From the NCBI GenBank assembly GCA_030650095.1, contig JAUSEE010000062.1, positions 1 through 62,160 on the forward strand: a DNA stretch of 62,160 bases, given 5' to 3'. The notes beneath the pieces are model-generated. The model was not told where the DNA came from. It did no database searches and worked only from the letters and a program-made list of their open reading frames with translations. Made by a program: the position numbers and the translations under genes. The DNA comes from Candidatus Buchananbacteria bacterium (lineage in GTDB: Bacteria > Patescibacteriota > Patescibacteriia > 2-01-FULL-39-33). Positions 1 to 62,160 of the stretch are shown one piece after another; the stretch's first letter is position 1, and the number at the start of each line of letters is the position of its first letter.

Positions 1-1
1 A

Positions 2-847
2 GTTTTAGATGCCAGTAGCGGATCAGGCGCCAAACTGGCTGATTATTTTTTTGTCCGGCTTAACTCCAAAATAATAAAAATGAATTTTAAAGCCGGTGAC
101 AAGTTTACAGATCACGGCCCTAATCCCATATTGCCGCAAAACCAAAAGCCGGCTATTTTAACAGTCAAAAAAAATAAAGCGGATATGGGCGTGATTTTTG
201 ACGGCGACGGGGACAGATGTATCTTTATTGATGAAAGAGGTGAATTTGTCCATCCTTATTATATGAATTGCCTCTTATCGGAATTAATCTTAAAAAAATA
301 TAAAAAGACAGCCATAGCCATGGACGCCAGACTAAGAATAGGCTTAAGTGAGACAATTAAAAAAGCCCAGGGCCAGCCTGTAGTGTGCCGTTCCGGCTAT
401 GCCAACTTAGTAAAATTAATGCAAGAGCAAAAGATTCTGTTTGGCTGTGAAAATTCCGGACATTATTTTTTCAACTTTAAAATCATTGATAAAAAAAGCA
501 ACTACATCTTTGGCGATGCGCTCATGCCCATATTGCTTGTCTTGGGCCATCTAAAAGAAAATAACATTCACCTGTCCGAGGCTACGGCTAAATTTAAAAA
601 ACAATATTTTATTTCCGGGGAAATAAATTACAAGGGAGTTAGTTTCTCCAGCTTAGAAAAAAAATTAGCCCGAAAATATTCCAGCTACAAAAGCGACGAT
701 CTTGACGGCTTATCCATTTACAGCCCGGATTGGTTTTTAAACATCCGTCCCTCTAAAACAGAGCCTCTTATCAGATTGAATATGGAAGCTAAAAATAAAA
801 GCGCACTCAGCCAAATAAAAAAAGAAGTGACTTCTCTCTTAAAATAA
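2..847 (+). CDS. Phosphoglucomutase/phosphomannomutase family protein, 5'-truncated by the window edge
   Basis: The frame is open from nt 2, with no stop before the listed Met at 80. Contains the Mg-binding loop GVIFDGDGDRCIF, the sugar-binding-like GCENSGHYFF and the phosphate-binding-like RPSKTEPLIRL. Confidence 0.85.
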   Translation, partial: VLDASSGSGAKLADYFFVRLNSKIIKMNFKAGDKFTDHGPNPILPQNQKPAILTVKKNKADMGVIFDGDGDRCIFIDERGEFVHPYYMNCLLSELILKKYKKTAIAMDARLRIGLSETIKKAQGQPVVCRSGYANLVKLMQEQKILFGCENSGHYFFNFKIIDKKSNYIFGDALMPILLVLGHLKENNIHLSEATAKFKKQYFISGEINYKGVSFSSLEKKLARKYSSYKSDDLDGLSIYSPDWFLNIRPSKTEPLIRLNMEAKNKSALSQIKKEVTSLLK

Positions 848-850
848 AAA

Positions 851-882
851 ACCGGAAATTGATATTTCCGGTCTATTTTTTT
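851..882 (+). terminator. Intrinsic terminator after the PGM/PMM gene; overlaps the 3' end of the convergent plsC
   Basis: Hairpin accggaaat-tgat-atttccggt followed by a T-run. Confidence 0.6.
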
Positions 883-1580
883 AATCCCTCCGAAGCTTGT
901 GATAAGACTTCCTGTAATTTAATTCTCACCTGCTCAGAAATAAGTTTGATTGATTCGCTTCTGCTTTCATTTGAAAGATCTTTAATTTTAATCGGCTGGC
1001 CGATAACTATGACTACTCGCTTGAATAATTTAGGAAACCGGCTGCCAATGGGCAGAATATCTTCCACGCCTCTTATGGCGACCGGCAACACAATGCCTTG
1101 CGCATGATAGGCTAAAACAATCGCGCCCCGACGCCAGGTATTTAATTTGCCGGATTTGGGCTGGCGGCTTCTGCCACCTTCGGGAAAAATCATCATGGAG
1201 CCGTCTTGCAATTTATCAATCAAGAGATCAAACTTCTCGATAAAATCGCCGCTGCCCCGATTGATGGGGATGCACTTGGATAAATCGCACAAAAGCGTTA
1301 AGAACCAATTCTTCTTCATGAAATTGCCTTCCTCCGGCAAATGCCAAGGAATCAAAGACGGCCGTATCATGGCCTTGGGCCAATAAATAGCTAAAGCCAG
1401 AAACCAGCTATCAATCACTGTCAGGTGATTGGCTACAATCAGGCAATTTTTCTGCCAAGGAATATTTTTCTTGCCAATGATGATGGTCCTATTTAGGATA
1501 TGGCAAAAGCACCAGAAAACTACACCGGTTAAAAACAAAATAACATAAGAAGCCACGGCCCTAAACTTGGAATAAATCAT
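873..1580 (-). CDS. plsC: 1-acyl-sn-glycerol-3-phosphate acyltransferase family protein
   Basis: N-terminal TM segment, HxxxxD acyltransferase motif (ANHLTVIDSW) and FPEGGRS motif. Confidence 0.8.
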   Translation of the reverse strand: MIYSKFRAVASYVILFLTGVVFWCFCHILNRTIIIGKKNIPWQKNCLIVANHLTVIDSWFLALAIYWPKAMIRPSLIPWHLPEEGNFMKKNWFLTLLCDLSKCIPINRGSGDFIEKFDLLIDKLQDGSMMIFPEGGRSRQPKSGKLNTWRRGAIVLAYHAQGIVLPVAIRGVEDILPIGSRFPKLFKRVVIVIGQPIKIKDLSNESRSESIKLISEQVRIKLQEVLSQASEGLKK

Positions 1581-1616
1581 GGCTTATCACCTCCTTTTTT
1601 AAAGTGCCAACTAAAT

Positions 1617-2567
1617 TTAACTGGCTAAACCGATTATCTCTTTTATTTCTAAAATTGTTTTGGTAGCAATTTTTTCAGCTTGTTTTTTGCCTTGAGCCAG
1701 TATCTTATTAACATAACTGCGGTTTTTTAGCAACTCCTGCTTCTTTTCTCTAAACGACGCAAAATGGTTATAAATCCCTGCAGCCATAACAGCTTTGGTT
1801 TCGCCCATTTTATCCGGCTTGAAATCACCGGCCATATCTTCTAAAAAAGATTCATAAATAGCTTTTAAATTCTCTATGCCTTCAGCGGTGCTAACGGCTT
1901 TTTTAATCTTATCCAATATTTTTTCCTTTGATTCATCTATGCCCAGAAAGTGTTTAGCGCCCAAAGATTTGGACATCTTTTTTTCCGGATCAGCTAAACT
2001 CATCACCCTGGCAGATTTGGTCAGAAGCGGTTTGGCCTCCGGCAAATAATCAGTTTGATATTTATGATTGAACCATCTGGCAATGTCCCTGGTTAATTCT
2101 ACATGCTGGATTTGATCTTCGCCTACCGGCACCAGGACGCCTTTGTAAATTAAAATATCAGCGGCTTGAAGCACGGGATAATCAAACAAGCCCATATTGA
2201 TATTTTTTAATTGGCGCGAAGCTTTATCCTTGAATTGCGTCATTCTTTCAAGTTCTGACACGGGCGTAATTGTGTTAAATACCCAAGCCAGTTCGGTGCA
2301 GGCCGGCACCTGCGATTGGATAAAAAAAACAGACTTCCGGGGATCCAAGCCGGCAGCCAGGCAGTCCACGGCTAAATTAAAAATCTGCTCTTTTTTTTCT
2401 TTGGGGTCGTAATTTTCAGTTATAGAATGATAATCGGCTATAAAAAACAAGCAGTCGTATTTGCCGCTGTTTTGTATCTCAACCCAATTCTTTAAAGCTC
2501 CTAAATAATTTCCGATATGCAACTGCCCGCTGGGCTGGATGCCGGAAACCACTGTTTGTTTATTCAT
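1617..2567 (-). CDS. trpS: Tryptophanyl-tRNA synthetase
   Basis: Class I aaRS of TrpRS size (316 aa). HIGH-type motif (GQLHIGNYLGA) and KMSKS present. Confidence 0.95.
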   Translation of the reverse strand: MNKQTVVSGIQPSGQLHIGNYLGALKNWVEIQNSGKYDCLFFIADYHSITENYDPKEKKEQIFNLAVDCLAAGLDPRKSVFFIQSQVPACTELAWVFNTITPVSELERMTQFKDKASRQLKNINMGLFDYPVLQAADILIYKGVLVPVGEDQIQHVELTRDIARWFNHKYQTDYLPEAKPLLTKSARVMSLADPEKKMSKSLGAKHFLGIDESKEKILDKIKKAVSTAEGIENLKAIYESFLEDMAGDFKPDKMGETKAVMAAGIYNHFASFREKKQELLKNRSYVNKILAQGKKQAEKIATKTILEIKEIIGLAS

Positions 2568-2601
2568 AATAAGTGACTTATTATAAAGCCTTGATTTAAT
2601 A

Positions 2602-2840
2602 AACCCGACCCCGCTCTAAAGAGCGGGGTACCCGCCTGCCTACGCCTACCTTAATTTATTAATTAAGGTATTGGGTTTGCGTAAAACTAATTTGTTTTTA
2701 AGAAAAAATAGGGACGGCAATGGCGGGCAGGTCTGGGCGGTTTCAAATGGAAGGTGTCGGCTCCGCCGACGTATTTTTCCTCACACTGCCCTTCATCCCC
2801 TGGCTTAAAAGCCAGGGGTATTCGGGCAGCAACATTATAA
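2602..2840 (+). repeat. Structured repeat family, copy A (forward orientation, carries a ~101-nt internal insertion at 2631-2731)
   Basis: Shares aacccgaccccgctctaaagagcgggg ... ggcggtttcaaatggaaggtgtcggctccgccgac ... ctgcccttcatcccctggcttaaaagccagggg ... gggcagcaacattataaa with copies B-E. Confidence 0.85.
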
Positions 2841-2857
2841 ATAGTCTACCAAAATAA

Positions 2858-2886
2858 TTGACAAAAAACAAGCCGGTATTTAAACT
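2858..2886 (+). promoter_or_regulatory. Sigma70-type promoter for the small ORF at 2917
   Basis: TTGACA (2858-2863), 17-nt spacer, TAAACT (2881-2886). Confidence 0.5.
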
Positions 2887-2916
2887 ATAAGCAACGTCAT
2901 TGAAAGGAGAGGAATT

Positions 2917-3090
2917 ATGCAATTCCCAACCTGTCCTCACGGCCCAGAAAAAATGGATATCGCTTGCTTTAAGATGGTAGAAGGATATTTAATCATGGTT
3001 TATTACTGCGATACTTGCAACGATGAGTTCTTTAGAGAGCCAACTGAATCAGAAATAAATCAAGCTAAGAATTTGGCCCTAATCAAATGA
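2917..3090 (+). CDS. Small Cys-rich (zinc-ribbon-like) protein, 57 aa; below the ORF-track length cutoff
   Basis: SD aaaggagagg lies 5-6 nt upstream of the ATG. Translation is MQFPTCPHGPEKMDIACFKMVEGYLIMVYYCDTCNDEFFREPTESEINQAKNLALIK, with CPH...C...CDTC spacing. A clean terminator follows. Confidence 0.55.
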   Translation: MQFPTCPHGPEKMDIACFKMVEGYLIMVYYCDTCNDEFFREPTESEINQAKNLALIK

Positions 3091-3093
3091 AAG

Positions 3094-3121
3094 CAGGCAG
3101 TTTTAAAACTGCCTTTTTTTA
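3094..3121 (+). terminator. Intrinsic terminator
   Basis: Hairpin ggcag-ttttaaaa-ctgcc followed by T8. Confidence 0.7.
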
Positions 3122-3243
3122 TCAAATGGCATTTATCAACAGAAAAACCGCCCATGTTCTTGATATAATTATAGTTTTAAAGTATAATTGATTGTAAAAG
3201 TTCCTTGAAAAGACTTTATTAATTAATAAAAAGATAAAAAGAA

Positions 3244-3633
3244 ATGAAAATTTCTGCCTTACGCTTGCTTTACAGAAAGCAACAGGCGTGGGGACTGACA
3301 GCAAGTATTGACTTGTCTGGATGCGACCATGAACTCATTCAATCGCCGAAAGCGATAAAACATTTCGTAACAGAAATGATTACTTCGATTAACATGAAAA
3401 CCCATGGCCCAATGCACTTGGAAAGATTTGCCGAGGGACATTTGGAAGGTTATTCAGTAATGCAATTTCTGGAGACGTCGTCTCTAACAATTCACTTTGA
3501 TCATATGATCAAAGACCGGGCTTTTATTGATATTTTTAGCTGTAAGTTTTTCGACCCGATCAAAGCCGAGAAATTTTCCAAGGAGTATTTCAAAGCTAAA
3601 AAAGCCAGAACCAAAACACTCATCCGTTATTAA
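3244..3633 (+). CDS. S-adenosylmethionine decarboxylase-like (SpeH/class 1 pyruvoyl enzyme family) protein
   Basis: Small size (129 aa). LETSSLTIHFD resembles the E-S self-cleavage site followed by the IHT motif of class 1 AdoMetDC. Assigned by motif resemblance only. Confidence 0.55.
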   Translation: MKISALRLLYRKQQAWGLTASIDLSGCDHELIQSPKAIKHFVTEMITSINMKTHGPMHLERFAEGHLEGYSVMQFLETSSLTIHFDHMIKDRAFIDIFSCKFFDPIKAEKFSKEYFKAKKARTKTLIRY

Positions 3634-3650
3634 ATATAACAAAACAAAAA

Positions 3651-3684
3651 ACAGCCCCGCCTTGGCGGGACTGTTTTTTGTTTT
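3651..3684 (+). terminator. Intrinsic, probably bidirectional terminator between convergent genes
   Basis: Hairpin cagccccgcc-ttg-gcgggactg flanked by an A-run and a T-run. Confidence 0.6.
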
Positions 3685-3693
3685 AAAAAGTGA

Positions 3694-4341
3694 TTATTTC
3701 CTGACTATCCATAAATCCTTCCAATGACCGGTTTTCATATCCCGTTTGATGAAAATCAAAGACAAACTGCCTAATAAATTGAAAATCATCACCAGGAAAA
3801 AAACCCATTTAAAACCCAGGTAATAAGCCAGGCTGCCGCCAATGGCGCCAGTGGCTGCCGCACCGATATCGGTTAAGGTGTAATAAACGCCCAATTCCGT
3901 TCCTTCTTTATTCTTATCCAAATGGCGATGGAAGATAGCCATATAGGCCGGGAAGGTGGTAGCTGTCACAATGCCGTAAACCGCTTGGATAAAATAAAGC
4001 TGGGGCACTGTTTTAACAAAAATATAACCTAGGGGGATAAGCGACATAATAATGGAACCGATGAAAACAACCCAGAAATCATCTTTCTCCCCTTTTATCT
4101 TATCAATTAAGGTGGCGATGGGAATTTGAGTCAGGCTTTTGGTAATCAAGAATATGGTTACAGCAATGCCGGCCACTTGGATATTAGCGCCTTCGATATA
4201 ATCAGTTATGAAAACAGCAAAGATGGGCGCGAGGAGTCCATAGCTGCCAATGACAACCAAATCAGAAATAATCATCCAACGAATAACATTATTAAAATTA
4301 AGCATTAAATAATTACGCCAGCCTGTTTTCTTCCCATCCAT
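3694..4341 (-). CDS. Six-TM membrane protein resembling one half of an MFS transporter
   Basis: About 6 hydrophobic segments. The loop IDKIKGEKDD sits where MFS motif A would be. No second half is adjacent. Confidence 0.55.
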   Translation of the reverse strand: MDGKKTGWRNYLMLNFNNVIRWMIISDLVVIGSYGLLAPIFAVFITDYIEGANIQVAGIAVTIFLITKSLTQIPIATLIDKIKGEKDDFWVVFIGSIIMSLIPLGYIFVKTVPQLYFIQAVYGIVTATTFPAYMAIFHRHLDKNKEGTELGVYYTLTDIGAAATGAIGGSLAYYLGFKWVFFLVMIFNLLGSLSLIFIKRDMKTGHWKDLWIVRK

Positions 4342-4543
4342 TTTTTTAAAAGTTAATTATTAAACTTCAATAATAACCCCGATCATAATTCCAATGATGT
4401 TTAGTGATGATAAACTACAGCTCTTAAGAATCGCCTTCGGCTTACTTTCTTTTTGATCTATATTTATTGTGGAATTACAACGGGGCGAGATAATGTATTA
4501 AATGAAATTTTTTCCAATAATCAATAATATTTATTCGATGCCC

Positions 4544-6496
4544 CTACACTTCAATAATAACCGGCAAAATCATAGGCCGCTTTTCGGTTTTTTGGAATAA
4601 GAATTTGCCTATTTCATTCCTAAGTTTTTCCCTGATGATTTGTTCGTCGGGAGATGTTTTGGAACTATGATCTTTTAATATTTTTTTAGCCTTTTGCCTG
4701 GTCATCTCGATCAGTTTTTTGTTTTCTTTCATATAAACAAAGCCTCGAGAAATCAAATCCGGATTATGGATTAATTCGCCCGTCTTCCGGCTAATGGTGG
4801 CTATTATAACCAACATGCCGTCTTCGGCCATCATTTGCCTATCGCGCAAAATAACGTTATGGCTATCGGAAATGCCCAAGCCGTCCACAAAAACATAATC
4901 AGTGACGGCTTTTTTGGTGGATATATAGCCGCCTTTTTTACTGAACTCTATAATGGTGCCGTTATTAGGCACGAATATTTTATCTTTTTTAAAGCCACTA
5001 GCCAAAGCCAACTTCTCGGCTTCTTTAAGTATATAATGGTTAGCATAAACCGGGATATAATAATCCGGTTTAACAGTGTTTAAAATATAAATAATATCAT
5101 CCCTATTGCCATGTCCGGAAATATGGATATCCATCAGATTGCCGTGGATAACATTATCGCACTGGCGATATAAATTATCTTTCAGCCTTTGGATTGTCCT
5201 TTCATTACCCGGAATAATAGAAGAAGACAGGACTACGGTGTCGTTCTTTCTTAATTTAATGCTCCTGTGGCTGCCATCGATGATACGTGATAAGACGGCA
5301 TTGCTTTCGCCTTGAGCGCCTGTACACAGCACTACCACTTTGTTATCAGGATAATCAGCTAGCTGTTCGGTTTTAATAATTGTGCCTTTGCCTGCCTTGA
5401 TATAGCCAAGTTTTTGGGCAATTTCCACATTCATCTTCATGCTATAGCCGTCTAAAGCCACTTTCTTGCCTAATTCCTGAACCATGGAAATAATCCAGCC
5501 GATTCTTTCAATTTGAGAAGAAAAGGTGCCAATAATCAAACGGCCGGGCGCTTCGGCAATTATTTTTCTTAAATTCTTTTTCATTTCTTCGCTATTAGTG
5601 CTGGGTTTGAAATTAATAGCTCCCAAACTTTCTAGCATCAATATTTTGGGACTGGGCAAACTAGCCAAATGCTTGTAATCCACCAGTGGCTGGTTGTTGT
5701 TATTTCTTTCCATCGTCCAATCACCGGGATGGATAACAGTTCCTGGCGGCGTTCTAAGTATAACGCCCACGGCATCCATGATAGAATGCTCAATTTGGAA
5801 AAAGCCCACCTGAAAAGCTCCCAATTTCAAGCGATCGCTGATTTTATTTATGACAATAGTTTTTAATTTTTTGGAGCTGTCTTTTTTATAATCTTCCAAA
5901 CGGTGCTTGATCATAGCCAAAGTCATATTCATGCCTATAACCGTAGGATAACCCAGCTTTTCCAAAAGTATGGGAGCCGCTCCGATATGATCTAGGTGTC
6001 CATGGGAAAATATAACCGCTCTAATGTTCTTTTCGCGTCCTTTTAGATAATCAGAATTAGGGATTATATAATCTATGCCCGGCATGTCTTCTTCGGGAAA
6101 TTGAATGCCCATATCCAAAATCACGATATCTCCACGATATTCAAATACAGTCATATTACGGCCAACCTCTTCACAACCGCCGATAGGTATTATTTTTAAA
6201 ACATCTTCGCCGCCTCTGGCTATTTGTGGCCTGAGCTGCGGCGTTTTACTTACTGGAGCCGGCCTGTACCTATTGTCTTTGCCGGTATTTGAATTAATAT
6301 CACCCAGTAGCTTATCTTCATAAGCGGCAACCGGTGATTTAGGAACATTTTTAGTTATTTGATGTTGGCTGGAAATATCTTGTGAATAGTTCCCAGGTTT
6401 TTTAGAAACTGTTTTCTTATACGGGTTTCTATGTCTGCGTCTTATATTCTTGCTGTTAGCTCCTATATTTTGACGACTTTTTTCTTCATTACTCAT
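4544..6496 (-). CDS. rnj: Ribonuclease J with a ~95-aa basic N-terminal extension
   Basis: Metallo-beta-lactamase motif HGHLDHIG, beta-CASP and C-terminal domains collinear with RNase J. The canonical start region LKIIPIGG lies about 95 aa in. Confidence 0.9.
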   Translation of the reverse strand: MSNEEKSRQNIGANSKNIRRRHRNPYKKTVSKKPGNYSQDISSQHQITKNVPKSPVAAYEDKLLGDINSNTGKDNRYRPAPVSKTPQLRPQIARGGEDVLKIIPIGGCEEVGRNMTVFEYRGDIVILDMGIQFPEEDMPGIDYIIPNSDYLKGREKNIRAVIFSHGHLDHIGAAPILLEKLGYPTVIGMNMTLAMIKHRLEDYKKDSSKKLKTIVINKISDRLKLGAFQVGFFQIEHSIMDAVGVILRTPPGTVIHPGDWTMERNNNNQPLVDYKHLASLPSPKILMLESLGAINFKPSTNSEEMKKNLRKIIAEAPGRLIIGTFSSQIERIGWIISMVQELGKKVALDGYSMKMNVEIAQKLGYIKAGKGTIIKTEQLADYPDNKVVVLCTGAQGESNAVLSRIIDGSHRSIKLRKNDTVVLSSSIIPGNERTIQRLKDNLYRQCDNVIHGNLMDIHISGHGNRDDIIYILNTVKPDYYIPVYANHYILKEAEKLALASGFKKDKIFVPNNGTIIEFSKKGGYISTKKAVTDYVFVDGLGISDSHNVILRDRQMMAEDGMLVIIATISRKTGELIHNPDLISRGFVYMKENKKLIEMTRQKAKKILKDHSSKTSPDEQIIREKLRNEIGKFLFQKTEKRPMILPVIIEV

Positions 6497-6694
6497 TTTA
6501 TTTAATTGTTAATATCAGCTTTAAAAGCTGACCCTAAAAGGGATTTTAATTAATTTTATCAATCTAATTTAAGATTGATGCTTGTAGTTTAATAGGAAAA
6601 TTTTCCTATTTTACTGGGCCAGATATCTGACCAACGGAAAATGGCTGCATCCTACGGCAATTTATCCGCTCTTATCGCTCTATTTTATAATTTA

Positions 6695-6778
6695 TGCCGA
6701 AAGAGGGATTTGAACCCTCACGGATTTTAATCCACAGCATCCTGAATGCTGCGTGTCTGCCAGTTCCACCATTTCGGC
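6695..6778 (-). tRNA. tRNA-Leu (anticodon CAG), class II with long variable arm, no encoded CCA
   Basis: Folded by hand. Acceptor GCCGAAA/UUUCGGC; D arm GUG...CAC; anticodon stem CAGCA/UGCUG with loop UUCAGGA; variable arm GGAUU-AAA-AUCC; T arm GAGGG-UUCAAAU-CCCUC; discriminator A. Confidence 0.9.
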
Positions 6779-6829
6779 TTGATTTTAGAAACGCGCTCGC
6801 CTGTCAGAAGGCAGATATAAATGCATTCA

Positions 6830-8659
6830 TTATTTCCAAATACGCTTGGTTTTAATAAACCATTCAAAAAGATTGGAAAAGCGATCGGCTGGAACCGCTA
6901 TATTATATAAATCAAATCCTTGGATAATCTTATCCTGAGGATAGGTATAAGTGGCGTTAAAAAGAGAGATAGCCGGCAACTCTTCAGCAATAATTTTTTG
7001 GAACTCCAAATATTTCTCTTTTCTTTCTTCCCAATTATTGCTTCTTCTGGCATCTTCCAAAAGCTTGTCAACTTTTTTATCGGTAAAAATAGCTAGATTC
7101 AATCCGGGATATTCATTCTGCGATGAATGCCAAAAAGGAAAGGGATCGGGATCGGTACCCAGATTTTCAGAAAATAAAAGCGATTCATAATTGCGCGTCT
7201 TAATGACATCCTGCAATATCTTTGATTTATCAACTATATCCAAATTGATGCTAAAGCCTACCTGCTCCAAAGATTTTTTTATAAGTTCGGCTGTTTGAAC
7301 ATTAACCGGCTGATCGACAGTAGTGAGTTTCAACTCCAAATACCAACCCTTTTTTTGGCGCATCTGTTTGGTAATGCCATCACTGGTGGTAGTAGAAATT
7401 GTCTGCCAGCCGTTTTTCTCCAAAAGCTGGACAGCTGCCTCCGGATCATAATCATATTTTTTTACGTCTGGATTGCTGATTATGCCCGGCAAGCTAGGGG
7501 CTTCGGCAATACGGCCTTCGCTGTTGAAAATATCCCTAACTATGGTTTTCTTATCTATAGCCAAAGCAATCGCCTGCCTGATGTAATCAGCGCTTAGTAG
7601 TGAATTATTGCTCTGGTTTAGAAATAAGCCTGTATACTGCGGCTGATCCAAATTATGATAATTCAAATTTTTGTATTTTTCCAAATCAGCCCGAAATTCT
7701 TTAGGCAAATAGGCAATGCCTTGTACATCCTTGCTCTTGAGAGCATCGACCAATGAATTAAAATCAACATAAAATTTAAAAATTAGCCTGTCCAAATAAG
7801 GCTTGTCGCCATAATAACCATTATTTTTGACCAAGGTGTATGATTTAATGACGCCAATTTTATCTTTACTGAACTTGCCAAATTTCCAAGCGCCGGTTCC
7901 TATAGGAGCCCGGTTAAGCTCGGTTAAAGTAGCATTGGCCGGTGGAATGCCATACCATAAATGTTCCGGTAGAATGCCGAAAGTCAAAAGACTTAAAAAA
8001 GGCGCGAACGGCTCTTTTAAGATAAACCGAACCGTATTATCATCAACTTTTTCGGCCGTAATGCCTATGAAACTTCTAGACAAAGAACTGTTAAACTCGG
8101 GATCTTGAATGGAAGCCACAGTAAAGACAACATCATCGGCATTAAATTTTTCACCATCATGCCAAAAGGCATCCTGCCCTAAATGAAAAGTATAAGTTAG
8201 CTGATCTTCCGATATTTCATAGCTCTGCGCTAAATCGGCAACTAACTGCCTATTTTTGTCATATTTTAAAAGACCGGAGAAAATTAAACTGGACAGATCC
8301 TTGTCCACATCGGTTTGGGCTAATATCGGATTTATAAATCTAGGTGAACCGACCAAGCCTTCAATATATTCACCGCCGGCTTTAGGCACGGAAACGGTAG
8401 CCAAAAAATAACCATTGACCAAAAATATAACCAAAGCGGCGAGTATAATAAGAGATAGGCCGCCGATTCGTTGGCGTTCGTGCTTTTTTAGAACTTTGGG
8501 CAAATAACGCAATTGTTTCAGACTGGGAAATTTTGATTTATTTAAAACACTCACCAATTGCTTGTCCCAATGGTGTTGCTTTTGAAATTTTCTTAAGCTT
8601 TTTTTCTGATGGGAGAAATAATCTAATATTTTTTTTCCCCAAGAAGATAATAGTTCCAC
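6830..8659 (-). CDS. ABC transporter substrate-binding protein, family 5 (peptide/nickel type), N-terminal TM anchor
   Basis: Length and sequence are typical of SBP_bac_5 proteins, and a long N-terminal region carries one TM helix. No permease or ATPase genes are adjacent. Confidence 0.8.
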   Translation of the reverse strand: MELLSSWGKKILDYFSHQKKSLRKFQKQHHWDKQLVSVLNKSKFPSLKQLRYLPKVLKKHERQRIGGLSLIILAALVIFLVNGYFLATVSVPKAGGEYIEGLVGSPRFINPILAQTDVDKDLSSLIFSGLLKYDKNRQLVADLAQSYEISEDQLTYTFHLGQDAFWHDGEKFNADDVVFTVASIQDPEFNSSLSRSFIGITAEKVDDNTVRFILKEPFAPFLSLLTFGILPEHLWYGIPPANATLTELNRAPIGTGAWKFGKFSKDKIGVIKSYTLVKNNGYYGDKPYLDRLIFKFYVDFNSLVDALKSKDVQGIAYLPKEFRADLEKYKNLNYHNLDQPQYTGLFLNQSNNSLLSADYIRQAIALAIDKKTIVRDIFNSEGRIAEAPSLPGIISNPDVKKYDYDPEAAVQLLEKNGWQTISTTTSDGITKQMRQKKGWYLELKLTTVDQPVNVQTAELIKKSLEQVGFSINLDIVDKSKILQDVIKTRNYESLLFSENLGTDPDPFPFWHSSQNEYPGLNLAIFTDKKVDKLLEDARRSNNWEERKEKYLEFQKIIAEELPAISLFNATYTYPQDKIIQGFDLYNIAVPADRFSNLFEWFIKTKRIWK

Positions 8660-8678
8660 TGTAACTTAGATCTGTATT

Positions 8679-8888
8679 TTAAAATAAAATATTTACAAAA
8701 GCGGTAATAAAAAATACTACAGCTAGTATAATAGTCAATTGAAATAAAACTTTTTCCACGCTTCTTCTAGAACGATAAACATTGCCTTCGCCGCCAAAAG
8801 CAGCCCCTAGGCCAGAGCCTCTGTTTTGGAGGATAATAACAATTATAAGGGCAATGGCAGAAACTATCTGGACAATATCTATGATCAT
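8679..8888 (-). CDS. secG: Preprotein translocase subunit SecG
   Basis: 69 aa, two TM helices, central LQNRGSGLGAAFGG motif. Confidence 0.8.
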   Translation of the reverse strand: MIIDIVQIVSAIALIIVIILQNRGSGLGAAFGGEGNVYRSRRSVEKVLFQLTIILAVVFFITAFVNILF

Positions 8889-9037
8889 AATTAAATGATT
8901 TAATTTAAATAATTAAAGAGCGTTTCCCTCCAAAAACGCTAGATATGTTATCTCTTATTACTATTATGATATCACACTTTAGCTCTAAAGTCAATTACTG
9001 GGATATTTAAAGAGATGTGTTATAATTAATTTATCTT

Positions 9038-9772
9038 ATGTTAATACCCATAAATAACCAAGAAAACTGGCTAAATCGCTCAGCTTTATGGCTCAAAAAA
9101 AAGTGGACCGTAGCTCTTATTGTAATTATTATCTTGTTGATAGTTTTAATCGCTCTAATTTTCCTCTCCGGCGACCAGTCCAAAAATAACCAGCCGACTT
9201 TAATTAATATAACCAATAATCTCCCGGCTAGCGACCCCAAAAGGCAGATGGCGGAAAAGAGAGACCGGCCTCATTTTGGCAATGAAAATGCCAAACTGGT
9301 TATAGTGGAATTTTCTGATTTCCAATGCCCGGTCTGCCAAGCCCAATTTCCGACAATCAGGGAAATTGTAAATAAATATAAAGATGATATTTTTTTTATC
9401 TACAGGCAATACCCTATTATTAATGACAACTCCCCTGTGGTTTCCATGGCTTCTTTGTGCGCCTACGAACAAGATAAATTCTGGCCCATGCATGACAGAT
9501 TATTTCTAAACCCCAGTGATAATTTTTCCGGTGACGACCTAAAAAATATCGCTAGGCAGTCCGGTCTCGACCTGGAGAAATTCAACAGTTGTTTGACATC
9601 GGAGAAATATAAAAATATGGTTACAGAGGATACCCGTGACGGATTTGACCTGGGAGTTCCGGGCACGCCGACTTTTTTCATAAATGGCGATAGGCTAAGC
9701 GGCAATATTTCCAAAGAAAATTGGGATATTATAATCAGCCAATCATTAAAATTGTTAAATAACCAGAAATAG
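9038..9772 (+). CDS. DsbA-family thiol:disulfide oxidoreductase, membrane anchored
   Basis: N-terminal TM helix, thioredoxin-fold CPVC active site (FSDFQCPVCQ), DsbA-like C-terminal part. Confidence 0.85.
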   Translation: MLIPINNQENWLNRSALWLKKKWTVALIVIIILLIVLIALIFLSGDQSKNNQPTLINITNNLPASDPKRQMAEKRDRPHFGNENAKLVIVEFSDFQCPVCQAQFPTIREIVNKYKDDIFFIYRQYPIINDNSPVVSMASLCAYEQDKFWPMHDRLFLNPSDNFSGDDLKNIARQSGLDLEKFNSCLTSEKYKNMVTEDTRDGFDLGVPGTPTFFINGDRLSGNISKENWDIIISQSLKLLNNQK

Positions 9773-9775
9773 TAT

Positions 9776-10321
9776 ATGGTGGAAATTAGGATACATGGAC
9801 GAGGAGGCCAAGGATCGGTAACAGCTTCTAAGCTTATAGCCATGGCCTCTTTTTATGACGGCCAGTTCTCCCAAGGTTTTCCTAATTTCGGCGTAGAACG
9901 GCGCGGCGCCCCGGTAACGGCTTATGTTAGGATAGATGATAAATTCATCCGTCTGCGCAGCCAGATTTATAACCCCGATTACATCATCATCCAAGACCCG
10001 TCGCTAGTAGAAGCAGTGGATGTCTTTGCCGGCGCCAAAGAAGGAACAATAGCGCTTATTAATACCGAAAAGCCGGCCTCGGATTTTAAGGCGCCCAAAG
10101 GAGTGGAAATAAAAACCATAGCCGCCACTAAAATAGCTATGCAAATTATCGGTAAACCGATCATTAACACCATCCTACTTGGCGCTTTTGCCGGCTTAAC
10201 CGGCATAATCAAAATAGAATCGGTGGGCCAAGCCATCACTGAACAATTTACAGACGAAGAAATAGTCAAAAAGAACATTGAGGCGGCTAAATACGGATTT
10301 AACTCCATAAAGAAAAAATAA
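9776..10321 (+). CDS. porG: Pyruvate/2-oxoacid:ferredoxin oxidoreductase, gamma subunit
   Basis: Starts IRIHGRGGQGSVTASKLIA, typical of POR gamma subunits. Operon context with the delta, alpha and beta subunits. Confidence 0.9.
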   Translation: MVEIRIHGRGGQGSVTASKLIAMASFYDGQFSQGFPNFGVERRGAPVTAYVRIDDKFIRLRSQIYNPDYIIIQDPSLVEAVDVFAGAKEGTIALINTEKPASDFKAPKGVEIKTIAATKIAMQIIGKPIINTILLGAFAGLTGIIKIESVGQAITEQFTDEEIVKKNIEAAKYGFNSIKKK

Positions 10322-10323
10322 TT

Positions 10324-10599
10324 ATGAAAATAAAAATAGTTTCTAAGCCGGGAACAACCGCCGAAGTTAAAACCGGCAATTGGCGGGAATTAACTTATCC
10401 AGTAATAGATCATGAGAAATGTATTGGTTGCGATTTGTGCGCTAAAATTTGTCCGGAAGGCATCTGCTTTCCCACGGGAGAAAAAAACAGCCAGGGACGG
10501 GTATACTATGAAACCGATCTTGATTACTGCAAAGGTTGCAGCCTCTGCGCCGAAATCTGCCCAGTGAAATGCATAAAAATGGTGGAAGAAAATAAATAA
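10324..10599 (+). CDS. porD: Pyruvate:ferredoxin oxidoreductase, delta subunit (2x[4Fe-4S])
   Basis: Two CxxCxxCxxxCP motifs (CIGCDLCAKICP, CKGCSLCAEICP). Confidence 0.9.
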   Translation: MKIKIVSKPGTTAEVKTGNWRELTYPVIDHEKCIGCDLCAKICPEGICFPTGEKNSQGRVYYETDLDYCKGCSLCAEICPVKCIKMVEENK

Positions 10600-10608
10600 A
10601 TAAAATCT

Positions 10609-11283
10609 ATGTACCAAAAAATAATTATAACGATATCAATCGCAATAGTGGGAATAATTAGCGGCCTCGGCTTAATCAGCTACCTCAATCAAAAATCAAC
10701 AGGCCAAAATAACAACAGCAATGTCCCTTCTGGCCTAGCGGCCGTTTTAGGAACAACTATAATCAATCAAAATACCAACATGTCAGAAAATAACACAGCT
10801 TCATCAACCCAAGCCACCATCAAAACCAACTTAGGCGACATCACGATTAAGTTATACCGCGAAGACGCCCCCGAGACAGTGGCTAATTTTATTAAATTAG
10901 CCAGCAGCGGATTTTATAACGGCATTAAGTTCCACCGCATCATAAAAGATTTTATGATCCAGTCGGGCGACCCTTTAACTAAAGACGATTCCCTAAAAGA
11001 TCGTTGGGGCACAGGCGGTCCGGGCTATAAATTTGAAGATGAGATAAACAACCACAAATTAGTGGAGGGTTCTGTGGCTATGGCCAATTCCGGACCAGAT
11101 ACCAATGGCAGCCAATTTTTCATTGTCACTACCAAATCCACGCCCTGGCTGGACGGCAAACACACTAATTTCGGCGAAGTCATAAGCGGCCTGGATATTG
11201 TTAAATTAATTGAAAGCACTCCCACCGATCAATTAGACAGGCCCAGTAATGATGTGGTGATTAATGCCATTGAACTGCAATAA
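10609..11283 (+). CDS. Cyclophilin-type peptidyl-prolyl cis-trans isomerase with N-terminal TM anchor
   Basis: FHRIIKDFMIQSGDP, GSVAMANSGPDTNGSQFFI and PWLDGKHTNFGEV are cyclophilin hallmarks. Confidence 0.92.
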   Translation: MYQKIIITISIAIVGIISGLGLISYLNQKSTGQNNNSNVPSGLAAVLGTTIINQNTNMSENNTASSTQATIKTNLGDITIKLYREDAPETVANFIKLASSGFYNGIKFHRIIKDFMIQSGDPLTKDDSLKDRWGTGGPGYKFEDEINNHKLVEGSVAMANSGPDTNGSQFFIVTTKSTPWLDGKHTNFGEVISGLDIVKLIESTPTDQLDRPSNDVVINAIELQ

Positions 11284-11285
11284 TT

Positions 11286-12440
11286 ATGCGAAAGATATTA
11301 GAAGGCAGTCGAGCTATTGCCGAAACAATCAACGCCTGTAAGCCAAGCGTGGTGTCGGCTTATCCCATTACTCCGCAAACGCATATTGTGGAAGAATTGG
11401 CCAAATTAAAAGCCGACGGCGACGGCCATTACGAATATGTGAGGGCGGAAAGCGAATTTGCCGCCGCTTCTATTGTTTTGGGCGCTTCGGCCACGGGCGT
11501 AAGAGTTTATACGGCCACTTCATCGCAAGGGCTGCTGCTTATGACCGAGGTCTTATACAATATCGCCGGCATGAGGCTGCCGATTGTCATGACCAACGCC
11601 AACAGAGCGGTTTCCGCGCCGATAAATATTTGGAATGATCAGCAAGACGCAGTTACCATGCGCGACAGCGGCTGGCTGATGTGGTTTGGCGAAACTAATC
11701 AGGAAGTTTGCGATTTGCATATTTTGGCTTACAAAATAGCCGAGAAACTGCAACTGCCGATAATGGTGAATCTGGACGGCTTTATTTTGACTCATGTGGT
11801 AGAGCCGGTGGAAATTGAAACAACAGAGAAAATAAAAAAATTCCTGCCCGATTATAAGCCCACCGAATTTTTAGATGTTAACAATCCCCTAACTCTTGGG
11901 GCTTTTGCCACGCCGGAACATTATTTTGAAATCAGGCAAGAATTGCACCAGGATATTATTGATGCCAAAAAAGCCATAATCAACAGTTGCAATGAATTCA
12001 AAAAAATATTCGGCCGAGATTTGAACCTAGTGGAATATTACGGCGATAAAAATGCCGATACGGTGCTAGTAGCCATGGGATCGGTTTTGGGCACCATTAA
12101 AGACGCGGCCGATGAACTTACAAAAGCCGGCCAATCCACCCAAGGCGGACCAGATGGAAAAATCGGAGTTTTAAAAATTGTGGCCTTCAGGCCTTGGCCG
12201 AAAGAAGAAATATTGTCACATCTGGAAAGGGCTAAAAACATTGCTGTTATAGACAAATCGATTTCTTTGGGTCGAGAGGGCATACTGGCTTCGGAAATAA
12301 AACAAACTGTAGGCGGCGAAAAAAACGTAACCAGTTTCATTGTCGGTTTGGGCGGCCGTGATGTAACTGTCCAAATGATCAAAAAAATATACGAGCAGGC
12401 TAAAAATAAAAATGAAGAGGCTGTTTTTGTCGGCCGATGA
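11286..12440 (+). CDS. porA: Pyruvate:ferredoxin oxidoreductase, alpha subunit
   Basis: Collinear with POR alpha subunits (AYPITPQT, YTATSSQGL). Confidence 0.9.
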   Translation: MRKILEGSRAIAETINACKPSVVSAYPITPQTHIVEELAKLKADGDGHYEYVRAESEFAAASIVLGASATGVRVYTATSSQGLLLMTEVLYNIAGMRLPIVMTNANRAVSAPINIWNDQQDAVTMRDSGWLMWFGETNQEVCDLHILAYKIAEKLQLPIMVNLDGFILTHVVEPVEIETTEKIKKFLPDYKPTEFLDVNNPLTLGAFATPEHYFEIRQELHQDIIDAKKAIINSCNEFKKIFGRDLNLVEYYGDKNADTVLVAMGSVLGTIKDAADELTKAGQSTQGGPDGKIGVLKIVAFRPWPKEEILSHLERAKNIAVIDKSISLGREGILASEIKQTVGGEKNVTSFIVGLGGRDVTVQMIKKIYEQAKNKNEEAVFVGR

Positions 12441-12461
12441 TCACTTTTAATCTTTAAATAT

Positions 12462-13274
12462 ATGGCAGAAAAAATAACCAAAGGCATAATCCTGGCCGCC
12501 GGCTATGGCACCAGGCTTTATCCTTCAACTATCGTCACCTCCAAACTGCTACTGCCGGTTTACGATCGCCCGATGATCTTTTATCCTTTGAATGTTTTAA
12601 TCAAAGGCGGCATAAAAGACATTTTAATAATCGTCTCTCCCGATCACAGCGGTCATTTTATCAATCTGCTGGGATCAATACTGGAAAAATACAAAATCCA
12701 AATATCTTTCAAGGTGCAAAGCCTGCCCAACGGACTACCCGAGGCTTTTATCTTGGGGGAAAACCATATTGATGAAAATAATGTGGCTTTGATTTTAGGC
12801 GACAACATCTTTGAAAATGATTTTTCCAGTGAAATAAAAAATTTTAAATCAGGCGGACATATTTTTGTTAAAAAAGTGCCCGATCCGGAAAGATTTGGGG
12901 TTGTTAAATTAGATGCTGGTGGCCAAGCCGAAAAAATAGTGGAAAAACCAAAAGACTGGGTAAGCGATAATGCTATTACCGGCTTATATTTATTTGATCA
13001 TCAAGTGGTGGAACTGGCTAAAACGCTAAAACCGTCGGCTCGAGGCGAATTGGAAATAGTCGATGTCCATAATTATTATTTGCATAAAAAAGAATTGGCT
13101 CTAACCATATTTGAGGGTGAATGGTTGGATGCCGGCAGCCATGATTCGCTACTGGAAGCCAGCTTAACTGTTCGAGACAAAAAAATAACCGGCACCTTTG
13201 ATCCGATGCTGGATGAAGCTATAGCCGAGTACTGCGAAAAACAAAAAAGCTTAATTAAAAAAAGAATCAGTTAA
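12462..13274 (+). CDS. rmlA: Sugar-1-phosphate nucleotidyltransferase (glucose-1-phosphate thymidylyltransferase-like)
   Basis: GIILAAGYGTRLYPST...SKLLLPVYDRPMIFYPL closely matches the RmlA N-terminal signature. Confidence 0.75.
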   Translation: MAEKITKGIILAAGYGTRLYPSTIVTSKLLLPVYDRPMIFYPLNVLIKGGIKDILIIVSPDHSGHFINLLGSILEKYKIQISFKVQSLPNGLPEAFILGENHIDENNVALILGDNIFENDFSSEIKNFKSGGHIFVKKVPDPERFGVVKLDAGGQAEKIVEKPKDWVSDNAITGLYLFDHQVVELAKTLKPSARGELEIVDVHNYYLHKKELALTIFEGEWLDAGSHDSLLEASLTVRDKKITGTFDPMLDEAIAEYCEKQKSLIKKRIS

Positions 13275-13278
13275 TCAA

Positions 13279-14190
13279 ATGGCTGGAGAAATTAAAAATA
13301 AACCCAAAGCGCCTTTGTCTTATATGCTAAACCCTGGCCATAGCGCTTGCGCCGGCTGCGGCATGATTATAGCCGCCCGTTTGATCTTGGACACGGCCGG
13401 GCCGAAGACCATAATCACCAATGCCACCGGTTGCAGCGAAGTAACCACCACTCAATACCCGATGACTTCTTATAAACAGCCCTGGATCCATAGCTTGTTT
13501 GAAAATCCGGCTTCGGTAGCCTCCGGCATTTTGGCCGCTTTAAAAATAAAAGGCTTGGCCGAGACAACTAATGTGATTGCCATCGGCGGCGATGGAGCCA
13601 CTTTTGATATCGGCTTGGTTCATATTTCCGGCATGTGGGAAAGAGGAGAAAATATTTTATATGTCTGTTATGACAACGAAGCTTACCAAAACACCGGCTA
13701 CCAAAGCAGCAGCGCCACCCCGCTTGCGGCTAATACCACCACTACGCCTCCCGGCAAAGAATCTCTGGGTTCTACTCTGCCCAAAAAAGACATGATTAAA
13801 ATCGCTTTGGCCCACAACTTGCCTTATGTGGCTACAGCCACTATCGGCTATCCACTGGATTTGATAGCTAAAGTTAAAAAAGCATTGTCTATTGAAGGGC
13901 CTAAATACCTGCAAGTCTATTGCCCTTGCGTGCCTGGCTGGGGTATTGAACCCAAAGACACCCTAAGCACCTCGCAACTGGCGGTGCAATCAGGATTTTA
14001 TCCGCTAGTTGAATATATAAGCGGCCAATTGGCCAAAGTGCAAAAAATAACCAAGAAAACTCCGGTGGAAGATCTGCTTAAACTGCAAAAAAGATTCAAG
14101 CATCTCTTTAAAACGCCTCAAGGCAAAGCGGAGTTGGCCAAAATACAAGAATTGGCTGATAAGAACATTAAAGATTTTAATTTAAGTTAA
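13279..14190 (+). CDS. porB: Pyruvate:ferredoxin oxidoreductase, beta subunit (TPP-binding)
   Basis: CAGCG near the N-terminus and GGDGATFDIG ... NEAYQNTG TPP-binding motifs. Confidence 0.9.
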   Translation: MAGEIKNKPKAPLSYMLNPGHSACAGCGMIIAARLILDTAGPKTIITNATGCSEVTTTQYPMTSYKQPWIHSLFENPASVASGILAALKIKGLAETTNVIAIGGDGATFDIGLVHISGMWERGENILYVCYDNEAYQNTGYQSSSATPLAANTTTTPPGKESLGSTLPKKDMIKIALAHNLPYVATATIGYPLDLIAKVKKALSIEGPKYLQVYCPCVPGWGIEPKDTLSTSQLAVQSGFYPLVEYISGQLAKVQKITKKTPVEDLLKLQKRFKHLFKTPQGKAELAKIQELADKNIKDFNLS

Positions 14191-14256
14191 ATTACCAGGA
14201 GAATGATCCGCATTTTCCAGAATACTTTACTGACTAAACATTTATTTTCCCACCAT

Positions 14257-14281
14257 GCTCAGACAACCGTCTGGGCTTTTT
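14257..14281 (+). terminator. Intrinsic terminator of the por operon
   Basis: Hairpin gctcagac-aacc-gtctgggc (one G-U pair) followed by T5. Confidence 0.65.
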
Positions 14282-14330
14282 GATTTAGTAAACAATTGGA
14301 CTAATTTAATTAAATCAAATTGCGAGCGTT

Positions 14331-14488
14331 AAAAAATATTGTGCTAATTTAATGCGGGAGCGACTAGAAAATCATCGCAAGCGCAGCGTCAGATGATTTT
14401 CAGGAGAGAAGCATTAAATTTAGCCATGATTTTTTTCAGCGAGCGACTTTTCTTTTGGTTAGACTTTTCTTTTCCTAGAAAAGAAAAG
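14331..14488 (+). repeat. Structured intergenic module, locus 1: long hairpin with conserved base, then CTTTTGGTTA and a perfect 10-bp hairpin
   Basis: The ends AAAAAATATTGTGCTAATTT (14331-14350) and GCCATGATTTTTT (14423-14436) are identical at 19591-19610 and 19689-19701. The interior differs but keeps its pairing. Confidence 0.6.
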
Positions 14489-14535
14489 GTAAGTAAAGAT
14501 ACAATTAGCTATATATTATTGAACACAATATAACC

Positions 14536-14564
14536 TTGACAAATAATTATATCTATGATATAAT
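14536..14564 (+). promoter_or_regulatory. Consensus sigma70 promoter with extended -10
   Basis: TTGACA (14536-14541), 17-nt spacer ending in TGA, TATAAT (14559-14564). Confidence 0.75.
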
Positions 14565-14578
14565 TTTAAGTTCAGTTC

Positions 14579-14601
14579 TTTGACAATCCGTTATTGTCAA
14601 A
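14579..14601 (+). promoter_or_regulatory. Perfect 9-bp inverted repeat just downstream of the promoter (candidate operator)
   Basis: TTTGACAAT-ccgtt-ATTGTCAAA, roughly +8 to +30 relative to the predicted transcription start. Confidence 0.45.
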
Positions 14602-14678
14602 ACAGTCAAAAGTTCCAACACCCAAAAGGCAAAGTCCGCCGACGCTAAAGCTATGGCGAGACAAAAGGAGAATCTGCC

Positions 14679-15929
14679 ATGAGCAGAAAAGTCAGAGAGA
14701 TCGTAACTCGTTTCCCTAATTTGGAATGCGGTTTTTTGGCCGGGCTTCTCGCCTATTGCGAGAGGGTCCGCCGGCATCTGGAAATCACTACCGGCAGATT
14801 GTTGTGGGATTTTATCTCCACGGCTAAAAAAATTGACAGCCCTGATGAAGACCCGGAAGTGGTTTATTTCAATGTGGGCCGCGGACACTTTGATCAGCAT
14901 GGCAAACCGGAAAATGAATCTCTGTGTAAATTATGCTCGCTGGATTTGATCCGTGACTCCTACGATTTCCTGGTGGGTCGGCCTTGGCTTCGGGACATTT
15001 TTGGATTAGTCCGCGCCAACGATATTCGTGGCGAGAGAATCTCCAGCCACCCTTTCAATCTGCGCGAGTTGATGACCGCCCTCTCCTATAACTACAAAGA
15101 TAATCCTCAATTGGTTTTGGATTGGCTGTCGCTGGCTTTCTGCGGCGTCTTTGAAGGCTGTAAAGCCGGCATACCAATCAAAAAGATTTTCAACCCGGAA
15201 GAAATGATCAAAGGAGTGGCTCTTCACTCGCCCCCGGAATTGGAATGGTTTGAAGAATTGCTCCAAGAAGCGATTTCCACCGTTAAACGGCATAACTCGT
15301 GGGCCCAGAAAGCGGTGAGGGCAGCGGAAGTCCGCGGTCGGAACGCTACCGTTTATGTGCCGTCGCTTAAGAGCGATATTAAGGTGATAGAAGTTTTCTG
15401 CGATTCTTTCAAGACTGGCGCGGCTGGACGCCAAGCCGGTTACCAAATTGTGATTCAGTGGAACAAAGACGGCCACTGCCAAATCCACGGCGGCCATATT
15501 AAAATTGAAGAGACGGTGGATATACAAACTATGAATGTTGAACAATTCTTAGAAAGAACCAGGGCCGGCGAATCTGGCGACGAGATTTTTAAAACCAGAA
15601 TAACCAAGAAGTGGGCACACATGGGCGAAGTCGCCAAACAGTTGCGCTTTTTGGAAGCCAAGTTCCGCGGCCGCAAAATAAAAGAGGGCCAGGATTGGAC
15701 CAAAAGCGGCATAATTATCTTCGCCGAAAACGACACCCCTATACCCTGGTATCTGGCAGAGTTTTTAACCAGCCTGTACAACGGCACCATGAGTTCTGCA
15801 GATATTCCGCCCACTGCCATTGGCCGAAAAAAGCTTTTTGAGGCGGTGTGCAAGTCCTTGCCCAAATGCCTGGCGGTTATCCAGGTAGGTAGTAACGAGA
15901 GAGAAGTAGTCGGACTGGCCAGAGTCTGA
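14679..15929 (+). CDS. Hypothetical protein, 416 aa, orphan
   Basis: Long ORF with SD aaaggag 8 nt upstream. Visibly more G+C-rich codons than its neighbours. I recognise no family; it contains the motif FNVGRGHFDQHG. Confidence 0.7.
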   Translation: MSRKVREIVTRFPNLECGFLAGLLAYCERVRRHLEITTGRLLWDFISTAKKIDSPDEDPEVVYFNVGRGHFDQHGKPENESLCKLCSLDLIRDSYDFLVGRPWLRDIFGLVRANDIRGERISSHPFNLRELMTALSYNYKDNPQLVLDWLSLAFCGVFEGCKAGIPIKKIFNPEEMIKGVALHSPPELEWFEELLQEAISTVKRHNSWAQKAVRAAEVRGRNATVYVPSLKSDIKVIEVFCDSFKTGAAGRQAGYQIVIQWNKDGHCQIHGGHIKIEETVDIQTMNVEQFLERTRAGESGDEIFKTRITKKWAHMGEVAKQLRFLEAKFRGRKIKEGQDWTKSGIIIFAENDTPIPWYLAEFLTSLYNGTMSSADIPPTAIGRKKLFEAVCKSLPKCLAVIQVGSNEREVVGLARV

Positions 15930-15947
15930 TAATCAAAAAATTTATGC

Positions 15948-15979
15948 CCCCCAGCGCCAAGCGTTTGGGGGGTCTTTTA
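15948..15979 (+). terminator. Intrinsic terminator
   Basis: Hairpin ccccccA...Tgggggg followed by tctttta. Confidence 0.55.
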
Positions 15980-15985
15980 TTGCCT

Positions 15986-16014
15986 TTGACAAGGAGATGG
16001 TAATCAGATATAAT
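15986..16014 (+). promoter_or_regulatory. Consensus sigma70 promoter of uvrA
   Basis: TTGACA (15986-15991), 17-nt spacer, TATAAT (16009-16014). Confidence 0.75.
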
Positions 16015-16044
16015 AAGTGTTGATTTAATTTAAAGCTATTTTCT

Positions 16045-18888
16045 ATGAAAGACAAGATATCAATATCGGGCGCTCGAGTTAATAATCTAAAAAATATTAA
16101 CGTTGATATCCCCAAAAATAAATTGGTAGTCATCACTGGTTTATCCGGATCGGGCAAATCATCTTTGGCCTTTGATACGATTTATGCCGAGGGACAAAGG
16201 AGATATGCCGAGAGCTTATCGTCTTATGCCAAACAATTTTTGGATTTAATGGATAAGCCTGATGTTGATAATATAGACGGCTTGTCTCCGACTATCGCCA
16301 TTGATCAAAAATCCTCATCGGTCAATCCCCGTTCCACCGTCGGCACCATTACCGAAATTTATGATTATCTTAGATTGCTTTATGCCAAAGTGGGCCTTGT
16401 CCATTGCCACAAATGCGGCCAAGAAATCACCCGGCAAACCCCGGCTCAAATATTGGATAAAATAGCCGAACTGCCGCAAGGCACCAAAATCCAATTACTG
16501 GCTCCGGCGGTCTTAAACCAAAAAGGTTCGCATCTAAAACAAATAGAGGCTATCAACAGAGCCAACTACGAACTTCTGCGCATAGACGGCAGTTTTTACA
16601 ATATAAAAGAAGCCAAAGAATTAAAACTGGATAAAAATATCAGCCACACTATCGAAATACTGATAGATACCATCACTCTTTCGCCGGAGATAAAGAAAAA
16701 AACTAAAAGCGATTTGGATTGGCAAAGGCTGGAGAAAGCGGTCGCCTTATCTTTGGATTTCGGTAACGGCTTTTTAAACATATCCCTGCCGGAAAAAGAC
16801 CAGAACCTGCAATTTAACTTGTATTATGTCTGCCATAACTGCGGTGAAAATATCGCCGAAATAGAACCTCGGACTTTTTCTTTCAATTCTCCTTTCGGCG
16901 CTTGCGCCGATTGCCGAGGCTTGGGCATCAGATTGGTTCCGGATCAAGAACTTATAATTCCCAACAAAAGATTAACTTTAGCTGAGGGAGCGATCAAGCC
17001 TTGGTCCAGAAACTTCGCCTCTCAAAGCTCCAATTTCAAACTTTTGGAACAAGTCGCCAAAGAAAATAAATTCAGCCTGCATGTTCCGGTAAGCGAACTG
17101 CCGGCCAAAGCTTTGGCTATCTTATTCCACGGTTCAGCCGACAAAGTTTATGACGTTGAAGGCAGAAAAATAGAATTTGAAGGCTTGATAAAATTCATTG
17201 AAAACAAATACAAAGAAACCAAATCCGAATACCTGCAAAAAACTTTGGAGGATTACATGCGCACATCCACTTGCCCGGCCTGCGGCGGCCACCGCCTTAA
17301 ACCAGAAGCCTTGGCAGTTACCATAGAAGGCCGATCAATTGCCGATGTCAGTGATTTAGATATTAATAAATTAGCTGATTTTTTTGAGGAGCTGAATAAA
17401 ATATGGAAAGCCTCTTCCCGAGAAGGAAAAATATCAAAACAAATAATCAAAGAGATAACCAAAAAAATAAGCTTTTTGCAAAATGTGGGCTTGAATTATT
17501 TAACCTTAAGCCGCAGCGCCAATACTTTGGCCGGCGGTGAAGCCCAAAGAATCCGACTAGCCACCCAAATCGGCTCCGGTTTGGAATCGGTTACCTATAT
17601 TTTAGATGAACCATCCATCGGTCTTCATTCGCGCGATAATTCCAAATTAATCGATACGCTTAAAAAATTACGCGACAAAGGCAACTCGGTCATAATCGTC
17701 GAGCACGACGAGCAAATGATGGCCGCCGCCGATTATCTGATCGATGTCGGCCCGGGAGCCGGCAGTCTGGGCGGAGAAATTGTGTCTTGCGGCACATTTG
17801 AACAGATAAAAAAGGATAAGAAATCAATCACCGGACAATATTTATCAGGCCAAAAACAAATCAAAGTGCCAGCCACTTTCCGAGACGGCAATGGCAAATT
17901 CATAGAGATAAAAGGCGCCAGTGAATTTAATTTAAAAAATATCGACGTTAAAATTCCTCTGGGAAAACTGGTTTGCATTTCCGGAGTTTCCGGCAGCGGC
18001 AAATCCACTTTGATGAGCGAGATTTTAGCCAAAGCCTTGTCCAATAAGTTTTATCGCACCAAAGAATTGCCGGGCAAGCACAAAGAAATAAAAGGGTTGG
18101 AAAACTTAGACAAGGTTATTGATATCGACCAATCGCCTATCGGCCGAACACCCAGGTCCAATCCGGCCACCTACACCGGCGTTTTCACCTATATCCGCGA
18201 TCTCTACGCCAATTTAGCAGAAAGCAAAATCCGAGGCTTCAAGCAAGGCCATTTTAGCTTTAATGTCAAGGGCGGCGGCCGTTGCGAAACTTGTTCCGGC
18301 GACGGCATGGTGAAAATTGAAATGCAATTTTTGCCCGATGTTTATATTGAATGCGAAGAATGCCACGGGAAAAGATACAATTCTGATGCTCTAGAAATCC
18401 ATTACAGCGGCAAGAACATAGCTGATATTTTAGATATGTCAGTCTCGGAAGCCAGAAAATTCTTCTCCTTACACCAGCAAATAATTGATAAATTATCTAT
18501 TTTGGAAGAAGTTGGCTTGGGTTATTTAAAACTTGGCCAGAGCGCCACCACTTTGTCGGGCGGCGAAGCGCAAAGGGTTAAACTGGCCACCGAACTTTCA
18601 CGCCGGCCCACCGGCAAAACTCTATATATCCTGGATGAGCCGACAACCGGCCTGCATTTTGATGATGTCAAAAGACTGTTGCAAGTCTTAAACCAATTAG
18701 CCGACAAAGGCAATTCTGTTTTGATCATTGAGCATAATTTAGATGTGATAAAATGCGCCGACTGGGTAATTGATTTAGGCCCGGAAGGAGGCAGTGGCGG
18801 AGGCGAGATCGTCGCCGAAGGCACGCCGATAGAAATCAGCCGAGTTAAAAGAAGCTACACCGGCCAATATTTGAAAAAACTTTTTTAA
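16045..18888 (+). CDS. uvrA: Excinuclease ABC subunit A
   Basis: Two ABC ATPase modules ([23 protein letters not shown]; [10 protein letters not shown]), Zn-finger Cys clusters, LSGGEAQR signature twice. Confidence 0.97.
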
Positions 18889-18896
18889 GCCTTAAA

Positions 18897-18924
18897 ACAG
18901 CTCGCTCAAAGCGGGCTGTTTTTA
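18897..18924 (+). terminator. Intrinsic terminator of uvrA
   Basis: Hairpin cagctcgc-tcaaa-gcgggctg followed by T5. Confidence 0.6.
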
Positions 18925-18988
18925 ATTTCATTTGATTTTTTCAAAAAACTATTATAAGATCTTCAAACAACCACAAAGGAGTCCTGGC

Positions 18989-19198
18989 ATGGGTTTTAGG
19001 TACATTTTCCAATTTATGGCTATGTTGGTCGGCCCGCTGGTTACTTTCGCCAGTGTTTATGTTATTTTATTTTTAGGTGATTTACTAGTGGGTCTGCTAA
19101 TAATTTTCTTTTACTGTAAAAATCTGGATATGTGGGATCCTTGGAGGCCGAAAGTTATAAAGCAATTCTTGACTAATGCCAAGAAGCTTGGCTGGTAA
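18989..19198 (+). CDS. Small membrane protein (69 aa)
   Basis: An internal ATG at 18989 has SD aaggag 8 nt upstream. Two hydrophobic helices, and a terminator follows. Confidence 0.55.
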   Translation: MGFRYIFQFMAMLVGPLVTFASVYVILFLGDLLVGLLIIFFYCKNLDMWDPWRPKVIKQFLTNAKKLGW

Positions 19199-19202
19199 TC
19201 AT

Positions 19203-19229
19203 AACCGCTTAATTTAAGCGGTTTTTTTA
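19203..19229 (+). terminator. Intrinsic terminator
   Basis: Hairpin aaccgctt-aatt-taagcggtt followed by T7. Confidence 0.7.
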
Positions 19230-19275
19230 TTTTTCAATATTTTTTATTTTAATAATTTTTATTAGAAAAATAATA

Positions 19276-19750
19276 CCTCTTGTTACTTTTTATTCTTGAA
19301 ACCTTTTGGCCGCAAAAGGTTTCCCCACTTTTTTAGAAAAAGTGGGACAAAAATCGCGACAATTGAAAGATTTATAGTCGAATTAAAAACTTCGCACCGC
19401 TAATCTTGTCATCCCGCACTTGTTGCGGGATCCCTGGGATCCCTGCCTACGCAGGGATGACAGTTCAAACATGCGGAAATTTGGCTCATCTACTATTCGC
19501 CAACATTCGCCTTCAGCTTGATTTTATGACGGCTCATCCATTAGGCTGGCAGATCTATCTATATATTATTAATAAAATAAGGCGAACACTAAAAAATATT
19601 GTGCTAATTTCTCTTACCAGCGAACGTTAAGAAGACAATATTCTGTCGCTGTTTTGATTATTGTCTTTAGTGAGCTGGGGAGAAATTGGCCATGATTTTT
19701 TACGTTCGCGAGCTTTTGGTTACTTTTGGCGGACCAAAAGTAACAAGAGG
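19276..19750. repeat. ~475-bp noncoding segment bounded by perfect 15-bp inverted repeats; a nest of palindromes that includes locus 2 of the structured module
   Basis: CCTCTTGTTACTTTT (19276-19290) is the exact reverse complement of AAAAGTAACAAGAGG (19736-19750). Inside are GTCATCCCGC...GCGGGAT-type palindromes and the module at 19591-19744. Confidence 0.55.
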
Positions 19751-19835
19751 CGTTATGCGTTAAATAAAAGGGATCCCTCCACTTCGGTCGGGATGACAGA
19801 AAGTAGGTTGGGATGACAAATAAATATTTATCTAT

Positions 19836-19864
19836 TTGACAAAATCAAGCCTATTTTATAAAAT
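19836..19864 (+). promoter_or_regulatory. Sigma70 promoter
   Basis: TTGACA (19836-19841), 17-nt spacer, TAAAAT (19859-19864). Confidence 0.65.
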
Positions 19865-19923
19865 AGATTATTGAATCAGCACCTTTTAAACGGCATAATT
19901 CCAACACCAGGGAGATAAAAATC

Positions 19924-20640
19924 ATGCCCAGCCTTAAACAATGGTTTACAAAAAAAGACAAACCGGAACCGGCTAGTATTCATCCCAAAAATAAAACCGC
20001 CAGTCAAAAGCCAACTAGAACGGAAATAAAAACAGAGCCAAGGCCAATAGAGCCAAGGCCCAAAAGCCCCGGCTTGAATCGGGAAGAAGCTGAAGATTTG
20101 GAAAAATTAGAATTTGAAAGTTCAGGCATTCCTTATGAGCTAGTTTTAGCCGCCAGGGCCAAGAAATTTACGGACATTAATCCCCGAAAAATAATCGAAG
20201 ACACTGATCTTATTAATTCTAAGTTATTTGACTTGGGTCTTAATATTAAAATAAACTATTTGGAATGCTTTGAAGCCCAGCTATTTTATTTAAATTACCA
20301 AAGGGAAAGAAATGCCAAAGCAGTTGAAGGCATCAATTGGCCCAATCACAACTTGATACATATTATTGCTTGGCGCGAAGCGGAAAAAATGATCAGGCAA
20401 AAATTCCAACTAGCTGAAAATCCAGCCGTTGGGGAATTGGCCAAAAGATTTCAAATAGAAGTTCAGAATTTGTTTAAGATCCTTTGGGACAAATCCCTTG
20501 ATCACCAATTAAGGCAACGAGCCCAAATACGCCTAAGACAAGAGAGAAAACTGCCCAACAATGAGCTCCTTTTGGATGTGGATGTCATCGCCATGATGCA
20601 AAAAATCAAGGCCGAACAAACTGCCAAAGAAAAAAAATAA
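19924..20640 (+). CDS. Hypothetical protein, 238 aa (Pro/Lys-rich N-terminus), orphan
   Basis: ORF with SD gggag upstream and its own promoter. No recognisable family. Confidence 0.65.
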   Translation: MPSLKQWFTKKDKPEPASIHPKNKTASQKPTRTEIKTEPRPIEPRPKSPGLNREEAEDLEKLEFESSGIPYELVLAARAKKFTDINPRKIIEDTDLINSKLFDLGLNIKINYLECFEAQLFYLNYQRERNAKAVEGINWPNHNLIHIIAWREAEKMIRQKFQLAENPAVGELAKRFQIEVQNLFKILWDKSLDHQLRQRAQIRLRQERKLPNNELLLDVDVIAMMQKIKAEQTAKEKK

Positions 20641-20679
20641 CGCAATCGATCATCGGTCTGCGTTATTTATTTTTTTAAA

Positions 20680-21714
20680 TTATTCTTCCTCGGCTCTCTT
20701 TTTCTTGACTTCTTCCCAGACTAATTTTTTTATTCCGGCAATAAGCTTGGGATTTTCCCTTAGATACCTTTTGGCATTTTCCCTGCCCACACCCAACTTT
20801 TCCTCGCCCAAAGAGTAAGAATTGCCATTTTTAGAAACTATGCCATAGACCACGCCCATATCTATCGTATCGCCGGAGATAGAAATGCCTTCATTATACA
20901 TAATATCAAACTCAGTGCTCTGGAAAGGAGCAGCTACTTTATTTTTAACGATTTTCACCTTAACCCGATTGCCGATATTCTTATCGCCCTGTTTTATTTG
21001 GGCGCTGCGCCTAACTTCTATTCTCACCGAGGAATAAAACTTCAAGGCCGTGCCACCGGTGGTAGTTTCCGGGTTGCCAAAAAAGACTCCTATTTTAAGT
21101 CTAATCTGATTGATAAAAATCAAAACCGTATTGCTTTTGGAAATAGCCGCGGTGAGCTTCCTTAAAGCCTGGCTCATTAACCGAGCTTGCAGTCCCATAT
21201 GAGAATCGCCCATGTCGCCTTCTATTTCCGCCTTTGGCACCAAGGCAGCCACGCTGTCCACTACAATAACATCAACCGCATTGGACCGGAGCAAAGTTTC
21301 CACTATCTCCAAGGCTTGTTCGCCGGTATCCGGCTGGGAAATAAACAAATCATTCACATTAACACCTATTTTTCTGGCATAATCCGGATCAAGCGCATGC
21401 TCGGCATCCACAAAAGCGGCGACACCGCCTGTTTTCTGCATCTCGGCCACTATATGCTGGGCCAAAGTCGTCTTGCCAGACGCTTCCGGACCGAATATTT
21501 CAACTATTCTGCCTCGAGGCACTCCCCCTACGCCTAAGGCGATATCCAAGGACAGACAACCGGTGGAAACAACTTCTACCTGCATAGCTCTGGATTCGCC
21601 AAATTTCATGATTGAGCCCTCACCGAATCTTTCCCTTATTTGATCAACGGCTAAACCGACAGCTTTTATCTTCTCGCTAACTTCTCCTCCATCCATATTG
21701 GCTTTTTTAGGCAT
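20680..21714 (-). CDS. recA: Recombinase A
   Basis: Walker [12 protein letters not shown] and full-length collinearity with RecA. Confidence 0.97.
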
Positions 21715-21727
21715 AATTTATGTTAAT

Positions 21728-22366
21728 TTAGTCTTTAAATAATAATCTTATCTCCTGCTCTATGGTACGGCTGTACCTCTTCTTCGCACTTATTTTAATC
21801 AAATTCAAACCTTTTTGCAAATCAATGATAGTTTCAAAATTTCCACCATCATCCACGAATATTTCTTTATTGTTAATTATCAGTTCAACTTCTTTTTCCG
21901 ATCTGCCAGACAGTTCTATTTGCCTGGTGTTCACAATCAGGCCGTCATAAGGATAGTTTATTTCTAAAATCGGCGGAGAAAATATCTGCTCAACTTTTAA
22001 ACCTAAGAAAAACAACACAGCGCCAATAACAACTATTATCGACAACTTCCTAATCAATTTAGGCCAGGAAGTAAAATATTTATTTTCTACTTTTTTGTAT
22101 TTATTAAGGCTGTAAAAATTTTTATCATTTTTTAAAAGTTGCCATAAATTGGAAAAATCCAACTTTAAGTAAAGGCCATATTTTTTTAATATAGCTTTTA
22201 AATTTTTTTTATCCGGCAGATCCTTAAAATTATTGTGCTCCAAAGCTTCCAGATACCGAAAAGGGATATTAAGATCCTTGGCGGCTTCATCCAAATTTAT
22301 ATAGCGTTTATTTCTAGCTTCCGCCAGAATTTCGCCGAGAGTGCGAGGAGTTATTTTTCTAACCAT
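21728..22366 (-). CDS. RodZ-like protein (N-terminal XRE-type HTH, one TM helix, extracytoplasmic domain)
   Basis: LGEILAEARNKRYINLDEAAKDLNIPFRYLEALE, then a TM helix. This architecture is typical of RodZ. Confidence 0.65.
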   Translation of the reverse strand: MVRKITPRTLGEILAEARNKRYINLDEAAKDLNIPFRYLEALEHNNFKDLPDKKNLKAILKKYGLYLKLDFSNLWQLLKNDKNFYSLNKYKKVENKYFTSWPKLIRKLSIIVVIGAVLFFLGLKVEQIFSPPILEINYPYDGLIVNTRQIELSGRSEKEVELIINNKEIFVDDGGNFETIIDLQKGLNLIKISAKKRYSRTIEQEIRLLFKD

Positions 22367-22443
22367 AAAAGTTAATTAAGAAAAGAAGAAAGCAATAAAA
22401 TAACAAATTAAGACAATGGAAAACCAAGATGCTTTCTTATTTT

Positions 22444-22584
22444 TTATAATGTTGCTGCCCGAATACCCCTGGCTTTTAAGCCAGGGGATGAAGGGCAGTG
22501 TGAGAAGAAATATGTCGGCGGAGCCAACACCCTCCATTTGAAACCGCCCAGATACCCCGCTCTTTAGAGCGGGGTCGGGTTCAT
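22444..22584 (-). repeat. Structured repeat family, copy B (forward orientation on the minus strand)
   Basis: Full-length copy between the ftsK stop and the rodZ-like start. Carries substitutions that keep base pairing (see findings). Confidence 0.85.
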
Positions 22585-22601
22585 TTTTATTACTTTCTTA
22601 T

Positions 22602-25247
22602 TTAGGTCCATTCGTCTTCAGAAAAAACCTTTTTCTTTTTCGTTTCCGGCTTTTCGTCTTCTGTTTCAGTCTCATCTTCGTCTTCTATATCCTCTGGCTT
22701 ATCGTTATCTTTTTGATCATCGTCGTCACTTTCTTCAGCTTCATTTTCTTCTTCTGTCGCTGCTACTTCTTCCGTTACTTCTTCTGCCTCATCTTCACCG
22801 GTAATATCATTAATTTCCTCCTCTGATTCGCTTATTTCACTGTTATCTTCAGCTTCATCTAAATCATTTTTGCCGGATAAATCTTCTTCGCTACTGTCAT
22901 CCAAATCTTCGTCTTCGTCTTCTTCATCATCATAAAAACTATCATTTTGATTTTGTTCCAAGGGCCTTAACTCACCGGTTAAATCATGCTCGCGCGAGGC
23001 GAATTTAAGCGGATCAACTCCGCCCAATTTATCCAAAAAAACTTCTCTGGGCTTAGCGCCGTCAGGCGGGCCGATTACTCCTTGTTCCTCCAGCAAGTCC
23101 AATATTCTGGCCGCTCTGGCATAACCTATTTTTAATCTTCTCTGCAGTAGAGAAGCCGAGGCTTTGCCCGATTCCCTGATAATTTCTTTGGTCTCTCCTA
23201 AAAGGGCGTCGCCGCTGTCATTATAAAATCCTTTGCCGTCACTGCTGGAATAGCCAGACTGCCTTTCCACCACTTCCTCAATATAATCCGCTGGGCCCTG
23301 CTGCTTGATATAGTTTATTATATTGTGTGTTTCCCGGTCTGAAATAAATACACCCTGGATTCTTTTGGGCTTGCTGGTTTCCGGCCCGATATAAAGCATA
23401 TCGCCCCGGCCGACTAATTTTTCCGCTCCGGAGGTATCTAAGATTGTCCTGGAATCAATAAGCGAGGCCACGGAAAAAGCAATGCGAGCCGGAATATTGG
23501 CTTTAATCAAGCCGGTAATAACTTCCACCGATGGCCTTTGCGTGGCTAAAATCAAATGGATGCCAACGGCTCTGGACATTTGAGCCAATCTGATAATGCC
23601 GGCTTCCACGTCGTTGGCGGCCGTAGACATTAAATCGGCCAACTCATCAATGATAAAAATAATGTAGGGCAATTTATCAGAAGCGTTTCTATTATAAGCG
23701 GCGATATTCCTTTTACCGGCTCTGGATAAAATATCAAAGCGCCTTTCCATTTCCACGGTTGTCCATTTAAGAGCATTGATTGTTTTTTTAACATCAGTTA
23801 TAACCGGCGTTAAAAGATAAGGAATGCCATTGTAAACAGGCAGTTCTACTCGTTTGGGATCAACTAAAATAAATTTAAGTTCATCTGGACTGTTCTGATA
23901 AAGCAAGCTGGTGATAATGGAATTGATGCAAACTGATTTGCCGCTGCCGGTAGCGCCGGCTATTAAAAGATGAGGCATCCTGTCCAATTGGACCAGGTAA
24001 GGCTTGCCACTGACATCTTTGCCTAACACCATCATCAAATTGCTTTCCCGATTTTTAAACTGCGATCCGGCTAATATCTCGTTCATCGTAACCTTAGCCG
24101 CCATTTGATTGGGAATTTCTACACCCACCAGTGATCGGCCGGGTATGGGCGCTTCTATCCTAATGGGATGGGCCGCTAAAGCCAAGGCTAAATCGCTGTT
24201 TAAATTTATGATTTTGGATAATTTAACGCCATCGGCCGGACGAAAAGTATATTGGGTGACAGTCGGACCAATATTGACATCAGCCATATCAACTTCAATG
24301 CCAAAATTAGACAAGGTTTTTTTTATAATCTGCTGATTGGATTTAATATCACCGCTCGTGGGCTTGCCTGATTTGCTCACCAGTAACTCCAAGGGCAATT
24401 CTATTTTTTTGCCGAACTTTTTCGGTTTGATTATTTTAGAATCTTCTTCATCGTCAGCCTCCGATAAGCTGACGGCTTTTTTTTCAAATTGAGGCTCGGT
24501 ATAATCTTTGTCTGGTGTTTGATCTTCTTCTTTGGCTAGACTTTCATCTTCGGCTTCAATTTCATCTTCGTCTTCGTCTTCTTCTTCCTCGTAACCATTT
24601 GGCTCACGCTTATGCTGTTGGACTAAAGTGGAAATCTTATTGTAAATAAACTTAAATAATTTCACCGGCCACATCAAGCCATAAAGAGAAGTTTCAAAAG
24701 TTAAAAGCAAGCCGATGATAAAGACAGCCAAACAAACAACCAGAGTGCCCCAGAAACCCATAAGTTTCAAAAGAGGCCAAGACAAAATCAAGCCGCTATA
24801 ACCGCCGCCCAAACCCTGGCCGGCCGCGAAAACCGAGTTTTTTATATCAAACTGCAAATGCCATAAAGCTGTCAGCCCCAAAACTAAAAATACCGTTCCG
24901 GCATAATTTACTACCTTTATGCCATAGCTGTCTGAGCGGAGCATGAAATAAGCAAAAAGCAAGGCGACGACAGGGAAAAGCCATTTTAAAGCGCCCAACA
25001 TCCAAGAAATAATTTTAACTACCACTTGGCCGAAAGCGCCTGATAAATCAAAAAGGCCTAAAAAACTCAAGGCTGCTAAAACAAATAAAAAAATGATGAT
25101 AATGCCTTTTTTGGTTTCGTTGGATATGCTCCAATCCATGCCGAAACCACCCTCTGTGGACCTGGGGGTGGGATAATGCCTGTTTCTTATTTTCTTTCTG
25201 TTGAGTAATTTTTTTAAGACGGTATTGTTGCGGCGACGATAAGCCAT
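22602..25247 (-). CDS. ftsK: DNA translocase FtsK/SpoIIIE with a long acidic C-terminal tail
   Basis: N-terminal TM helices, Walker A GATGSGKS, gamma winged-helix LLQRRLKIGYARAARILDLLEEQGVIG, then about 170 aa rich in D/E. Confidence 0.93.
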   Translation of the reverse strand: MAYRRRNNTVLKKLLNRKKIRNRHYPTPRSTEGGFGMDWSISNETKKGIIIIFLFVLAALSFLGLFDLSGAFGQVVVKIISWMLGALKWLFPVVALLFAYFMLRSDSYGIKVVNYAGTVFLVLGLTALWHLQFDIKNSVFAAGQGLGGGYSGLILSWPLLKLMGFWGTLVVCLAVFIIGLLLTFETSLYGLMWPVKLFKFIYNKISTLVQQHKREPNGYEEEEDEDEDEIEAEDESLAKEEDQTPDKDYTEPQFEKKAVSLSEADDEEDSKIIKPKKFGKKIELPLELLVSKSGKPTSGDIKSNQQIIKKTLSNFGIEVDMADVNIGPTVTQYTFRPADGVKLSKIINLNSDLALALAAHPIRIEAPIPGRSLVGVEIPNQMAAKVTMNEILAGSQFKNRESNLMMVLGKDVSGKPYLVQLDRMPHLLIAGATGSGKSVCINSIITSLLYQNSPDELKFILVDPKRVELPVYNGIPYLLTPVITDVKKTINALKWTTVEMERRFDILSRAGKRNIAAYNRNASDKLPYIIFIIDELADLMSTAANDVEAGIIRLAQMSRAVGIHLILATQRPSVEVITGLIKANIPARIAFSVASLIDSRTILDTSGAEKLVGRGDMLYIGPETSKPKRIQGVFISDRETHNIINYIKQQGPADYIEEVVERQSGYSSSDGKGFYNDSGDALLGETKEIIRESGKASASLLQRRLKIGYARAARILDLLEEQGVIGPPDGAKPREVFLDKLGGVDPLKFASREHDLTGELRPLEQNQNDSFYDDEEDEDEDLDDSSEEDLSGKNDLDEAEDNSEISESEEEINDITGEDEAEEVTEEVAATEEENEAEESDDDDQKDNDKPEDIEDEDETETEDEKPETKKKKVFSEDEWT

Positions 25248-25343
25248 AAATCAAAAAATATCAATTATTACCTACTAATTGTAATATAAAAATCACTTTT
25301 TATAAAGGGAGTAAAAATCACCATAAATAGCTGAAACCAATGG

Positions 25344-28300
25344 TTAAATTACTGGTTCGGTAACAGGAGCCGGCTCTGGCGCAGGAGCTGGTGCCGGATC
25401 TGGTTCCGGTGTTGGTATTGGCTCTGGTGCTGGAGCCGGATCTGGTTCAGGCGCCGGCTCTGGTTCTGGAGCCGGTGTCGGTTCCGGTTCAGGCGTTGGA
25501 TTAGGCTCTGGTTCTGACGCTGGATTAGAATTTGGTTCCGGATTTGAAACAACCGGGTTGTAAGTACAGGAGCCGTCGTTTTCGGTGGCCGAGAGGTTAT
25601 AATTGTTAGCGCTTGGATCGGTACAACCCATAACGGCGCTGTCTCCGGCAACTTGTGGGGTAGGAGTATTTTCAATGGTTCCTTGGACGGCTAAAGATAG
25701 CCAATCAAAGGAGATGTCTTTATTAATGGTCGGGCTCATATTCAATCTGAAACCTTTGGCAGTTTTATCAGAAATCCAATAATTCTTGCTTTCCAAATTA
25801 TCAAGAGGCGTAACCACGATTCTAGGAGTGCCTAAATATTCAGTGGCAAAAATAATTTCTGTGCTGGTGGCAAAAGCGGGAATGGTAATGCCGCCAGCCT
25901 GATCCTTATTAACATAAATTTTGCCTTTGACATCTATATCGTTTTGGAAAGACACTTTAACCGCAAAATTAGCTTCGCCTAAAACAGTGATCGTGCCATA
26001 GAAAGTGGCGGCTTCTCTAACTACAAGTTCATCTTGCGTTTGATAATTGTTGTTCACAGCCAACAGGCCTACTTGGGCATCCAATTCCTTGACGGCGGCC
26101 ATAGTGATGCCGATCCAATCCATTGAATTTATTCCTTGATCTTCGCCAATATCGAAATATTGATTGATGTAATCCACGAAGGGAGAAATGTGCCGTCTCT
26201 GATCGTCGGCGTATCTATTTGCTCCATCGACTACTTCATTCTTATACTGCCACTCATAAAGTGGCATAGCCCGCAATTTCTCAAGATAGCCGACGGGTTG
26301 AGTCCAATTATCCTTATACCAACTGTATGAAGGAGCATCTGTCCAAACTCCAGCCGTAGTCAAGCGAGCGCTAGAATCGTCCCAAATTGGCCAAGTGGTA
26401 CCGGTAGTGCCAATGCTTATGCCGTAACCTGTTTGCGAGGCAAGTCCGAATCCAACCACACCCGATGTGTTTAATGTTGTAACTCCGCTAACAGCTCCAC
26501 TAGTCACATCCCAACTGCTGCTATTTATATTCACTATATCTCCTCCATCACCGATAGTCAGTGTGGAATTTGTCGTCCATGTGCCATTAACAGTGTTGCT
26601 TGATAGTGTTCCGCCACTGACAGTAATAGTATCATCAACTTCAGCATTAGAAACAACAGAGCTTCCTGCAACTAAATTTGACGCTGTCAAAGTATCAGAA
26701 ACTTGAGCATCAGCTATTTCTCCCGTTGAAAAAAAGCTAGTGGCACTATCGCCCGTTAAAGCGGCACCTGCTTCGGCATCACCAGCGGCGTAATTATTTG
26801 TTGTGTCGGTGCCTAATGCCACGGAGTTGAGGGCAATAGTAGCGACAACCGAACCAGGACCGGAAGCAGTAACATCGCCAGTCAAGGCAGTAATATAATT
26901 TCCCGTGGCTTGTTTGGCATTTAATTGTGTTTGAATGGCCGAAGTGACACCATCGACATAATTCAACTCCGTGCCGGTCGGCAAGACTGAAACTCCGCCG
27001 AGAGTAAAGGGGGTGGCCATAGTAAATGTTCCATCAACGCTTAAAGTTCCGCCATAATGTCCGTTGCCTTTGGTGAATAATCCAGAAGTGGAAGACGCCC
27101 AACCCCCAACTGTTAAATTACCAGAAGTGGTGGCGTTCCTGCCTACATACAAATCACCAGCGCCAATGGTAGAGCCAAAGGTACTAATGACATCTGTAGT
27201 ACCAATATTGAGCCAGTTGGAAGTGGTGGCAGTGTTGACCACGAGATTAGTGATAGTGGAAGAAGCCGTGTTAACCAAGATGCCTCTGGTGGAAGTAGGA
27301 GATAGAGCCGTCGCATCAAAGGCGTACCAAGCGCCGGATTGACCGCCAGTAACCGTCAGAGCCCCGCCTGATATAGTCAAACCTAAACCAGTCAGATCAG
27401 TAAAGTATTCGCTGTTAACACCCAGGCCGGTGGTGTAGAAATTAGTGGTAGTGGCACTACCATCAATAGTCAAGTTGCCTCCGTAGTGACCAGAACCTTG
27501 AGTAAAGAGTCCCAGAGTGGTGGACGCCCAACCTAGAACAGTTAAGTTGCCTGAAGTGGTGGCGTTTCGTCCCACATACAAATCTCCTGCTCCAATGGTA
27601 GAGCCAAAGGTACTAATGACATCAGTCGTGCCGATATTAAGCCAACCCGAGGAAGTGGCGTTGCCATCAACACTTAAACTGCCTCCATAGTGACCAGAAC
27701 TTTGGGTAAAGAGTCCTAAAGTTGTGGAGGCGTAGCCGCCAAAAATACCATTATTTTGTATATTTAAATTTCCCGCGGAAAATAATGCGTCAGTCGGAGC
27801 CGTGCCAATAGTCAAATACCCCGTTGAAGTGGCGTTGCCGGTATTTGTTAGGCCATTAACATCAAGCATTCCACTCATATTTAAATCATCCGAAAGAGTG
27901 AAATTGCCCTGGCTTACGCCCAACGCGCCGGCATTATTCCAACCGAAACTTTCTCCACCGGCATCGAAATAAATTTTATCATCGTCGGAATTTGAAGTTT
28001 GGCCTATAAATAAATCTTCACCCACATACATGAAATTAGTGGTTGTGGCATTTCTGCCCACATACAAATCTCCTGCTCCAATATTAGCGCCAAAAGTGCT
28101 AATAACATCTGTCGTGCCGATGTTGAGCCAGTTGGAAGTGGTAGCGGTATTGACGACGAGATTAGTAATGGTGGAAGAAGCCGTGTTGACTAAGATGCCT
28201 CTGGTGGAAGTAGGAGATAGAGCCGTAGCGTCAAAGGCATACCAAGCGCCGGAAGCGCCAATATTGGCTACAGTCAAAGCGCCTCCGCTGATAGCTAAAC

Positions 28301-30791
28301 CGCTGCCAGTTAGATCGGTAAAGTATTCACTGTTAACGCCCAGGCCGGTAGTGTAGAAATTAGTGGTCGTGGCGCTGCCATCAATAGTCAAGTTGCCGCC
28401 GTAGTGGCCATTGCCTTGAGTGAAGAGTCCCAGAGTAGAAGAAGCCCAACCTAGAACAGTTAAGTTGCCTGAAGTGGTGGCATTCCTGCCTACATACAAA
28501 TCCCCTGCTCCAATAGTAGAGCCAAGCAGTCCAAAGACATCAGTGGTGCCAATATTGAGCCAGTTAGAAGTGGTAGCATTGCCATCAATACTTAAATTGC
28601 CCCCATAGTGGCCACTACCTTGGGTAAAGAGTCCCAGAGTGGTGGAAGCGAAACCCAGACCATATAAATGTTCCGTTGTAGTCGCGCTACCATCAATTCT
28701 TAGACCGCCTTGGAATAAAGCAGATGTGGTAGCAGTAGAAACAACATGCAGAGTATAAGCCGGGCTATCCGTTCCGATGCCAACTCTGCCGCCGCTTGTC
28801 GGTTGCAAAAGAATTTTTCCAACTTCAACTGATCCAGCTCCACCCTCTAACACAACATTGCCCCCGGTGCCCGTAACCAGAGAGCCCTGTCCGCCGGCTC
28901 CACCGGTAATCGTTATAGCTCCGCCAGTACCGCCAAATCCGCCACCGCCAGTGCCATCGCCACCTAAGCCACCAGTGAGATTGATCGCACCGCCAATATT
29001 GCCAGTAAGCGCAGTTCCTCCTTTTCCTCCTGTTACAGTTAAGACTGATAAAGCGTCTGCTCCAGCACCGGCATTTGAACCCACAACATGCAACTTGGCC
29101 GCCGGAGTCGTTGTTCCAACTCCAACACTGTCAGTATCAGCCTGAACCACTAGAGTACTGGTGTCTACGGTTAGATTGCCACTAGTTGTAGCATTTCGTC
29201 CCACATACAAATCGCCAGCGCCAATAGTAGAGCCAAAGGTGGCAATGACATCAGTGGTACCAATATTGAGCCAGTTAGAAGTGGTAGCATTGCCATCAAT
29301 ACTTAAATTGCCCCCGTAGTGGCCACTACCTTGGGTAAAGAGTCCCAGAGTGGTGGAAGCATAACCTCCAAAAATACCATTATTTTGTACGTTCAAGTTT
29401 CCTGCGGAAAATAATGCGTCAGTCGGAGCTGTGCCAATAGTCAAATACCCCGTTGAAGTGGTGTTACCGTTTAAAACAGTATCGCCTTGGACATTTAAAG
29501 TGGTGGTGCTGTTGGTGATAGCTCCGCCTAAGGCTATCATGCCTAAGATATACATGTTTTGAGTTGTGGTGGCATTGCCCTGGACATAAAGCTTGGTAGT
29601 AGAGGCTGTGCCATCGTTGGTAATGGTGAAGTATCTGGTGCCGGCAAAGTAAGCGGAGTTGTCAATGACTTCCAAGTAGTTACCAGTGCCATTTTGGGAG
29701 ATAGTGAGGGCGGTTGAAGAAGTGACGCTTAAGTTCTTGTTGGACTCAATCCAGACGCTGCCTTTCATATGCGTCCAATCAGAATTGGCCATATCGCCTA
29801 GATAAGAATTGTTTTCTACAGTTAAAGTAGAGATAGTGGAAACACCTACGCTTTGGGTGCCAGAGAGAGTGAGGTTGTTGGCAAAGACATCCCCTTCGGC
29901 ATCAACTAAGAATTTAACACTGTCAGCTACAGCTAATCCTAAAAGATTAGAATCCCCCACAGCTGAAGCTGGGTTGATGTAGATAGAAGCGTTGTCGGCG
30001 TTAGCATTAGTTGTGCCCGGAGACCAAGAGCCGAAGGAATGAGGCAGGGTGGGTGAATTGGTGGAAATGGTAATGCCGTTGATGTAGAGGTTGCCGTCTA
30101 TTTCCGCGTCATTAGCTACGTAGAGTTCGCCGGAGGAGAAATTCAAATGATTAACCGTGCCTGCTCCTACCATCAAATAGCTGGTAGTAGTAGCTTGGGT
30201 GATGCTTAATCCTTTGCTGCTATCCAAAGCTAGAATCTGTCCGGCGGTGGCGGTGGTGGTGGCATGCAAGCCGTCAACCGTATCGGAGTTGAAAGCGTAA
30301 GGCGAAGAAGTGATTCTTTTTCGAGGCGTGAAAGTTTCTTCAAAACCACCATCGCTATTGGCATCAAATTTAACAGAGAGGAAAAGAGAATTAGAATTGA
30401 AATCGACAGTAGAAAGCGAAGTGGAAGTGCCCAGGTTAACCGAGAAGATGCCCCGAGTTATGCTCACAGCGCCGGGAGTGGTAGTGGCGGTCCAAGTTTC
30501 TTCCCAAAGCAGGGTGCCTGAGGTGACATCATCATAGAGTTGGAATTGAAAGCCGTAACTGCCGGTGGTGACCGAGAGACCGGAAGAGTTGGCTATTTTG
30601 CCTTGATAAGTTATTTGTTGGTTGATGCCTAGGGCGGCTTGGGTAGTAGAAACTGCAGACAAATCAAAGACTATCCAAGCCGCTGCTAAAATCGGCACGA
30701 CAAGCAAAATTAAAACCAGCACAAGATTAGTAGAGAAAAATCTATTTTTCAATTTCATGAGGTGGCTGAATTGTTTTAAAAATTTAATCAT
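25344..30791 (-). CDS. Giant repetitive surface protein, 1815 aa (N-terminal TM/signal anchor, Gly/Thr/Asn-rich repeats, tail-fibre chaperone-like domain, Cys-bracketed module, Pro-rich tail)
   Basis: Single uninterrupted ORF. Repeated blocks such as GYASTTLGLFTQGSGHYGGNLSIDGNATTSNWLNIGTTDV..GAGDLYVGRNATTSGNLTV. C-terminal PEPEPTPAPEPEP tail. Confidence 0.85.
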   Translation of the reverse strand: MIKFLKQFSHLMKLKNRFFSTNLVLVLILLVVPILAAAWIVFDLSAVSTTQAALGINQQITYQGKIANSSGLSVTTGSYGFQFQLYDDVTSGTLLWEETWTATTTPGAVSITRGIFSVNLGTSTSLSTVDFNSNSLFLSVKFDANSDGGFEETFTPRKRITSSPYAFNSDTVDGLHATTTATAGQILALDSSKGLSITQATTTSYLMVGAGTVNHLNFSSGELYVANDAEIDGNLYINGITISTNSPTLPHSFGSWSPGTTNANADNASIYINPASAVGDSNLLGLAVADSVKFLVDAEGDVFANNLTLSGTQSVGVSTISTLTVENNSYLGDMANSDWTHMKGSVWIESNKNLSVTSSTALTISQNGTGNYLEVIDNSAYFAGTRYFTITNDGTASTTKLYVQGNATTTQNMYILGMIALGGAITNSTTTLNVQGDTVLNGNTTSTGYLTIGTAPTDALFSAGNLNVQNNGIFGGYASTTLGLFTQGSGHYGGNLSIDGNATTSNWLNIGTTDVIATFGSTIGAGDLYVGRNATTSGNLTVDTSTLVVQADTDSVGVGTTTPAAKLHVVGSNAGAGADALSVLTVTGGKGGTALTGNIGGAINLTGGLGGDGTGGGGFGGTGGAITITGGAGGQGSLVTGTGGNVVLEGGAGSVEVGKILLQPTSGGRVGIGTDSPAYTLHVVSTATTSALFQGGLRIDGSATTTEHLYGLGFASTTLGLFTQGSGHYGGNLSIDGNATTSNWLNIGTTDVFGLLGSTIGAGDLYVGRNATTSGNLTVLGWASSTLGLFTQGNGHYGGNLTIDGSATTTNFYTTGLGVNSEYFTDLTGSGLAISGGALTVANIGASGAWYAFDATALSPTSTRGILVNTASSTITNLVVNTATTSNWLNIGTTDVISTFGANIGAGDLYVGRNATTTNFMYVGEDLFIGQTSNSDDDKIYFDAGGESFGWNNAGALGVSQGNFTLSDDLNMSGMLDVNGLTNTGNATSTGYLTIGTAPTDALFSAGNLNIQNNGIFGGYASTTLGLFTQSSGHYGGSLSVDGNATSSGWLNIGTTDVISTFGSTIGAGDLYVGRNATTSGNLTVLGWASTTLGLFTQGSGHYGGNLTIDGSATTTNFYTTGLGVNSEYFTDLTGLGLTISGGALTVTGGQSGAWYAFDATALSPTSTRGILVNTASSTITNLVVNTATTSNWLNIGTTDVISTFGSTIGAGDLYVGRNATTSGNLTVGGWASSTSGLFTKGNGHYGGTLSVDGTFTMATPFTLGGVSVLPTGTELNYVDGVTSAIQTQLNAKQATGNYITALTGDVTASGPGSVVATIALNSVALGTDTTNNYAAGDAEAGAALTGDSATSFFSTGEIADAQVSDTLTASNLVAGSSVVSNAEVDDTITVSGGTLSSNTVNGTWTTNSTLTIGDGGDIVNINSSSWDVTSGAVSGVTTLNTSGVVGFGLASQTGYGISIGTTGTTWPIWDDSSARLTTAGVWTDAPSYSWYKDNWTQPVGYLEKLRAMPLYEWQYKNEVVDGANRYADDQRRHISPFVDYINQYFDIGEDQGINSMDWIGITMAAVKELDAQVGLLAVNNNYQTQDELVVREAATFYGTITVLGEANFAVKVSFQNDIDVKGKIYVNKDQAGGITIPAFATSTEIIFATEYLGTPRIVVTPLDNLESKNYWISDKTAKGFRLNMSPTINKDISFDWLSLAVQGTIENTPTPQVAGDSAVMGCTDPSANNYNLSATENDGSCTYNPVVSNPEPNSNPASEPEPNPTPEPEPTPAPEPEPAPEPDPAPAPEPIPTPEPDPAPAPAPEPAPVTEPVI

Positions 30792-30793
30792 TT

Positions 30794-31009
30794 TTAATTA
30801 TTTCTAGTCACTAAAATTATCTCGTTATTAGATAGTGGCCTTGTTCCGGCTTGGGACGTCCTGGTCAATTCCAGATCTCTTAAATTATAAGCCACCCAAG
30901 CCGTCACAAATGTTAGCGGCACGACAAGCACTAATAAGCCCAGCATTATCTTCTTGAAGATGCTATTTCTGGATCTGGGCTCGAATTTTTCTATGGTTAA
31001 AAAATTCAT
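30794..31009 (-). CDS. Small membrane protein (71 aa) similar to the N-terminal anchor of the giant protein
   Basis: LLVLVVPLTFVTAWVAYNL compared with LILLVVPILAAAWIVFDL in the giant protein. The gene is 2 nt upstream of the giant ORF. Confidence 0.55.
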   Translation of the reverse strand: MNFLTIEKFEPRSRNSIFKKIMLGLLVLVVPLTFVTAWVAYNLRDLELTRTSQAGTRPLSNNEIILVTRNN

Positions 31010-31027
31010 AATAAAATAAAAACTTGG

Positions 31028-31222
31028 TTATCTTTTCTTACGTCCGGAACTCGTCATGTTGCGGCGCAGAAATTTAATCAAGTCGTTTTCAAACACCCTA
31101 TAAGTCTTATAACCTATTCTGGCGGCAGGAAGCTGGCCATCATTAACCCAACGGTAAACCGTTTTCAGGCTAACGTGCATTAATTTTGCCACTTCTCCGA
31201 TTGTTAAAATCCCTTGGGGCAT
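31028..31222 (-). CDS. Excisionase/MerR-type helix-turn-helix DNA-binding protein (64 aa)
   Basis: LTIGEVAKLMHVSLKTVYRWVNDGQLPAARIG matches the excisionase-family HTH pattern. Confidence 0.75.
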   Translation of the reverse strand: MPQGILTIGEVAKLMHVSLKTVYRWVNDGQLPAARIGYKTYRVFENDLIKFLRRNMTSSGRKKR

Positions 31223-31304
31223 TTTTATTTTTTATTTAAATTAAGATAAATAACCAAAATATATAATTATTTATTTTTTGGTTCCTTGGCCTAATTCTTA
31301 TGTT

Positions 31305-31334
31305 ATTATAATTAATAATGTACTGAATTGTCAA
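31305..31334 (-). promoter_or_regulatory. Sigma70 promoter of the HTH / small TM / giant-protein operon
   Basis: Minus strand: TTGACA (31334-31329), 18-nt spacer, TATAAT (31310-31305). Confidence 0.6.
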
Positions 31335-31340
31335 TTATAA

Positions 31341-31460
31341 GTTATCAACAGTTGTTAATTTAACTAAATATAACCTAATCATTCCTTATTGTTAATTATT
31401 ATTATTATTAGTTATCAATTTAACTTATTATAACTCTATTATTCCTTATTATTAATTATT
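31341..31460. repeat. Two degenerate tandem repeats of about 50-60 bp in an AT-rich regulatory region
   Basis: GTTATCAA..TTTAAC..TATAAC..ATTCCTTATTGTTAATTATT (31341-31400) and GTTATCAATTTAAC..TATAACTC..ATTCCTTATTATTAATTATT (31411-31460). Confidence 0.6.
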
Positions 31461-31568
31461 GTTCTTAATTGACAAAATATTTAAGCTCTAAAAAAATTCC
31501 ACTAAATTAGAATGGAGTTGTATAAAAATAGGTTGATTTAGCTAAAAAAACATTATAAATACATCTTT

Positions 31569-31645
31569 GTCATTGCGATCCGCCCAGGGCGGAGAAGCAA
31601 TCTCGTATTTGTTTGTCGTGGGATTGCTTCGTACCTCGCAATGAC
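31569..31645. repeat. REP-like three-way palindrome GTCATTGCGA...TCGCAATGAC
   Basis: 10-bp outer stem enclosing the hairpins ccgccc-a-gggcgg and gaagcaatc...gattgcttc. Lies just beyond the stop of the 926-aa gene. Confidence 0.6.
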
Positions 31646-31653
31646 ATAAAAGT

Positions 31654-34434
31654 TTAACCAAACTTACTCTCTGATTCTTGTTTGTTAATAACAGTTGCTT
31701 CAGTCTGTTCCACAACTGGAGACTCTGGCTTATCCCCTGTTTGGTTTATGGTATTAGTAGTAGAAATCATATCATCTTCAGAAGATGGGGGCGGAGTTTC
31801 AGTAGAATCATCTGGCGGTGATTGATTGCTAACACTTTTTTCGGCTTCTTGTTTTAATTTGTCAGCTATTTCAGCCAGAGGTGATTTTTCTGCGCTGATT
31901 GTTTCCTCCGAAGTTGGATTAATAACCTCCTCTTTCTCTTCTATTTTTATTTCATCAATATTTTCCACTGGCGCATTACTATCTCCTTTAGAAATATTAT
32001 TTTCCAGCTGATTACTTTCTGGCGCGCTAGGTATCGGCTCCAGCTTAATATCTTGGCCAATGACTTCTTCTGATTTTTTATGAGTCAAATCAATATTCTC
32101 GGTCTTAGCTTCGCTATAGCCATCTTTGGCAGCTGAAATGTAATAGATATTATTGCCGGCCAAAAATCCATAGCGACCATGCCTATCGGTAACTTGAGCT
32201 TCAAGCATCTTATTGTATTCGGGCGAATAAATTTTAGCCACTGTGCCGGAAATAGGCTTGCCTGTTTTAGCATCTAGCACAATACCCCACCTATTAACTT
32301 TCTCTCTGGCCACCAACCTTCTAAACAAGAGATACAGTATTATATGAATAACGGCGAAAGAAGCCATAAGTACACTGGGGAAAATAGCAAAAGAAACCAA
32401 GGCGAAAATCGGGCCGGCCAAGCTGATATTTTTTTGGATAATATACCGGAAATTTTTTCTCCTAACTTCTTGATCTGATATTTTGGCATCCGGCGGATCA
32501 ACTGGGATGTTGGCGGTAATAATTCCCTTTTGATCCTTGGTGATTGATATTAGCTCACCATGGTAGATATTGGTGAACTGCCTGTCCTCTGATGAATCTT
32601 TTAAAATATCAGAGGGGAACACCATGCTTTGCTTAACCACTTCCAAAATATAATCGCCTTCCGAAACTAAGAAATTATATCGCCCCTCTCTATCGGTAAC
32701 TCTGGATTTTAATAATCTGCCTGTTGTTTTGTCGTATAATCTGATAACGGCCAAATCAATCGGTTTTTTGGTAATGGAATTGTAAACCACACCCCAGCCT
32801 TTTTTCTTGCGCCTAAAAAACCAAGCCAGCGGTTCGGTAAACAAATATTGCATGTAATTGATAAAGCCCCACCAAGGAATAGCTATAAAAGCGCTGATAG
32901 TGGCTAGGCTGGCTACAAAAGGGGCGGTATATTGGTTTACTTTTTCCACCACTGGATTATCTAATATATCCTTGATAATTTTTAAAATCTGTTCCAATAA
33001 GGTTAGGCCGATATCCTGATTGATGATGTTATTTCTAACATTAAATAATCTGCCATCATATATCTTTTGGCCATTGTCAAAGACAACTAATTTATACCTG
33101 CCGTTTTCCACCATAAAACCGTAAGTCCCATCCGGATTTATCTTGCTTAGCTGTATTATTAATTTATTATTTTCATTATACAGTAAAACCGAGATGCCAA
33201 AAATCCTGGTTTTATCTTCTGGCAATTTGGAAAAGACATGGCCCAGTGGATGAACGGTGATTATTATATTTTTTTCTTGGACTGAATTATCGGCATAGAC
33301 AACCGATAATTTAACATAATTCTTGCCCAGGGTATTAAATCTGTTTAATTGAAGCAAGTATTGATTTGAACTGGTGTCATAGGTAAAAGGCCATGTCTCT
33401 CCGCCGCTAACGGCCGTAATTTGTTTAACCTCTTTGGGAAAATTATTAGGTACTAAAATCAATAATTCATGGCTGATTAAAAGATCAATATTGTCATTTA
33501 GCAAAAACAACTGCAGGCCGTTATTATTGGTAAAAAAATAATAGTTCGGTCCTACCAATCCGCCTGTCGGAACAGTAGGCACAGAATAGACACAGGTGCC
33601 GTTGTTTACGGAAGCGCTGGAATCATAATTTAAAGCTCTGCTGTCGGTACAACCAAAAACCGGATAAGTGCAACTGCCATTGTCTATGGTCGCTTGAGGA
33701 TTGTAGTTTAAAGCCGAGCCATCGGTACAGCCGGGAATATCATTGGGGTCATAAGAACAGGTGCCATTATCCACATTGGCCTGAGGATTATAATTGACAG
33801 CCGTCGGATCGGTACAGCCCGAGACAATGCAAGAGCCATTATCGCTGGTGGCTTGGGGGTTATAATTACCAGCCAAGGGATTAGTACAGCCGGAAATTAG
33901 ACAACTGCCATCATCAATAGTGGCCTGAGGATTATAATTATCAGCCAAGGGATTAGTGCAGCCGGCTAGCTGATAAATACAACTACCATCATCAATAGTG
34001 GCCTGGGAATCATAATTTATAGCTGTCGGATCCATACAACCAGAGTTTATATACTCACAAGAACCGTCATCCTGGTTGGCTGATGGGTTATAATTGACAG
34101 CAATTTGATCGGTGCAGCCTAAAACAACCGGCTGGCAAGAACCATCATCAATAGTGGCGCTAGGATTATAATTGACAGCCGTGGGATCGGTACAGCCATA
34201 GACATCATAGATGCAAGAACCGTCATCAATAGTAGCGCTAGAATTATAATTTAGAGCCAAAGGATCGGTACAACCGTAAACAGGAACTGGAGGTGGAGGT
34301 GGCGGTGGGGGCGGAGGAGGATTACCACCAGAAATTCTAGCATTGATATTTACATCGGCCGCCGACACAAAAGAAACGGCTGAAACCGCTAGAAAAAATA
34401 TTAAGCCAATTATAAGTAATTTCTTAGAGAGCAT
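31654..34434 (-). CDS. Large surface/membrane protein, 926 aa (signal peptide, poly-Pro, 9 tandem Cys-bracketed modules, TM segments, two carboxypeptidase-regulatory-like domains, acidic S/T-rich tail)
   Basis: Nine copies of GCTDPxAxNYNxxAxxDDGSCxY. Two segments match the CarboxypepD_reg pattern (VIRLYDKTTGRLLKSRVTDREGRYNF; AKIYSPEYNKMLEAQVTDRHGRYGF). Confidence 0.8.
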   Translation of the reverse strand: MLSKKLLIIGLIFFLAVSAVSFVSAADVNINARISGGNPPPPPPPPPPPVPVYGCTDPLALNYNSSATIDDGSCIYDVYGCTDPTAVNYNPSATIDDGSCQPVVLGCTDQIAVNYNPSANQDDGSCEYINSGCMDPTAINYDSQATIDDGSCIYQLAGCTNPLADNYNPQATIDDGSCLISGCTNPLAGNYNPQATSDNGSCIVSGCTDPTAVNYNPQANVDNGTCSYDPNDIPGCTDGSALNYNPQATIDNGSCTYPVFGCTDSRALNYDSSASVNNGTCVYSVPTVPTGGLVGPNYYFFTNNNGLQLFLLNDNIDLLISHELLILVPNNFPKEVKQITAVSGGETWPFTYDTSSNQYLLQLNRFNTLGKNYVKLSVVYADNSVQEKNIIITVHPLGHVFSKLPEDKTRIFGISVLLYNENNKLIIQLSKINPDGTYGFMVENGRYKLVVFDNGQKIYDGRLFNVRNNIINQDIGLTLLEQILKIIKDILDNPVVEKVNQYTAPFVASLATISAFIAIPWWGFINYMQYLFTEPLAWFFRRKKKGWGVVYNSITKKPIDLAVIRLYDKTTGRLLKSRVTDREGRYNFLVSEGDYILEVVKQSMVFPSDILKDSSEDRQFTNIYHGELISITKDQKGIITANIPVDPPDAKISDQEVRRKNFRYIIQKNISLAGPIFALVSFAIFPSVLMASFAVIHIILYLLFRRLVAREKVNRWGIVLDAKTGKPISGTVAKIYSPEYNKMLEAQVTDRHGRYGFLAGNNIYYISAAKDGYSEAKTENIDLTHKKSEEVIGQDIKLEPIPSAPESNQLENNISKGDSNAPVENIDEIKIEEKEEVINPTSEETISAEKSPLAEIADKLKQEAEKSVSNQSPPDDSTETPPPSSEDDMISTTNTINQTGDKPESPVVEQTEATVINKQESESKFG

Positions 34435-35371
34435 TACGATGCTTATTTTTTCTTTTAAATACTTTAATTAAAGCTGCTACTGCCAGTAAAAATAATACAA
34501 TCAAAGCTAGCGGCAGCCAAGGAATTACCCAAAAATAAATCAGTTCGGAATCTAAACTCTTGCCGTCGCCATAAGTTACAAGAGCTTGAGCGCTGAATCG
34601 TCCAATGGCAAAATGCCTTAACTCCTCGGCTAAATTAGAAAATAAATTTTTATTTTCATCTAAACTCCAAACTGTTTCAAATACTCTAATGGTGCCGGGC
34701 AAAATAGCGCCACTCTGGCCATTAACGGTTAGGGCTTCCACGGTCTGGCCCAGGAGATTTTTAATAATAATCGATCCTTGCGGCCTTTCATGGATGTTGC
34801 CGGAATTTCTTAAACGCAAGAAAAAATCTATAGGCAAACTGCTGTAAAAATTTCTGGTTGTCTTTAAATTAAAATCAATTATCTCTAGATTATTATTTAC
34901 CTCGCCCTTGACCTCCAAGAGCACTAATTCTCCTACCCGGCTGGAAACAAGGGCCTGGTGGCTCTTTGCCGATTGAGGCCCAGAAGATGACTCCCACATG
35001 ACCGCCAGATAATAACCGCCCAGGCCGGCTGTTTTGGGAATATCTATAACCACCGGAACAGAAATACTCTCGCCTGGCCTCAACACCAAGGAATTATTAG
35101 GTAATTTTATCCAATTAACCGACTTGTCAGAAACATCAAAAGGCAAAATCTGCGTTTGACCGTTCTCGCCTTTGGGCTCGAATTTTTCTATTGAGCCGTT
35201 TAAAAAAATATCCTCGCCGGTTTCATTATAAAGCTGCAATTGATATGTCTGTGATTGCCCGGGATCCAGATTAATATCAATTATAGCCGGGGCGATTGTC
35301 AGAGCACTGGCTGAAAAAGGCAAAAAAATAAAAATAAATAATAAGCTTAGTGGAAATAAAAACTTCATCAT
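34424..35371 (-). CDS. Cell-surface protein resembling DUF916/DUF3324 (WxL-locus type), C-terminal TM anchor
   Basis: Signal peptide, LDPGQSQTYQLQLYN and ILPGTIRVFETVW blocks, C-terminal TM plus a KRKNKHR stop-transfer sequence. Overlaps the next gene by 11 nt. Confidence 0.6.
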   Translation of the reverse strand: MMKFLFPLSLLFIFIFLPFSASALTIAPAIIDINLDPGQSQTYQLQLYNETGEDIFLNGSIEKFEPKGENGQTQILPFDVSDKSVNWIKLPNNSLVLRPGESISVPVVIDIPKTAGLGGYYLAVMWESSSGPQSAKSHQALVSSRVGELVLLEVKGEVNNNLEIIDFNLKTTRNFYSSLPIDFFLRLRNSGNIHERPQGSIIIKNLLGQTVEALTVNGQSGAILPGTIRVFETVWSLDENKNLFSNLAEELRHFAIGRFSAQALVTYGDGKSLDSELIYFWVIPWLPLALIVLFLLAVAALIKVFKRKNKHRNAL

Positions 35372-35381
35372 AATAAACTAT

Positions 35382-36092
35382 TTAGAAATTAGCCGTAGCC
35401 GTATAAGTAATGGTGGTAGTGTAAGTGCCATTTTTTTCATCACCGCTGATATTGGCGATGAAATGTATATCGAAAGTGGTCTGGTTAATCTGACTAGTAG
35501 AACTGATAATTTCATCGCCACTATTGAAAGCATAGATATTTTCAGAATTGTAGGGTGAGAGCGAAGAAGCAATTGGAGCCGAACCGCTACTATAAATGGC
35601 ATTAAAGCCAAATTGGCTGGTGCCTATGATGGAGGCGGCGCCCGTTGATCCTATTGGGCTGACCGTATTTATGCCGCTACAAGCCGAGCAGGTTAGAGTA
35701 GCCCCAGCATAGGTTATGCTAACTCCCGTATAAGCATTGGTTTCCACGATTAAAACAAGTGAACCAACGGCCGTGCCATGCTTATCTAGTTGGCCAAATT
35801 CTAATGATGACTGGCTGCTACTAAAGGATAAAACAGTTTGTCCGGTATAGAATTCCTGACTTCTAAAACCAGGCTTGAGGCCACTACTGGTGGAGGAAGA
35901 ATTGTCCAAGCCGAATTCTCCCAGGGTGTCTTGTAAAATATAGTCGTTTGAAGATTGATTTTCGCCGCCACCAACCGAAATGGCATCTTGCCAAATCTGG
36001 TAATTGCTCGAAGTCATGGCCGCTTCCAGAAAATTAGGAAAAACAAAAATAGCCAATAAAAAACAAATTAAAAAATTAACTAATTTTGCCAT
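35382..36092 (-). CDS. Secreted protein, 236 aa, unknown family (Ser/Thr/Gly-rich, beta-rich appearance)
   Basis: Signal peptide MAKLVNFLICFLLAIFVFPNFLEA. First gene of a three-gene operon. Confidence 0.6.
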   Translation of the reverse strand: MAKLVNFLICFLLAIFVFPNFLEAAMTSSNYQIWQDAISVGGGENQSSNDYILQDTLGEFGLDNSSSTSSGLKPGFRSQEFYTGQTVLSFSSSQSSLEFGQLDKHGTAVGSLVLIVETNAYTGVSITYAGATLTCSACSGINTVSPIGSTGAASIIGTSQFGFNAIYSSGSAPIASSLSPYNSENIYAFNSGDEIISSTSQINQTTFDIHFIANISGDEKNGTYTTTITYTATANF

Positions 36093-36160
36093 ACGCCAGG
36101 CTAGAAATATTATTTTAAGATGACTATATTATAACACAAAACAATAATTTCTAAAAAATT

Positions 36161-36183
36161 AAAAAACCCCGCCGGCAGCGGAG
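36161..36183 (-). terminator. Intrinsic terminator after rpoC
   Basis: Minus strand: cuccgc-ugccg-gcgggg followed by U6. A T-run also follows on the plus strand. Confidence 0.65.
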
Positions 36184-36207
36184 TTTTTTAACTGATTTAA
36201 GTGGAGT

Positions 36208-39200
36208 TTAAATATTCTTTTTAAATCCGGTACCAGCTGGAATCAAGCGGCCGATAATAATATTTTCTTTCAGCCCTGATAAATCATCAGTCTTGCCGGT
36301 AATAGCGGCATTGATCAAAACTTTGGCTGTTTCTTGGAATGAAGCGGCAGCCAGCCAGCTTCTGGTGGAAAGAGAAACTTTGGTAATACCCAAAAGCAAA
36401 CGATCAAATTCAACTTCCTTTTTGCTTTCTTTCTTTAATCTCTTATTTTCATAAGCCACGTCGATATATTCAACTATTTCACCCGGCAAGAGATCACTGT
36501 CACCGGCCTCACGGATATAAACTTTGGAGAACATCTGGCGCACAATAACTTCAGCATGCTTGTCATTAAGTTTTTGGCCCTGGGAAGAATAAATATGCTG
36601 TATTTCACGCATAATATATTTTTGCGTAAACTCTTGTCCCTTAAGACGGAAAATTTCGTGCAAATCCAAACTGCCTTCGGTTAATTGATCGCCCGGCTCA
36701 ACGCTGTCGCCATCTTTTATCAAAAGAGAAATATGTCCTGGAATAATATATTCCTTAACACCCAGTTCTTTGCCGGAAACAGTCAATGAATTTTTATCTA
36801 CTTTAACTGTGCCGTCAACCTGGCTGGTTTCTTGTTCTTCGCCGTTGGTAAACAGGATTTGGCCTTTAACTATAGTGTCGCCGTTTTTAACTTCAATCTT
36901 CAAATCGGCTTTATTTTTAGGCAAAGGAATCTTTTTAATCAATTCATTATCATAACTTATCTGCAAAACTCTTTCTCTGGATGAAGTAACCAAAACCTTG
37001 CCTTCGGTATTTTTTATTTCCCGCTGGCCTTGAGTAATCTTAACCTGGCCTTTTATATCCGCCACAATAGCCTTGGCTTTGGGCGTTCTGGTTTCAAAAA
37101 TTTCTTCCACCCGAGGCAGACCTTGGGTGATATCGCCTTCGGACGCCACACCTCCGGTGTGAAAGGTTCTCATAGTCAACTGAGTGCCAGGTTCGCCCAC
37201 GCTTTGAGCGGCAATAATGCCAACAGCGGTGCCTTCTTTTACCAGTTTATTGTAACTTAGATCATAGCCGTAGCATTTTTGGCAAATGCCTTTAATGGTT
37301 TTGCAAGACAAAACGGATCTGATTCTGAGGCTGTCTAAATCGGCTTTTCTTAATTCGTCGGCATTTTCTTCGGTGATTAGTTGTCCAGCTTTAATCAAAA
37401 CCTTTTTATTTTTTGGATTAATAACATCTTCGGCTGGATAGCGTCCTATTAGCCTGTCCACCAAAGCTTCCCCCATGGTTTCACTTTCCACTTTGGTTAA
37501 TTCCAAACCTTCTTTGTCGCCGCAATCTTCTTCTGAAACAATCACATCTTGTGCCACATCAACCAATCTTCTGGTTAGATAGCCGGCAGATGATGTTCTA
37601 AGAGCCGTATCGGTTAAGCCTTTTCTGGCGCCATGAGTGGAAATAAAGAATTCCAAGACGTCAAAGCCTTTTTTAAAGTTGCTTTTAACCGGCAATTCAA
37701 TAACTTCATAAGAAGGGTTAACCACTGGGCCTTTCATACCAATCATCTGGTTTAATTGTCCCCAAGTTCCACGAGCGCCGGAATCAATCATGGCCCTGAT
37801 GGAATTGCCTTCTTTTAAAATGCCTTGGACATTGCCTAAAATATTATTATTAACCTTCAACCACAGCTCAACGATTTTATCATGCCTTTCATCTTCGGTT
37901 AAAAGACCCATTTGGTATTGCTGTTCTATTTCATCCAATTTAACATTACCCTCTTCAATTAATTTTTCCCGGTTAGGAATTTCACCCAAATCATCCATGC
38001 CGATTGATTGAGCGGAAACGGTTAAATATTTAAAAGCTATTTCTTTTATGGAATCAAGGGTGCTAACTGTTACCTCTGGTCCGAATTTGTATAAAATTTG
38101 TCCCAAGAGTTTGGAAAGGTATTTCTTAGTGACTCTTTCGCCTATAAATTCCAATTCACTGGGTAAAATAGAATTAAAGATAATCAAACCAATAGTAGCT
38201 ATTTGGAGTTCCATCTTCTTAACTTTCAAACCTTTTTTAAGCATCAGCACCTTAATTTGATCATGAAGCGTGATTATGCCTTTTTCATAAGCCAACATAG
38301 CCTCATTAACAGACGAATAAGTCTTGGGCTTCTCTTTTTCATTTATCGTAGTCAAATAATAACAGCCCAAAACGATGTCTTGGTTAGGCGTAACAATCGG
38401 CCGGCCGTCTGAAGGCTTAAGCAGATTCTTGGAAGAAAGCATTATTTCAGCCGCTTCTTTCCTGGCGCCTTCGGTTAACGGCACATGAACAGCCATTTGG
38501 TCGCCGTCAAAATCAGCGTTAAAAGCGCTACAAACCAAAGGATGAATCCTGATAGCTTTGCCTTCGGTTAAAATCGGTTTGAAAGCCTGGATGCCTAAAC
38601 GGTGAAGGGTGGGAGCGCGATTAAGCAAAACATAAGCTCCGGTCACCACTTCTTCCAAAAGATCCCAGATTTCATCATGTCCGGCTTCAATATACCTATT
38701 GGCGCTTCTGACGTTGTGGACAATGCCTCTTTTAATCAATTTAGAAATAATAAACGGTTTGAATAATTCCAAAGCCATTATTTTAGGAATACCGCATTGA
38801 TCCAAATGCAATTCGGGACCAACCACGATAACGCTTCGTCCTGAATAATCGATTCTTTTACCCAGCAAATTCTGCCTGAATCGTCCTTGTTTGCCTTTCA
38901 ACATGTCGGCAATGGACTTCAGCATTCTCTTTTGCCCGGTAGAAGCCACAACGGTTTTGCCATGCCTGGCATTATTATCAATCAAAGCATCAACCGCTTC
39001 TAGCAGCATTCTTTTCTCGTTTCTGGTAATAATTTCCGGAGCGTTCAATTCCTGAAGCTGTTTCAAACGATTGTTTCGGTTGATTACCCGGCGGTACAAA
39101 TCATTCAAATCAGAAGTGGCAAAGCGTCCGCCATCTAACGGCACCATAGGCCTTAGATCCGGCGGGATTATCGGCACAACAGATAACACCATCCACTCCG

Positions 39201-40092
39201 GCCTGATGCTGTTTTTAATCAAGTGATTGAAAAATTTAATTCTTCTGATTAATTTATCCCTTTTAGCGCCGGTTGATTTTTCCAGTTCTTTATCCAAACC
39301 GGCAATGGTTTTGGCGATATCAATTTTTTCCAAGAGATTTCTGATAGCTTCGGCTCCGATGCCGGCTTCAAAAATATGTCCGTATTTTAAAGACAAATCA
39401 TGGAAGGTATGTTCGGAAATTATCTTGAGAGGCTTCAATTCTTTTAATTCCATTTCGGCTACCGCTAAAGTATTTTCCAGTTCGGTTAATTTTTCTTCTT
39501 TTTGGGTGATAAGCTTGCCCACTTGTCCTTCGGCTGTCGCTGTGCCCTTTTCGGTCAGCTGTTTGATGCGATTATCAAAATCGCTTTCAATTTGCTTGCG
39601 GTATTGCTTGTATTCGGCTTTAAGTTGGGCCAAGGTTTCTATCTTTAAATCATCATTAACCGTGATAATGATAAAGTCAGCAAAATAAATCACTTTCTCC
39701 AGATTCTGGATAGACATATCCAAAGCCAAACCGATGCGTGAAGGCACGCCTCTTAAAAACCAAATATGGGAAACCGGCACAGACAAATCTATATGTCCCA
39801 TTCGTTCGCGCCTAACCACGGCTCTGGTAACTTCCACTCCGCACTTGTCGCAAATTATGCCTTTGTACCTTATTTTTTTGTACTTGCCACAATAGCATTC
39901 CCAATCCTTGACCGGACCGAAAATCTTTTCGCAAAACAGGCCGTCCTTTTCGGGCTTTTGAGTTCTGTAATTTATAGTCTCGGGACGCAAAACTTCGCCA
40001 TAAGACCAATCATGGATATTATCAGGAGAAGCTAAACGCAATTTGATTGAAGTAAAATCTTCTGCGATTCTGTGTTCCTGGGTATTTAGCAT
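36208..40092 (-). CDS. rpoC: DNA-directed RNA polymerase subunit beta'
   Basis: NADFDGDQM catalytic motif, Zn-binding Cys near the N-terminus, full collinearity. Confidence 0.98.
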
Positions 40093-40126
40093 ATGTGTAT
40101 ATTTAAGTCGAATTACTTATTCTTCT

Positions 40127-43100
40127 TTATTTGGGCGCGTCCTTATAATTGCGCTTGGATTCGCCATATTCTGATTCTGTCAGTGATTCGACCGTTTCAC
40201 TGCCGCCGTTTAATTCCACATTAAGGCCTAGGCCTTTGAGTTCTCTAACCAGAACATGGAAACTTTCTGGAATATTTAAATTGGTGATGGGTTCGCCCTT
40301 AATGATAGATTCGTAAGTTTTTGACCTACCCACCACGTCGTCTGATTTAATTGTCAGTATTTCCTGCAAAGTATTGGCCGCGCCATAACCTTCCAAGGCC
40401 CAAACTTCCATTTCGCCGAACCTTTGTCCGCCGAATTGCGCTTTGCCTCCCAAAGGCTGTTGGGTAATCAAAGAGTAAGGTCCGATTGATCTTTGGTGGA
40501 TTTTGCTTTCAACCAAATGGTTTAGTTTCAACATGTAAACATAGCCCACAGTTGTTTTCTTATCAAAAGCCTTGCCGGTTCTGCCGTCATAAAGCTGAAT
40601 GCGTCCATCCGGGCTAAAGCCGGCTTTCTCAAGCTCTTCTCTTATTTTAGTTTCGGTAATGCCGTCAAAAACAGGCGTAGCTACTTTGTAGCCCAGTTTT
40701 TGAGCCGCCAAGCCTAAGTGAGTTTCCAAGATCTGTCCCAAGTTCATACGAGAAACAACGCCCAGCGGTGAAAGAATAATATCTACCGGAGTGCCGTCCT
40801 CCAAATGAGGCAAATCTTCAACCGGCACCACTTTGGAAATAACACCCTTGTTGCCGTGTCGGCCGGCCATTTTGTCGCCCACTTGGACTTTTCGCAGAGA
40901 AGCTACTGTTACCTGGATCATTTTAATCATGCCGGCGGAAAGCTTGTCGCCGTTTTCACGAGAAAATATTTTAACATCAATAACTTTGCCGGAAGAGCCG
41001 TGTTCCATATATAAGGATGAATCCCTAACGTCCCTGGCTTTCTCGCCGAAAATAGCTCGAAGCAATTTTTCTTCGGCTGACAATTCGGTTTCTCCTTTGG
41101 GCGTAATTTTGCCAACTAAAATATCTCCGGACCTAACATTGGCTCCGATTCTGATAACGCCTTCCTCATCCAAATCTTTCAATTTTTCTTCGCTGACATT
41201 AGGAATATCAGAAGTTACGACTTCCGGACCCAGCTTGGTTTCGCGCACTTCGCAAGCATAATCTTCTATATGAATGGATGAATATCTGTCTTTTTGGACT
41301 ATTCTTTCAGAAATAATAATGGCATCTTCATAATTGTAGCCTTGCCAAGGCATGAAAGCGACCAGAATATTTTGGCCCAAAGCCAATTCTCCGCCTTCAG
41401 TCGCCGGGCCGTCGGCAATCGGCTGGCCCTTCTTTACCTTCTGGTTTATTTCCACTATGGTCTTTTGATTGATGCAAGTGGAAGCGTTTGATCTTAAAAA
41501 CTTATTTAAAGAGTAAGTGTCAATTTTGCCTGATTTATTTTTAATCTCAATCTTATCGCCCGACAAACCGACAATTTCTCCATCCTCTTTGGCTATAATC
41601 ACATGGCCGGAATCTTGGGCGGCTCTGGCTTCTACTCCAGTCCCGACTAGGGGAGCTTGGGGCTTAATGCAAGAAACAGCTTGGCGTTGCATGTTGGTGC
41701 CCATCAAGGCGCGAACAGCATCATCATGTTCCAAAAAAGGAATAAGCGAAGTGGCAATGGAAACAATCTGATTGGAAGCCACATCCATATAATCAATATT
41801 GCTGGAACTGGTAATGGTTGGTTTTAATTTAACCCGAGCTTCGATTTTATCTTTGACAAAATAACCGTTTTCATCAAGCGAAACAGTGGAAGTGGTGGTA
41901 TTAACCCGGCTTTCCTCGAAGGCATCAAGGTAAACTATTTCATCAGTTACTCTGGTTCGGCCGTCTTTTTCTTTCACCACTTTATAGTAAGGAGTTTCAA
42001 TAAAGCCGAATTCATTAACCCGAGCATAAGTGGACATGTGGCCGACCAAGCCGATATTCGGACCTTCGGGAGTGGCAATCGGACAAATCCGGCCGTAATG
42101 GGTAGGATGAACGTCTCTAACTTCAAAGCCGGCTCTTTCCCTGGACAAACCGCCCGGGCCCATAGCTGACAATCTTCTTTTATGCTCAAGCTCGGCTAAC
42201 GGATTAACCTGATCCATAAACTGGGACAATTGGGAAGACATGAAAAATTCTTTGACCGCGCTGTTAACCGGACGGGCGTTAATCAATTTGCTGGGCGTTA
42301 AAGCGGTCATATCCAAAGTGCTCATTCTGTCTTTGATGATTCTTTCCATTCTGGCCAAACCGATACGGAATTTATTTTGGATCAATTCGCCGGCCGCCCT
42401 GATTCTTCTGTTGCCCAAATGATCAATGTCATCAGCATCTTCTTGGGTGATATTCAAACGGATAATTTCTTTTAAAATATTGATAATATCTTCTTTAAGC
42501 AAAACTCGATTTTCTTTGGTTATAGGCACATCGCGATCAAATCTTTGGTTCAATTTATATCTGCCCACTCGGCCGAAATCGTAGCGGGAAAAATTAAAGA
42601 ACATATTATCAATCAATTGCTTGGCATTATCCGGAGTGGCCAAATCGCCCGGACGGATTCTTTTATAAACCTCAATCAAGCCCTCGGCTTCGGTGCTGGC
42701 GGCATCCTTCTTTAAGGTCGCTTCAATATATTTAACAGTGGAATCATTTTCTAGATCTTTAAATTGATCTAAAATCGATTCATCGCTGTTGTAGCCAAAA
42801 GCGCGCAACAGAGTGGTGGCCGCCACTTTTCTTTTTCGGTCTATCTTTACCCAGATGACTCCGTTGTTATCAGTTTCAAATTCCAGCCAAGAACCGCGGT
42901 TAGGAATAACCTTGGCTCCATAAAGCTTGCCTTCGTTGCCTAACTGGCTGCTAAAAAACACGCCGGCCGATCTGATCAATTGCGAAACGATAACCCTTTC
43001 AATGCCGTTGATAATAAAAGTTCCCCTGTCGGTTATCAGTGGAAAATCTCCCAAATAAACTTCTTGGTCAACGGATTGGCCGGTCTTTTTATTTAAGAGA

Positions 43101-43402
43101 GTCGTATTAACGCGCAGCGGCGCTTCATAGGTGATGTTTTTTTGTTTGCTGGTTACCTCGTCAAATTTTGGATCATCCAAAGTGTAGGCGCCAAAATAGA
43201 CTTCCAAATCACGGCCGATAAAATCAGTGATGGGAGAAACTTCTTCGAATAATTCTTTCAACCCTTCATCCCAAAACCAGGCGTAAGATTTCTTTTGCAG
43301 TTCTATTAAATCCGGCAAGGGCAGAATCTTTTTAGCGGAAAAACTTATTCTTTCCCTGACTCCTGTCTTTGATGACGGAGTTGTGCTTTTTTGTTGTGGC
43401 AT
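40127..43402 (-). CDS. rpoB: DNA-directed RNA polymerase subunit beta
   Basis: Full-length collinearity with RpoB; directly upstream of rpoC. Confidence 0.98.
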
Positions 43403-43934
43403 AATATAATATTGATTTTTTGTATTTTTATTCGAAAAGACGCAAAAAAGCTCATTTCTTTTTTACCCTACTTATATATCCGATTACATCCGATAATTTC
43501 AGGCGAGAAATGAGTTATATTAATTAAGATTGTATAGATTGTACACCCACTATCTTTTGAAGGTTATTAACCCAATGATTTCTATTGAAGTAGGGCTTTT
43601 AAAAATGATAACTAAAACAGTTATTGACATTTTAACAGAAAAAATACAATAAAGTCAAGTGTTATACAAATTTTTAAAAGGATGTCAAATATTCTTTATT
43701 TTTTATCTAAATTTAGCTAAAAACAAATTAATTACGGTTATTTTAGCCTTTAAAAATAAGTTTTTAAAATTAGCTATTCCCCTACTTATCCACAGGGTAA
43801 ATTATGGTTTATCAACACTAATAAGCTAAAAATTACCCCTAAAAATGAACGAGTTGGCTTAACTAAAAATAAAACAGCCATTAACCCTGGCTGTCTTGAA
43901 CAAAAAGATACTTGGTTTATTTTAAAAATAACTA

Positions 43935-44804
43935 TTATTTATAAGCTGATTTTCTGGCATTTTCCAGAGCCCGCTTAACATCCCTACTGGGCGTAATCCA
44001 TAAATCCCAAGTCCAACCTATTTTGGATAAAAGATAAATAAGCCACTTGCTGGGATCAAAATCAAATTTCCTGTGGCCATTTCTGTAATCCCTAGGAAAC
44101 TGATGATGGAAAGAATGGTACATCTCGCCTAAAGCCACAAAAAAAATGGAGAAGAAATAATTATTCCGCGATTGATCGGGGCGTTTAAACAAATTCGTGC
44201 CGTAAGTGTGAGCAATGGAATTTATGGTCCAAGTCATATGCCATTCCACCGCTACTCTTAAAAAACCGGCCAGTAGAACTCCACCGATAAAATCATGCCA
44301 AAGACAAGCGATAATTCCCGGCCAGACAAAGCCGAAGACAATCACTAAAAATAAATAATGCTTATGCTGGAACTGAAAAGATTTTTTTTCCAAGAAGGCC
44401 ACGTGGCCGGTAACGCTTTTATAAAACAACCAGCGCCAGTGAGCCCACCAAAAGCCTTTTTTAATATCATGCGGATCTTCTATTTTGTAATTGGTATCGG
44501 AGGCATGATGCAGCAAATGGGTATACACCCAATCACGAGCGCTGCCCTGCAGGGAAGCGGCGCCAAAAAGGAGCCACAGCCACTCGACGATAAAATTACA
44601 TTTATAAGAACGGTGGGTAAAGAGGCGATGATAGCCGGCAGTAATGGAAAAACTGCACAAGAAAAACCAAACAACGGCTAGAATTAAACTCAGCCAAGAA
44701 AATTTAATAAAAATCAGATAAAGCGGAGCGACAATCAAGCCCACAAAATGGACCAAGGGAATGGAAATGGCATTAAAAACATTGATTTCCTTCTTAATAG
44801 ACAT
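43935..44804 (-). CDS. Membrane fatty-acid desaturase (acyl-CoA/acyl-lipid delta-9 type)
   Basis: Three histidine boxes: HRLFTH, HLLHH and HSFHH, with TM segments between them. Confidence 0.85.
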   Translation of the reverse strand: MSIKKEINVFNAISIPLVHFVGLIVAPLYLIFIKFSWLSLILAVVWFFLCSFSITAGYHRLFTHRSYKCNFIVEWLWLLFGAASLQGSARDWVYTHLLHHASDTNYKIEDPHDIKKGFWWAHWRWLFYKSVTGHVAFLEKKSFQFQHKHYLFLVIVFGFVWPGIIACLWHDFIGGVLLAGFLRVAVEWHMTWTINSIAHTYGTNLFKRPDQSRNNYFFSIFFVALGEMYHSFHHQFPRDYRNGHRKFDFDPSKWLIYLLSKIGWTWDLWITPSRDVKRALENARKSAYK

Positions 44805-44928
44805 GGTTGTTTTCTCCTGGTAGAAAAGCGGTTGGGGGTTTAAAGTTAAAAGGACTGACTAGAGTATAAAATGAAAAGTTTATTTTGTCAAAAAAAGACG
44901 CATGCACTTTTTAGTGATGCGTCTAAGA

Positions 44929-46365
44929 CTATTTAGCCCTCTCAAAGAGAGATTCCAAATAAAGGATGGCTTGATAAGCTAAGTAAGAATTATCTTCTGA
45001 CTTCATTAAATATCTGATGAATTCATAATCCCGACCCAGGGTGATAAGCGGTTTTTCAACATAGCCGGTGCGCGCTTGCAACTGCCTTAAATCAATATTG
45101 GCCGCCAGAGCGTTACATAAGCATTTACGCCCAATAGCTTCATCTGGCAATCCGCCCTTGGAGATAAATATGTCTATTGGCTCAGCCGGACAACGATAGC
45201 CGATTGAACCGTCTTTCTCCAAAAACAACTGACGCAGATGGCCGATATTGCAAACTCGCGGACGATTGCCATATTCCTCATCGCCAGACAATGATCCTGG
45301 CAGATGAGCCACTTTAAAAGGAAAACCGGTTGGCGAGGCTAAAATATCGTCATAAACTTTCAGCTCACCTCTAAAAGCCAGTCGACGCAGTTCGCGCTTG
45401 TAAATTTCATTAAAGCCCGATTCACTAGATAAGGCAAAAATAGTTCCGGCCTGAATACCGACAGCTCCTGATTCAAAGACATTATGAATGCCCTCAAGGC
45501 TGACAAAAGATCCGGCCAGCCAAAAAGGCAAACCTAAATCCCTGATTCTATTTAAATCCGGCTCGTCGCGCGGTCCGTATATTATCAGGCCATCGCTGCC
45601 CATTTCCACTTTGCCCCGAGGCGGAGCATTGTGGCCGCCGGCATCTTTCCTTTCAATAATCCAGCCGTAAATCTTGCCTGGCAACCTTTTAAGCATGCTT
45701 ATGGCCAGAATATGCGAAGTGATAATTGGCACGAACTTGGGACGCTTAAGTGATTTTATTTTGTCGCCCACAATGCTTTTGGGATCAAAAACCATTTGGT
45801 AAATGTCGCCTTTTTTGGCGCCGAGGACATCAAGCTGATAAATAGCGGTTTCCATTTTTTCTAAACTGTCTAAGACCGATGGTATCTGCATGGGGATGCC
45901 GGCTCCGATTAAAATATAATCAACGCCGGCCAGCATGCAGCCAAAAATATTATAAACCATAGGCATGGGCAGTTTCGTCATCAAATTAACAGCGACCAGT
46001 CCATTATGAGATTCTTTAGCCAGCCAAACTTGGGCGAAACTGGCGCAAACAGTCAGTTCAATTAAAGGCGTTGAGGGCTTGATGGTAAACATGGGCACAT
46101 TAGAAAATCCGGCCTCGGCCGATTTGCCATTTTCAATAAAATATTTTCTTAAAACGCGCTCGGCCATTTCCGGAATCGGAAAATGGCTTAAGGCTCGACG
46201 CCAATCGCCCTTTAAATCTCCCAACTGCAAATTGCGAACCATAACCAGTTCGGCGCAAGTGCCGGAAACAGTTCCTACATAGCCCAGGGACGAAACAGTT
46301 CGAGCCAGGTTATAAGTAGAAACTCCGATACCCATGCCGCCTTGTATAATCTTGGGATCAGACAT
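44929..46365 (-). CDS. Nitronate monooxygenase / FabK-like FMN-dependent oxidoreductase family protein
   Basis: N-terminal IIQGGMGIGVS...LARTVSSLGYVGTVSG is typical of the NMO/enoyl-reductase II fold. Confidence 0.7.
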   Translation of the reverse strand: MSDPKIIQGGMGIGVSTYNLARTVSSLGYVGTVSGTCAELVMVRNLQLGDLKGDWRRALSHFPIPEMAERVLRKYFIENGKSAEAGFSNVPMFTIKPSTPLIELTVCASFAQVWLAKESHNGLVAVNLMTKLPMPMVYNIFGCMLAGVDYILIGAGIPMQIPSVLDSLEKMETAIYQLDVLGAKKGDIYQMVFDPKSIVGDKIKSLKRPKFVPIITSHILAISMLKRLPGKIYGWIIERKDAGGHNAPPRGKVEMGSDGLIIYGPRDEPDLNRIRDLGLPFWLAGSFVSLEGIHNVFESGAVGIQAGTIFALSSESGFNEIYKRELRRLAFRGELKVYDDILASPTGFPFKVAHLPGSLSGDEEYGNRPRVCNIGHLRQLFLEKDGSIGYRCPAEPIDIFISKGGLPDEAIGRKCLCNALAANIDLRQLQARTGYVEKPLITLGRDYEFIRYLMKSEDNSYLAYQAILYLESLFERAK

Positions 46366-46516
46366 TTAAATCACCTCCTTTGATGGATTGTTATTTTGTA
46401 ATGTTCGATAGAAGAATACTACTTAAAAGAAGGAAAAAAGTCAATCGCTAAAAAAGCCTAAAACAAATTGTTTTAGGCTTTAATGATTTATCCGGAATAA
46501 TGTTTTATCTTAGAAA

Positions 46517-46568
46517 ATGAACCCGACCCCGCTCTAAAGAGCGGGGTATTCGGGCAGCAACATTATAA
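46517..46568 (+). repeat. Structured repeat family, copy C (short form lacking the central ~90 nt)
   Basis: atgaacccgaccccgctctaaagagcggggta joined directly to ttcgggcagcaacattataa. Confidence 0.8.
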
Positions 46569-46574
46569 AAATTA

Positions 46575-47909
46575 TTATTTAGCAGCAGCCAATATTTCCC
46601 TGGCCACTTGCCTTTCATCCCAAGGAATTTTCTGGCCGCCTTTAACCGCTATGGCTTGTTCGCAGCCTTTGCCTGTAAGAAGCACCAGGTCGCCTGCCAC
46701 GGCCAAACTCATAGCCTTTTTAATGGCCTCGCGCCGGTCTAATATTTTAAATAGATTCTTATTAATCTCTTTGCCGCCGGCCTGCGCTCCTTCGGCCACT
46801 TCTTTCATAATTTCTTGTGGATCGTCATCATAAGGATCTTCATTGGTTATCACCACATAATCGGAGTGCGAGGCTGCTAGCCGCCCCAAAACAGGCCGTC
46901 TGGCCCTATCCCTCCCGCCGCCGCAAGAGCCTAGAACATGTATTATTTTACGGCTGTGATCAACCAAATTATGTTTATTGATGCTATCGTATAATTGCCT
47001 TAAACTTTCCGGTTCTGGCGCGTAATCAACCAGGACTTTAAAATTCTGTCCCTCGTTTATAAATTCCATGCGTCCAGGAATATTTTCTATTTTTTCTAAA
47101 GCCGATTTACAGATGCTGATATCAATGCCTTGCGATTGGGCCACAGTAATAGCTGACAAGGCGTTATAAACATTAAACTGGCCAAATAATTTTAAATTTA
47201 TTTTAAAATCATAAACATCAAAAGAAACGCCCTGTTCGCCCAAGACGATATTGTCGGCTTCCACTTTGGCTTTCAATTCGCCATCTTGGCTTTTGCCTTT
47301 TAAGCCAAAGCCGTATTTGGCATCAGCCTGGTATTTTATGAAATCTTTAATATGCTCGTCATCGGTATTGGCCACAATGATTTTATCGATTTTTTTTCCG
47401 CCTATTTCCTTGTGGCCGTCATATTTTAATTTGGCAAAAAGCTCTTCTTTGGCTTTTTTATAATTTTCAAAACTGCCATGCGCTTCTAGATGTTCCGGCG
47501 TTAGATTGGTAAAGACAGCCACATCATAATTTACGCCCAAATGCCGATACTGCTTGATACCTTCAGATGATGTTTCAATAACAGCGTACTGACAACCGGC
47601 AGAAACCATATCACGCAATATTTTTTGCAATTCGTTTCGGCCCAACATGGTCATTTTTTTATCGTTAAGCCATTCCTTGTCGCCGATTTTAAACAAAGCC
47701 GTGGAAGTCGCCCCCACCCTATAACCGGCTTCTTCCAAAATCCGAGCAATCATAAAAACAGTGGTGGATTTGCCGTTGGTTCCGGTAACACCTATCACAA
47801 TCATTTTCTGGCTAGGATTCAGATAAGCCAATTTGCTACCCAAAGCCAATGATTTATGATAGTTATCAAGTATTTTTCTGGGAATGAATTTTTTAATGGT
47901 TTGTTTCAT
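46575..47909 (-). CDS. murE: Mur ligase family protein, MurE-like
   Basis: ATP-binding GVTGTNGKST, central and C-terminal Mur ligase domains, TNEDPYDDDP in place of the DNPR region. Confidence 0.65.
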   Translation of the reverse strand: MKQTIKKFIPRKILDNYHKSLALGSKLAYLNPSQKMIVIGVTGTNGKSTTVFMIARILEEAGYRVGATSTALFKIGDKEWLNDKKMTMLGRNELQKILRDMVSAGCQYAVIETSSEGIKQYRHLGVNYDVAVFTNLTPEHLEAHGSFENYKKAKEELFAKLKYDGHKEIGGKKIDKIIVANTDDEHIKDFIKYQADAKYGFGLKGKSQDGELKAKVEADNIVLGEQGVSFDVYDFKINLKLFGQFNVYNALSAITVAQSQGIDISICKSALEKIENIPGRMEFINEGQNFKVLVDYAPEPESLRQLYDSINKHNLVDHSRKIIHVLGSCGGGRDRARRPVLGRLAASHSDYVVITNEDPYDDDPQEIMKEVAEGAQAGGKEINKNLFKILDRREAIKKAMSLAVAGDLVLLTGKGCEQAIAVKGGQKIPWDERQVAREILAAAK

Positions 47910-47935
47910 AGCTGAAAATATATGGTAATGCCAAA

Positions 47936-48520
47936 TTACCTTTTGCCTAAAATCTTCAGTGCCTCTCTGATTTTATCTCCCGTATCAGGCGACTTAACAT
48001 GCGACAAAGCCTCCCTCACCTGTGAGGTAGAATAACCTAAACCAACTAGAGCTTCAAGGGCTTCGCCGAATTGATCGCTCCAAACGCCGGTCTTGGTGGT
48101 TTCTATGCCGCCAATCTTGTCCTGCAAACCGGCCACTATTTTTTGAGCGGTCTTGTGGCCAATGCCCGACACTTTGCTTAAAATATCGGCGCTGCCCATG
48201 TTAGCCGCTTCTCTTAAATCTTCTATCTTGGCTTTTTGCAAAATATTCAAAGCGCTTTTGGGGCCGACTCCGGAAATGGAGATAAGGACTTCAAAAAAAT
48301 TAAGTTCTTCAACGGTGACAAAACCGTAGAGATCCAAAACCGCCTCAGCCACCTGGTTGTAAATAAACAATTCTATTTCTTGGCCGTTTTGCAGATTGTT
48401 TATCAATTGATCTAAAACATAAACCTTATAGCCGACGCCGGCCACATCAATAATTATAAAATTATCTTTTTTAGGTATAACGCTTTTATATTTTAGGCTG
48501 CCTCTTAAATAAGCAATCAT
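47936..48520 (-). CDS. ruvA: Holliday junction DNA helicase RuvA
   Basis: Starts MIAYLRGSL; two HhH motifs (ISGVGPKSAL, VSGIGHKTAQKI); C-terminal domain III. Confidence 0.93.
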   Translation of the reverse strand: MIAYLRGSLKYKSVIPKKDNFIIIDVAGVGYKVYVLDQLINNLQNGQEIELFIYNQVAEAVLDLYGFVTVEELNFFEVLISISGVGPKSALNILQKAKIEDLREAANMGSADILSKVSGIGHKTAQKIVAGLQDKIGGIETTKTGVWSDQFGEALEALVGLGYSTSQVREALSHVKSPDTGDKIREALKILGKR

Positions 48521-48534
48521 ATGTTGATAAATAT

Positions 48535-49788
48535 TTATTTCTTTTTCCTAATCAGGCTCATATCTACTATATCATATTTAGAGCTGATTTCCACCTGATA
48601 AACATCTTCCGTCCCGCCACGAATCTTAGCCAGACTTTTTCCCTTTTCCGAAAAGAATTCCTTAAATTTTGTTTTATAGGTGTTGTTAGGGGTTATGATT
48701 TCCACTTCTTCGCCGGCATCAAGAGCATTGTGCGGACGAATATAAATAATTTGTTTTTGCGCTTTCTGTGATTTTTGTGTTTTTATGATTTCTCCGACAA
48801 ATTCCCAATCGCTCATCGCTTTAGAAGTTTTAAACTCCTCCCGATTATAGCTTTCATTGCCTAAGAGAAATCCGGTCGTATAACCGCGGTTGTCAATTTT
48901 GTTTAATTCTTGCTCTAATAATTTTAAATTTTGTTTTTGGGCTTTTTGATTTTTAGTCTTTGGGGTTATTAAATCAATGGCTTGCCGGTAAGCCCTAACT
49001 GCCACGGCCAAATAGTAAATACTTTTTGTCCGGCCTTCTATTTTAAAAGAAATCAGTCCGGCCTTGATCAAATCTGCCAAGTGAGCCATTAAATTAAGAT
49101 CTTTGGAATTCATTATATAAGTGCCGTTTTGATCTGTTTCTATGGGAATCATTTCACCCGGCCGCAACTCTTCTTCCAAATAAACTTTGTAATTCCAGCG
49201 GCAAGGCTGGGTGCATAATCCCAAATTAGCGCTGCGTCCGCTTTGCCAAGCCGAAAGATAACAGCGGCCGGAATAGCTCATGCACATGGCGCCATGGACA
49301 AAAATTTCCAATTCCATTTTAGGAACTTTTTTATGTATCTCGATGATATCTTTTAACGATGCTTCACGTCCTAAAATTATCCGGCTCACGCCCTGCTTTT
49401 GCCAAAATTTAACCGCTTCGTAATTAAGCGTGTTCATCTGGGTGGAAAGATGTATAGCCATTTGAGGCAAAATCTTTTTAACCATGGCCAAAACTCCCGG
49501 ATCGGAAACAATTATGGCATCGGGCTGATATTTTTTTATTTGCTTTAAATATTGGGGCAATAATTTAAAATGGCGATTGTAGGCAAAAATATTAATGGTA
49601 ATATAAACTTTCTTGCCTAATTTATGAGCATAGTCAATGCCGGCTTTGATTGATTTTAAATCAAAATCAGTCTTGGCCCTAAGAGAATAGGCCGGCAAAC
49701 CGATATAAACAGCGTCGGCCCCGTACTTAAAAGCGATTTTTAATTTTTTTAAGCTCCCGGCTGGAGCCAGTAACTGCGGTTTTTTCAT
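48535..49788 (-). CDS. Peptidase U32 family protein
   Basis: U32 signature EIFVHGAMCMSYSGRCYLS. The start is placed at the internal Met (MKKPQLLAPAG). The 63-aa upstream extension in the ORF track looks non-native. Confidence 0.85.
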   Translation of the reverse strand: MKKPQLLAPAGSLKKLKIAFKYGADAVYIGLPAYSLRAKTDFDLKSIKAGIDYAHKLGKKVYITINIFAYNRHFKLLPQYLKQIKKYQPDAIIVSDPGVLAMVKKILPQMAIHLSTQMNTLNYEAVKFWQKQGVSRIILGREASLKDIIEIHKKVPKMELEIFVHGAMCMSYSGRCYLSAWQSGRSANLGLCTQPCRWNYKVYLEEELRPGEMIPIETDQNGTYIMNSKDLNLMAHLADLIKAGLISFKIEGRTKSIYYLAVAVRAYRQAIDLITPKTKNQKAQKQNLKLLEQELNKIDNRGYTTGFLLGNESYNREEFKTSKAMSDWEFVGEIIKTQKSQKAQKQIIYIRPHNALDAGEEVEIITPNNTYKTKFKEFFSEKGKSLAKIRGGTEDVYQVEISSKYDIVDMSLIRKKK

Positions 49789-49873
49789 CTGTCTGGTTAA
49801 TTGGTATGAAACTTGAAAATTATACGATAATATGGTAAAAAAATCAAGCGCCAAGACTTCCAAGGAGAAGAAA

Positions 49874-50065
49874 ATGAACCAAAAACCTAAGTTAATAGAC
49901 CCGGAGAAATTAAAAAATGTCTGTAAACTAGGGCTAGCCCAAGAAGAGTGCCACCTTTTACGGCGACTGGTCCACAACGGCTTGATAGTTTGCGCTCATA
50001 AAACCTACGTGGATATCGGTATAATAAAACCCAATTGCCAGAAAATGAACCCGACCCCGCTCTAA
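49874..50065 (+). CDS. Small Cys-containing protein (63 aa) whose last 7 codons and stop lie inside repeat copy D
   Basis: SD aaggag 6 nt upstream of the ATG at 49874. The ORF ends ...KPNCQK-MNPTPL-stop within the repeat. Confidence 0.45.
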   Translation: MNQKPKLIDPEKLKNVCKLGLAQEECHLLRRLVHNGLIVCAHKTYVDIGIIKPNCQKMNPTPL

Positions 50066-50185
50066 AGAACGGGGTATCTGGGCGGTTTCAAATGGAAGGT
50101 GTCGGCTCCGCCGACGTATTTTTTCTCACACTGCCCTTCATCCCCTGGCTTAAAAGCCAGGGGATGAAGGGCAGCAACATTATAA
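50045..50185 (+). repeat. Structured repeat family, copy D (reference copy, with a perfect 19-bp terminal hairpin)
   Basis: Full-length copy followed directly by an intrinsic terminator. Confidence 0.85.
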
Positions 50186-50191
50186 ACAGCC

Positions 50192-50220
50192 AGCTCGAAA
50201 ATAACCTTTCGAGCTTTTTT
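50192..50220 (+). terminator. Intrinsic terminator immediately after repeat copy D
   Basis: Hairpin agctcgaaa-ataacc-tttcgagct followed by T6. Confidence 0.65.
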
Positions 50221-50439
50221 ATTTATTAAAAACCTATAAAAAACATACCCCCAGCTGGAGGCTGGGGTATCTGTTTGACCCACTAGGCGGGCTAGTAGCT
50301 CACAATTATAGTAATAGAGTGGAATGAAAAAATAGGATATATTACTCCTCCCCTTTCCAAGGGGAGGCCGGGAAGGGGTTTTTGAGGCATCAGTATAAAC
50401 CTCCCCTTGACCCCTCCTTAAAAAGGAGGGGAAATAAAA

Positions 50440-50466
50440 AATAAAAAAAGCGGATTAACAATCCGC
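50440..50466 (-). terminator. Intrinsic terminator of the 280-aa orphan gene
   Basis: Minus strand: gcggatt-gtta-atccgc followed by a long U-run, directly after the stop codon. Confidence 0.65.
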
Positions 50467-51309
50467 TTAGTGGTTATCCAAGTATCCATCTTCCAAATAT
50501 TTGGCAATACGATCAGAATCAAGGTTGAGTTGCTCAACAATATCCCGGCTAATGCCCATAAAATCGGGATCATTTTCTATAGCATATACAATTTCTGATT
50601 TGGTACGGTAATTAATCATAATTTTAATTACCGACCAATGATCGGCCCAAACAGCTGTGGCAACCTTAAGAAGTTCCGGCAAAGTATAGCCATGCTGAAA
50701 ATATTCTAAGATAAAATTTTTACCATAGCCGGCGCCGTCAAGAGCTCTGATTTTTCGCTCCAAATTCCAATCAGAAATAGCTGAAATAATATCCTCTATG
50801 GGAAAATGCAACCGCAGAAGTTCAATAATCACAAAATCATTGCAACCGGTAATTGAGTAAGCCTCCATTGTTTCAGCTATATCACAATCACCATATACCA
50901 AAGATCGAACAATCCTCTGTGGTTCCCAATTACCGGCTTTCATCCTGGCGACAAGCGATGGCAGATCTTTATATAAATTAAAAATGAGTATTACTTTTTG
51001 CTCATCCTCAAATAATGATCCGTCTAAAGCCTGCCAAACCCGGTTGATATCCCAGGAAGCGAAACCAATGAATTCTAATATACTCTCAAAATCATAATCA
51101 TAATCCAAATTCAAAAGTTCTAGCATCTGCCTATCGCTTAATCCAGCCTCGATAAGCACTGGAAAAATGTCGGCTATATTAGCTAATTTATCATAAATAC
51201 AGACATGAAGTGAACTAATTAGCTCATTATGAACAAAGGGTTTTTCAGCCAAAAGCCGTCCGGCATTAACTAAATATTTTAAATATCTGGATCTTTCTTC
51301 GGCAGTCAT
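50467..51309 (-). CDS. Hypothetical protein, 280 aa, helical-repeat appearance, orphan
   Basis: ORF with SD aaaggag upstream. Recurrent short helical blocks (e.g. GLSDRQMLELL, GYTLPELLKVA). No family recognised. Confidence 0.65.
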   Translation of the reverse strand: MTAEERSRYLKYLVNAGRLLAEKPFVHNELISSLHVCIYDKLANIADIFPVLIEAGLSDRQMLELLNLDYDYDFESILEFIGFASWDINRVWQALDGSLFEDEQKVILIFNLYKDLPSLVARMKAGNWEPQRIVRSLVYGDCDIAETMEAYSITGCNDFVIIELLRLHFPIEDIISAISDWNLERKIRALDGAGYGKNFILEYFQHGYTLPELLKVATAVWADHWSVIKIMINYRTKSEIVYAIENDPDFMGISRDIVEQLNLDSDRIAKYLEDGYLDNH

Positions 51310-51384
51310 GACTATCTCCTTTCAGATAGAAGTTTTAAAGGTGCTTACAGCCAAATTGCCATAAATAAAGGCAGCTGTCAATAT

Positions 51385-51423
51385 AAAAACAAATCAGCAC
51401 AGTTTGCCTAAAACCGTGCTGAT
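51385..51423 (-). terminator. Intrinsic terminator of ileS
   Basis: Minus strand: aucagcac-...-gugcugau (8-bp stem) followed by uuuguuuuu. Confidence 0.6.
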
Positions 51424-51446
51424 TGGATATTAAAAATAAAAATTAT

Positions 51447-54400
51447 TTATATTTTTTCCAGTTGAATCTTAATTTCTTCATTATTAATTTTAGATTGAGC
51501 GCCCTCGTTATCTGATTTGATGAATTCCGTAGTGAGAGTGGCTTGCTTTAATTCCTCTAACCATCTTTTATCAGTTAAAATATTTATAACCATCTGACTG
51601 TCACTCTGCCACAAGACTTTTATTTTATCCCCGATAGTCAAACCATTATCTTTCCTAAGGCTGTTAATTGTCCTAACAAGTTCACGCAGCAAGCCTTCGG
51701 CTTTCAACTCCTCTGTCAGTTCTGTGTCCAGTTCCACTTTTATTTCGGCTCCTTTTTTAAATTCCACTTCTTTAACATTCACTTCATCGGCTATTAATTC
51801 TGCTAATTCTTTTGGCAAATCATAACCGGTAACTTTTAATTGGGCTAGCGGTTGTCTTATTTTTATGGCTTTTTCCGCCCGAGCCGCCAGACCCATTTCC
51901 ACAATTTTTCTGACACTGTCCATCTGCTCGATTATTTTGTGATCAGCTTTTTCGGCCTTAGGCCATTTATCCAAATGAACTGATTCTAATTTTCCTTTAG
52001 CCGCCAGATAAACTGATTCCGAGAGAAAGGGCATAAACGGCGCCATTATTTTAGACATTTCTATTAAGACAAAGTTAAAAGTGGAAAGAGCTTGTTTTTT
52101 GTCTTTCTCATCCCCCGATTTAAAGCGATCACGGCTGCGCCTTAGCCACCAAGTTGAGAACTCATCCACAAAATACTGTATCGGCCGAACTGCCTTAGAC
52201 AACTGGTAGCTGTCCAACTCTTTAGTGACGTCATGAGCCAATTTATTAAACTTAGCTATCAGCCATTTGTCCAATATATTCTTGGAATTATCGGCTGGCA
52301 CGATAGAATCGTCGGCATAGAGCTGATAAAATTTTACGATGTTACTAGTTAACATCACCACTTTCTGGAAAGCTTCTTTCACCCCGGTTTCTGAAAAATT
52401 AAAATTTTCCGCCGACATAACCGGAGAAGAAAGCAGATAAAACCGCAGGGCGTCAGCGCCGTATTTCTCAATAATCAAATCAGGCTCCGGATAATTCTTT
52501 AAGCGCTTGCTCATTTTAGTGCCATCTTCGGCTAAAACAATGCCATTGGCAACAACATTTAAAAAAGCCGGCTTATCAAACAAGGCTGTAGCCAAAATCA
52601 TCAAAGTGTAAAACCAACCGCGCGTTTGATCCACGCCTTCGGCGATAAAATCGGCCGGAAAAGTTTTCTGGAACTTGTCTTTATTTTCAAAAGGATAATG
52701 CAATTGGGCGTAGGGCATGGAACCGGATTCAAACCAGCAATCCAAAACCTCTGGTATCCTTTTCATTGGGCTGGAGCATTTGGGACAAGGCAATAAAATA
52801 GAATCCACCACGTCCTTATGGATATCAACTGTCTTTTCGGCCAACTTTACAGTATCGGTATTCTCCAGCATCGGCGAATCAAAAATATTGGCTGGCTTTA
52901 AACCGGCTAATTTTCCGGCCAGTATCCTAATATTATCGCCATGTGAAACCAAGAGGACATTCTTACCAGCATGATTTTTATTTATCTCTTTCCAAAGGCT
53001 AAACATCCTAGCCTCTACTTGAGCCGAACTTTCTCCCTGGGGAAATTGAAAAGTAGATTTTCTTTGCCATTCTTTTAATAATTCTGCGGCTGTTTCATCA
53101 CTATCAGACTGGCCTTGCAACTCGCCAGGATCAACTTCATTTAATCTATCATCAAAGGCCAATTTTATTTTAAGCTCATCGGCCATGATTTCGGCCGTTT
53201 GCTTGGACCTCAACACTTCCGAAGAAATGATTAAATAAATATTCAAATCTTTTAATTTTTTAGCTGCTTGTTTGGCTTGTTTTACGCCTTTTTCGGTCAA
53301 AGGATATTTATCCTTATCATTGCTAAAAACATTGAGTATGTTTTTTTCTGATTCGCCATGACGCATGGCATAGACATTGATCTCATCGATTTTAGATTTA
53401 TCCAATTCCTCGATTGAACCGATAACTTTTATCTCGCCGCAATCGCTACAGCGCCAAACTGGCAGGGGCGTGCCCCAAAACCTGGAACGAGAAATCGCCC
53501 AATCACGCGCATCTTCCAGCCAATGGCCAAAGCGGCCGAATTTTAAATGCTCCGGCACCCAATTAACCTGGCTGTTGTTTTTAATCAGATCTTTTTTAAT
53601 AGCGGTCACTTTCACAAACCAAGAAGAGGTGGCGTAATTTAAAAGAGGTGTATCGCAACGCCAGCAATGAGGATAACTATGCTCGTATTTTTCCTTGGAA
53701 AACAATAATTCCTTGTTTGATAAATATTTGATTATTTCCACATCGGTTTTCTGGGTATCTTCTTTGGGTTTAACTTCCAAGCCGGCAAAACCGTCGCCGA
53801 TATCGGATTTAATCCGGCCGGTTTCATCAACATGCTGGATCAAGGGAAGATTTTTTTCGCTCCCCAAGGCCATATCCTCTTCGCCGAAAGCCGGAGCAAT
53901 ATGGACTACGCCCACGCCATCGGTCGTGGAAACAAAATCAGCCGAGACAATCGTATAAAGATTTTCCTTGTACTCTATGTCCTTGTCTAAAAAATAATCA
54001 AACAGGGGTTTGTATTTTTTGCCTACTAATTCTTGGCCCTTGAATTCAGAAATAATTTTATACTCTTGGTCTTTAAAAACTTTCTCAACTAAATCCTTGG
54101 CCAATATAAATATTTCTTCCTGATTTTTGTGATTTTGTGTTTTGGTATCTTTGTAAATAACTTTAACATAATCAATATCCTCCCCCACAGCCAAGGCCAC
54201 ATTGCCAATAAGCGTCCAAGGCGTGGTAGTCCAAGCCAAAACATAAGTGCCCGGCTCGTCTTGCAACTCAAATTTGGCTGTCACGGCCAGATCTTTGACA
54301 TCTCTGTAGCCTTGAGTGACTTCGAAATTAGACAAGGTGGTTTCGCATCTGGGGCAAATGTGCATGGATTTATAGCCTTCATAAATCAAGCCTTTATCAA

Positions 54401-54893
54401 AAAGCTGTTTGAAGACCCACCAAATGCTTTCCATATACCAGGGCTCCATAGTTTTGTAATCCGCCTCCATGTCCACCCAACGACCCAGGCGGGGAATGGT
54501 TTTTTTCCAAATATCGGCATACCTCAAAACACTTAGGCGACAACTGTTATTAAACTTGCTGATGCCCATGGCTTCGATATCCTTGCGGCTTTTTAAATCA
54601 AGTTCCTGCTCAATCAGATTTTCTATCGGCAAGCCGTGGCAATCCCAGCCCCAACGGCGTTCTACATATTTGCCTTTCATGGTTTGATACCGCGGTACAA
54701 CATCCTTAATGAAACTTGAGGGAAAATGGCCATAGTGAGGCGTGCCAGTGGCAAAAGGCGGACCATCATAGAAACTGAAAACCTCGCCATTTCTGGTGGC
54801 GGCTAAGCTTTTTTCGAATATTTTATTATCCTCCCATGATTTTTGGATTTCCTTTTCTTTCTCGATCAAGGGGTTATTTTTCGCATCAGTCAT
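51447..54893 (-). CDS. ileS: Isoleucyl-tRNA synthetase with an in-frame histidine-phosphatase-like domain insertion
   Basis: HIGH-type PHYGH and KMSKR motifs, CP1 editing domain. Start placed at the Met of MTDAKNN (54893); the 10 upstream codons lie inside repeat copy E. The insert contains RHGES ... SHG motifs. Confidence 0.93.
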   Translation of the reverse strand: MTDAKNNPLIEKEKEIQKSWEDNKIFEKSLAATRNGEVFSFYDGPPFATGTPHYGHFPSSFIKDVVPRYQTMKGKYVERRWGWDCHGLPIENLIEQELDLKSRKDIEAMGISKFNNSCRLSVLRYADIWKKTIPRLGRWVDMEADYKTMEPWYMESIWWVFKQLFDKGLIYEGYKSMHICPRCETTLSNFEVTQGYRDVKDLAVTAKFELQDEPGTYVLAWTTTPWTLIGNVALAVGEDIDYVKVIYKDTKTQNHKNQEEIFILAKDLVEKVFKDQEYKIISEFKGQELVGKKYKPLFDYFLDKDIEYKENLYTIVSADFVSTTDGVGVVHIAPAFGEEDMALGSEKNLPLIQHVDETGRIKSDIGDGFAGLEVKPKEDTQKTDVEIIKYLSNKELLFSKEKYEHSYPHCWRCDTPLLNYATSSWFVKVTAIKKDLIKNNSQVNWVPEHLKFGRFGHWLEDARDWAISRSRFWGTPLPVWRCSDCGEIKVIGSIEELDKSKIDEINVYAMRHGESEKNILNVFSNDKDKYPLTEKGVKQAKQAAKKLKDLNIYLIISSEVLRSKQTAEIMADELKIKLAFDDRLNEVDPGELQGQSDSDETAAELLKEWQRKSTFQFPQGESSAQVEARMFSLWKEINKNHAGKNVLLVSHGDNIRILAGKLAGLKPANIFDSPMLENTDTVKLAEKTVDIHKDVVDSILLPCPKCSSPMKRIPEVLDCWFESGSMPYAQLHYPFENKDKFQKTFPADFIAEGVDQTRGWFYTLMILATALFDKPAFLNVVANGIVLAEDGTKMSKRLKNYPEPDLIIEKYGADALRFYLLSSPVMSAENFNFSETGVKEAFQKVVMLTSNIVKFYQLYADDSIVPADNSKNILDKWLIAKFNKLAHDVTKELDSYQLSKAVRPIQYFVDEFSTWWLRRSRDRFKSGDEKDKKQALSTFNFVLIEMSKIMAPFMPFLSESVYLAAKGKLESVHLDKWPKAEKADHKIIEQMDSVRKIVEMGLAARAEKAIKIRQPLAQLKVTGYDLPKELAELIADEVNVKEVEFKKGAEIKVELDTELTEELKAEGLLRELVRTINSLRKDNGLTIGDKIKVLWQSDSQMVINILTDKRWLEELKQATLTTEFIKSDNEGAQSKINNEEIKIQLEKI

Positions 54894-54897
54894 ATTT

Positions 54898-55038
54898 TTA
54901 TAATGTTGCTGCCCGAGTACCACTGGCTTTTAAGCCAGGGGATGAAGGGCAGTGTGAGGAAAAATACGTCGGCGGAGCCGACACCTTCCATTTGAAACCG
55001 CCCAGATACCCCGCTCTTTAGAGCGGGGGCGGGTTCAT
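54898..55038 (-). repeat. Structured repeat family, copy E (forward orientation on the minus strand, 4 nt upstream of the ileS ATG)
   Basis: Full-length copy. Its 3' end ...gcagcaacattataaaaat abuts the ileS start codon. Confidence 0.85.
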
Positions 55039-55221
55039 TATCTATTATATCACAGTTATTATGGCATTTTTTGATTCACCCTGTTAAATAAGATTTAAAT
55101 ATATTTAAATCTTATTTTTAAATTTTAGTTGTTTAAAAATTAAATCTTTTAAACGATGGAATATAAACGAAATGCTTATATTCGTATTATATAAAATTTA
55201 AAAATTATTAAACAGGGCAAA

Positions 55222-55487
55222 TAAAAAACCGACATGCCACCAAGAGCCTTACAAGGCGGTACCATCTCGGGATTATACTTGTTTTAAAAGCTGTAATGGG
55301 CTAACCCAGTCGGTTCTAACGGCAGATTTGCTTTCTTCCGACAGCTGCTTTGATGATAGTCAAAGTTTATCCCGTTAAAATACTCAGTAATTGAATTTTA
55401 ATCATTAAGGCTGAAACAGGATTGCCCCCAAATATAAACAATTAATAATATTATTTAACTTGGGGTCATATGCTTTTTATAAATTGT
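55222..55487 (-). promoter_or_regulatory. T-box leader (Ile) upstream of ileS
   Basis: Minus strand: ccgaga-UGGUACC-gcc-uuguaa-ggc-ucuugg forms a textbook antiterminator with the 7-nt bulge UGGUACC, followed by a U6 run. Candidate specifier AUC-A is in the hairpin loop cuuuga-CUAUCA-ucaaag (55365-55348). Promoter is TTGACT-17-TAAAGT (55522-55494). Confidence 0.65.
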
Positions 55488-55599
55488 ATTGTCACTTTAC
55501 TAGATTACGGTATTTTAGTCAACTGCCATTAAGACGCTATTTTAATTTACTAAGTATTATAAAAAACGGGCTTAACCCGCTTCTTATTTTAAAATTATT

Positions 55600-55794
55600 C
55601 TATTCTTCCCAGCTGATGGCCTGCACCGGACAAGCGACTATGGATTCATCAACTTTATCCTTATGGAGAGCGTAATCAGCTTCCTTGACCACGGCAATAA
55701 TCCTGTCGTCCTTCTCTTCCATTTTAAAAACTTCCGGACAAATTGATTCGCAAGTACCGCAACCGATACAGCTGTCGTTGACGATTGGCTTCAT
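55600..55794 (-). CDS. Ferredoxin (4Fe-4S)
   Basis: CIGCGTCESICP plus a distal C..CP motif; 64 aa. Confidence 0.85.
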   Translation of the reverse strand: MKPIVNDSCIGCGTCESICPEVFKMEEKDDRIIAVVKEADYALHKDKVDESIVACPVQAISWEE

Positions 55795-55835
55795 ATTTAA
55801 AAAAGTAATTATTTATTAATTCTTGATCACTGATT

Positions 55836-56240
55836 TTATTTATCATTGGAAGGAAAAATTTTATTTATCTTATCAACTAATTTAGACGGCGTATAATCGG
55901 ATTTTATCAAGTAATCTTTGGCGCCCAATTTCATGGCTTTTTCTATTTCATCTTTCTGGGTTAAATTGCTGAAAATGTAAACCAATGTCTGGCTGACAGA
56001 TTTATCGCCTTTTATTTCCCTTAAAACCTCATAACCGTCTTTTTTAGGAATGATTAAATCCAAAAGAACCAAATCCGGCTTTAGAGATTTAACCAGATCC
56101 AAAGCATTAGATCCGTCTTCTATGACCTCAACTTCAAAACCAGCCCTTTTTAGAGCTGTACTGAATAATTCCACCAGTTCCGGCTCATCTTCAATTAGAA
56201 GTATTTTATATTTTCTAGCCATAGGCTTATTATACACCAA
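55836..56240 (-). CDS. Response regulator, receiver domain only (CheY-like)
   Basis: ILLIEDE, DLVLLDLIIPKKDG and a conserved Lys region. An alternative start at 56222 (MARKYK) is likely. Confidence 0.85.
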   Translation of the reverse strand: MVYNKPMARKYKILLIEDEPELVELFSTALKRAGFEVEVIEDGSNALDLVKSLKPDLVLLDLIIPKKDGYEVLREIKGDKSVSQTLVYIFSNLTQKDEIEKAMKLGAKDYLIKSDYTPSKLVDKINKIFPSNDK

Positions 56241-56257
56241 TTAATTATACCTATAAA

Positions 56258-57988
56258 TTACATTTGATCAAGTGGCTCGATGCCCAAAATGGACAGGCCG
56301 TTAACCAAAACCTTCCGGACAGAATCAACTAAGATCAATCTGGCCTCTTTGATATCCTTGGACGAATTGATAATGGGAAACTTCTGATAAAAAGAAGAGA
56401 AAAGTCTAGCCAAATCAAACAAATATTTAGCGATTATGCTGGGATCGTAATTTTTAGACGATTCGGCCACTATTTCCGGCCAGCTGGCCAGCTGCAACAT
56501 GATTTCTTTTTCCAAATCGCTGTTTATTTTAGCATAATCAATTTTGGCCAAACCGCTGAATTTAGCTTTTTTAAGCACGCTGTTGATACGGCTGCAAGTG
56601 TATTGGATATAAGGGCCGCTAAAGCCGTCAAAGCTGAGTGATTCATCAATGTCAAAAGTTATGATGCTGTTATTGCCCACCTTTAACATATTGAATTTAA
56701 TGGCTGACAAGGCTATCTTGCGGGAAACCTCTTCGGTCTTTTTTTCCGGCCACTCCTGATGCCTGGTTTTGGTTTCAATTTTAGCCCGGCCAAAGACAGA
56801 ATTATAAAAATCTTTGAATAAAACCACATTGCCCTCTCGAGAAGCCATGGCTCCATCTTTTAGGGTGACGAATTCATAGGGTATGTGGACCATCTTCTTT
56901 TTAAAACCGATGACTTCCATGGTTTTAAAAAACTGCTGCAGATAAAAGCTTTGCCGGCTGTCTACTACCACAATGCTTTCGTCGATTTTAAATTTTTCAA
57001 ATTTTAATTTGGCCAAAGCCAATTCTTTGGTGGAATAAAGCGATGAGCCGTCTGACTTTAAAAGCAGGAATTTTTTTAAATCGTACTTTTCCAAATCAAT
57101 GATAACCGCTCCTTCTGATTTTTCGGCTACACCTTTTTTAAGCAGATCTGCCACTATTTTTTTGCCTGGCTTTTCCACTTCGCTTTCATAAAAAAAATGA
57201 TCAAATTGAATGCCTAGTATTTTATAAATCTTATCAAAATCGTCCAAACTCCACTTTCTGGTCTTTTTCCATAAGTCCAGCCACTTCTTACTCTCTCCGC
57301 CGAAAGATTTTGGATCTCCGCTTTCCAATTTCTGCAAAATATCATCAACTTCTTTTTTGTAATCGGGATTGGCTTCCAGTTTTTTAGAGCCATTAGTGTA
57401 GACCTGTCCCAAAAACTTGCCTTTGTCCTCGGGCAAATCTTTGTCTTTATAAAATTTATCATAAGCCCAAAGGCATTTGGCCACATGAGCCCCCACATCG
57501 CCGATATAATTAACCGGCATAACCTTGTTGCCGGAGAATCTAAGCAAATTAACCAAGCTGTTGCCTAAAATGGCATTCCTCAAATGGCCGATATGGAATT
57601 CTTTATGGGTGTTGGGCTGGGAAAATTCCAGCATTATTTTCTGATGATTGATTTTTAATCGGCCATAATCATTTTTAGCTTTTTGTATTTCGCTAATGAC
57701 ACTTTTGCCTAAAACAGCCGGATCAATAAAAAAATTCAAGTAAGGCCCGACATTTTTCAGGGCTTTGATTATGCCGCCCGGATTTATTTTGGCCGATAAT
57801 TCCTCAGCTACCTTAGTGGGAGATTTTCTGGTTAATTTTGACAGATAAAAACAAGGTACAGCCAAATCGCCCAAAGTGGAATCGGGCGGCACCACTATTT
57901 CTAATTTATCAATATCAAAATCAGGCTCAATGGCTTGGGCGATCAAATCTAATATTTGTTTTTTGATTTTTAAAATTGTGTATTCCAT
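56258..57988 (-). CDS. argS: Arginyl-tRNA synthetase
   Basis: Class I HIGH motif (FHIGHLRN), ArgRS N-terminal and DALR anticodon-binding regions. Confidence 0.93.
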   Translation of the reverse strand: MEYTILKIKKQILDLIAQAIEPDFDIDKLEIVVPPDSTLGDLAVPCFYLSKLTRKSPTKVAEELSAKINPGGIIKALKNVGPYLNFFIDPAVLGKSVISEIQKAKNDYGRLKINHQKIMLEFSQPNTHKEFHIGHLRNAILGNSLVNLLRFSGNKVMPVNYIGDVGAHVAKCLWAYDKFYKDKDLPEDKGKFLGQVYTNGSKKLEANPDYKKEVDDILQKLESGDPKSFGGESKKWLDLWKKTRKWSLDDFDKIYKILGIQFDHFFYESEVEKPGKKIVADLLKKGVAEKSEGAVIIDLEKYDLKKFLLLKSDGSSLYSTKELALAKLKFEKFKIDESIVVVDSRQSFYLQQFFKTMEVIGFKKKMVHIPYEFVTLKDGAMASREGNVVLFKDFYNSVFGRAKIETKTRHQEWPEKKTEEVSRKIALSAIKFNMLKVGNNSIITFDIDESLSFDGFSGPYIQYTCSRINSVLKKAKFSGLAKIDYAKINSDLEKEIMLQLASWPEIVAESSKNYDPSIIAKYLFDLARLFSSFYQKFPIINSSKDIKEARLILVDSVRKVLVNGLSILGIEPLDQM

Positions 57989-58075
57989 TAGCCTTATTCT
58001 AGCTTAAAATCACCCAATAATCAAACAAAAAACCGTTTCAGCTAAGAAACGGTTGCTACTCTCCGGCAAAAATAT

Positions 58076-58459
58076 TCACTTTGGCAAAGTGACTGGGTTT
58101 AAATCAACTTTCTTTACAGGAATATTTTTTGAACCGACATTACCCTCTTGTGCCATTAAAAACTTGCAAAGTTCATGCCGTCCTCGGCTACAAGTGGTTC
58201 TAATTAAAAGAAGCAAATTATCCTTGGCGTGCTGTTCAATCCAACTATCATGATCAAGCAAGAGTTGGATATCATGCAAACTTACTTTCAAAAGCTGGGC
58301 TAATTCCAAATGATGCAAACCATGTTCTTTAATGAAGGTCTTAAAATCCACCAAGCCGGTAGCGCTCGGGGCCTTAGGTCCGGCCTTGATGACTTCATTA
58401 AATCCGTCAATTTCCCGGCGAAACAAGATATACTTTATTTCTACTGCTTTTTCACTCAT
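58076..58459 (-). CDS. Hypothetical protein, 127 aa, orphan (possible HTH segment)
   Basis: SD aaaggagg upstream, own promoter (TTGACA 58557-58552, TGaTAAAAA 58536-58528), terminator at about 58030-58060. Confidence 0.6.
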   Translation of the reverse strand: MSEKAVEIKYILFRREIDGFNEVIKAGPKAPSATGLVDFKTFIKEHGLHHLELAQLLKVSLHDIQLLLDHDSWIEQHAKDNLLLLIRTTCSRGRHELCKFLMAQEGNVGSKNIPVKKVDLNPVTLPK

Positions 58460-58563
58460 GGACGCCTCCTTTTGGGGGTATAAAAGTGCTGATAATATGA
58501 ATGTACGCCCATATTCTTAATAGGATATTTTTATCATAAAAGACTGATTCTTGTCAAGACAGT

Positions 58564-58592
58564 TTGACAATACCAGCTGGCTGGATTACAAT
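58564..58592 (+). promoter_or_regulatory. Sigma70 promoter of the thrS leader
   Basis: TTGACA (58564-58569), 17-nt spacer, TACAAT (58587-58592). Back-to-back with the divergent -35 box inside the palindrome TTGTCAAgacagtTTGACAA. Confidence 0.7.
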
Positions 58593-58598
58593 TTTAAA

Positions 58599-58786
58599 TG
58601 TAAACGATTGAGGCGCCCACCAAACGCCTGCTCTAACTTTAGAGTCATAAAAATTAATTTATGCCAAGTTTTTTACCAAAGAGCCTGCCACTTAAGACAG
58701 GAAATGCGGGTGGAACCGCGGAAGGAGAATAAAACCTTTCGTCCCGAACATATTTTTAGGTATGTTTAGGAGGAAAGGTTTTTTTA
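58599..58786 (+). promoter_or_regulatory. T-box riboswitch (Thr) upstream of thrS
   Basis: T-box core gcggg-UGGAACC-gcgg (58706-58721). Antiterminator helices cggg/cccg and gcggaagg/ccuuucgu. Competing terminator aaaccuuucgucc...ggaggaaagguuu followed by U7 (to 58785). Candidate specifier ACC-A is in the hairpin loop ggcg-cccACCAaa-cgcc (58612-58628). Confidence 0.85.
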
Positions 58787-58806
58787 ATAAAAAATAATTT
58801 AATTGT

Positions 58807-60531
58807 ATGGATGATCAACAACTTCAAAAAATACGCCATTCAACTTCCCATATCTTGGCTTATGCGGTTAAGGAAATTTTTGGCTCGGAAGTTAAATTCG
58901 CCATCGGCCCGACGATTGACGACGGCTTTTATTATGATTTTGATTTGAGCGGCCAGACATTTTCTACCGATGACTTGAAAAGAATAGAAAAGAAAATGAT
59001 GGAATTGATCAAGAAAAAATCAGATTTTAACAGAACAGAAACGGATATCAAAACCGCTCTGGAAAAAACCAAAGCCCAGCCCTACAAGCAAGAATTGATA
59101 AATGATTTGGCCAAAGAAGGCGAGAAAAATGTCAGCTTTTACCAAGTTGGGGAATTTGAAGATCTCTGCCGCGGGCCTCATGTGGAAAATACCAAAGAGC
59201 TGGGGCATTTTAAATTGCTTAAAATAGCCGGCGCTTATTGGCGGGGCGATGAAAAGAATAAAATGTTGCAGAGAATCTACGGCACAGCCTTTAAAACCAA
59301 AGATGAGTTGCAAAAATACCTAATCATGTTGGCAGAAGCAGAAAAAAGAGATCATAAAAAATTAGGCCGAGAGTTGGATTTGTTTTCTTTCCAAGAAGAA
59401 GGCCCGGGTTTTCCCTTTTTTCATGATAAAGGAACTATTATTTGGAATGCTCTGGTGGATTTTATGAGGCAAGAAATGAAAAAAAGGAATTATGAAGAAA
59501 ACAAAACACCGATTATTTTAAACGAAGACCTGTGGCGAACATCAGGACATTGGGATCACTACAAAGAAAGCATGTATTTTACCACTATCGACGAAAAAAA
59601 ATTCGCTGTTAAACCCATGAATTGCCCCGGCAATCTGCTAATCTATAAAACCAATCAGCATTCTTACAAAGATTTGCCGATTAAAGCTGGCGAATTCGGC
59701 TTGGTTCATCGCCATGAAAAAAGTGGTGTCTTAAATGGCTTGTTTAGAGTTAGAAATTTTACCCAAGATGATGCTCATATTTTCTGCACAGCTGATCAAT
59801 TAAAAGAGCAAATAATCGAATTGATTGATTTTGTTGATTTCATTTATAAGACTTTTGGTTTTAAATATTTAATGGAGCTAAGCACTAAGCCGGAAAAAGC
59901 CATGGGTTCTAAAGAAACTTGGGACAAGGCCGAATCAGCCTTAAAAGAAGTCCTGAAAGAAAAAAACATTGAGTTTAAAATCAATGAAGGCGACGGCGCT
60001 TTTTACGGTCCTAAAATAGATTTTCATTTGAAGGACGCCATTGGCCGAACTTGGCAATGCGGCACTATTCAATTGGATTTCTCCATGCCGGAAAAATTTG
60101 ATTTGGAATATACGGGCGAAGACGGTAAAAAACATCGGCCGATAATGCTGCATCGGGCTATCTATGGCAGCATAGAAAGATTTTTAGGCATATTGATAGA
60201 ACATTACGCCGGCGCTTTCCCACTCTGGCTCTCCCCAGTTCAAATTATAGTTATTCCCATATCAGAAAAATTTGCCGGCTACGGCCACCAAGTTATGGAA
60301 AAATTCAAACGAGAAAATATAAGAGTAAAAATAGACGATAGCAATGAATCGCTGGGCAAAAGGATTAGAAATGCCGAAAAAGAAAAAATCCCCTACATCG
60401 TGGTAGTGGGCGAAAAAGAACAAGGCGAAAAAACTTTAGCTATCAGAAAAAGAGGAGAAGGCGATCTGGGCTCCAAAAAGATTGACGACTTTATGGCCGC
60501 CATAAAAACAGAAATTACTGATAAGAAATAA
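58807..60531 (+). CDS. thrS: Threonyl-tRNA synthetase (lacks the N-terminal TGS domain)
   Basis: Starts in the editing/second additional domain (HSTSHILAYAV...GFYYDF). Class II motifs and C-terminal anticodon-binding domain present. Confidence 0.95.
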   Translation: MDDQQLQKIRHSTSHILAYAVKEIFGSEVKFAIGPTIDDGFYYDFDLSGQTFSTDDLKRIEKKMMELIKKKSDFNRTETDIKTALEKTKAQPYKQELINDLAKEGEKNVSFYQVGEFEDLCRGPHVENTKELGHFKLLKIAGAYWRGDEKNKMLQRIYGTAFKTKDELQKYLIMLAEAEKRDHKKLGRELDLFSFQEEGPGFPFFHDKGTIIWNALVDFMRQEMKKRNYEENKTPIILNEDLWRTSGHWDHYKESMYFTTIDEKKFAVKPMNCPGNLLIYKTNQHSYKDLPIKAGEFGLVHRHEKSGVLNGLFRVRNFTQDDAHIFCTADQLKEQIIELIDFVDFIYKTFGFKYLMELSTKPEKAMGSKETWDKAESALKEVLKEKNIEFKINEGDGAFYGPKIDFHLKDAIGRTWQCGTIQLDFSMPEKFDLEYTGEDGKKHRPIMLHRAIYGSIERFLGILIEHYAGAFPLWLSPVQIIVIPISEKFAGYGHQVMEKFKRENIRVKIDDSNESLGKRIRNAEKEKIPYIVVVGEKEQGEKTLAIRKRGEGDLGSKKIDDFMAAIKTEITDKK

Positions 60532-60549
60532 ATTATTGGGTTTAAAAAA

Positions 60550-60573
60550 CTCGGGTTAAAACCCGAGTTTTTT
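60550..60573 (+). terminator. Intrinsic terminator of thrS
   Basis: Hairpin ctcgggtt-aaa-acccgag followed by T6. Confidence 0.75.
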
Positions 60574-60576
60574 GTC

Positions 60577-60605
60577 TTGACAATTTACTCTTTATATGAT
60601 AAGAA
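60577..60605 (+). promoter_or_regulatory. Sigma70 promoter (extended -10 type)
   Basis: TTGACA (60577-60582), 17-nt spacer ending in TGA, TAAGAA (60600-60605). Confidence 0.5.
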
Positions 60606-60638
60606 TTAATTTATCAGCACCTTACAAGGAGAAGAAAA

Positions 60639-61244
60639 GTGGAAAATCATCAAACATTCTTAGATCGCCTGAGGCTAAAAGTTACCGATCATGAATTAGT
60701 TTTAATAGACTGGGCCTATATCTTTGCCAAATACGGGCACCGCAATCAAAAAAGAGATGATGGCACAAGATATTTTGACCACCTAAGATCAACAGCTTTG
60801 ATTTTAATAGATGAGTTGCAAATCTTTGACAGCCAAATGATCATGGCCGCCCTCATGCACGACATGTTGGAAGACAGCTTTCTGTTAAACATGGAAAGAA
60901 TTAAAGTTATTTTTGGCCAGGAAGTGGCTTATGCGGTAATGCTTTTAAGCCTGCCGGAAATGGACGAATCCATATTTACCTCCAAACAAGATCGTTTGGA
61001 GGCTTATCATCAGACTATTTTAAATAGTCCGCCCAAGGTTATGATTATCAAGTTATGCGATCGTCTTCACAATCTAAGAACAATGCCCAGTTGCACGCCG
61101 GAAAAAATAAAGCGTAAAGCTGAGGAGACTAGAGAGCATTATGTGCCACTTATTGATCTTTTGCAGAAAGATTATCCGCAAATAGCTGCAAAACTTAAAA
61201 TTGAATACGACAAAGCTCTGGCCCAGCTGCCAGAAACAGTCTAA
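60639..61244 (+). CDS. HD-domain (p)ppGpp hydrolase of the RelA/SpoT family (small alarmone hydrolase-like)
   Basis: YGHRNQKRDDGTRYFDHL, AALMHDMLED and KLCDRLHNLRTM match the RSH hydrolase-domain motifs. GTG start with SD aaggag 7 nt upstream. Confidence 0.8.
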   Translation: MENHQTFLDRLRLKVTDHELVLIDWAYIFAKYGHRNQKRDDGTRYFDHLRSTALILIDELQIFDSQMIMAALMHDMLEDSFLLNMERIKVIFGQEVAYAVMLLSLPEMDESIFTSKQDRLEAYHQTILNSPPKVMIIKLCDRLHNLRTMPSCTPEKIKRKAEETREHYVPLIDLLQKDYPQIAAKLKIEYDKALAQLPETV

Positions 61245-61253
61245 AGGAGACTG

Positions 61254-61547
61254 GTGATGAAAAAAGACACAAGAATATCTGAAAATAAGTTTAAACAATT
61301 ACTCGGCATAAGCCTGCGCCGCCAGCGAAAAAAACTCCGTTTAACGCAAGATCAGGTGGCCAAGCATGCCGGAATTACTCGAAACTATTTGAGTTTGATT
61401 GAGAACGGAAAACGCACTGGCACTATTTGGACCATACACAGTATTGCGACTGCTGTGGGCATTGAACTATCGGCAATTATCACCTCTGCTAAAGAGGCTG
61501 TGCAAATTCCTGTCTCACAAATAAGAGAAAGACTTAAAAATATCTAA
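61254..61547 (+). CDS. XRE-family helix-turn-helix transcriptional regulator
   Basis: LRLTQDQVAKHAGITRNYLSLIENGKR. Confidence 0.85.
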   Translation: MMKKDTRISENKFKQLLGISLRRQRKKLRLTQDQVAKHAGITRNYLSLIENGKRTGTIWTIHSIATAVGIELSAIITSAKEAVQIPVSQIRERLKNI

Positions 61548-61587
61548 GAGAATCTACCAACCGAATTATTAATTTAATTCGGTTTTT

Positions 61588-62160
61588 TTATTGCGATTTT
61601 ATTTTTTTTATTTTACTCTTATCAGCTACCGGCAAACTGAAAGAAAACTTGCTGCCTTGATCCTTGCCGGCGCTTTCCACCCAAATCCGGCCACCCATAT
61701 TTTCTATCACCATTCTGGCAAAATAAAGCCCCAAACCGGTACCCTCGGTATAAACCTGCATCATGCCTTGGCCTCGGACAAACTTTTCAAACAACCTGGG
61801 CAAATCTTCGGGCAAAACCCCAATGCCTGTGTCCTGGCAATTAAAGACTATTGATTGGCTTTCCAGATGAAGCCCAACGATAATACTGCCCTTATTGGTA
61901 TACTTAATGGAATTATCCATCAAATTGGATATAACTTCTTTAATCTTCTGTGGATCAACTAAAACTGGGGGCAATTCGGCATCGGGCAAAAATTCAAATT
62001 TTAAACCTTTCTTTTGGGCCTTTTGTTTAAAACCGTCAAAAATCGATTCTGTTATTTTAGCCAAATCAGCCGCTTGAAGATCAAATTCCAAACGCCCGGA
62101 CTCAATACGAGAAATATTCAAGAGGCTTTCCACTAGACTAATAAGCCTTTCATTGGACAA
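61588..62160 (-). CDS. Sensor histidine kinase, C-terminal part (N-terminus lies beyond the window)
   Basis: HATPase_c boxes: N (NLMDNSIKYT), G1 (DTGIG), G2 (GTGLGL). The ORF runs off the right edge. Confidence 0.85.
   Translation of the reverse strand: MSNERLISLVESLLNISRIESGRLEFDLQAADLAKITESIFDGFKQKAQKKGLKFEFLPDAELPPVLVDPQKIKEVISNLMDNSIKYTNKGSIIVGLHLESQSIVFNCQDTGIGVLPEDLPRLFEKFVRGQGMMQVYTEGTGLGLYFARMVIENMGGRIWVESAGKDQGSKFSFSLPVADKSKIKKIKSQ

Follow-up and report, generated by a model that had tools for sequence, protein, structure and literature searches.

Two kinds of described leader elements lie closest to the one analysed here. Leaders that sequester the Shine-Dalgarno (SD) sequence include anti-SD hairpins and thermometers of the fourU type.

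The second kind is BoxA. In rRNA operons the element reads UGCUCUUUAACA in E. coli and AUGAUCUUUGAAA in B. subtilis, where it is bound by BsNusB (PMC13753749). In the account of Stagno et al. (PMC3177189), the NusB-NusE complex recognises 8 nt and accepts no transversion at positions 2, 5 or 6; the base at position 6 differs between Aquifex (C) and E. coli (U), and U8 occupies a pocket where NusB and NusE meet. The gamma-proteobacterial consensus is GYTCTTTAANA, and a gamma-proteobacterial genome carries 0-7 such sites within 50 nt of starts (PMC5725501). The same report, by Baniulyte et al. (2017), describes mRNA-leader BoxA elements under the control of the Nus factor complex for suhB in E. 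coli and Salmonella and for a ParE-like toxin gene in Citrobacter koseri; in E. coli suhB, BoxA lies 6 nt from the SD, and it is mainly translation that is repressed, followed by Rho termination (PMC5725501). A literature search found no paper treating BoxA or NusB jointly with Patescibacteria, Candidate Phyla Radiation or Parcubacteria.

The window, by which we mean the whole stretch of 62,160 nucleotides, belongs to a genome (G000) of 1,159,094 bases in 62 contigs with 39% G+C. Patescibacteria have tiny genomes with few recognisable regulators and, to our knowledge, almost nothing is known about how their expression is controlled. Crude ORF calls on G000 gave 1,121 ORFs and 814 upstream regions of 30-150 nt each, and strict 11-mer counts were made over 74 kb of upstream and 934 kb of coding sequence. 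Relatives included three congeners (G001, G002 and G003) and a member of another genus (G017). Rfam searches at gathering thresholds found nothing beyond one tRNA in the whole window. The leader motif described below is real, strand-specific and conserved, and is predicted to lie in the transcript. On the best-supported reading it would be a new sequence version of an already described element, unusually numerous and attached to genes of an unusual kind, in a lineage where Rho was not found.

The leader motif in the window and in the genome

The first-pass annotation of this DNA had proposed that four unrelated genes share 11-13 nt of leader sequence, each behind its own TTGACA promoter. All four instances are present, and each lies downstream of a TTGACA hexamer: ATCAGCACCTTTT at 19875-19887 (plus strand; TTGACA at 19836-19841), ATCAGCACCTT at 60613-60623 (plus strand; TTGACA at 60577-60582), ATCAGCACTTTT at 58493-58482 (minus strand; TTGACA at 58557-58552) and AAGCACCTTT at 51346-51337 (minus strand; TTGACA at 51381-51376). 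The features of these leaders and the further sites in the window are:

19836..19864, plus strand: promoter-like TTGACA, 17-nt spacer and TAAAAT, read from sequence
19879..19889, plus strand: BoxA-like leader motif GCACCTTTTAA, overlapping the 19875-19887 instance
19924-20640: gene for a 238-aa protein without a Pfam family, downstream of GCACCTTTTAA
60577..60606, plus strand: promoter-like TTGACA / AAGAAT upstream of the HD gene
60617..60627, plus strand: BoxA-like leader motif GCACCTTACAA, before the HD_4 hydrolase gene (60639-61244)
58479..58489, minus strand: core GCACTTT followed by TATA (3' AA missing), before the gene for a 127-aa protein (58076-58459)
51334..51344, minus strand: BoxA-like leader motif GCACCTTTAAA, before the gene for a 280-aa protein without a Pfam family (50467-51309)
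1597..1607, minus strand: BoxA-like motif GCACTTTAAAA in a 36-nt intercistronic spacer, absent from the first-pass annotation
46396..46406, minus strand: looser variant GAACATTACAA, of the rRNA-leader type GAAC, before a 478-aa gene (44929-46365)
3200..3210, plus strand: looser variant GTTCCTTGAAA, which has T at BoxA position 4 as in the canonical form, ahead of an AdoMet decarboxylase-like gene (3244-3633)
38243..38253, plus strand: fourth exact ATCAGCACCTT, antisense in rpoC (36208-40092, minus strand), also newly noted
51392..51424, minus strand: ileS intrinsic terminator, stem with ATCAGCAC/GTGCTGAT, 14 pairs, loop of 5, T-run

The motif GCACCTTTTAA starts 14 nt past the -10 box TAAAAT. 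In the HD_4 leader the final two A of GCACCTTACAA overlap the SD AAGGAG (60626-60631). A search for public relatives of the HD_4 hydrolase returned a sole locus, at 73% identity; its contig is titled uncultured gammaproteobacterium, which is at odds with the ~1-Mb genome and the 16S sequence. The 127-aa protein (58076-58459) has no Pfam family, and the core before its gene lies about 40 nt past the best -10 box, unlike the other instances. No TTGACA was found upstream of GCACTTTAAAA, which separates a TyrRS/TrpRS-type gene (1617-2567) from an acyltransferase gene (873-1580). Two of the listed sites carry less weight: GTTCCTTGAAA is a weak candidate because no clear SD follows it, and the copy within rpoC is judged to be due to chance because it lies outside any leader and is followed by AATT.

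The window contains the 11-mer ATCAGCACYTT 4 times, whereas 100 shuffles averaged 0.05 copies and none of them reached 4; three of the matches are in leaders and the fourth is the antisense copy in rpoC. Only 5 exact copies exist in the whole genome, 4 of them in the window, so that the 11-mer as first drawn is a local feature. The recurrent leader sequence is nonetheless real, and it is its boundaries that need correction: the true unit is shifted 3' and consists of GYACYTT followed by W-N-A-A. In an alignment of 44 sites, the positions 5' of the G are uninformative save for an A at -1 (24/44), and A stands at +9 in 36/44 and at +10 in 35/44. By chance, some 4-nt prefix would be common to 3 or more of the 46 sites with P = 0.64; TTTT and AACA are each common to 3 sites, as ATCA is, and the ATCA prefix is compatible with chance.

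TTGACA, the SD and the extended -10 box head the list of 7-mers enriched upstream of genes, followed by CGCACCT, GTACTTT, TAGCACT and similar 7-mers. The core G[CT]AC[CT]TT occurs 50 times in the upstream regions of G000, and AGCACYTT 17 times upstream against 3.0 expected from its genome frequency. A single-substitution profile gave G-H-W-C-Y-T-T-W-N-A-A, or G-[C/T/A]-[A/T]-C-[C/T]-T-T-[A/T]-N-A-A; the commonest form is GCAC/GUAC-YUU-W-N-AA, and GCACCUUACAA is an example from an mRNA leader. A genome-wide comparison of leaders with coding sequence had been suggested as a check on the motif, and it favours the leaders: GYACYTTWNAA has 28 sense and 2 antisense matches upstream, against 4 sense and 14 antisense matches in coding sequence. 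A PWM with a threshold of at least 9 bits likewise gave 54 matches in the upstream sense strand and 11 in its reverse complement, compared with 3 in a coding-sense sample, 7 in a coding-antisense sample and 3 in shuffled upstream sequence. The exact 11-mer lies within about 50 nt of the start in 25 genes, and the looser GHACHTTDNAA within 100 nt of the start in 47.

The first-pass annotation had also remarked that part of the motif recurs in the stem of the ileS terminator, perhaps by coincidence. ATCAGCAC has 6 matches in the window against 1.10 expected, two of which are the arms of that terminator; the structure is an ordinary 14-pair terminator outside the motif family, and the 8-mer in common is treated as coincidence. 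The ileS product (1158 aa; 51447-54923, minus strand) contains a full His_Phos_1 domain (residues 517-694, E 2e-40), inserted within the class I catalytic domain of the isoleucyl-tRNA synthetase.

Conservation and resemblance to BoxA

Orthologues of the four genes supplied 9 leaders from the three congeners and G017. All nine carry G-H-A-C-H-T-T before the SD, in the forms GCACCTT, GTACCTT, GAACCTT, GCACTTT, GCACATT and GTACTTT, and none carries the ATCA prefix. The leaders of the 238-aa gene have GCACCTT (G002) and GTACCTT (G001); those of the HD_4 gene GCACCTT (G002), GTACCTT (G001) and GAACCTT (G017); those of the 127-aa gene GCACTTT (G002), GCACATT (G001) and GTACCTT (G003); and that of the 280-aa gene GTACTTT (G002). 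Identity to G000 is 0.87 in the core compared with 0.47 in the 25-nt 5' flank; on this comparison, the motif core is under selection.

Four forms of the motif, each followed by AGGAG within 25 nt, were counted in 31 genomes (G000 and 30 relatives), with the reversed pattern as control:

GCACYTTWNAA: 34 matches in 14/31 genomes (11 in G000; 2, 4 and 3 in the congeners), reversed control 0
GTACYTTWNAA: 27 matches in 13/31 genomes, reversed control 9
GTTCYTTWNAA (canonical form): 48 matches in 19/31 genomes, reversed control 14
CGACYTTWNAA (scrambled): 6 matches in 4/31 genomes, reversed control 19

The matches before AGGAG fall mostly within the window's own family, with 0-3 in class-level relatives.

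The motif has the same layout as GYTCTTTAANA, which is a gamma-proteobacterial consensus, and agrees with it at 10 of 11 pattern positions (PMC5725501). It also has the bases required at the positions that PMC3177189 reports as critical for BoxA, namely G2, C5, a pyrimidine at position 6, U7 and U8. In the substitution profile these are represented by G2 in 28/36, C5 in 28/37, U7 in 28/28 and U8 in 28/32, with 0-7 in reverse-complement controls, and by T19/C9/A3/G0 at position 6. Position 4 is the exception: the mRNA sites have A 28, T 10, C 1 and G 1, where the published consensus (PMC5725501), like every other published BoxA consulted, has U.

An A at position 4 is also found in the leader of the G000 23S gene, which contains GAACTTTGAAAA at -119. 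A single base separates this element from the B. subtilis rrn BoxA GAUCUUUGAAA, the sequence bound by BsNusB; written as GAACUUUGAAAA, about 119 nt before the 23S gene, it likewise differs from the B. subtilis core at one base (PMC13753749). G-H-A-C-H-T-T occurs in 10/15 family 23S leaders, mostly as GAACTTTGACAA at -88 to -171. Among class-level 23S leaders, G..C.TT.A.AA occurs in 20/29, with A (15), T (4) or C (1) at position 4. A PWM built from protein-gene leaders only, with the rRNA parts of contigs excluded, had the rRNA element as its top match in 12 of 14 family 23S leaders (the G041 leader, which contains N, was left out); the top matches were individually significant in 6 leaders (p < 0.05 vs shuffles), and the G000 element scored 12.4 bits (p = 0.02). 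As far as the 23S leaders are concerned, the lineage's rRNA leaders contain the same element. No match to the BoxA pattern was found in the two 16S leaders searched (G000 and G017). The 16S-tRNA spacer of G017 contains a canonical-looking BoxA, GTTCTTTTAGAA, followed by an SD and an open reading frame, which indicates a protein gene inside this rRNA spacer.

The mRNA motif and the rRNA-operon BoxA have G2, A4, C5, Y6, U7, U8 and A11-A12 in common. They differ at position 3, which is mostly C or U in the mRNA copies and A in the rRNA copies, and at position 9, where the mRNA sites have A 18, T 10 and G 0 and the BoxA of family 23S leaders almost always has G. Two class-level genomes (G026 and G029) have a GCAC-type rRNA BoxA, yet few or no mRNA sites, and thus provide no co-variation test in favour of BoxA. 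Because the motif fits both the published consensus and the lineage's own 23S-leader BoxA, we suggest that these sites are BoxA-like NusB/S10-binding sites in mRNA leaders, forming an unusually large set, and put the probability of this reading at about 0.5. Of the earlier proposals, it is the fallback of a common protein-binding site that the evidence favours.

Compared with the suhB-type mRNA BoxA (PMC5725501), the sites have the same 11-nt layout (GYTCTTTAANA there, GYACYTTWNAA here), a similar leader position, no more than 50 nt from the start codon and close to the SD (6 nt away in suhB, 2-25 nt in most sites here), and an element in common with the organism's own rRNA leaders. They differ in having A rather than U at position 4 in most sites, and in number: this 1.16-Mb genome has 25 exact sites at most about 50 nt from a start, vs 0-7 (PMC5725501). 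The targets are different as well, since orphan or accessory genes make up most of them, in place of Nus-factor or translation genes. Finally, Rho completes suhB repression in E. coli (PMC5725501), whereas its RNA-binding domain (PF07497) was found in 0/34 genomes of this family. Dozens of BoxA targets per genome would be unprecedented when set against the few given in PMC5725501.

Alternative explanations

A single-stranded RNA site for some other trans-acting factor, its likeness to BoxA being convergent or coincidental, is rather unlikely in our judgment and is the strongest of the alternatives. Such a factor might be a different RNA-binding protein, an endoribonuclease with its processing site, or a small RNA. 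The conserved and oriented leader element stands independent of BoxA, and a different factor would accommodate positions 3 and 9, where the mRNA copies disagree with the rRNA copies. The leaders are weakly structured (mean predicted MFE -4.7 kcal/mol) and no more stable than shuffles, so that the motif is predicted to be available as a single strand, which suits a site of this kind. No candidate factor emerged, however, and the fit at the positions critical for BoxA would be left unexplained. The complement AARGTRC in G000 intergenic regions is mostly found on the leaders' own opposite strands, with no recurrent hairpin-loop carrier, and the complete G017 16S contains no 7-nt complement of the motif, only the 6-mers AAGTAC and AGGTGC. 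No complementary sRNA is evident in the intergenic regions of G000.

That the motif is a DNA operator just past the start site, at which a transcription factor blocks RNA polymerase, appears improbable. The core lies downstream of the -10 box in 20/20 upstream regions having both a strong consensus promoter and the core, with a gap of 6-31 nt, which is a usual place for repressor sites, and upstream regions with the motif more often have a strong promoter (odds ratio 2.8, p = 0.0016). An operator would not account for the nearly complete orientation bias (28 vs 2), the variable distance to the -10 box, or the same element in rRNA leaders about 100 nt before 23S, far from promoters. Moreover, 26/46 motif leaders have no strong consensus promoter; these include the 36-nt intercistronic spacer at 1597-1607, and on contig C25 several motif sites directly follow hairpins. 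The 20/20 count and the intercistronic site bear out the proposal that the motif is part of the transcript and not a promoter element. The base composition downstream of 185 promoters, taken position by position, is flat, which argues against a general start-site feature; from the promoter, spacer and position data together, the element therefore belongs to a subset of transcripts. This transcript placement is a prediction from sequence; among sequencing runs, positions 51001-61000 of the window were found in one DNA run, which may be the source of the assembly, and in no RNA run. The end of the core lies 2-60 nt from the SD (mostly 2-16 nt), and its G lies 22-94 nt upstream of the start codon.

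Slightly less probable again is the explanation originally offered, in which the motif mimics the 3' tail of 16S rRNA and sequesters each gene's own SD. CYUU can pair with AAGG, and like known SD-sequestering leaders these have a CYUU pyrimidine run upstream of AAGGAG that allows a short helix in some cases; a few leaders have motif-SD helices of 4-7 bp (e.g. C11:78814, 0.66, and C34:2177, 0.72). We folded 40 motif leaders in native form and with the letters of the motif shuffled. The SD is slightly more often paired at all in native leaders (0.54 vs 0.48, p = 0.004), a small effect in favour of an anti-SD role. The pairing of SD with motif, by contrast, shows no excess over shuffles (0.20 native vs 0.16 shuffled, p = 0.18, n = 40), and native leaders are less stable than shuffled ones (mean MFE -4.67 vs -5.00 kcal/mol, p = 0.04). 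In the four leaders for which pairing had been proposed, its probability is 0.00, 0.00, 0.00 and 0.48, the last with an MFE of -1.4 kcal/mol. The conserved positions, unlike those of SD-sequestering leaders, ignore complementarity to the SD: the best-kept A (position 4) stands where a U is needed opposite an A of AAGGAG, and G2 and the 3' AA have no role in the helix and are left unexplained. In addition, no more than 4 nt separate the motif from the SD at 5/45 sites.

The likeness to the 16S tail fares no better. ATCAGCACCTTT matches the G017 16S tail ATCACCTCCTTT at 10/12 positions, but this match depends on the unconserved ATCA, which is in 0/9 orthologous leaders; with the G017 16S 3' end, GGATCACCTCCTTT, the conserved core has only CACCU or CCUU in common. 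The 16S 3' end of G000 itself, with its anti-SD, is unassembled. The G000 16S rRNA gene (C62:18640-19475) ends after about 800 nt at the contig end, and its last 100 bases or so are no longer 16S-like and may represent an insertion or intron. A sigma-54 -24 box, an RNase E-type site, a cold-shock-protein site and a phage epsilon-type enhancer were also considered and set aside.

Carrier genes, Nus factors and possible role

Of the 45 motif genes scanned (one further motif gene was left out), 25 lack a Pfam family at E 1e-5 or better, compared with 5/36 other genes of the window (odds ratio 7.75, p = 1.6e-4), a control that is drawn from this window alone and contains two genes with looser motif variants. 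These figures agree with the initial impression that most genes carrying the motif are orphan or accessory. Annotated carriers include thymidine kinase, dCMP deaminase and three nucleoside 2-deoxyribosyltransferase-like proteins, as well as an HD_4 hydrolase, a DHH phosphoesterase and a histidine phosphatase, and give hints of nucleotide salvage. No ribosomal-protein or Nus-factor genes were found among the carriers.

NusB (PF01029) was identified in 31 of the 33 other family genomes, including all three congeners. In G000, neither the Pfam model nor a tblastn search using the NusB protein of G001 detected nusB. The G001 gene lies between rpmF and rnc, downstream of an RluD-like gene, and tblastn with the rpmF, nusB, rnc and RluD-like genes of G001 gave no match in G000. 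Since the neighbours of nusB are missing too, an assembly gap is indicated, and the absence of nusB from G000, which is rated 98% complete, probably reflects an unassembled locus. The S10 gene, rpsJ, is present in G000. Neither rpsJ in G000 nor nusB in three relatives is preceded by a BoxA-like site; thus the Nus-factor autoregulation typical of gamma-proteobacteria is not seen.

If the sites are indeed BoxA, G-H-W-C-Y-U-U-W-N-A-A would be the lineage's version of this single-stranded RNA signal for the NusB-NusE(S10) heterodimer, present here also in mRNA leaders as a lineage-wide element of the 5' untranslated region. It would lie 2-60 nt upstream of the SD in some 25-47 protein genes, of which the majority are orphan or accessory. 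NusB-S10 would bind the motif leaders and, by analogy with E. coli suhB, might lower translation initiation in step with the pool of free S10/NusB. On that analogy, repression of translation initiation is the likeliest effect. The family's genomes yielded no Rho, so whatever the effect, it would need to be Rho-independent. A broader and more tentative possibility, which we hold to be well short of even, is that this Rho-less family of ultra-small Patescibacteria has co-opted NusB-S10/BoxA as a global post-transcriptional governor. The A4 variant, in the leaders of some 3-6% of genes, mostly orphan or accessory and including nucleotide-salvage enzymes, might then tie translation to the free S10 pool, that is, to the state of ribosome assembly.

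Were this true, BoxA, regarded so far as serving rRNA and only a few mRNAs in each species, would be found in dozens of leaders of this 1.16-Mb genome and would offer cheap global control from ribosome-assembly parts, without Rho. It would also establish a form of BoxA, with A at position 4, that escapes the search patterns published so far, and would provide a sequence handle for finding co-regulated orphan genes in uncultured lineages.

Some observations concern other parts of the genome. A single 354-aa ORF (G000:C11:41413-42477) combines TruB pseudouridine synthase domains (7-171) with Sua5/YciO/YrdC (177-349). Between positions 19700 and 19820 of the window there are recurring short intergenic repeats of the type TCGGGATGACA / TCGCAATGACA, adjoining hairpins, and repeats of this type are also found upstream of the G000 23S gene and on contig C13 at about 16860-17000.

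Follow-up and report, generated by a model that had tools for sequence, protein, structure and literature searches.

A gene-less PATE-like repeat, probably of the IS200/IS605 type, recently spread in a candidate-phyla-radiation bacterium

The window analyzed here, a 62,160-nucleotide stretch of DNA from a candidate-phyla-radiation bacterium, carries a short repeat that adds one more member to an established class of elements: it is PATE-like (PATE, palindrome-associated transposable element) and has recently spread in its host. The stretch at positions 22490-22545, which an initial annotation had read as an RNA working in a single orientation, is the middle of a 137-nt copy of this repeat (copy B), and we hold it to be very probable that this copy is a non-autonomous element of the IS200/IS605 type, a PATE, of which the stretch forms the central part. 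Reclassifying this apparent structured RNA as a mobile element averts a false noncoding-RNA annotation. Small candidate-phyla-radiation genomes are usually thought to be poor in mobile DNA; the family described here indicates that IS200/IS605-derived mini-elements have been recently active in these bacteria.

A 29-mer from the start of the repeat in the originally annotated orientation, AACCCGACCCCGCTCTAAAGAGCGGGGTA, matches the window five times at three mismatches or fewer, against an expectation of zero. The full element measures 137 nt, and the copies span 48 to 137 nt, with copy A reaching 238 nt through a nested insertion (Table 1). Copies A to E are approximately 94% identical, all five are intergenic, and the element holds no ORF, 48 to 137 nt being too short for a transposase. 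The flanking genes are housekeeping genes (a TyrRS/TrpRS-type synthetase, AdoMet decarboxylase, ftsK, an HTH protein, recA, a Mur ligase, ruvA, a U32 peptidase, ileS, and argS), and the nearest named relatives of their proteins, at about 75% amino acid identity, are found in Candidatus Falkowbacteria and other Patescibacteria. Copy B starts 18 nt past the ftsK stop codon, and copy E sits between promoter-like TGnTATAAT boxes and the ileS ATG. At Rfam gathering thresholds tRNA-Leu alone passes in the whole window, and the idea of a T-box in the ileS leader found no support.

Several copies carry changes of their own. The terminal motif of copy A is mutated to TTTAT, the left-end internal loop of copy D has been converted to a perfect 20-bp palindrome, and the right-end hairpin of copy D has one T·G on the top strand, by which we mean the complement of the annotated orientation (the bottom strand). 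The 101-nt insertion in copy A has inverted ends matching at 8 of 10 positions, splits the right-end AGATA, and adjoins the right-end hairpin; across the window and the metagenome loci examined, it occurs as a single copy. The window also contains a diverged family member, copy F, whose segment is missing from the related locus L143, and a solo end-like hairpin, G. Judging from the sequence, hairpin G is probably a remnant and appears to supply the TTTAT used by copy F.

Table 1. Positions in the window of the repeat copies, their target motifs, and the parts of copy B. Model R1 was built from five full copies; HgcC scores lie below the Rfam gathering score of 50.
Feature	Position	Strand	Description
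Copy B, complete PATE-like element	22448..22584	+ (putative top strand, complement of the annotated orientation)	Model R1, 180.9 bits; HgcC match, 22.9 bits, +
TTTAT target motif (TAM), directly 5' of copy B	22443..22447	+	Read from the sequence
Copy B, left-end structure	22455..22498	+	Outer stem CTGCCC/GGGCAG; 5x5 internal loop GAATA/ATGAA; hairpin CCCCTGGC-TTTTAA-GCCAGGGG at 22466-22487
Copy B, central domain (core of the initially annotated feature)	22499..22549	No strand assigned	Hairpin GTCGGC-GGA-GCCAAC at 22514-22528; 4-bp helix 22504-22507/22532-22535
Copy B, right end	22550..22584	+	AGATA; hairpin CCCCGCTC-TTTA-GAGCGGGG at 22555-22574; tail TCGGGTTCAT ending in TTCAT
Copy A	2599..2836 (about)	-	Full element with nested 101-nt insertion at 2631-2731; TAM at 2837-2841
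Copy C	46517..46564	-	48-nt terminal-only form: left-end leader, one hairpin, right-end tail; TAM at 46565-46569
Copy D	50045..50181	-	Full element; TAM at 50182-50186
Copy E	54902..55038	+	Full element; TAM at 54897-54901; HgcC match, 19.4 bits, +
Copy F, diverged family member	50236..50394	-	Right-end hairpin CCCCAGC-CTCCA-GCTGGGG after AGATA; site after a TTTAT; model R1, 18.2 bits
Solo end-like hairpin G	50400..50431	-	CCCCTCCT-TTTTA-AGGAGGGG plus tail ...GGTTTAT

The repeat has numerous relatives. A metagenome scan with hairpin 1, the right-end hairpin of Table 1, returned at least 120 loci. Among the matches listed, one (L079) is a diverged copy of the window type, and most belong to a sister family of 106 to 139 nt built to the same plan: ATGACATCCT, an identical hairpin 1, and, further on, TTCATCTCC-(hairpin)-GGAGTGTTCTTGAATGCTGTT-ATAAA. 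This family lacks terminal inverted repeats (ATGACATCCT... versus ...GAATGCTGTT), and its second hairpin occurs in fully compensated versions (GCAG..CTGC, GCAA..TTGC, GGTG..CACC, and CGAC..GTCG). Identical 108-nt sister elements stand at 16 and at 12 sites, out of 44 among the matches listed, and therefore indicate recent bursts of copying. Genome-collection contigs scanned with the 3' tail GGGCAGCAACATTATAAA gave 13 single matches in unrelated phyla, which is chance level (L001 to L013, discarded), and a scan of viral contigs with the hairpin pattern gave no matches.

The boundaries of the element can be read from three comparisons of empty and filled sites, written here on the top strand with a slash at each junction. 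At copy D the window reads GCTGTTTAT/AATGTTGC...GGGTTCAT/TTTCTGGCAATT, and the nearest relative, L143, has the exact empty site GTATTTAT/GTTTGGCAATT, without target duplication. The orthologous sites ahead of ileS in L141, L142, and L135 lack copy E. In the sister family, the filled site of L058, GATATTTAT/AACAGC...GGATGTCAT/AAATCTT, corresponds to GATATTTAT/AAATCTT in L103 and L055, whose flanks are 98% identical to those of L058, and this junction shows no duplication beyond a 2-nt AT ambiguity. Model R1 detected no copy in the syntenic loci L135 to L143.

Insertion is targeted. TTTAT lies directly 5' of all five window copies and is also present in the empty sites; it is invariant at no fewer than 44 distinct sister-family sites (first T, 42 of 44 among the matches listed), while the positions beyond it and the opposite flank vary. 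Identical copies occupy dozens of TTTAT sites, some of them adjoining essential genes (ileS, ftsK, and a murein ligase).

Window-type elements end in TTCAT, the putative transposon-encoded motif (TEM; TTTAT in copy A), and sister-family elements in GTCAT. Terminal inverted repeats are absent (AATGTTGC... versus ...GGGTTCAT); the left and right hairpins, CCCCTGGC-TTTTAA-GCCAGGGG and CCCCGCTC-TTTA-GAGCGGGG, are in direct orientation, both are preceded by RATA, and the spacing to the nearer end is 18 nt for the left hairpin and 10 nt for the right one. The target motif TTTAT and the terminal motif TTCAT differ at position 3 (T/C), and the pentanucleotides 5' of the hairpin foot, GAATA on the left and AGATA on the right, differ in the nucleotide 4 nt 5' of the foot (A and G, respectively). 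Read by analogy with IS608 and ISGst2, A/G in the putative guide covaries with T/C in the motif from one end to the other, and this holds for the window copies as well as for the sister family (two subfamilies).

In IS608 of Helicobacter pylori, the guide/motif pairs AAAG/TTAC and GAAT/TCAA follow an A-T/G-C logic. The window element shares with IS608 a target 5' of the left end, an end-to-hairpin geometry of about 19 and about 10 nt (18 and 10 here), and a putative match of guide A/G to cleavage-motif T/C. It differs in that IS608 encodes tnpA and tnpB, has the target TTAC, and carries hairpins of unrelated sequence. A closer counterpart of the target is found in ISGst2 of Geobacillus stearothermophilus, with TAM TTTAT and TEM TTCAC (PMC10055086). 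The repeat shares with ISGst2 and its PATE-like derivatives the TAM itself, a terminal motif that departs from the TAM at position 3 (TTCAT here, TTCAC there), top-strand subterminal hairpins with adjacent DNA guides (putative here), and a proposed mobilization in trans. TnpA-dependent excision and TnpB/omega-RNA activity were shown experimentally for ISGst2 (PMC10055086), whereas both are inferred here.

The resemblance to haloarchaeal PATEs, namely, HqIRS of Haloquadratum and VNG_R0052 of Halobacterium (PMC3119063, PMC4615843), extends to most of the anatomy. Both are gene-less and lack terminal inverted repeats, carry similar palindromes near their termini, cause no target duplication, use a short targeting oligonucleotide, and have an 8-bp stem with a UUYA tetraloop. 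A longer distance from end to palindrome on the 5' side is a hallmark of PATEs (PMC3119063) and is seen here in the 18- and 10-nt spacings. Terminal-only PATEs of 52 bp arise by deletion between the two palindromes (PMC3119063), and copy C, at 48 nt, corresponds to these derivatives of about 50 bp. In Haloquadratum, small repeats target PATE palindromes (PMC3119063); the nested insertion beside the palindrome of copy A is similar, as a single-copy insertion. The differences are that the host here is a candidate-phyla-radiation bacterium, that the sequences are unrelated outside the hairpin type, and that the window family has an extra GC-rich central hairpin.

Taken together with these precedents, the top-strand layout would be TTTAT/AATGTTGCTGCCC-GAATA-(left-end hairpin)-ATGAA-GGGCAG ... 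central hairpin ... CCCAGATA-(right-end hairpin CCCCGCTC-TTTA-GAGCGGGG)-TCGGGTTCAT/, with slashes at the element ends. A Y1 TnpA, supplied in trans from elsewhere in the genome, would recognize both hairpins and would excise and insert copies as single-stranded DNA (ssDNA) of the top strand. By analogy with the systems above, the guides 5' of the hairpins would pair with the cleavage motifs, GAATA with TTTAT and AGATA with TTCAT. A transcribed top strand could also give an HgcC- or omega-RNA-like RNA, with the right-end flank as the guide for a trans-encoded TnpB, and the central hairpin would be interior cargo, best formed by the bottom strand, where a U-run comes next.

Neither tnpA nor tnpB was found in the 62-kb window, which counts against this explanation, and a tblastn search of the window with the TnpB of L089 gave no match. 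An unannotated 416-amino-acid ORF at 14679-15929, considered as a cryptic TnpB, has no Pfam match and no zinc-ribbon CxxC pairs and was set aside. Also against it, a full-length parent with the same ends was not found among 130 loci, in which no left- and right-end pair lies more than 151 nt apart except for unrelated neighbors. The tnpB elements of L089, L054, and L144 have the hairpin type in common with the repeat but not the flanking end sequences, and the TnpB homologs recovered by protein search (L144 and L145) have different ends. The defined TAM (TTTAT), the terminal motif (TTCAT), and the minimal 48-nt form could be used to seek the cognate TnpA and TnpB.

The base pairing that had been described in copy B and its relatives is sound. 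We aligned copies A (insertion removed), B, D, and E with the diverged metagenomic copy L079 and scored a structure of five helices: hairpin 1, the 4-bp helix, the central hairpin, and the base and the top of hairpin 3. In this five-sequence alignment, 98.7% of the cells in the main helices are paired, and pairing falls to 37 to 51% when partner columns are slid by 1 to 3. Five pairs have changed on both sides, compared with 1.3 ± 0.9 in shuffled alignments (0 of 500 shuffles reach five); the helices therefore exceed chance, within statistics that are weak at five full-length window-subtype sequences among the matches listed. As originally noted, the 4-bp helix pairs GGAA with UUCC in copies A and E, GGAA with UUUC in copy D, and GGAG with CUUC in copy B; an A-U pair has become G-C in B, and a G-C pair has become A-U in L079, which also shows compensatory changes in the left-end outer stem and the left-end hairpin. 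The wobble in the central hairpin of copy B (GUUGG/CCGAC) and the U-G pair in the stem of the copy A insertion are likewise present. A further proposal was that GGGCGG pairs with CUGCCC to give two mutually exclusive folds. The two segments can indeed pair, but the exclusive folds did not hold up: this helix has 0 covarying pairs, and its sole informative substitution, a C-to-G change in L079, breaks it and is compensated in the competing helix CTGCCC/GGGCAG.

The argument from wobble pairs to a strand, in which all wobbles were said to favor the annotated orientation, fares less well. Across 159 cells, the bottom strand has 153 Watson-Crick pairs, 4 G-U pairs, and 2 mismatches, and the opposite strand has 153 Watson-Crick pairs, 1 G-U pair, and 5 mismatches; the 4:1 split of G-U pairs, or 3:1 with copies B and D counted as a single event, does not reach significance. 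Two counterexamples oppose the claim: hairpin 1 of copy D (GCTC/GAAC) is C·A on the bottom strand and G·U on its complement, and the insertion stem of copy A, with one U·G and one C·A, leaves the strands equal. A wobble count on a MAFFT alignment of the sister family was confounded by loop-length misalignment, and hand-checked cases alone were used. Nor do the wobbles single out RNA over ssDNA as the selected form, as had been supposed, since ssDNA hairpins bound by Y1 transposases tolerate G·T pairs equally. More generally, a G-U asymmetry from few copies cannot separate RNA from ssDNA function or reliably pick a strand.

Other features bear on the strand, and they favor the complement of the one that had been named as selected, reading AACCCGACCCC to CAUUAUAAA. 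The TTTAT target lies 5' of the element on the top strand. Hairpin 1 reads there as CCCCGCTC-TTTA-GAGCGGGG, and on the same strand TTTA or TTCA loops close the left hairpins of the sister family. In L089 and L035, a hairpin identical to the terminal one overlaps the sense 3' end of tnpB, which matches Pfam OrfB_IS605 and Cas12f1-like_TNB. All nine Rfam HgcC matches fall on the top strand, including five in the sister family at 28 to 31 bits, L079 at 21.9, copy B at 22.9, and copy E at 19.4, as does one match to the 3' end of sot0042 at 18.9 bits (gathering score, 88). The HgcC scores, 19.4 to 30.8 bits against a gathering score of 50, and that for sot0042 are taken as orientation-consistent similarity, not membership. 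Because the target side, the tetraloops, the tnpB 3' hairpin, and the strand of the HgcC/sotRNA matches agree, the top strand is most likely the complement of the annotated orientation, as far as sequence features can indicate it. What stands of the initial interpretation is that helices are kept by compensatory change and that the element is specific to a single strand; RNA as the selected form, the choice of strand, and the two folds find no support.

The Rfam matches also suggest a resemblance to known transcripts. HgcC (RF00062) and sot0042 (RF02656), 3' ends of IS1341-type tnpB transcripts, share with it two hairpins, the first followed by (G)AUGA, and share with the sister family a terminal CCCCGC(C/U)C-UUUA-G(G/A)GCGGGG hairpin followed by AGGAxGUCA. 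The RE-like tetraloop, an 8-bp GC-rich stem with a UUCA or UUUA loop near the 3' end, occurs in sotRNA, HgcC, and PATE-derived RNA (PMC4615843) and is present here as CCCCGCUC-UUUA-GAGCGGGG, 10 nt from the top-strand 3' end. The differences are that HgcC is archaeal, that the center of the window element is unaligned, and that scores stay below gathering (19 to 31 versus 50 for HgcC; 18.9 versus 88 for sot0042). These scores, far below gathering, and the lack of any HgcC match in copy D weigh against the PATE explanation.

The orientation of copies relative to genes is mixed. At 53 sites among the matches listed, by crude ORF calling, the top strand is co-oriented with neighboring ORFs in 32 cases and opposed in 15, the direction of bias expected for insertion into the lagging-strand template. 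In the window, the minus strand, which is rich in G and in genes, carries the top strands of copies A, C, D, and F, and the other strand carries those of B and E. Relative to the flanking genes, the bottom strand is co-oriented in B and E and opposite in C and D, and A lies between divergent genes; because copies occur in both orientations to genes, mobile insertion fits and a cis-regulatory RNA does not.

The bottom-strand preference of the central hairpin does not follow from a simple top-strand model. Folding of the central domain is more stable on the bottom strand in copy A (-14.4 versus -11.5 kcal/mol), copy B (-13.1 versus -4.6 kcal/mol), copy D (-11.6 versus -9.8 kcal/mol), and L079 (-13.2 versus -11.1 kcal/mol), and its wobbles favor that strand in B, D, and L079, a point against the PATE explanation in its plainest form. 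All five substitutions that distinguish copy B fall within a 32-column central stretch, and all keep bottom-strand pairing. A T-rich tract follows the hairpin on the bottom strand in copies A, B, D, and E and in L079, and a simple consensus scan (GC-rich stem plus U-run) scored the hairpin as terminator-like on this strand. By position, the hairpin of copy B is on the 3' side of ftsK, and that of copy E falls within the ileS leader. The hairpin is possibly a relic that once terminated a gene, for instance tnpA, carried on the bottom strand and since lost, and host transcripts arriving in the bottom-strand sense may still end at it, for example after ftsK at copy B. Some IS605-type elements have tnpA and tnpB in divergent orientation, and core deletion leaves 3' remnants only (PMC3119063). 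A terminator-like hairpin beyond copy D, considered as evidence for a small-RNA gene, was ruled out: the empty site of L143 has this hairpin too, which is therefore ancestral and lies outside the element.

We weighed the PATE explanation against four others. The model of the initial annotation, a dedicated structured RNA (an sRNA or a switch-like cis-regulatory RNA) running from AACCCGACCCC to CAUUAUAAA with two exclusive folds, draws on the compensatory changes in the helices, the four G-U cells against one, the better bottom-strand folding of the central domain in four lineages, and the co-orientation of copies B and E with their flanking genes, which would have them transcribed in the annotated sense. 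We nevertheless consider it quite improbable. At copies C and D the RNA would be antisense to the flanking genes, copy A sits in a divergent intergenic region, and across the superfamily the bottom strand is more often antisense to neighboring genes. As for a riboswitch-like element, position and orientation to genes are not constant, and all orientations and contexts occur. No covariation supports the alternative fold, which L079 breaks; the terminator beyond copy D is ancestral, and hairpin 1 of copy D is C·A on the bottom strand. Precise presence/absence polymorphism, TTTAT targeting, and identical copies at dozens of sites are the marks of a mobile element and not of a conserved regulator. 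We find it scarcely credible that the copies are immobile and no more than intrinsic terminators or intergenic palindromes kept by the host, as the terminator-like central hairpin with its T-run and the place of copy B just beyond ftsK might suggest: 137 nt are conserved at about 94% between unrelated loci and absent from orthologous sites, the two end hairpins have no T-runs after them, and copies also lie on the 5' side of genes (E ahead of ileS, A between two divergent genes) or antisense to genes (C and D).

Two other explanations accept mobility and assign it to a different enzyme. REPINs are treated as bacterial counterparts of PATEs (PMC4615843), and REP or REPIN elements share with the repeat a short, intergenic, hairpin-forming, multicopy character and a Y1-type enzyme acting on single strands. 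The REP-associated tyrosine transposase (RAYT) is a Y1 enzyme related to TnpA, so the anatomy of an element mobilized by a RAYT would look alike. We regard a RAYT in place of an IS200/IS605 TnpA as very improbable, in that REPINs are inverted REP doublets and the palindromes here are direct: both follow RATA on one strand, and in the sister family that strand also bears the UUYA-type loops of both; moreover, TAM/TEM motifs define the boundaries, as they do in IS605 elements, a tnpB gene carries a hairpin identical to the end hairpin at its 3' end, and no RAYT-like gene was found in the window. An ordinary MITE, which a DDE transposase would move while duplicating a 2-bp AT/TA target, would account for the 2-nt AT ambiguity at the empty/filled junction and for the weak resemblance to inverted ends of 5' ATG..CCCGA..CCCC and 3' GGGG..TCGGG..CAT. 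We give it next to no weight: sister-family elements lack terminal inverted repeats, the invariant 5-nt TTTAT stands on a single side, and the empty site of copy D shows no duplication.

Within the PATE explanation, the elements may be more than parasites, with separate uses for the two strands. Top-strand transcripts would be orphan omega-RNA guides for a trans-encoded TnpB at TTTAT-flanked donor joints, and the bottom-strand hairpin would be a portable terminator or insulator needed by the host. This combined reading, which would explain why central G-U-compatible pairing lies opposite the top strand, strikes us as unlikely, if worth keeping in mind.

A mobile repeat also accounts for contig breaks at these places. 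Contig L134 begins inside the element, and a 2.7-kb contig that carries the HTH protein neighbor of copy B breaks inside the repeat.

The repeat family of the window is a 137-nt element, most likely a palindrome-associated transposable element (PATE). A single intergenic region holds copy D, the diverged family member F and a solo end-like hairpin (pile-up at window positions 50236 to 50431); it measures 680 nt in the window, whereas in the relatives the syntenic region spans approximately 330 nt (L143) or approximately 118 nt (L135 and L141). The tail of the solo hairpin finishes in TTTAT, and F seems to have used this motif as its insertion site, a placement that suggests tandem insertion at element ends. 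Copy D is itself altered at window positions 50125 to 50181, where the GAATA/ATGAA internal loop is replaced and the entire left end forms a perfect 20-bp palindrome (CTGCCCTTCATCCCCTGGC...GCCAGGGGATGAAGGGCAG). A template switch or some other palindrome-perfecting process seems to lie behind this change, and the loop replacement would destroy the putative left guide of this copy.

In copy A, a nested insertion splits AGATA, the putative guide pentanucleotide 5' of the right-end hairpin. Its ends, CCCGCCTGCC and GGCGGGCAGG, are inverted and match at 8 of 10 positions; the sequence between them includes the palindrome CCTTAATTTATTAATTAAGG. This insertion occurs once across all sequence data compared, with no second instance, and is similar to small repeats in Haloquadratum whose targets are PATE palindromes.

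Coordinates of features in the window
Feature	Window positions	Description
Nested insertion, 101 nt	2631-2731	Within copy A, directly beside right-end hairpin
Very large ORF, 1815 aa	25344-30791	Made of internal repeats
Very large ORF, 926 aa	31654-34434	Made of internal repeats
ileS, isoleucyl-tRNA synthetase	51447-54887	Histidine-phosphatase (His_Phos_1) domain inserted at ~residues 505-682

Copy B is flanked on both sides by the 11-mer CTTTCTTATTT (window positions 22433 to 22443 and 22594 to 22604); one instance precedes TTTAT by 6 nt, and the other follows the right end at a distance of 9 nt. Because these repeats are not adjacent to the element ends, we rejected a target duplication; the pair is probably a pre-existing AT-rich repeat. 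The sole other contig of the same strain, L134 (Logan SRR13727527), starts inside copy B (positions 1 to 26, GGGTATTCGGGCAGCAACATTATAAAAAA...). The repeat is thus a point where assemblies break, and this indirectly indicates that the genome contains many copies of it.

Hairpin 1, the right-end hairpin on the top strand, is nearly identical to the left-end hairpin of a tnpB element in L054 (60-1300), which reads CCCCGTTC-TTTA-GAGCGGGG with GGCGT...ACGCC on its flanks. A stop at ~397 interrupts the tnpB reading frame, and this gene is therefore likely a pseudogene. Among contigs carrying the sister family of PATE-like elements, L034 (about 227-1390, reverse strand) has a Mutator-family transposase gene directly adjoining a PATE; the left end of this PATE is truncated, suggesting that another IS inserted into it. 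In L024 (1-5254), three PATE copies of the sister family alternate with fragments of a 16S rRNA gene and with group I intron matches of near-threshold score, and one copy (3241-3349) lies within such a match (3165-3528).

The two very large ORFs, with repeat units of ~300 nt and 78 nt, likely encode repetitive surface proteins; GxGxG-type repeats of 18 to 24 nt occur at window positions 25364 to 25531. An AT-rich segment of ~140 nt (about 55072-55214), upstream of the promoter-like boxes of ileS, belongs neither to the PATE family nor to any Rfam family and is missing from L141 and L135, which are otherwise alignable here. The ileS orthologues of L135 and L141 are recorded with the same architecture, His_Phos_1 insertion included.

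Follow-up and report, generated by a model that had tools for sequence, protein, structure and literature searches.

What do the six genes that directly follow rpoBC in this Candidatus Buchananbacteria genome build? A first-pass annotation of the 62,160-nucleotide stretch of DNA analyzed here (in its entirety, the window) had proposed a lineage-specific cell-surface appendage or adhesion complex, and had recorded no known pilus or sortase genes in the locus. These genes, labeled A to F, form a real cell-surface attachment locus that is not of a wholly new kind, since together they constitute a compact, conserved variant of the Pam system. The earlier proposal survives as a conserved cell-surface assembly/adhesion locus in a CPR bacterium but loses the term lineage-specific, as the Pam pilus family, of which the locus is a member, is not confined to this lineage (bioRxiv 10.64898/2026.03.03.709456).

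The Pam system, known from Ca. Mycosynbacter amalyticus, consists of the pilins PamA, PamB, and PamE, the tip subunit PamT, the chaperones PamC and PamD, and the anchor PamR; in the published model, the chaperones are transmembrane (TM) anchored and PamR inserts its N-terminal strand (bioRxiv 10.64898/2026.03.03.709456). That the genes examined here represent a Pam-type donor-strand surface-assembly locus is highly probable.

Organization and conservation of the locus

The first-pass annotation had placed six open reading frames on the minus strand, with A and B separated by 10 nt and B and C overlapping by 11 nt, and the ORF coordinates agree on every point (Table 1). The end of rpoC (position 36208) lies 115 nt upstream of A, and F is followed by FtsK (22602-25247). 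A, B, and C all possess hydrophobic N-terminal leaders.

TABLE 1 Features of the locus, with positions counted from the first nucleotide of the window
Feature	Position	Residues	Strand	Remarks
Promoter-like site upstream of A	36128..36155		minus	TTTAGA-16-TATAAT with TG extension (extended -10), inside the rpoC-A gap; consensus match only
Gene A	35382-36092		minus	236 aa
A signal peptide		~1-25	minus	Secreted protein
A N-terminal segment		26-80	minus	Predicted disordered but conserved; triple SxNY-type motif
A truncated-Ig pilin domain	35385-35840	85-236	minus	C-terminal
Gene B	34424-35371		minus	315 aa
B candidate G1-type complementing strand	34931..34957	139-147	minus	QALVSSRVG, at the end of domain 1; preceded by a long loop of low confidence (130-144)
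B C-terminal TM helix	34460-34516	286-304	minus	Basic tail C-terminal to it; AF2 models a helix at 285-314
Gene C	31654-34434		minus	926 aa; signal peptide, N-terminal amphipathic strand, poly-Pro spacer, beta-rich region, acidic C-terminal tail
C candidate donor strand	34330..34359	26-35	minus	ADVNINARIS, mature N-terminus
C disulfide-bracketed modules	33592-34272	55-281	minus	n = 9
C conserved membrane core	32035-32922	~505-800	minus	TM, CarboxypepD_reg, TM, CarboxypepD_reg
Structured element	31561..31653		minus	Directly 3' of the C stop codon; 18-nt inverted arms around two hairpins, then a U-rich tail
Tandem direct repeats	31342..31461			Two 60-nt copies (78% identity) shortly before the operon-2 promoter
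Sigma-70-like promoter match upstream of D	31305..31334		minus	TTGACA-18-TATAAT, 12/12 (perfect)
Gene D	31028-31222		minus	64 aa
Gene E	30794-31009		minus	71 aa
Gene F	25344-30791		minus	1815 aa
F TM segment		23-41	minus	N-terminal membrane anchor
F conserved N-domain	30126-30689	35-222	minus	
F fiber repeats and S74-like segment		1493-1539 (S74-like)	minus	Gly/Thr-rich repeats, then a weak S74-like segment
F C-terminal region	25566-25625 (module)	1723-1742 (module)	minus	Beta domain, Cys module, PEP-rich tail

The promoter-like sites preceding A and D make two transcription units (A-B-C and D-E-F) plausible. The structured element that follows C has a predicted RNA fold of -37.7 kcal/mol (z = -4.22, with none of 200 shuffles equally stable) and is the probable terminator of operon 1; Rfam searches of the locus and of the C-D spacer, this element included, matched no family, and its sequence was not found in related loci. 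The tandem repeats ahead of the operon-2 promoter might possibly serve as operator sites for the HTH protein D.

Related loci were collected with the pilin alignment, as the chaperone alignment contains no sufficiently conserved stretch. Wherever a related locus is long enough to reveal the trio, A, B, and C are adjacent, so the arrangement is not due to chance; the synteny on which the first-pass annotation had wanted its reading checked thus holds in relatives, and it extends across about 17 loci, mostly from Cand. Buchananbacteria and usually situated directly after rpoBC. The second unit is also retained: an HTH-(small TM)-fiber arrangement follows A-B-C in many relatives, and several lineages keep D-(E)-F in synteny with A-B-C within the interval bounded by rpoC and FtsK.

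The canonical pam operon in locus L007, whose products reach both the PamT (286.8 bits) and the PamR (341.3 bits) models, has the order PamT-pilin-pilin-chaperone-PamR-fiber. The order seen here, A-chaperone-anchor-(HTH)-fiber, is collinear with it, minus the two shaft pilins and with C in the place of PamR; ATP synthase genes adjoin the L007 operon, and rpoBC and FtsK take that position here. In searches with the pilin-family HMM, A is the sole match in the window, each Buchananbacteria-type locus has one such gene, and two-domain shaft pilins of the PamA/PamB/PamE type are absent from the 62 kb. In Uhrbacteria, locus L005 combines one two-domain pilin with a PamT-like gene, a chaperone, a fiber, and what is probably a C-like anchor; the N-terminus of this anchor is similar to the N-terminal domain of a pilin.

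A PamT-like subunit and its putative chaperone

By its sequence, A is a PamT-like secreted subunit, collinear with the tip pilin PamT. It scores 93.6 bits over residues 94-236 against the NCBIfam model CPR_Pam_pilin_C (NF058581, "Pam pilus system pilin subunit"; cutoff, 55). Against the PamT equivalog model NF058579, it stays below the cutoff (92.7 versus 240 bits) while aligning over the full length (residues 5-236 to model positions 5-241), and true PamT proteins reach 286.8 bits (L007) and 299.1 bits (L025). The N-terminal motif of A is common to true PamT proteins, residues 26-80 are among the most conserved of the family, and an HMM of the family matched 2136 representative clusters. Pfam has no family for A, and a search for W-x-L came up empty, in agreement with the earlier remark that the 236-aa protein has no WxL motifs. 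The AF2 monomer has a pLDDT of >93 for residues 85-236 and <50 for residues 22-80, and its Foldseek matches are pilins (PapA, Csu, FimG, CfaB, and PapE), a predicted fold consistent with that of donor-strand pilins. It is conceivable that the strongly conserved 55 residues at the N-terminus serve as a donor segment.

B was said to carry a signal peptide, a C-terminal TM helix, and a basic tail, all of which are present, and to resemble the DUF916/DUF3324 proteins of WxL surface-complex loci. The latter likeness holds at the level of the predicted fold, as WxLIP is the top Foldseek match, but not at that of the families: the score for PF06030 (DUF916), 15.3 bits, falls short of the cutoff (27.3), and a Pfam search did not detect DUF3324. 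The sequence blocks quoted in support (LDPGQSQTYQLQLYN and ILPGTIRVFETVW) are both found in B. After the signal peptide, the AF2 model (pLDDT 90.4, pTM 0.80) contains two Ig-like domains and the C-terminal TM helix, and its best Foldseek matches are E. faecium WxLIP structures (9i25_C and 9i1y, E = 6e-12), with further matches to RbmA, CfaA, CsuC, DraB, Caf1M, SafB, and FimC. The Pfam model WxLIP_PGBD gives a weak, subthreshold match (E = 0.02). Homology links B to P0068 (2.1e-34), which is the chaperone of the canonical L007 pam operon, and to the chaperones of loci L024 and L025; NCBIfam chaperone models match neither B nor the chaperones of canonical pam operons. The signal peptide, two beta domains, and C-terminal TM helix are those of the PamC/D-type architecture, and both sequence and predicted structure identify B as a membrane-anchored chaperone of the PamC/D, WxLIP, and PapD type. 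The absence of known pilus genes no longer holds, given the domain of A and the homology of B to pam-operon chaperones; that of sortases does, there being no sortase domain in the locus. Two of the proteins thus fall into a now-characterized family, but it is a related one, not an unrelated one of the kind that the first-pass annotation had considered contrary to its proposal.

The anchor protein, its N-terminal strand, and the fiber unit

The membrane core of C is its most conserved part among 11 orthologues, and the conservation of these 300 residues suggests a role beyond anchoring; membrane topology prediction for C is ambiguous. A search with this core returned 9 proteins only, among which P0086 (on a 1.15-Mb contig) consists of the core alone, in an unrelated context, and was set aside as uninformative about the Pam link. 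The PamR model NF058578 (cutoff, 300) gives no match to C even at an E value of ≤10, while the PamR of L007 scores 341.3 bits. We nevertheless propose that C is a functional analogue of PamR, with an N-terminal strand, a spacer, an ectodomain, and a membrane anchor. As stated in the first-pass annotation, the two large proteins share a Cys-bracketed module (20 aa, C[TM][DN]...N[YF]...[DN]G[ST]C): its 9 copies in C account for all 18 cysteines of that protein, and the single copy in F (1723-1742) holds the only two cysteines of F.

C orthologues retain x-V-N-I-N-A-T-I-P at the mature N-terminus, ahead of nonhomologous ectodomains, and this conserved strand resembles the linker (donor) strands of Pam pilins. 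A position-specific scoring matrix (PSSM) derived from the N-termini of C failed to discriminate when run across canonical loci; hence, we reversed the test and trained a PSSM only on the linker strands of two-domain Pam pilins, which are independent of C. The resulting matrix, V-biased and based on a nine-residue motif of low information (≤7 bits), places the C N-terminal strand at the best or second-best position in 8 of the 10 strand-bearing orthologues, with a poor score for the strand of the window's own C (DVNINARIS). It also selects the N-terminal strand of PamR and residues 139-147 of B, the latter ranking third among 19,523 positions in the ORFs of the window. The equivalent position scores in B orthologues too (QIGVSSRVG and QVKISGRVG), and the alignment puts GVSLSASLG there in chaperones of the canonical type. 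Two loci, L014 and L022, have the strand on a separate protein. In L014, this strand protein has a Dockerin_1 domain (48.2 bits) and the C orthologue begins with a Cohesin domain (26.6 bits); neither domain was detected in L022.

In the second unit, D is an HTH_17/excisionase-type HTH protein (57.2 bits; TIGR01764, 49.7 bits) and the likely regulator of the fiber gene F: a D homologue lies directly upstream of an F-like gene in six loci (L001, L003, L010, L011, L015, and L022), and L001 has a second copy upstream of A. E, a small single-TM protein, is homologous to the N-terminal leader/anchor of F-like fibers in other genomes; it occurs as a separate ORF in the window (ending 2 nt before the F ATG), L003, and L011. 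F is predicted to be a repetitive, tail fiber-like adhesin with an N-terminal membrane anchor. Its N-domain is homologous to the fiber genes that follow canonical pam operons (L007, 7.8e-19; L024, 5.2e-14) and shows a resemblance only, at 36.5 bits, below the cutoff of 60, to NCBIfam NF053851 Bdello_MAT_N (E = 4e-9, residues 48-136). A match to Pfam Peptidase_S74 is likewise weak (18.1 bits versus a cutoff of 22). GC content is raised over F (0.47-0.48 versus about 0.40). PDB sequence searches with A, B, C, F, and two subregions of F returned nothing useful.

Proposed assembly and its alternatives

The best overall explanation, which we hold with moderate confidence, is that A-B-C forms a compact, shaft-less variant of the Pam system alongside a separate D-E-F fiber unit. 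On the indirect sequence evidence of the conserved amphipathic strand of C and the strand mimic in B, we propose assembly by donor-strand exchange. PamT-like A would present a C-terminal truncated-Ig domain with an open groove and without a linker (donor) strand of its own. After Sec export, B would hold A by lending the G1-type strand QALVSSRVG, which the mature N-terminus of C (ADVNINARIS, with the poly-Pro spacer next to it) would then displace, so that A is locked at the stalk's distal end. The product would be a cap-on-stalk surface complex anchored through the TM/CarboxypepD_reg core of C, with no shaft pilins involved; this specific mechanism we put forward tentatively, at a little less than even confidence. 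The separately promoted D-E-F unit would supply an HTH regulator, a small TM protein, and an N-terminally anchored, trimeric fiber-like adhesin of the kind that accompanies pam operons throughout the CPR, and the two units together probably mediate contact with host cells.

The likeness to Pam lies in the pilin C-terminal domain of A, along with its PamT length, architecture, and N-terminal motif; in the PamC/D architecture of B and its homology to canonical-operon chaperones; in the collinear gene order with an associated tail fiber-like gene; and in components that are all Sec dependent without a dedicated secretion machine. Unlike Pam, the locus has no two-domain shaft pilins, A does not reach the PamT equivalog cutoff, the unrelated C, with its multi-TM/CarboxypepD_reg core and swappable ectodomains, stands in for PamR, and the neighbors are rpoBC and FtsK rather than ATP synthase genes. 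The host differs as well, being a Buchananbacteria-type member of the Parcubacteria, whereas Pam pili are most prevalent in two classes, the Saccharimonadia and Microgenomatia (bioRxiv 10.64898/2026.03.03.709456). With chaperone-usher pili (Pap, Fim, Csu, CFA/I, and Caf1), the locus shares the pilin fold of the A domain, the PapD-like fold of B with its long F1-G1-type loop, and, as proposed here, the logic of donor-strand complementation and exchange; it has no outer membrane usher, the envelope is presumably monoderm, B is membrane tethered, and the donor strand would reside on a membrane stalk protein. An usher-based pathway was rejected, with no Pfam usher or PapD matches among A to F and with B being TM anchored. 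F, for its part, recalls the mosaic adhesive trimer (MAT) fibers of Bdellovibrio (PMC10769870) and phage tail fibers with S74 chaperone domains in the weak Bdello_MAT_N match of its N-domain, in its length, repetitiveness, and variable C-terminal domain, and in belonging to an organism expected to attach to other cells, but it scores under the curated cutoffs, has an N-terminal TM anchor, and has its gene next to a Pam-type operon in a CPR genome.

One competing reading, unlikely in our estimation, is that these genes provide the tip, chaperone, and anchor for a Pam pilus of full length, with PamA/B-like shaft pilins encoded elsewhere and polymerizing between A as tip and C as terminator/anchor. 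The published model does combine a PamT tip with a strand-donating base anchor (bioRxiv 10.64898/2026.03.03.709456), the Uhrbacteria locus pairs a two-domain pilin with its probable C-like anchor, and the genome stretch examined spans about 62 kb; however, no second ORF with a pilin domain occurs in the window, none of the Buchananbacteria-type loci has a two-domain pilin between A and B, and a GTDB scan with one peptide pattern found a single locus per Buchananbacteria assembly. A shaft might instead be made of A itself, with segment 26-80 serving, in the manner of classical chaperone-usher pilins, as a donor strand formed by an N-terminal extension, and C only nucleating or anchoring the polymer. 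High conservation combined with a pLDDT of <50 in the monomer is what this would predict, such segments being typical of parts that become ordered only in a complex, but the segment is not a clean amphipathic strand, the best linker-PSSM position in A scores only 1.3 and falls inside the C-terminal domain, and true PamT proteins have the same segment yet are described as acceptor-only tip subunits (bioRxiv 10.64898/2026.03.03.709456), all of which renders self-polymerization improbable.

Two further readings we regard as very improbable. A WxL-type surface complex, in which B as a WxLIP orthologue would tether its partner to peptidoglycan, draws on the closest fold match of B and the weak WxLIP_PGBD hit, as well as on the signal peptide/two-Ig/C-terminal TM architecture and the principle, thought to apply to both, of completing a partner beta-sandwich through an inserted strand (PMC10599100). 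It is largely refuted by the partner, since A is a Pam pilin-domain protein with a pilin-type truncated-Ig fold and neither a WxL domain nor W-x-L, by the DUF916 and DUF3324 results on B, and by phylum, as nearly all reported WxL clusters come from Lactobacillales and Bacillales (PMC10599100). D-E-F could, in turn, be a prophage or mobile-element remnant (an excisionase plus a tail fiber) functionally unrelated to A-B-C, an idea prompted by the HTH families matched by D, by the S74 hit and tail fiber-like features of F, and by its raised GC. We reject a prophage origin because none of A, B, C, E, and F had a meaningful match to a phage family in PHROGs (matches for F, E, A, and B were not beyond noise); moreover, no integrase lies between C and FtsK, D-(E)-F is syntenic with A-B-C in several lineages, F-type fibers follow canonical pam operons, and the GC of F fits its Gly/Thr/Ala-rich composition. 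A sortase-dependent pilus was also rejected: Pfam finds no sortase domain in the locus, A, B, E, and F have no LPxTG-like motif, and the one loose regex match in C (NPLAG, residue 185) sits inside the Cys-module array and is not a C-terminal sorting signal.

Returning to the shaft-less variant, a broader version would be that, in CPR of the Buchananbacteria type, the Pam chaperone/donor-strand machinery snaps just one PamT-like cap onto the N-terminal end of a membrane-embedded stalk protein without building a filament, leaving the stalk ectodomain freely exchangeable. This generalization is possible but rather doubtful. The ectodomains exchanged in this way would include Cys-knot modules, FnIII-like domains, Cys-rich repeats, and a cohesin recruiting a dockerin-tagged strand carrier.

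CPR bacteria depend on contact with host cells. Pam pili, first described in 2026, are the sole known filament system reported as CPR specific (bioRxiv 10.64898/2026.03.03.709456), and the locus extends their range to Buchananbacteria-type Parcubacteria, outside the two classes of highest reported prevalence. It suggests a minimal set of cap, chaperone, and anchor, and with only three proteins, donor-strand assembly in a monoderm cell becomes experimentally tractable. It adds a second type of anchor, unrelated to PamR and bearing a candidate donor strand, and the cohesin-dockerin split in one relative (L014) offers natural evidence on which parts touch. The result is also of use for annotation: A, B, C, and F and their orthologues mostly appear as "hypothetical protein" in public MAGs. 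If the broader version outlined above is true, it would constitute a modular, shaft-less "one-subunit pilus," and Pam pili, the WxLIP complexes of Firmicutes, and chaperone-usher chaperones would be versions of one strand-lending principle of surface assembly, at work in monoderm cells.

Gene order and transcription signals

All six genes of the locus, A to F, were recovered among the ORFs of the window on the minus strand and at the coordinates claimed by the first-pass annotation, between rpoC and an FtsK gene. Genes A and B are 10 nt apart, B and C overlap by 11 nt, D has the excisionase-type helix-turn-helix (HTH_17/excisionase matches), and C and F have in common a Cys-bracketed module, all as that annotation had described. 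The module occurs in nine copies of 20 residues each in C, which use up all 18 cysteines of C, and once in F, where it takes up the sole two; A, B, and C carry hydrophobic leaders.

Comparison with promoter consensus sequences yielded an extended -10 match upstream of A and a perfect sigma-70-like match (TTGACA-18-TATAAT) upstream of D, and the stop codon of C is followed by a strongly folding element (-37.7 kcal/mol, z = -4.2) and then a U-rich tail; taken together, these signals make two transcription units plausible. The element, probably a terminator, is unusually elaborate in that 18-nt inverted arms (TCGCAATGACA...) surround two hairpins; it has no Rfam match, and its sequence is absent from the related loci searched. 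Directly upstream of the D promoter match lie two 60-nt direct repeats in tandem (78% identity), which may be operator sites.

Coordinates of the genes and other features of the window and of related loci
Feature	Position	Strand	Description
Gene A	35382-36092	-	ORF, 236 aa
Triple motif of A	35853-36017	-	residues 26-80
Gene B	34424-35371	-	ORF, 315 aa
Gene C	31654-34434	-	ORF, 926 aa
Folding element	31561-31653	-	after C stop codon
Direct repeats	31342-31461		two, tandem, 60 nt
Gene D	31028-31222	-	ORF, 64 aa
Gene E	30794-31009	-	ORF, 71 aa
Gene F	25344-30791	-	ORF, 1815 aa
Leader of F	30669-30791	-	F N-terminus
rpoC	36208-40092		flanking gene
FtsK gene	22602-25247		flanking gene
tRNA synthetase	51447-54923	-	1158 aa
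L014	4004-5356 and 5372-8731		separate secreted strand carrier and C orthologue
L022	4120-5175 and 5188-8418		separate secreted strand carrier and C orthologue
L026	10001-10879		stand-alone C-type core, 292 aa
L005	20737-20945		N-terminal segment of a 1378-aa CarboxypepD_reg protein

Relatives were represented by 25 loci, obtained by looking up homologues and scanning GTDB species genomes and scored with HMMs of A and B and with phmmer searches using C, D, E, F, rpoB, rpoC, and FtsK. In every locus of sufficient length (L001, L003, L004, L009 to L011, and L014 to L022), A, B, and C are adjacent, so the lack of synteny that the first-pass annotation had weighed against itself did not occur. Ten loci have the rpoB-rpoC pair immediately upstream, A-B-C is followed by D-(E)-F in L001, L003, L010, L011, L015, and L022, and L015 and L020 have FtsK downstream. 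Where a source is named, it is mostly Candidatus Buchananbacteria, along with Falkowbacteria and generic Patescibacteria. Several TPA contigs bearing the CPR-type locus (L009, L013 to L015, L017, and L020) are titled "uncultured Gammaproteobacteria bacterium" and another "Candidatus Nanoarchaeia archaeon"; these anomalies, which cover the loci just listed and L024, are probably taxonomic mislabels in public records.

Elsewhere in the window, a class I aminoacyl-tRNA synthetase (tRNA-synt_1 plus Anticodon_1) contains a complete histidine phosphatase domain (His_Phos_1, 138.9 bits, residues 517 to 694), inserted in the middle of its catalytic domain.

Pilin domain, chaperone, and fibre

Its pilin domain and its chaperone assign the locus to the Pam family. 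Filaments solved from Ca. Mycosynbacter amalyticus consist of the two-domain pilins PamA and PamB, joined by donor-strand exchange; PamT is proposed to be a single-domain tip subunit without a linker strand, PamC and PamD to be PapD/FimC-like chaperones with a C-terminal transmembrane (TM) helix, and PamR to be an anchor whose N-terminal strand enters the last pilin and whose C terminus is a TM helix, with a tail-fibre-like gene central to the pam neighbourhood (bioRxiv 10.64898/2026.03.03.709456). The NCBIfam models NF058581 and NF058579 (June 2026 release) derive from this 2026 preprint (bioRxiv 10.64898/2026.03.03.709456).

Protein A, for which Pfam contains no family, matches NF058581, "Pam pilus system pilin subunit," with 93.6 bits (cutoff, 55), and the earlier statement that no pilus genes are present has thus been overtaken by the Pam description. 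The PamT model NF058579 aligns with A over its full length but with only 92.7 bits, below the equivalog cutoff of 240. As annotated previously, A has no W-x-L motif; it is not a WxL protein. In an AF2 model built from A and 28 homologues, residues 85 to 236 form a confident beta-sandwich (pLDDT >93) resembling the chaperone-usher pilins PapA, Csu, FimG, CfaB, and PapE, with Foldseek E values that are weak (about 1e-3) yet consistent across pilins. Residues 22 to 80 are disordered in the model; this segment is nonetheless among the best-conserved parts of the A family and is common to bona fide PamT proteins. A strongly conserved triple motif (SxNYxI..GG / SxxYxLxDTxGE / SSTxY..GF), present in true PamT proteins as well, lies within it at a pLDDT of <50. 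The A-family HMM retrieved 2136 representative clusters, comprising proteins of about 210 to 260 aa matched over their whole length, proteins of 320 to 400 aa matched in the C-terminal domain only, and larger proteins with this domain at their extreme end.

Protein B is confidently modeled as two Ig-like sandwiches and a TM helix (residues 285 to 314; AF2 pLDDT, 90.4; pTM, 0.80), and its sequence has a basic tail. Its top Foldseek matches are the Enterococcus faecium WxLIP (9i25_C and 9i1y; E value, 6e-12) and RbmA, ahead of many chaperones of the chaperone-usher type (CfaA, CsuC, DraB, EcpB, Caf1M, SafB, and FimC). WxLIP likewise combines a signal peptide, two Ig domains, and a TM helix, and a strand inserts into its partner's sandwich (PMC10599100). 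The proposed resemblance of B to DUF916/DUF3324 therefore holds for the fold but stays below threshold for the sequence, which scores 15.3 bits against PF06030 (cutoff, 27.3) and has no DUF3324 match in Pfam. B is homologous (2.1e-34) to P0068, the chaperone of a canonical pam operon (L007). P0068 is directly preceded there by an ATP synthase operon, PamT (286.8 bits, above cutoff), and two two-domain pilins and directly followed by PamR (341.3 bits, above cutoff) and a fibre gene. A Saccharibacteria pam operon (L025) and locus L024 also encode B-like chaperones. The A-F order is collinear with the canonical succession of PamT, pilins, chaperone, anchor, and fibre, apart from the absence of shaft pilins and the replacement of PamR by C.

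Protein F comprises an N-terminal TM segment, a conserved N-domain, Gly/Thr-rich repeats, a weak S74-like segment, and a variable C-terminal domain. Its N-domain matches the Bdellovibrio MAT fibre N terminus weakly (36.5 bits against an NCBIfam cutoff of 60; PMC10769870) and has homologues in the fibre genes downstream of canonical pam operons (7.8e-19 for L007 and 5.2e-14 for L024), in keeping with the preprint's remark on a central tail-fibre-like gene. ORF E, which ends 2 nt before F, is homologous to the leader/anchor (MSFLTIEKF...LLVVP...AW) of F-like fibres in L001, L015, and L022; it is separate in the window, L003, and L011. F carries its own, similar leader, and the arrangement looks like a conserved leader duplication.

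The proposed anchor and its candidate donor strand

Protein C consists of a signal peptide, a strand (ADVNINARIS), a poly-Pro run, the nine Cys modules, a beta-rich region, and a conserved core (about residues 505 to 800) in which each of two hydrophobic segments is followed by a CarboxypepD_reg domain. It has no match to the NCBIfam PamR model. The ectodomains of its orthologues are unrelated, being built of Cys modules, FnIII/Pur_ac_phosph_N-like domains, or Cys-rich CGNG repeats; strand-bearing orthologues carry an amphipathic x-V-N-I-N-A-T-I-P strand straight after the signal peptide and, behind it, a spacer rich in Pro, Gly, or Glu. The C orthologues of L014 and L022 have no such strand; there, SVNINATIP or NLSIHATIP is carried by a further protein, whose gene lies between B and C. 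The L014 carrier bears a dockerin (Dockerin_1, 48.2 bits) and the L014 C orthologue opens with a cohesin (26.6 bits, above cutoff), an arrangement that gives natural evidence for C as the physical place of the module with the strand; the L022 pair yielded neither of these domains. A type I dockerin with a cohesin is an unusual pair for a CPR surface system.

A copy of the C-type membrane core (two TM/CarboxypepD_reg units) stands alone in L026, adjoining a Band_7 gene on a 1.15-Mb contig with no Pam context, so the core is an independent module. In L005 (Cand. Uhrbacteria JACPHX010000016.1), a CarboxypepD_reg protein lies downstream of a chaperone and a 3206-aa fibre; its start, covered over the first 69 residues, has a segment (VTNHVVRFVTPTG) that resembles two-domain Pam pilins in their N-terminal domain, which points to an anchor in the form of a terminal, pilin-like subunit.

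The linker (donor) strands of two-domain Pam pilins have the consensus (D/N)Q-V-x-V-S/T-A-T-V, and a PSSM was trained solely on such strands, extracted automatically from independent pilin representatives. With the limits that these are short motifs with low scores and that orthologues are not independent observations, the best match was the mature N terminus in 6 of 10 strand-bearing C orthologues and in the L014 carrier, and the second-best or tied match in two more of the ten. The best match in PamR was its N-terminal strand, SIGLSGVVP. The window's own C strand, I-rich and ending in R-I-S, scores poorly, and a reverse PSSM from C N termini failed to discriminate. Residues 139 to 147 of B (QALVSSRVG) rank third among the 19,523 ORF positions of the window; they lie at the end of domain 1, behind a long low-confidence loop, the position expected of a G1 complementing strand. 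B orthologues also score at this position, and canonical-type chaperones read GVSLSASLG there.

Proposed assembly and relation to Pam pili

We infer a cap-on-stalk model in which B would occupy the open groove of A until the N-terminal strand of C displaces the strand of B, leaving a PamT-like cap (A) atop a membrane stalk (C); F would be an adhesive fibre under separate regulation. Alternatively, the shaft pilins could be encoded elsewhere, with A as the tip and C as the base of a true filament, in favour of which L005 combines a two-domain pilin with a probable C-like anchor; as two-domain pilins are consistently absent from Buchananbacteria-type loci, we consider this unlikely, and less probable still is self-polymerisation of A via its conserved N-terminal segment. 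A WxL complex was rejected because the WxL domain is missing and Pfam cutoffs were failed, as was a prophage remnant comprising D to F, on the basis of PHROGs, in which E and F have no match beyond noise, of synteny, and of the lack of an integrase between C and FtsK.

The locus has a Pam pilin domain and a Pam-type chaperone but differs from described Pam loci in failing the PamT and PamR equivalog tests, in lacking shaft pilins, and in its anchor and genomic position. Given the shared pilin domain and chaperone, it is not a categorically new system despite these differences, and the initial proposal of a surface appendage with a WxLIP-like component, relevant to an episymbiotic lifestyle, was a good instinct. 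Donor-strand assembly in a monoderm cell has in this locus a minimal model of three proteins; C reveals a second type of anchor, a relative's locus (L014) shows a modular cohesin-dockerin split, and Pam-type systems are extended to another major CPR group.

Follow-up and report, generated by a model that had tools for sequence, protein, structure and literature searches.

The window examined here is the whole of a 62,160-nt stretch of DNA from Candidatus Buchananbacteria (contig JAUSEE010000062.1), and it contains five copies of a short repeat, labelled A to E. Its genes include ileS (51447-54893, minus strand), which carries an inserted His_Phos_1 histidine-phosphatase domain at about residues 507-684, an arrangement also present in a related locus (L142:5442-8864). 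Two very large ORFs of 1815 and 926 aa (25344-30791 and 31654-34434, minus strand) contain long internal tandem repeats, some with units near 300 nt, some with a period of 78 nt, and some of 12 nt that are rich in Gly/Ser/Ala; they probably encode surface proteins.

We use "forward strand" for the orientation in which a sequence-only reading had described the repeat (plus, as listed for copy D) and "top strand" for its reverse complement, the predicted active strand. As the conserved target lies 3' on the forward strand, the element is best read in the latter orientation. The features discussed below are as follows.

2599-2836, top strand minus: copy A, net insert of 238 nt; target at 2837-2841
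22448-22584, top strand plus: copy B, net insert of 137 nt; target TTTAT at 22443-22447
46517-46564, top strand minus: copy C, net insert of 48 nt; target at 46565-46569
50045-50181, top strand minus: copy D, net insert of 137 nt, with boundaries placed by analogy with empty and filled sites
50045-50049, minus: end motif of copy D, TTCAT on the top strand; transposon-encoded
50055-50074, minus: right-end hairpin of copy D, CCCCGCTC-TAAA-GA[A]CGGGG, 10 nt from the element end
50101-50115, unstranded: middle hairpin of copy D, GTCGGC-TCC-GCCGAC, followed by a T-run on the plus strand; terminator-like in the forward orientation
50131-50174, minus: left-end hairpin region of copy D, with inner hairpin at 50142-50163 and outer stem CTGCCC/GGGCAG
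50182-50186, minus: target motif of copy D, ATAAA on the plus strand and TTTAT on the top strand; outside the element
50336-50448, unstranded: possible sixth element, very divergent and uncertain; boundaries ATGAA... and ATAAA, two CCCC/GGGG hairpins
54902-55038, top strand plus: copy E, net insert of 137 nt; target TTTAT at 54897-54901

Copies of the repeat in the window

The number, placement and density of the copies (about one per 12 kb) agree with the sequence-only reading. The end motifs AACCCGACCCC and GCAGCAACATTATAAA, at the 5' and 3' ends of the forward strand, each have five matches in the window, against 0.61 and 0.08 expected, respectively, and the long copies are 93-98% identical by alignment and a repeat finder. 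A covariance model of the family (model R1), run unfiltered over the whole window, recovered exactly copies A-E; the four long copies scored 122-177 bits and the short copy C scored 38.7 bits. Besides these, model R1 gave just palindromic echoes and one weak match at 50341-50448 (19.6 bits, E about 0.0025), the possible sixth element listed above. Inspection of ORFs placed every copy in intergenic DNA, and copies A, B and E do lie 77, 78 and 4 nt upstream of start codons, as had been noted. The intrinsic terminator reported after copy D corresponds, at consensus level, to a terminator-like hairpin and T-run at 50192-50215 (plus strand).

Two details of the ends, which had been described as fixed, need correction. 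Copy A starts with ATAAACCC instead of ATGAACCC, and the terminal ATAAA of each repeat is the target site and not inserted DNA. The ends GAACCCGACCCC... and ...GGGCAGCAACATT are non-complementary, and terminal inverted repeats are thus absent, as was originally observed. The element has no coding capacity of its own, its 137 nt being crossed just by spurious ORFs of at most 45 aa.

Two copies depart from the long form. Copy A is interrupted by a single-copy nested insert of 101 nt (2631-2731), which splits the guide-like region at its right end, and its end motif is mutated to TTTAT. The nested insert reads CCCGCCTGCC...GGCGGGCAGG and lies at a site other than TTTAT; no second copy of it was found in the window or the collected loci. 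Copy C is a one-hairpin derivative (53 nt with the target) in which the 5' part of the left end is fused to the right-end hairpin. The long form has two GGGGTAT repeats, and loss of the DNA between them accounts for this arrangement.

The spacer containing copy D is 679 nt long, compared with 120 nt in a relative. It also holds a lone hairpin, CCCCAGC-TGGAG-GCTGGGG, followed by TATCTG as in the element (50247-50275). Both this hairpin and the two-hairpin segment at 50336-50448 may have been left behind by related elements. Short-read Logan contigs of this organism from SRR13727527 (L134, L135 and L136) stop in or beside copies B, C, D and E. Assemblies of this genome are fragmented by the repeat family; every Logan contig of the organism which we fetched ends in or beside a copy.

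Insertion sites and the sister family

For the window family, an empty site is seen in a relative represented by loci L142/L143. Its RecA is 90% identical to that of the window and the order of genes is kept (response regulator, ferredoxin, ileS, U32 peptidase, RuvA, Mur ligase), and copy E is absent from the syntenic region upstream of ileS. The relative reads ...AGATATTAAAAATATGAGTG where the window reads ...AGATA, the 137 nt of the element and ATAAAAATATGACTG, and in a pairwise alignment with the relative the window flanks, less these 137 nt, align straight over the junction. About 100 kb of relatives' loci, partly overlapping, contained no copies. A candidate empty site for copy B was set aside, as the relatives have a rhodanese gene there and the sites are not comparable.

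Copy E separates the ileS start codon (54893) from a conserved leader, and in the window the interval between the two also holds an AT-rich stretch of about 150 nt. The leader itself (about 55180-55520 in the window, minus strand; L142:5152-5400) is shared with the relative; a terminator hairpin and a GGTACCGCC motif reminiscent of a T-box lie in it. It has no Rfam match even at E values up to 10, and the T-box that this motif had led us to suspect is not supported by Rfam. For the repeat too, the earlier statement that it is not a T-box is sustained, with no Rfam match to T-boxes, riboswitches or leaders.

The 22-nt hairpin at the 5' end of the forward strand matched at least 120 stretches of groundwater metagenome DNA. 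A few of these are true relatives of the window family (L043, L108/L133 and L110), while the majority come from a sister family that measures 113 nt with its target, or 108 nt as a net insert. The sister family has the identical 22-nt hairpin, opening ATGA and closing TTATAAA, and differs elsewhere; its plan is like that of the window family, with end motif GTCAT and loop GAACA. The 99 copies of its 113-nt form collapse to four sequences, which implies a recent burst. Non-redundant complete copies number 69; they were retrieved with a 3'-end pattern requiring ATAAA, and this count is therefore not independent evidence for the target. Hairpin matches without an ATAAA end comprised just copies cut by contig ends, a lone hairpin in L074 and a copy in L022 that is interrupted, and truncated at its left end, by an IS256/Mutator-family transposase gene (PF00872; L022:519-1553, minus strand).

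Beyond these loci, the 18-nt 3' end gave 13 single matches in unrelated taxa among GTDB representative genomes, close to chance expectation, which indicates that the host is not represented in that set. Neither three patterns searched in viral contigs nor BLAST against plasmids and phages produced a match. Proteins under the names Candidatus Falkowbacteria and Buchananbacteria share 87-88% identity with the window RecA, and a protein that contains an insert of the sister family is named Candidatus Woesebacteria.

Joining the two flanks of each copy and searching the collected loci with the product revealed five independent presence/absence sites in the sister family. Each site has an empty allele of the form flank-ATAAA-flank and a filled one of the form flank-AT, element, ATAAA-flank. 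The target is thus 5 nt long (TTTAT on the opposite strand), and there is no duplication beyond the ambiguous AT. Insertion polymorphism of this precision identifies the element as mobile DNA, a conclusion in which our confidence is very high. The new family of stand-alone or cis-acting RNAs implied by the sequence-only reading is consequently not the best explanation of the repeat, which is present or absent as a precise unit at its 5-nt target.

The insertions of the sister family extend into genes. A net insert of 108 nt equals 36 codons, with one open frame per orientation, and in-frame inserts which add 36 residues occur in both orientations in the following ORFs.

L052:1277-2443
L034:3276-4274
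L032:2778-3668
L087:5074-6144
L099:696-1544
L059:819-1898
L046:2126-3094

The frame stays intact, and the Pfam domain resumes after the insert, in four of the proteins: TsaD, BacA/UppP, a class-I glutamine amidotransferase (GATase) and a GT2 glycosyltransferase. One UppP/BacA allele contains two inserts, one of them polymorphic. In ATP-grasp and MFS proteins, the insert is also in frame but is placed where the stretch matched by Pfam ends, or outside it. Sister copies also occur within a 16S rRNA gene and group I intron region (L018:1-3530). Where a gene has its stop codon within the target A-TAA-A, insertion yields A-TGA-C... and the position of the stop is unchanged; two upstream genes (in L033 and L110) terminate exactly at the TGA of the element.

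These in-frame inserts of 36 residues resemble the Rickettsia palindromic elements (RPEs), which are not known to have a defined target or an enzyme. The window family differs from RPEs in its 137-nt length, which is not a multiple of three, and in being intergenic only, and the former fits the latter. In some variants of the sister family (L023, minus strand; L062:about 8930-9090), the otherwise invariant right hairpin is absent and the closing stem is capped by a short loop, CATCCTC-AAGA-GGATG. The right-hairpin module may be gained or lost as a unit.

Structure of the element on its top strand

Read on the top strand, the element follows the target TTTAT and the predicted first cut with AATGTTG, the outer stem CTGCCC, GAATA and the left hairpin (CCCCTGGC-TTTTAA-GCCAGGGG), and continues through ATGAA and the outer stem GGGCAG to the middle hairpin. 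Its right part comprises CCCAGATA, the right hairpin (CCCCGCTC-TTTA-GAGCGGGG) and TCGGGTTCAT, after which the second cut would fall. The left end is accordingly TTTAT followed by AATGTTGCTGCCCGAATACCCC..., and the right end is ...GGGGTCGGGTTCAT. The distance from TTTAT to the left hairpin is 18 nt in the window family and 17 nt in the sister family, and that from the right hairpin to the element end is 10 nt, of which the last bases are TTCAT. Copies A, B, C and E have the consensus right hairpin (GAGCGGGG), which the sister family shares without change; copy D differs by one base. Guide-like segments are present at the expected positions 5' of the hairpin feet (GAATA or GAACA on the left; AGATA, TGATA, TGGTA or GGATA on the right) and show conservation against varying stems, and we infer the register in which these would pair with the target and end motifs.

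The repeat is directional, as had been described, and the strong structure ascribed to it was confirmed by comparison of its folding with that of shuffled sequence (z = -9.2 for copy D and -7.2 for copy B). Copy D has a perfect 20-bp hairpin at the 3' end of its forward strand, in which the internal loop (GAATA opposite ATGAA on the top strand) has been converted to a perfect palindrome, and the guide-like loop is thereby removed. The same perfected left-end palindrome occurs in another contig (L108/L133), where it arose independently of copy D. This suggests recurrent hairpin-templated correction.

Covariation, a test which the sequence-only reading had called for, was evident among seven distinct members of the window family. 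Five pairs show double changes, with 98.7% of cells paired; none of 500 shuffles reached the observed pairing and no slid register came near it. Swapped stems include AACCCG/CGGGTT to AACCCA/TGGGTT and CTGCCC/GGGCAG to CTGGCC/GGCCAG, as well as changes in the inner hairpin, and the apex of the left hairpin in the sister family has four compensated forms. GAAYA and ATGAA, the two sides of the internal loop, do not change even where the stems do, as would be expected if they were recognition or guide elements. Maintenance of hairpin stems by compensatory change points to a single-strand structure, and this evidence cannot separate single-stranded DNA from RNA. A comparison of wobble pairs between the RNA and DNA strands on the 113-nt sister form met too little variation, with four variants in 99 copies.

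At gathering level, Rfam yielded one tRNA only, and no family for the repeats, in keeping with the initial impression that they match no known RNA. Permissive scans returned hairpin-type miRNA noise and weak matches to HgcC (RF00062). The latter are full-length and below threshold, scoring 17.3 bits for copy D and 19.4 bits for copy E against a gathering score of 50, and three sister-family copies reached 30.0-30.5 bits, also below 50. In locus L018, HgcC-like matches lie at 2175-2279, 3258-3362 and 5079-5182, the second of these inside a group I intron match (3165-3528). In every copy tested, the match is on the top strand. The resemblance to HgcC of Methanocaldococcus, Pyrococcus and Archaeoglobus consists of the right hairpin CCCCGCnCUUUAGnGCGGGG followed by AGGAnGUCA, and of a GAUGAAUUGAAC-like or GAUGA(A)UUGAAC-like stretch after the left hairpin; the differences are the bacterial hosts and an unrelated middle part. 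Judged from these sequence likenesses, the relation to HgcC is probably one of distant homology and not of membership. A published link already connects HgcC with PATE-derived RNA and with the tetraloop at the right end of tnpB elements of the IS1341 type (Gomes-Filho et al., PMC4615843). The matches described here would extend the link between this orphan Rfam family and transposon ends from archaea to bacteria.

Origin and significance of the repeats

We consider that the repeats are non-autonomous, gene-less derivatives of the IS200/IS605 family, of the kind known as palindrome-associated transposable elements (PATEs), and assign this reading a probability of roughly 0.75. The enzyme and the single-strand route are proposed by analogy with IS608 and the ISGst elements. 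A Y1 HUH transposase (TnpA), encoded elsewhere, would bind both hairpins in single-stranded DNA and locate the two cut sites via short guide segments. The top strand would then be excised as a circle, the donor resealed, and the circle inserted 3' of another TTTAT without target duplication. The position of copies near gene starts can be attributed to the prevalence of the A/T-rich target in intergenic DNA, and to the disruption of reading frames that a 137-nt insert would cause within genes.

The geometry of known systems is close to that observed here. IS608 is cut at its left end 3' of TTAC, at a distance of 19 nt from the left hairpin on its 5' side, and at its right end after TCAA, 10 nt 3' of the right hairpin (PMC3201880), with four-base guides directly 5' of each hairpin foot (PMC3201880; PMC5934647). 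The repeats share with IS608 and ISDra2 the positions of the cuts, predicted here about 18-19 nt 5' of the left hairpin and 10 nt 3' of the right one, guide-like segments 5' of the hairpin feet, and a target kept in the donor (PMC3201880, PMC5934647). They differ in their 5-nt target TTTAT, compared with TTAC or TTGAT, and in their perfect 8-bp stems, where IS608 has a bulged base; no sequence similarity was detected. The Geobacillus elements ISGst2 and ISGst5 use the target motifs TTTAT and TTCAT, with end motifs that differ at 1-2 positions, and gene-less PATEs lie beside the ISGst elements of Geobacillus stearothermophilus (bioRxiv 10.1101/2023.03.14.532601). Like the PATEs of haloarchaea and those related to ISGst1/5 in G. 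stearothermophilus, the repeats have fused, differing ends with a hairpin each, no ORF, and insertion without duplication at a motif of 4-5 nt, here TTTAT/TTCAT as in ISGst2/ISGst5. They are distinguished from these PATEs by their host, a member of the candidate phyla radiation (Patescibacteria), by an extra conserved helix closing the right end and a middle hairpin, by perfect, unbulged hairpins, by the lack of a visible orientation bias, and by a cognate TnpA not having been found in the searched DNA. Classic MITEs, derived from Tc1/IS630, IS5 and other elements, are similarly small, non-coding, high-copy and mobilised in trans. The sequence-only reading was right to separate the repeat from them, as it has neither terminal inverted repeats nor target-site duplication; it would belong instead with the hairpin-ended miniature kind.

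A source of transposase was sought at several levels, with the host genome represented by the window and by short Logan contigs that break at the repeats. There is no TnpA or TnpB gene in the window, none was detected in further contigs, and tblastn of 0.9 Mb of loci with TnpA sequences as queries revealed no TnpA. A weak tblastn match in L016 proved to fall in ordinary metabolic genes and was rejected, as was the L022 ORF as a partner enzyme, this being the IS256/Mutator transposase inserted into a copy. A protein search with element-encoded peptides returned insert-bearing host proteins only and no transposase, and no full-length element with these ends was seen in the searched DNA.

The orientation of the copies counts against the IS200/IS605 reading. 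Elements of this family are often biased, with the top strand on the lagging-strand template, a frequent correlate that is not strictly defining. In the window, the top strands of copies A-E are minus, plus, minus, minus and plus, several other multi-copy contigs are mixed as well, and GC skew follows gene direction with no switch that would explain the mixture. Together with the TnpA-free searches, this lends some weight to a miniature element moved by other machinery, be it an IS607-type serine recombinase acting at the shared AT, an IS91-like rolling-circle enzyme or an unknown system. The two-base ambiguity of the junctions (AT...AT) also fits a recombinase with a 2-nt crossover. We nonetheless regard such machinery as unlikely: the compensated stems point to single-strand structure, the 5-nt target, end motif and spacings closely match IS200/IS605, and the HgcC-like matches fall on the predicted top strand. 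Still further from our expectation are repeats of the REP/REPIN type, served by a RAYT (TnpA-REP), a domesticated transposase related to the TnpA of IS200/IS605. The element is indeed a hairpin-rich, high-copy, intergenic repeat, but the GTAG-type head and paired inverted REP doublets are absent, the two ends differ, the target is a fixed 5 nt with clean insertion and empty alleles, and there is neither a RAYT nearby nor a Y1 gene in the searched loci. We hold this origin to be very improbable.

The repeats might alternatively be RNA in the first place, small RNAs or 5' leaders made from the forward strand with the hairpins as RNA structure. Their fold is strong and covaries, copy D sits between a -10-like TATAAT and a terminator-like hairpin, copy E is necessarily transcribed within the ileS 5' leader, and archaea express related RNAs of the HgcC and PATE kinds (PMC4615843). 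A forward-strand RNA is difficult to reconcile with an element that comes and goes as a unit and whose precise insertion polymorphism is that of mobile DNA, or with its mixed orientation to genes, copies C and D facing away from any downstream gene. The nearly identical-ended sister copies lie in coding sequences and in the L018 16S rRNA gene and group I intron region, in both orientations, and no Rfam family exceeds threshold, the sole resemblance being the weak HgcC matches on the opposite strand. We judge a primarily RNA element improbable. Given the copies that point away from genes, the sister copies in coding DNA and the gain and loss as a unit, any RNA role would be secondary.

There is a small chance that more than selfish DNA is involved, the elements having been put to use or the family being mobilised by an outside enzyme in a transposase-less host of the candidate phyla radiation. 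Were this so, top-strand HgcC-like transcripts might act in trans, for instance by serving a partner of the TnpB/IscB type as regulatory RNAs or partial guides; copies might act in cis, copy E being the last 137 nt of the 5' leader of the essential ileS; and the in-frame sister family might supply a 36-residue module to many proteins. The sister family, recently active and inserted in frame in the manner of RPEs, deserves a study of its own. For the window family, a candidate RNA family is replaced by a testable model of a mobile element with defined target (TTTAT), cut sites and active strand. If the IS200/IS605 reading holds, hairpin-ended miniature elements of this type can reach such a density, of the order of one copy per 12 kb, in a streamlined genome of the candidate phyla radiation.
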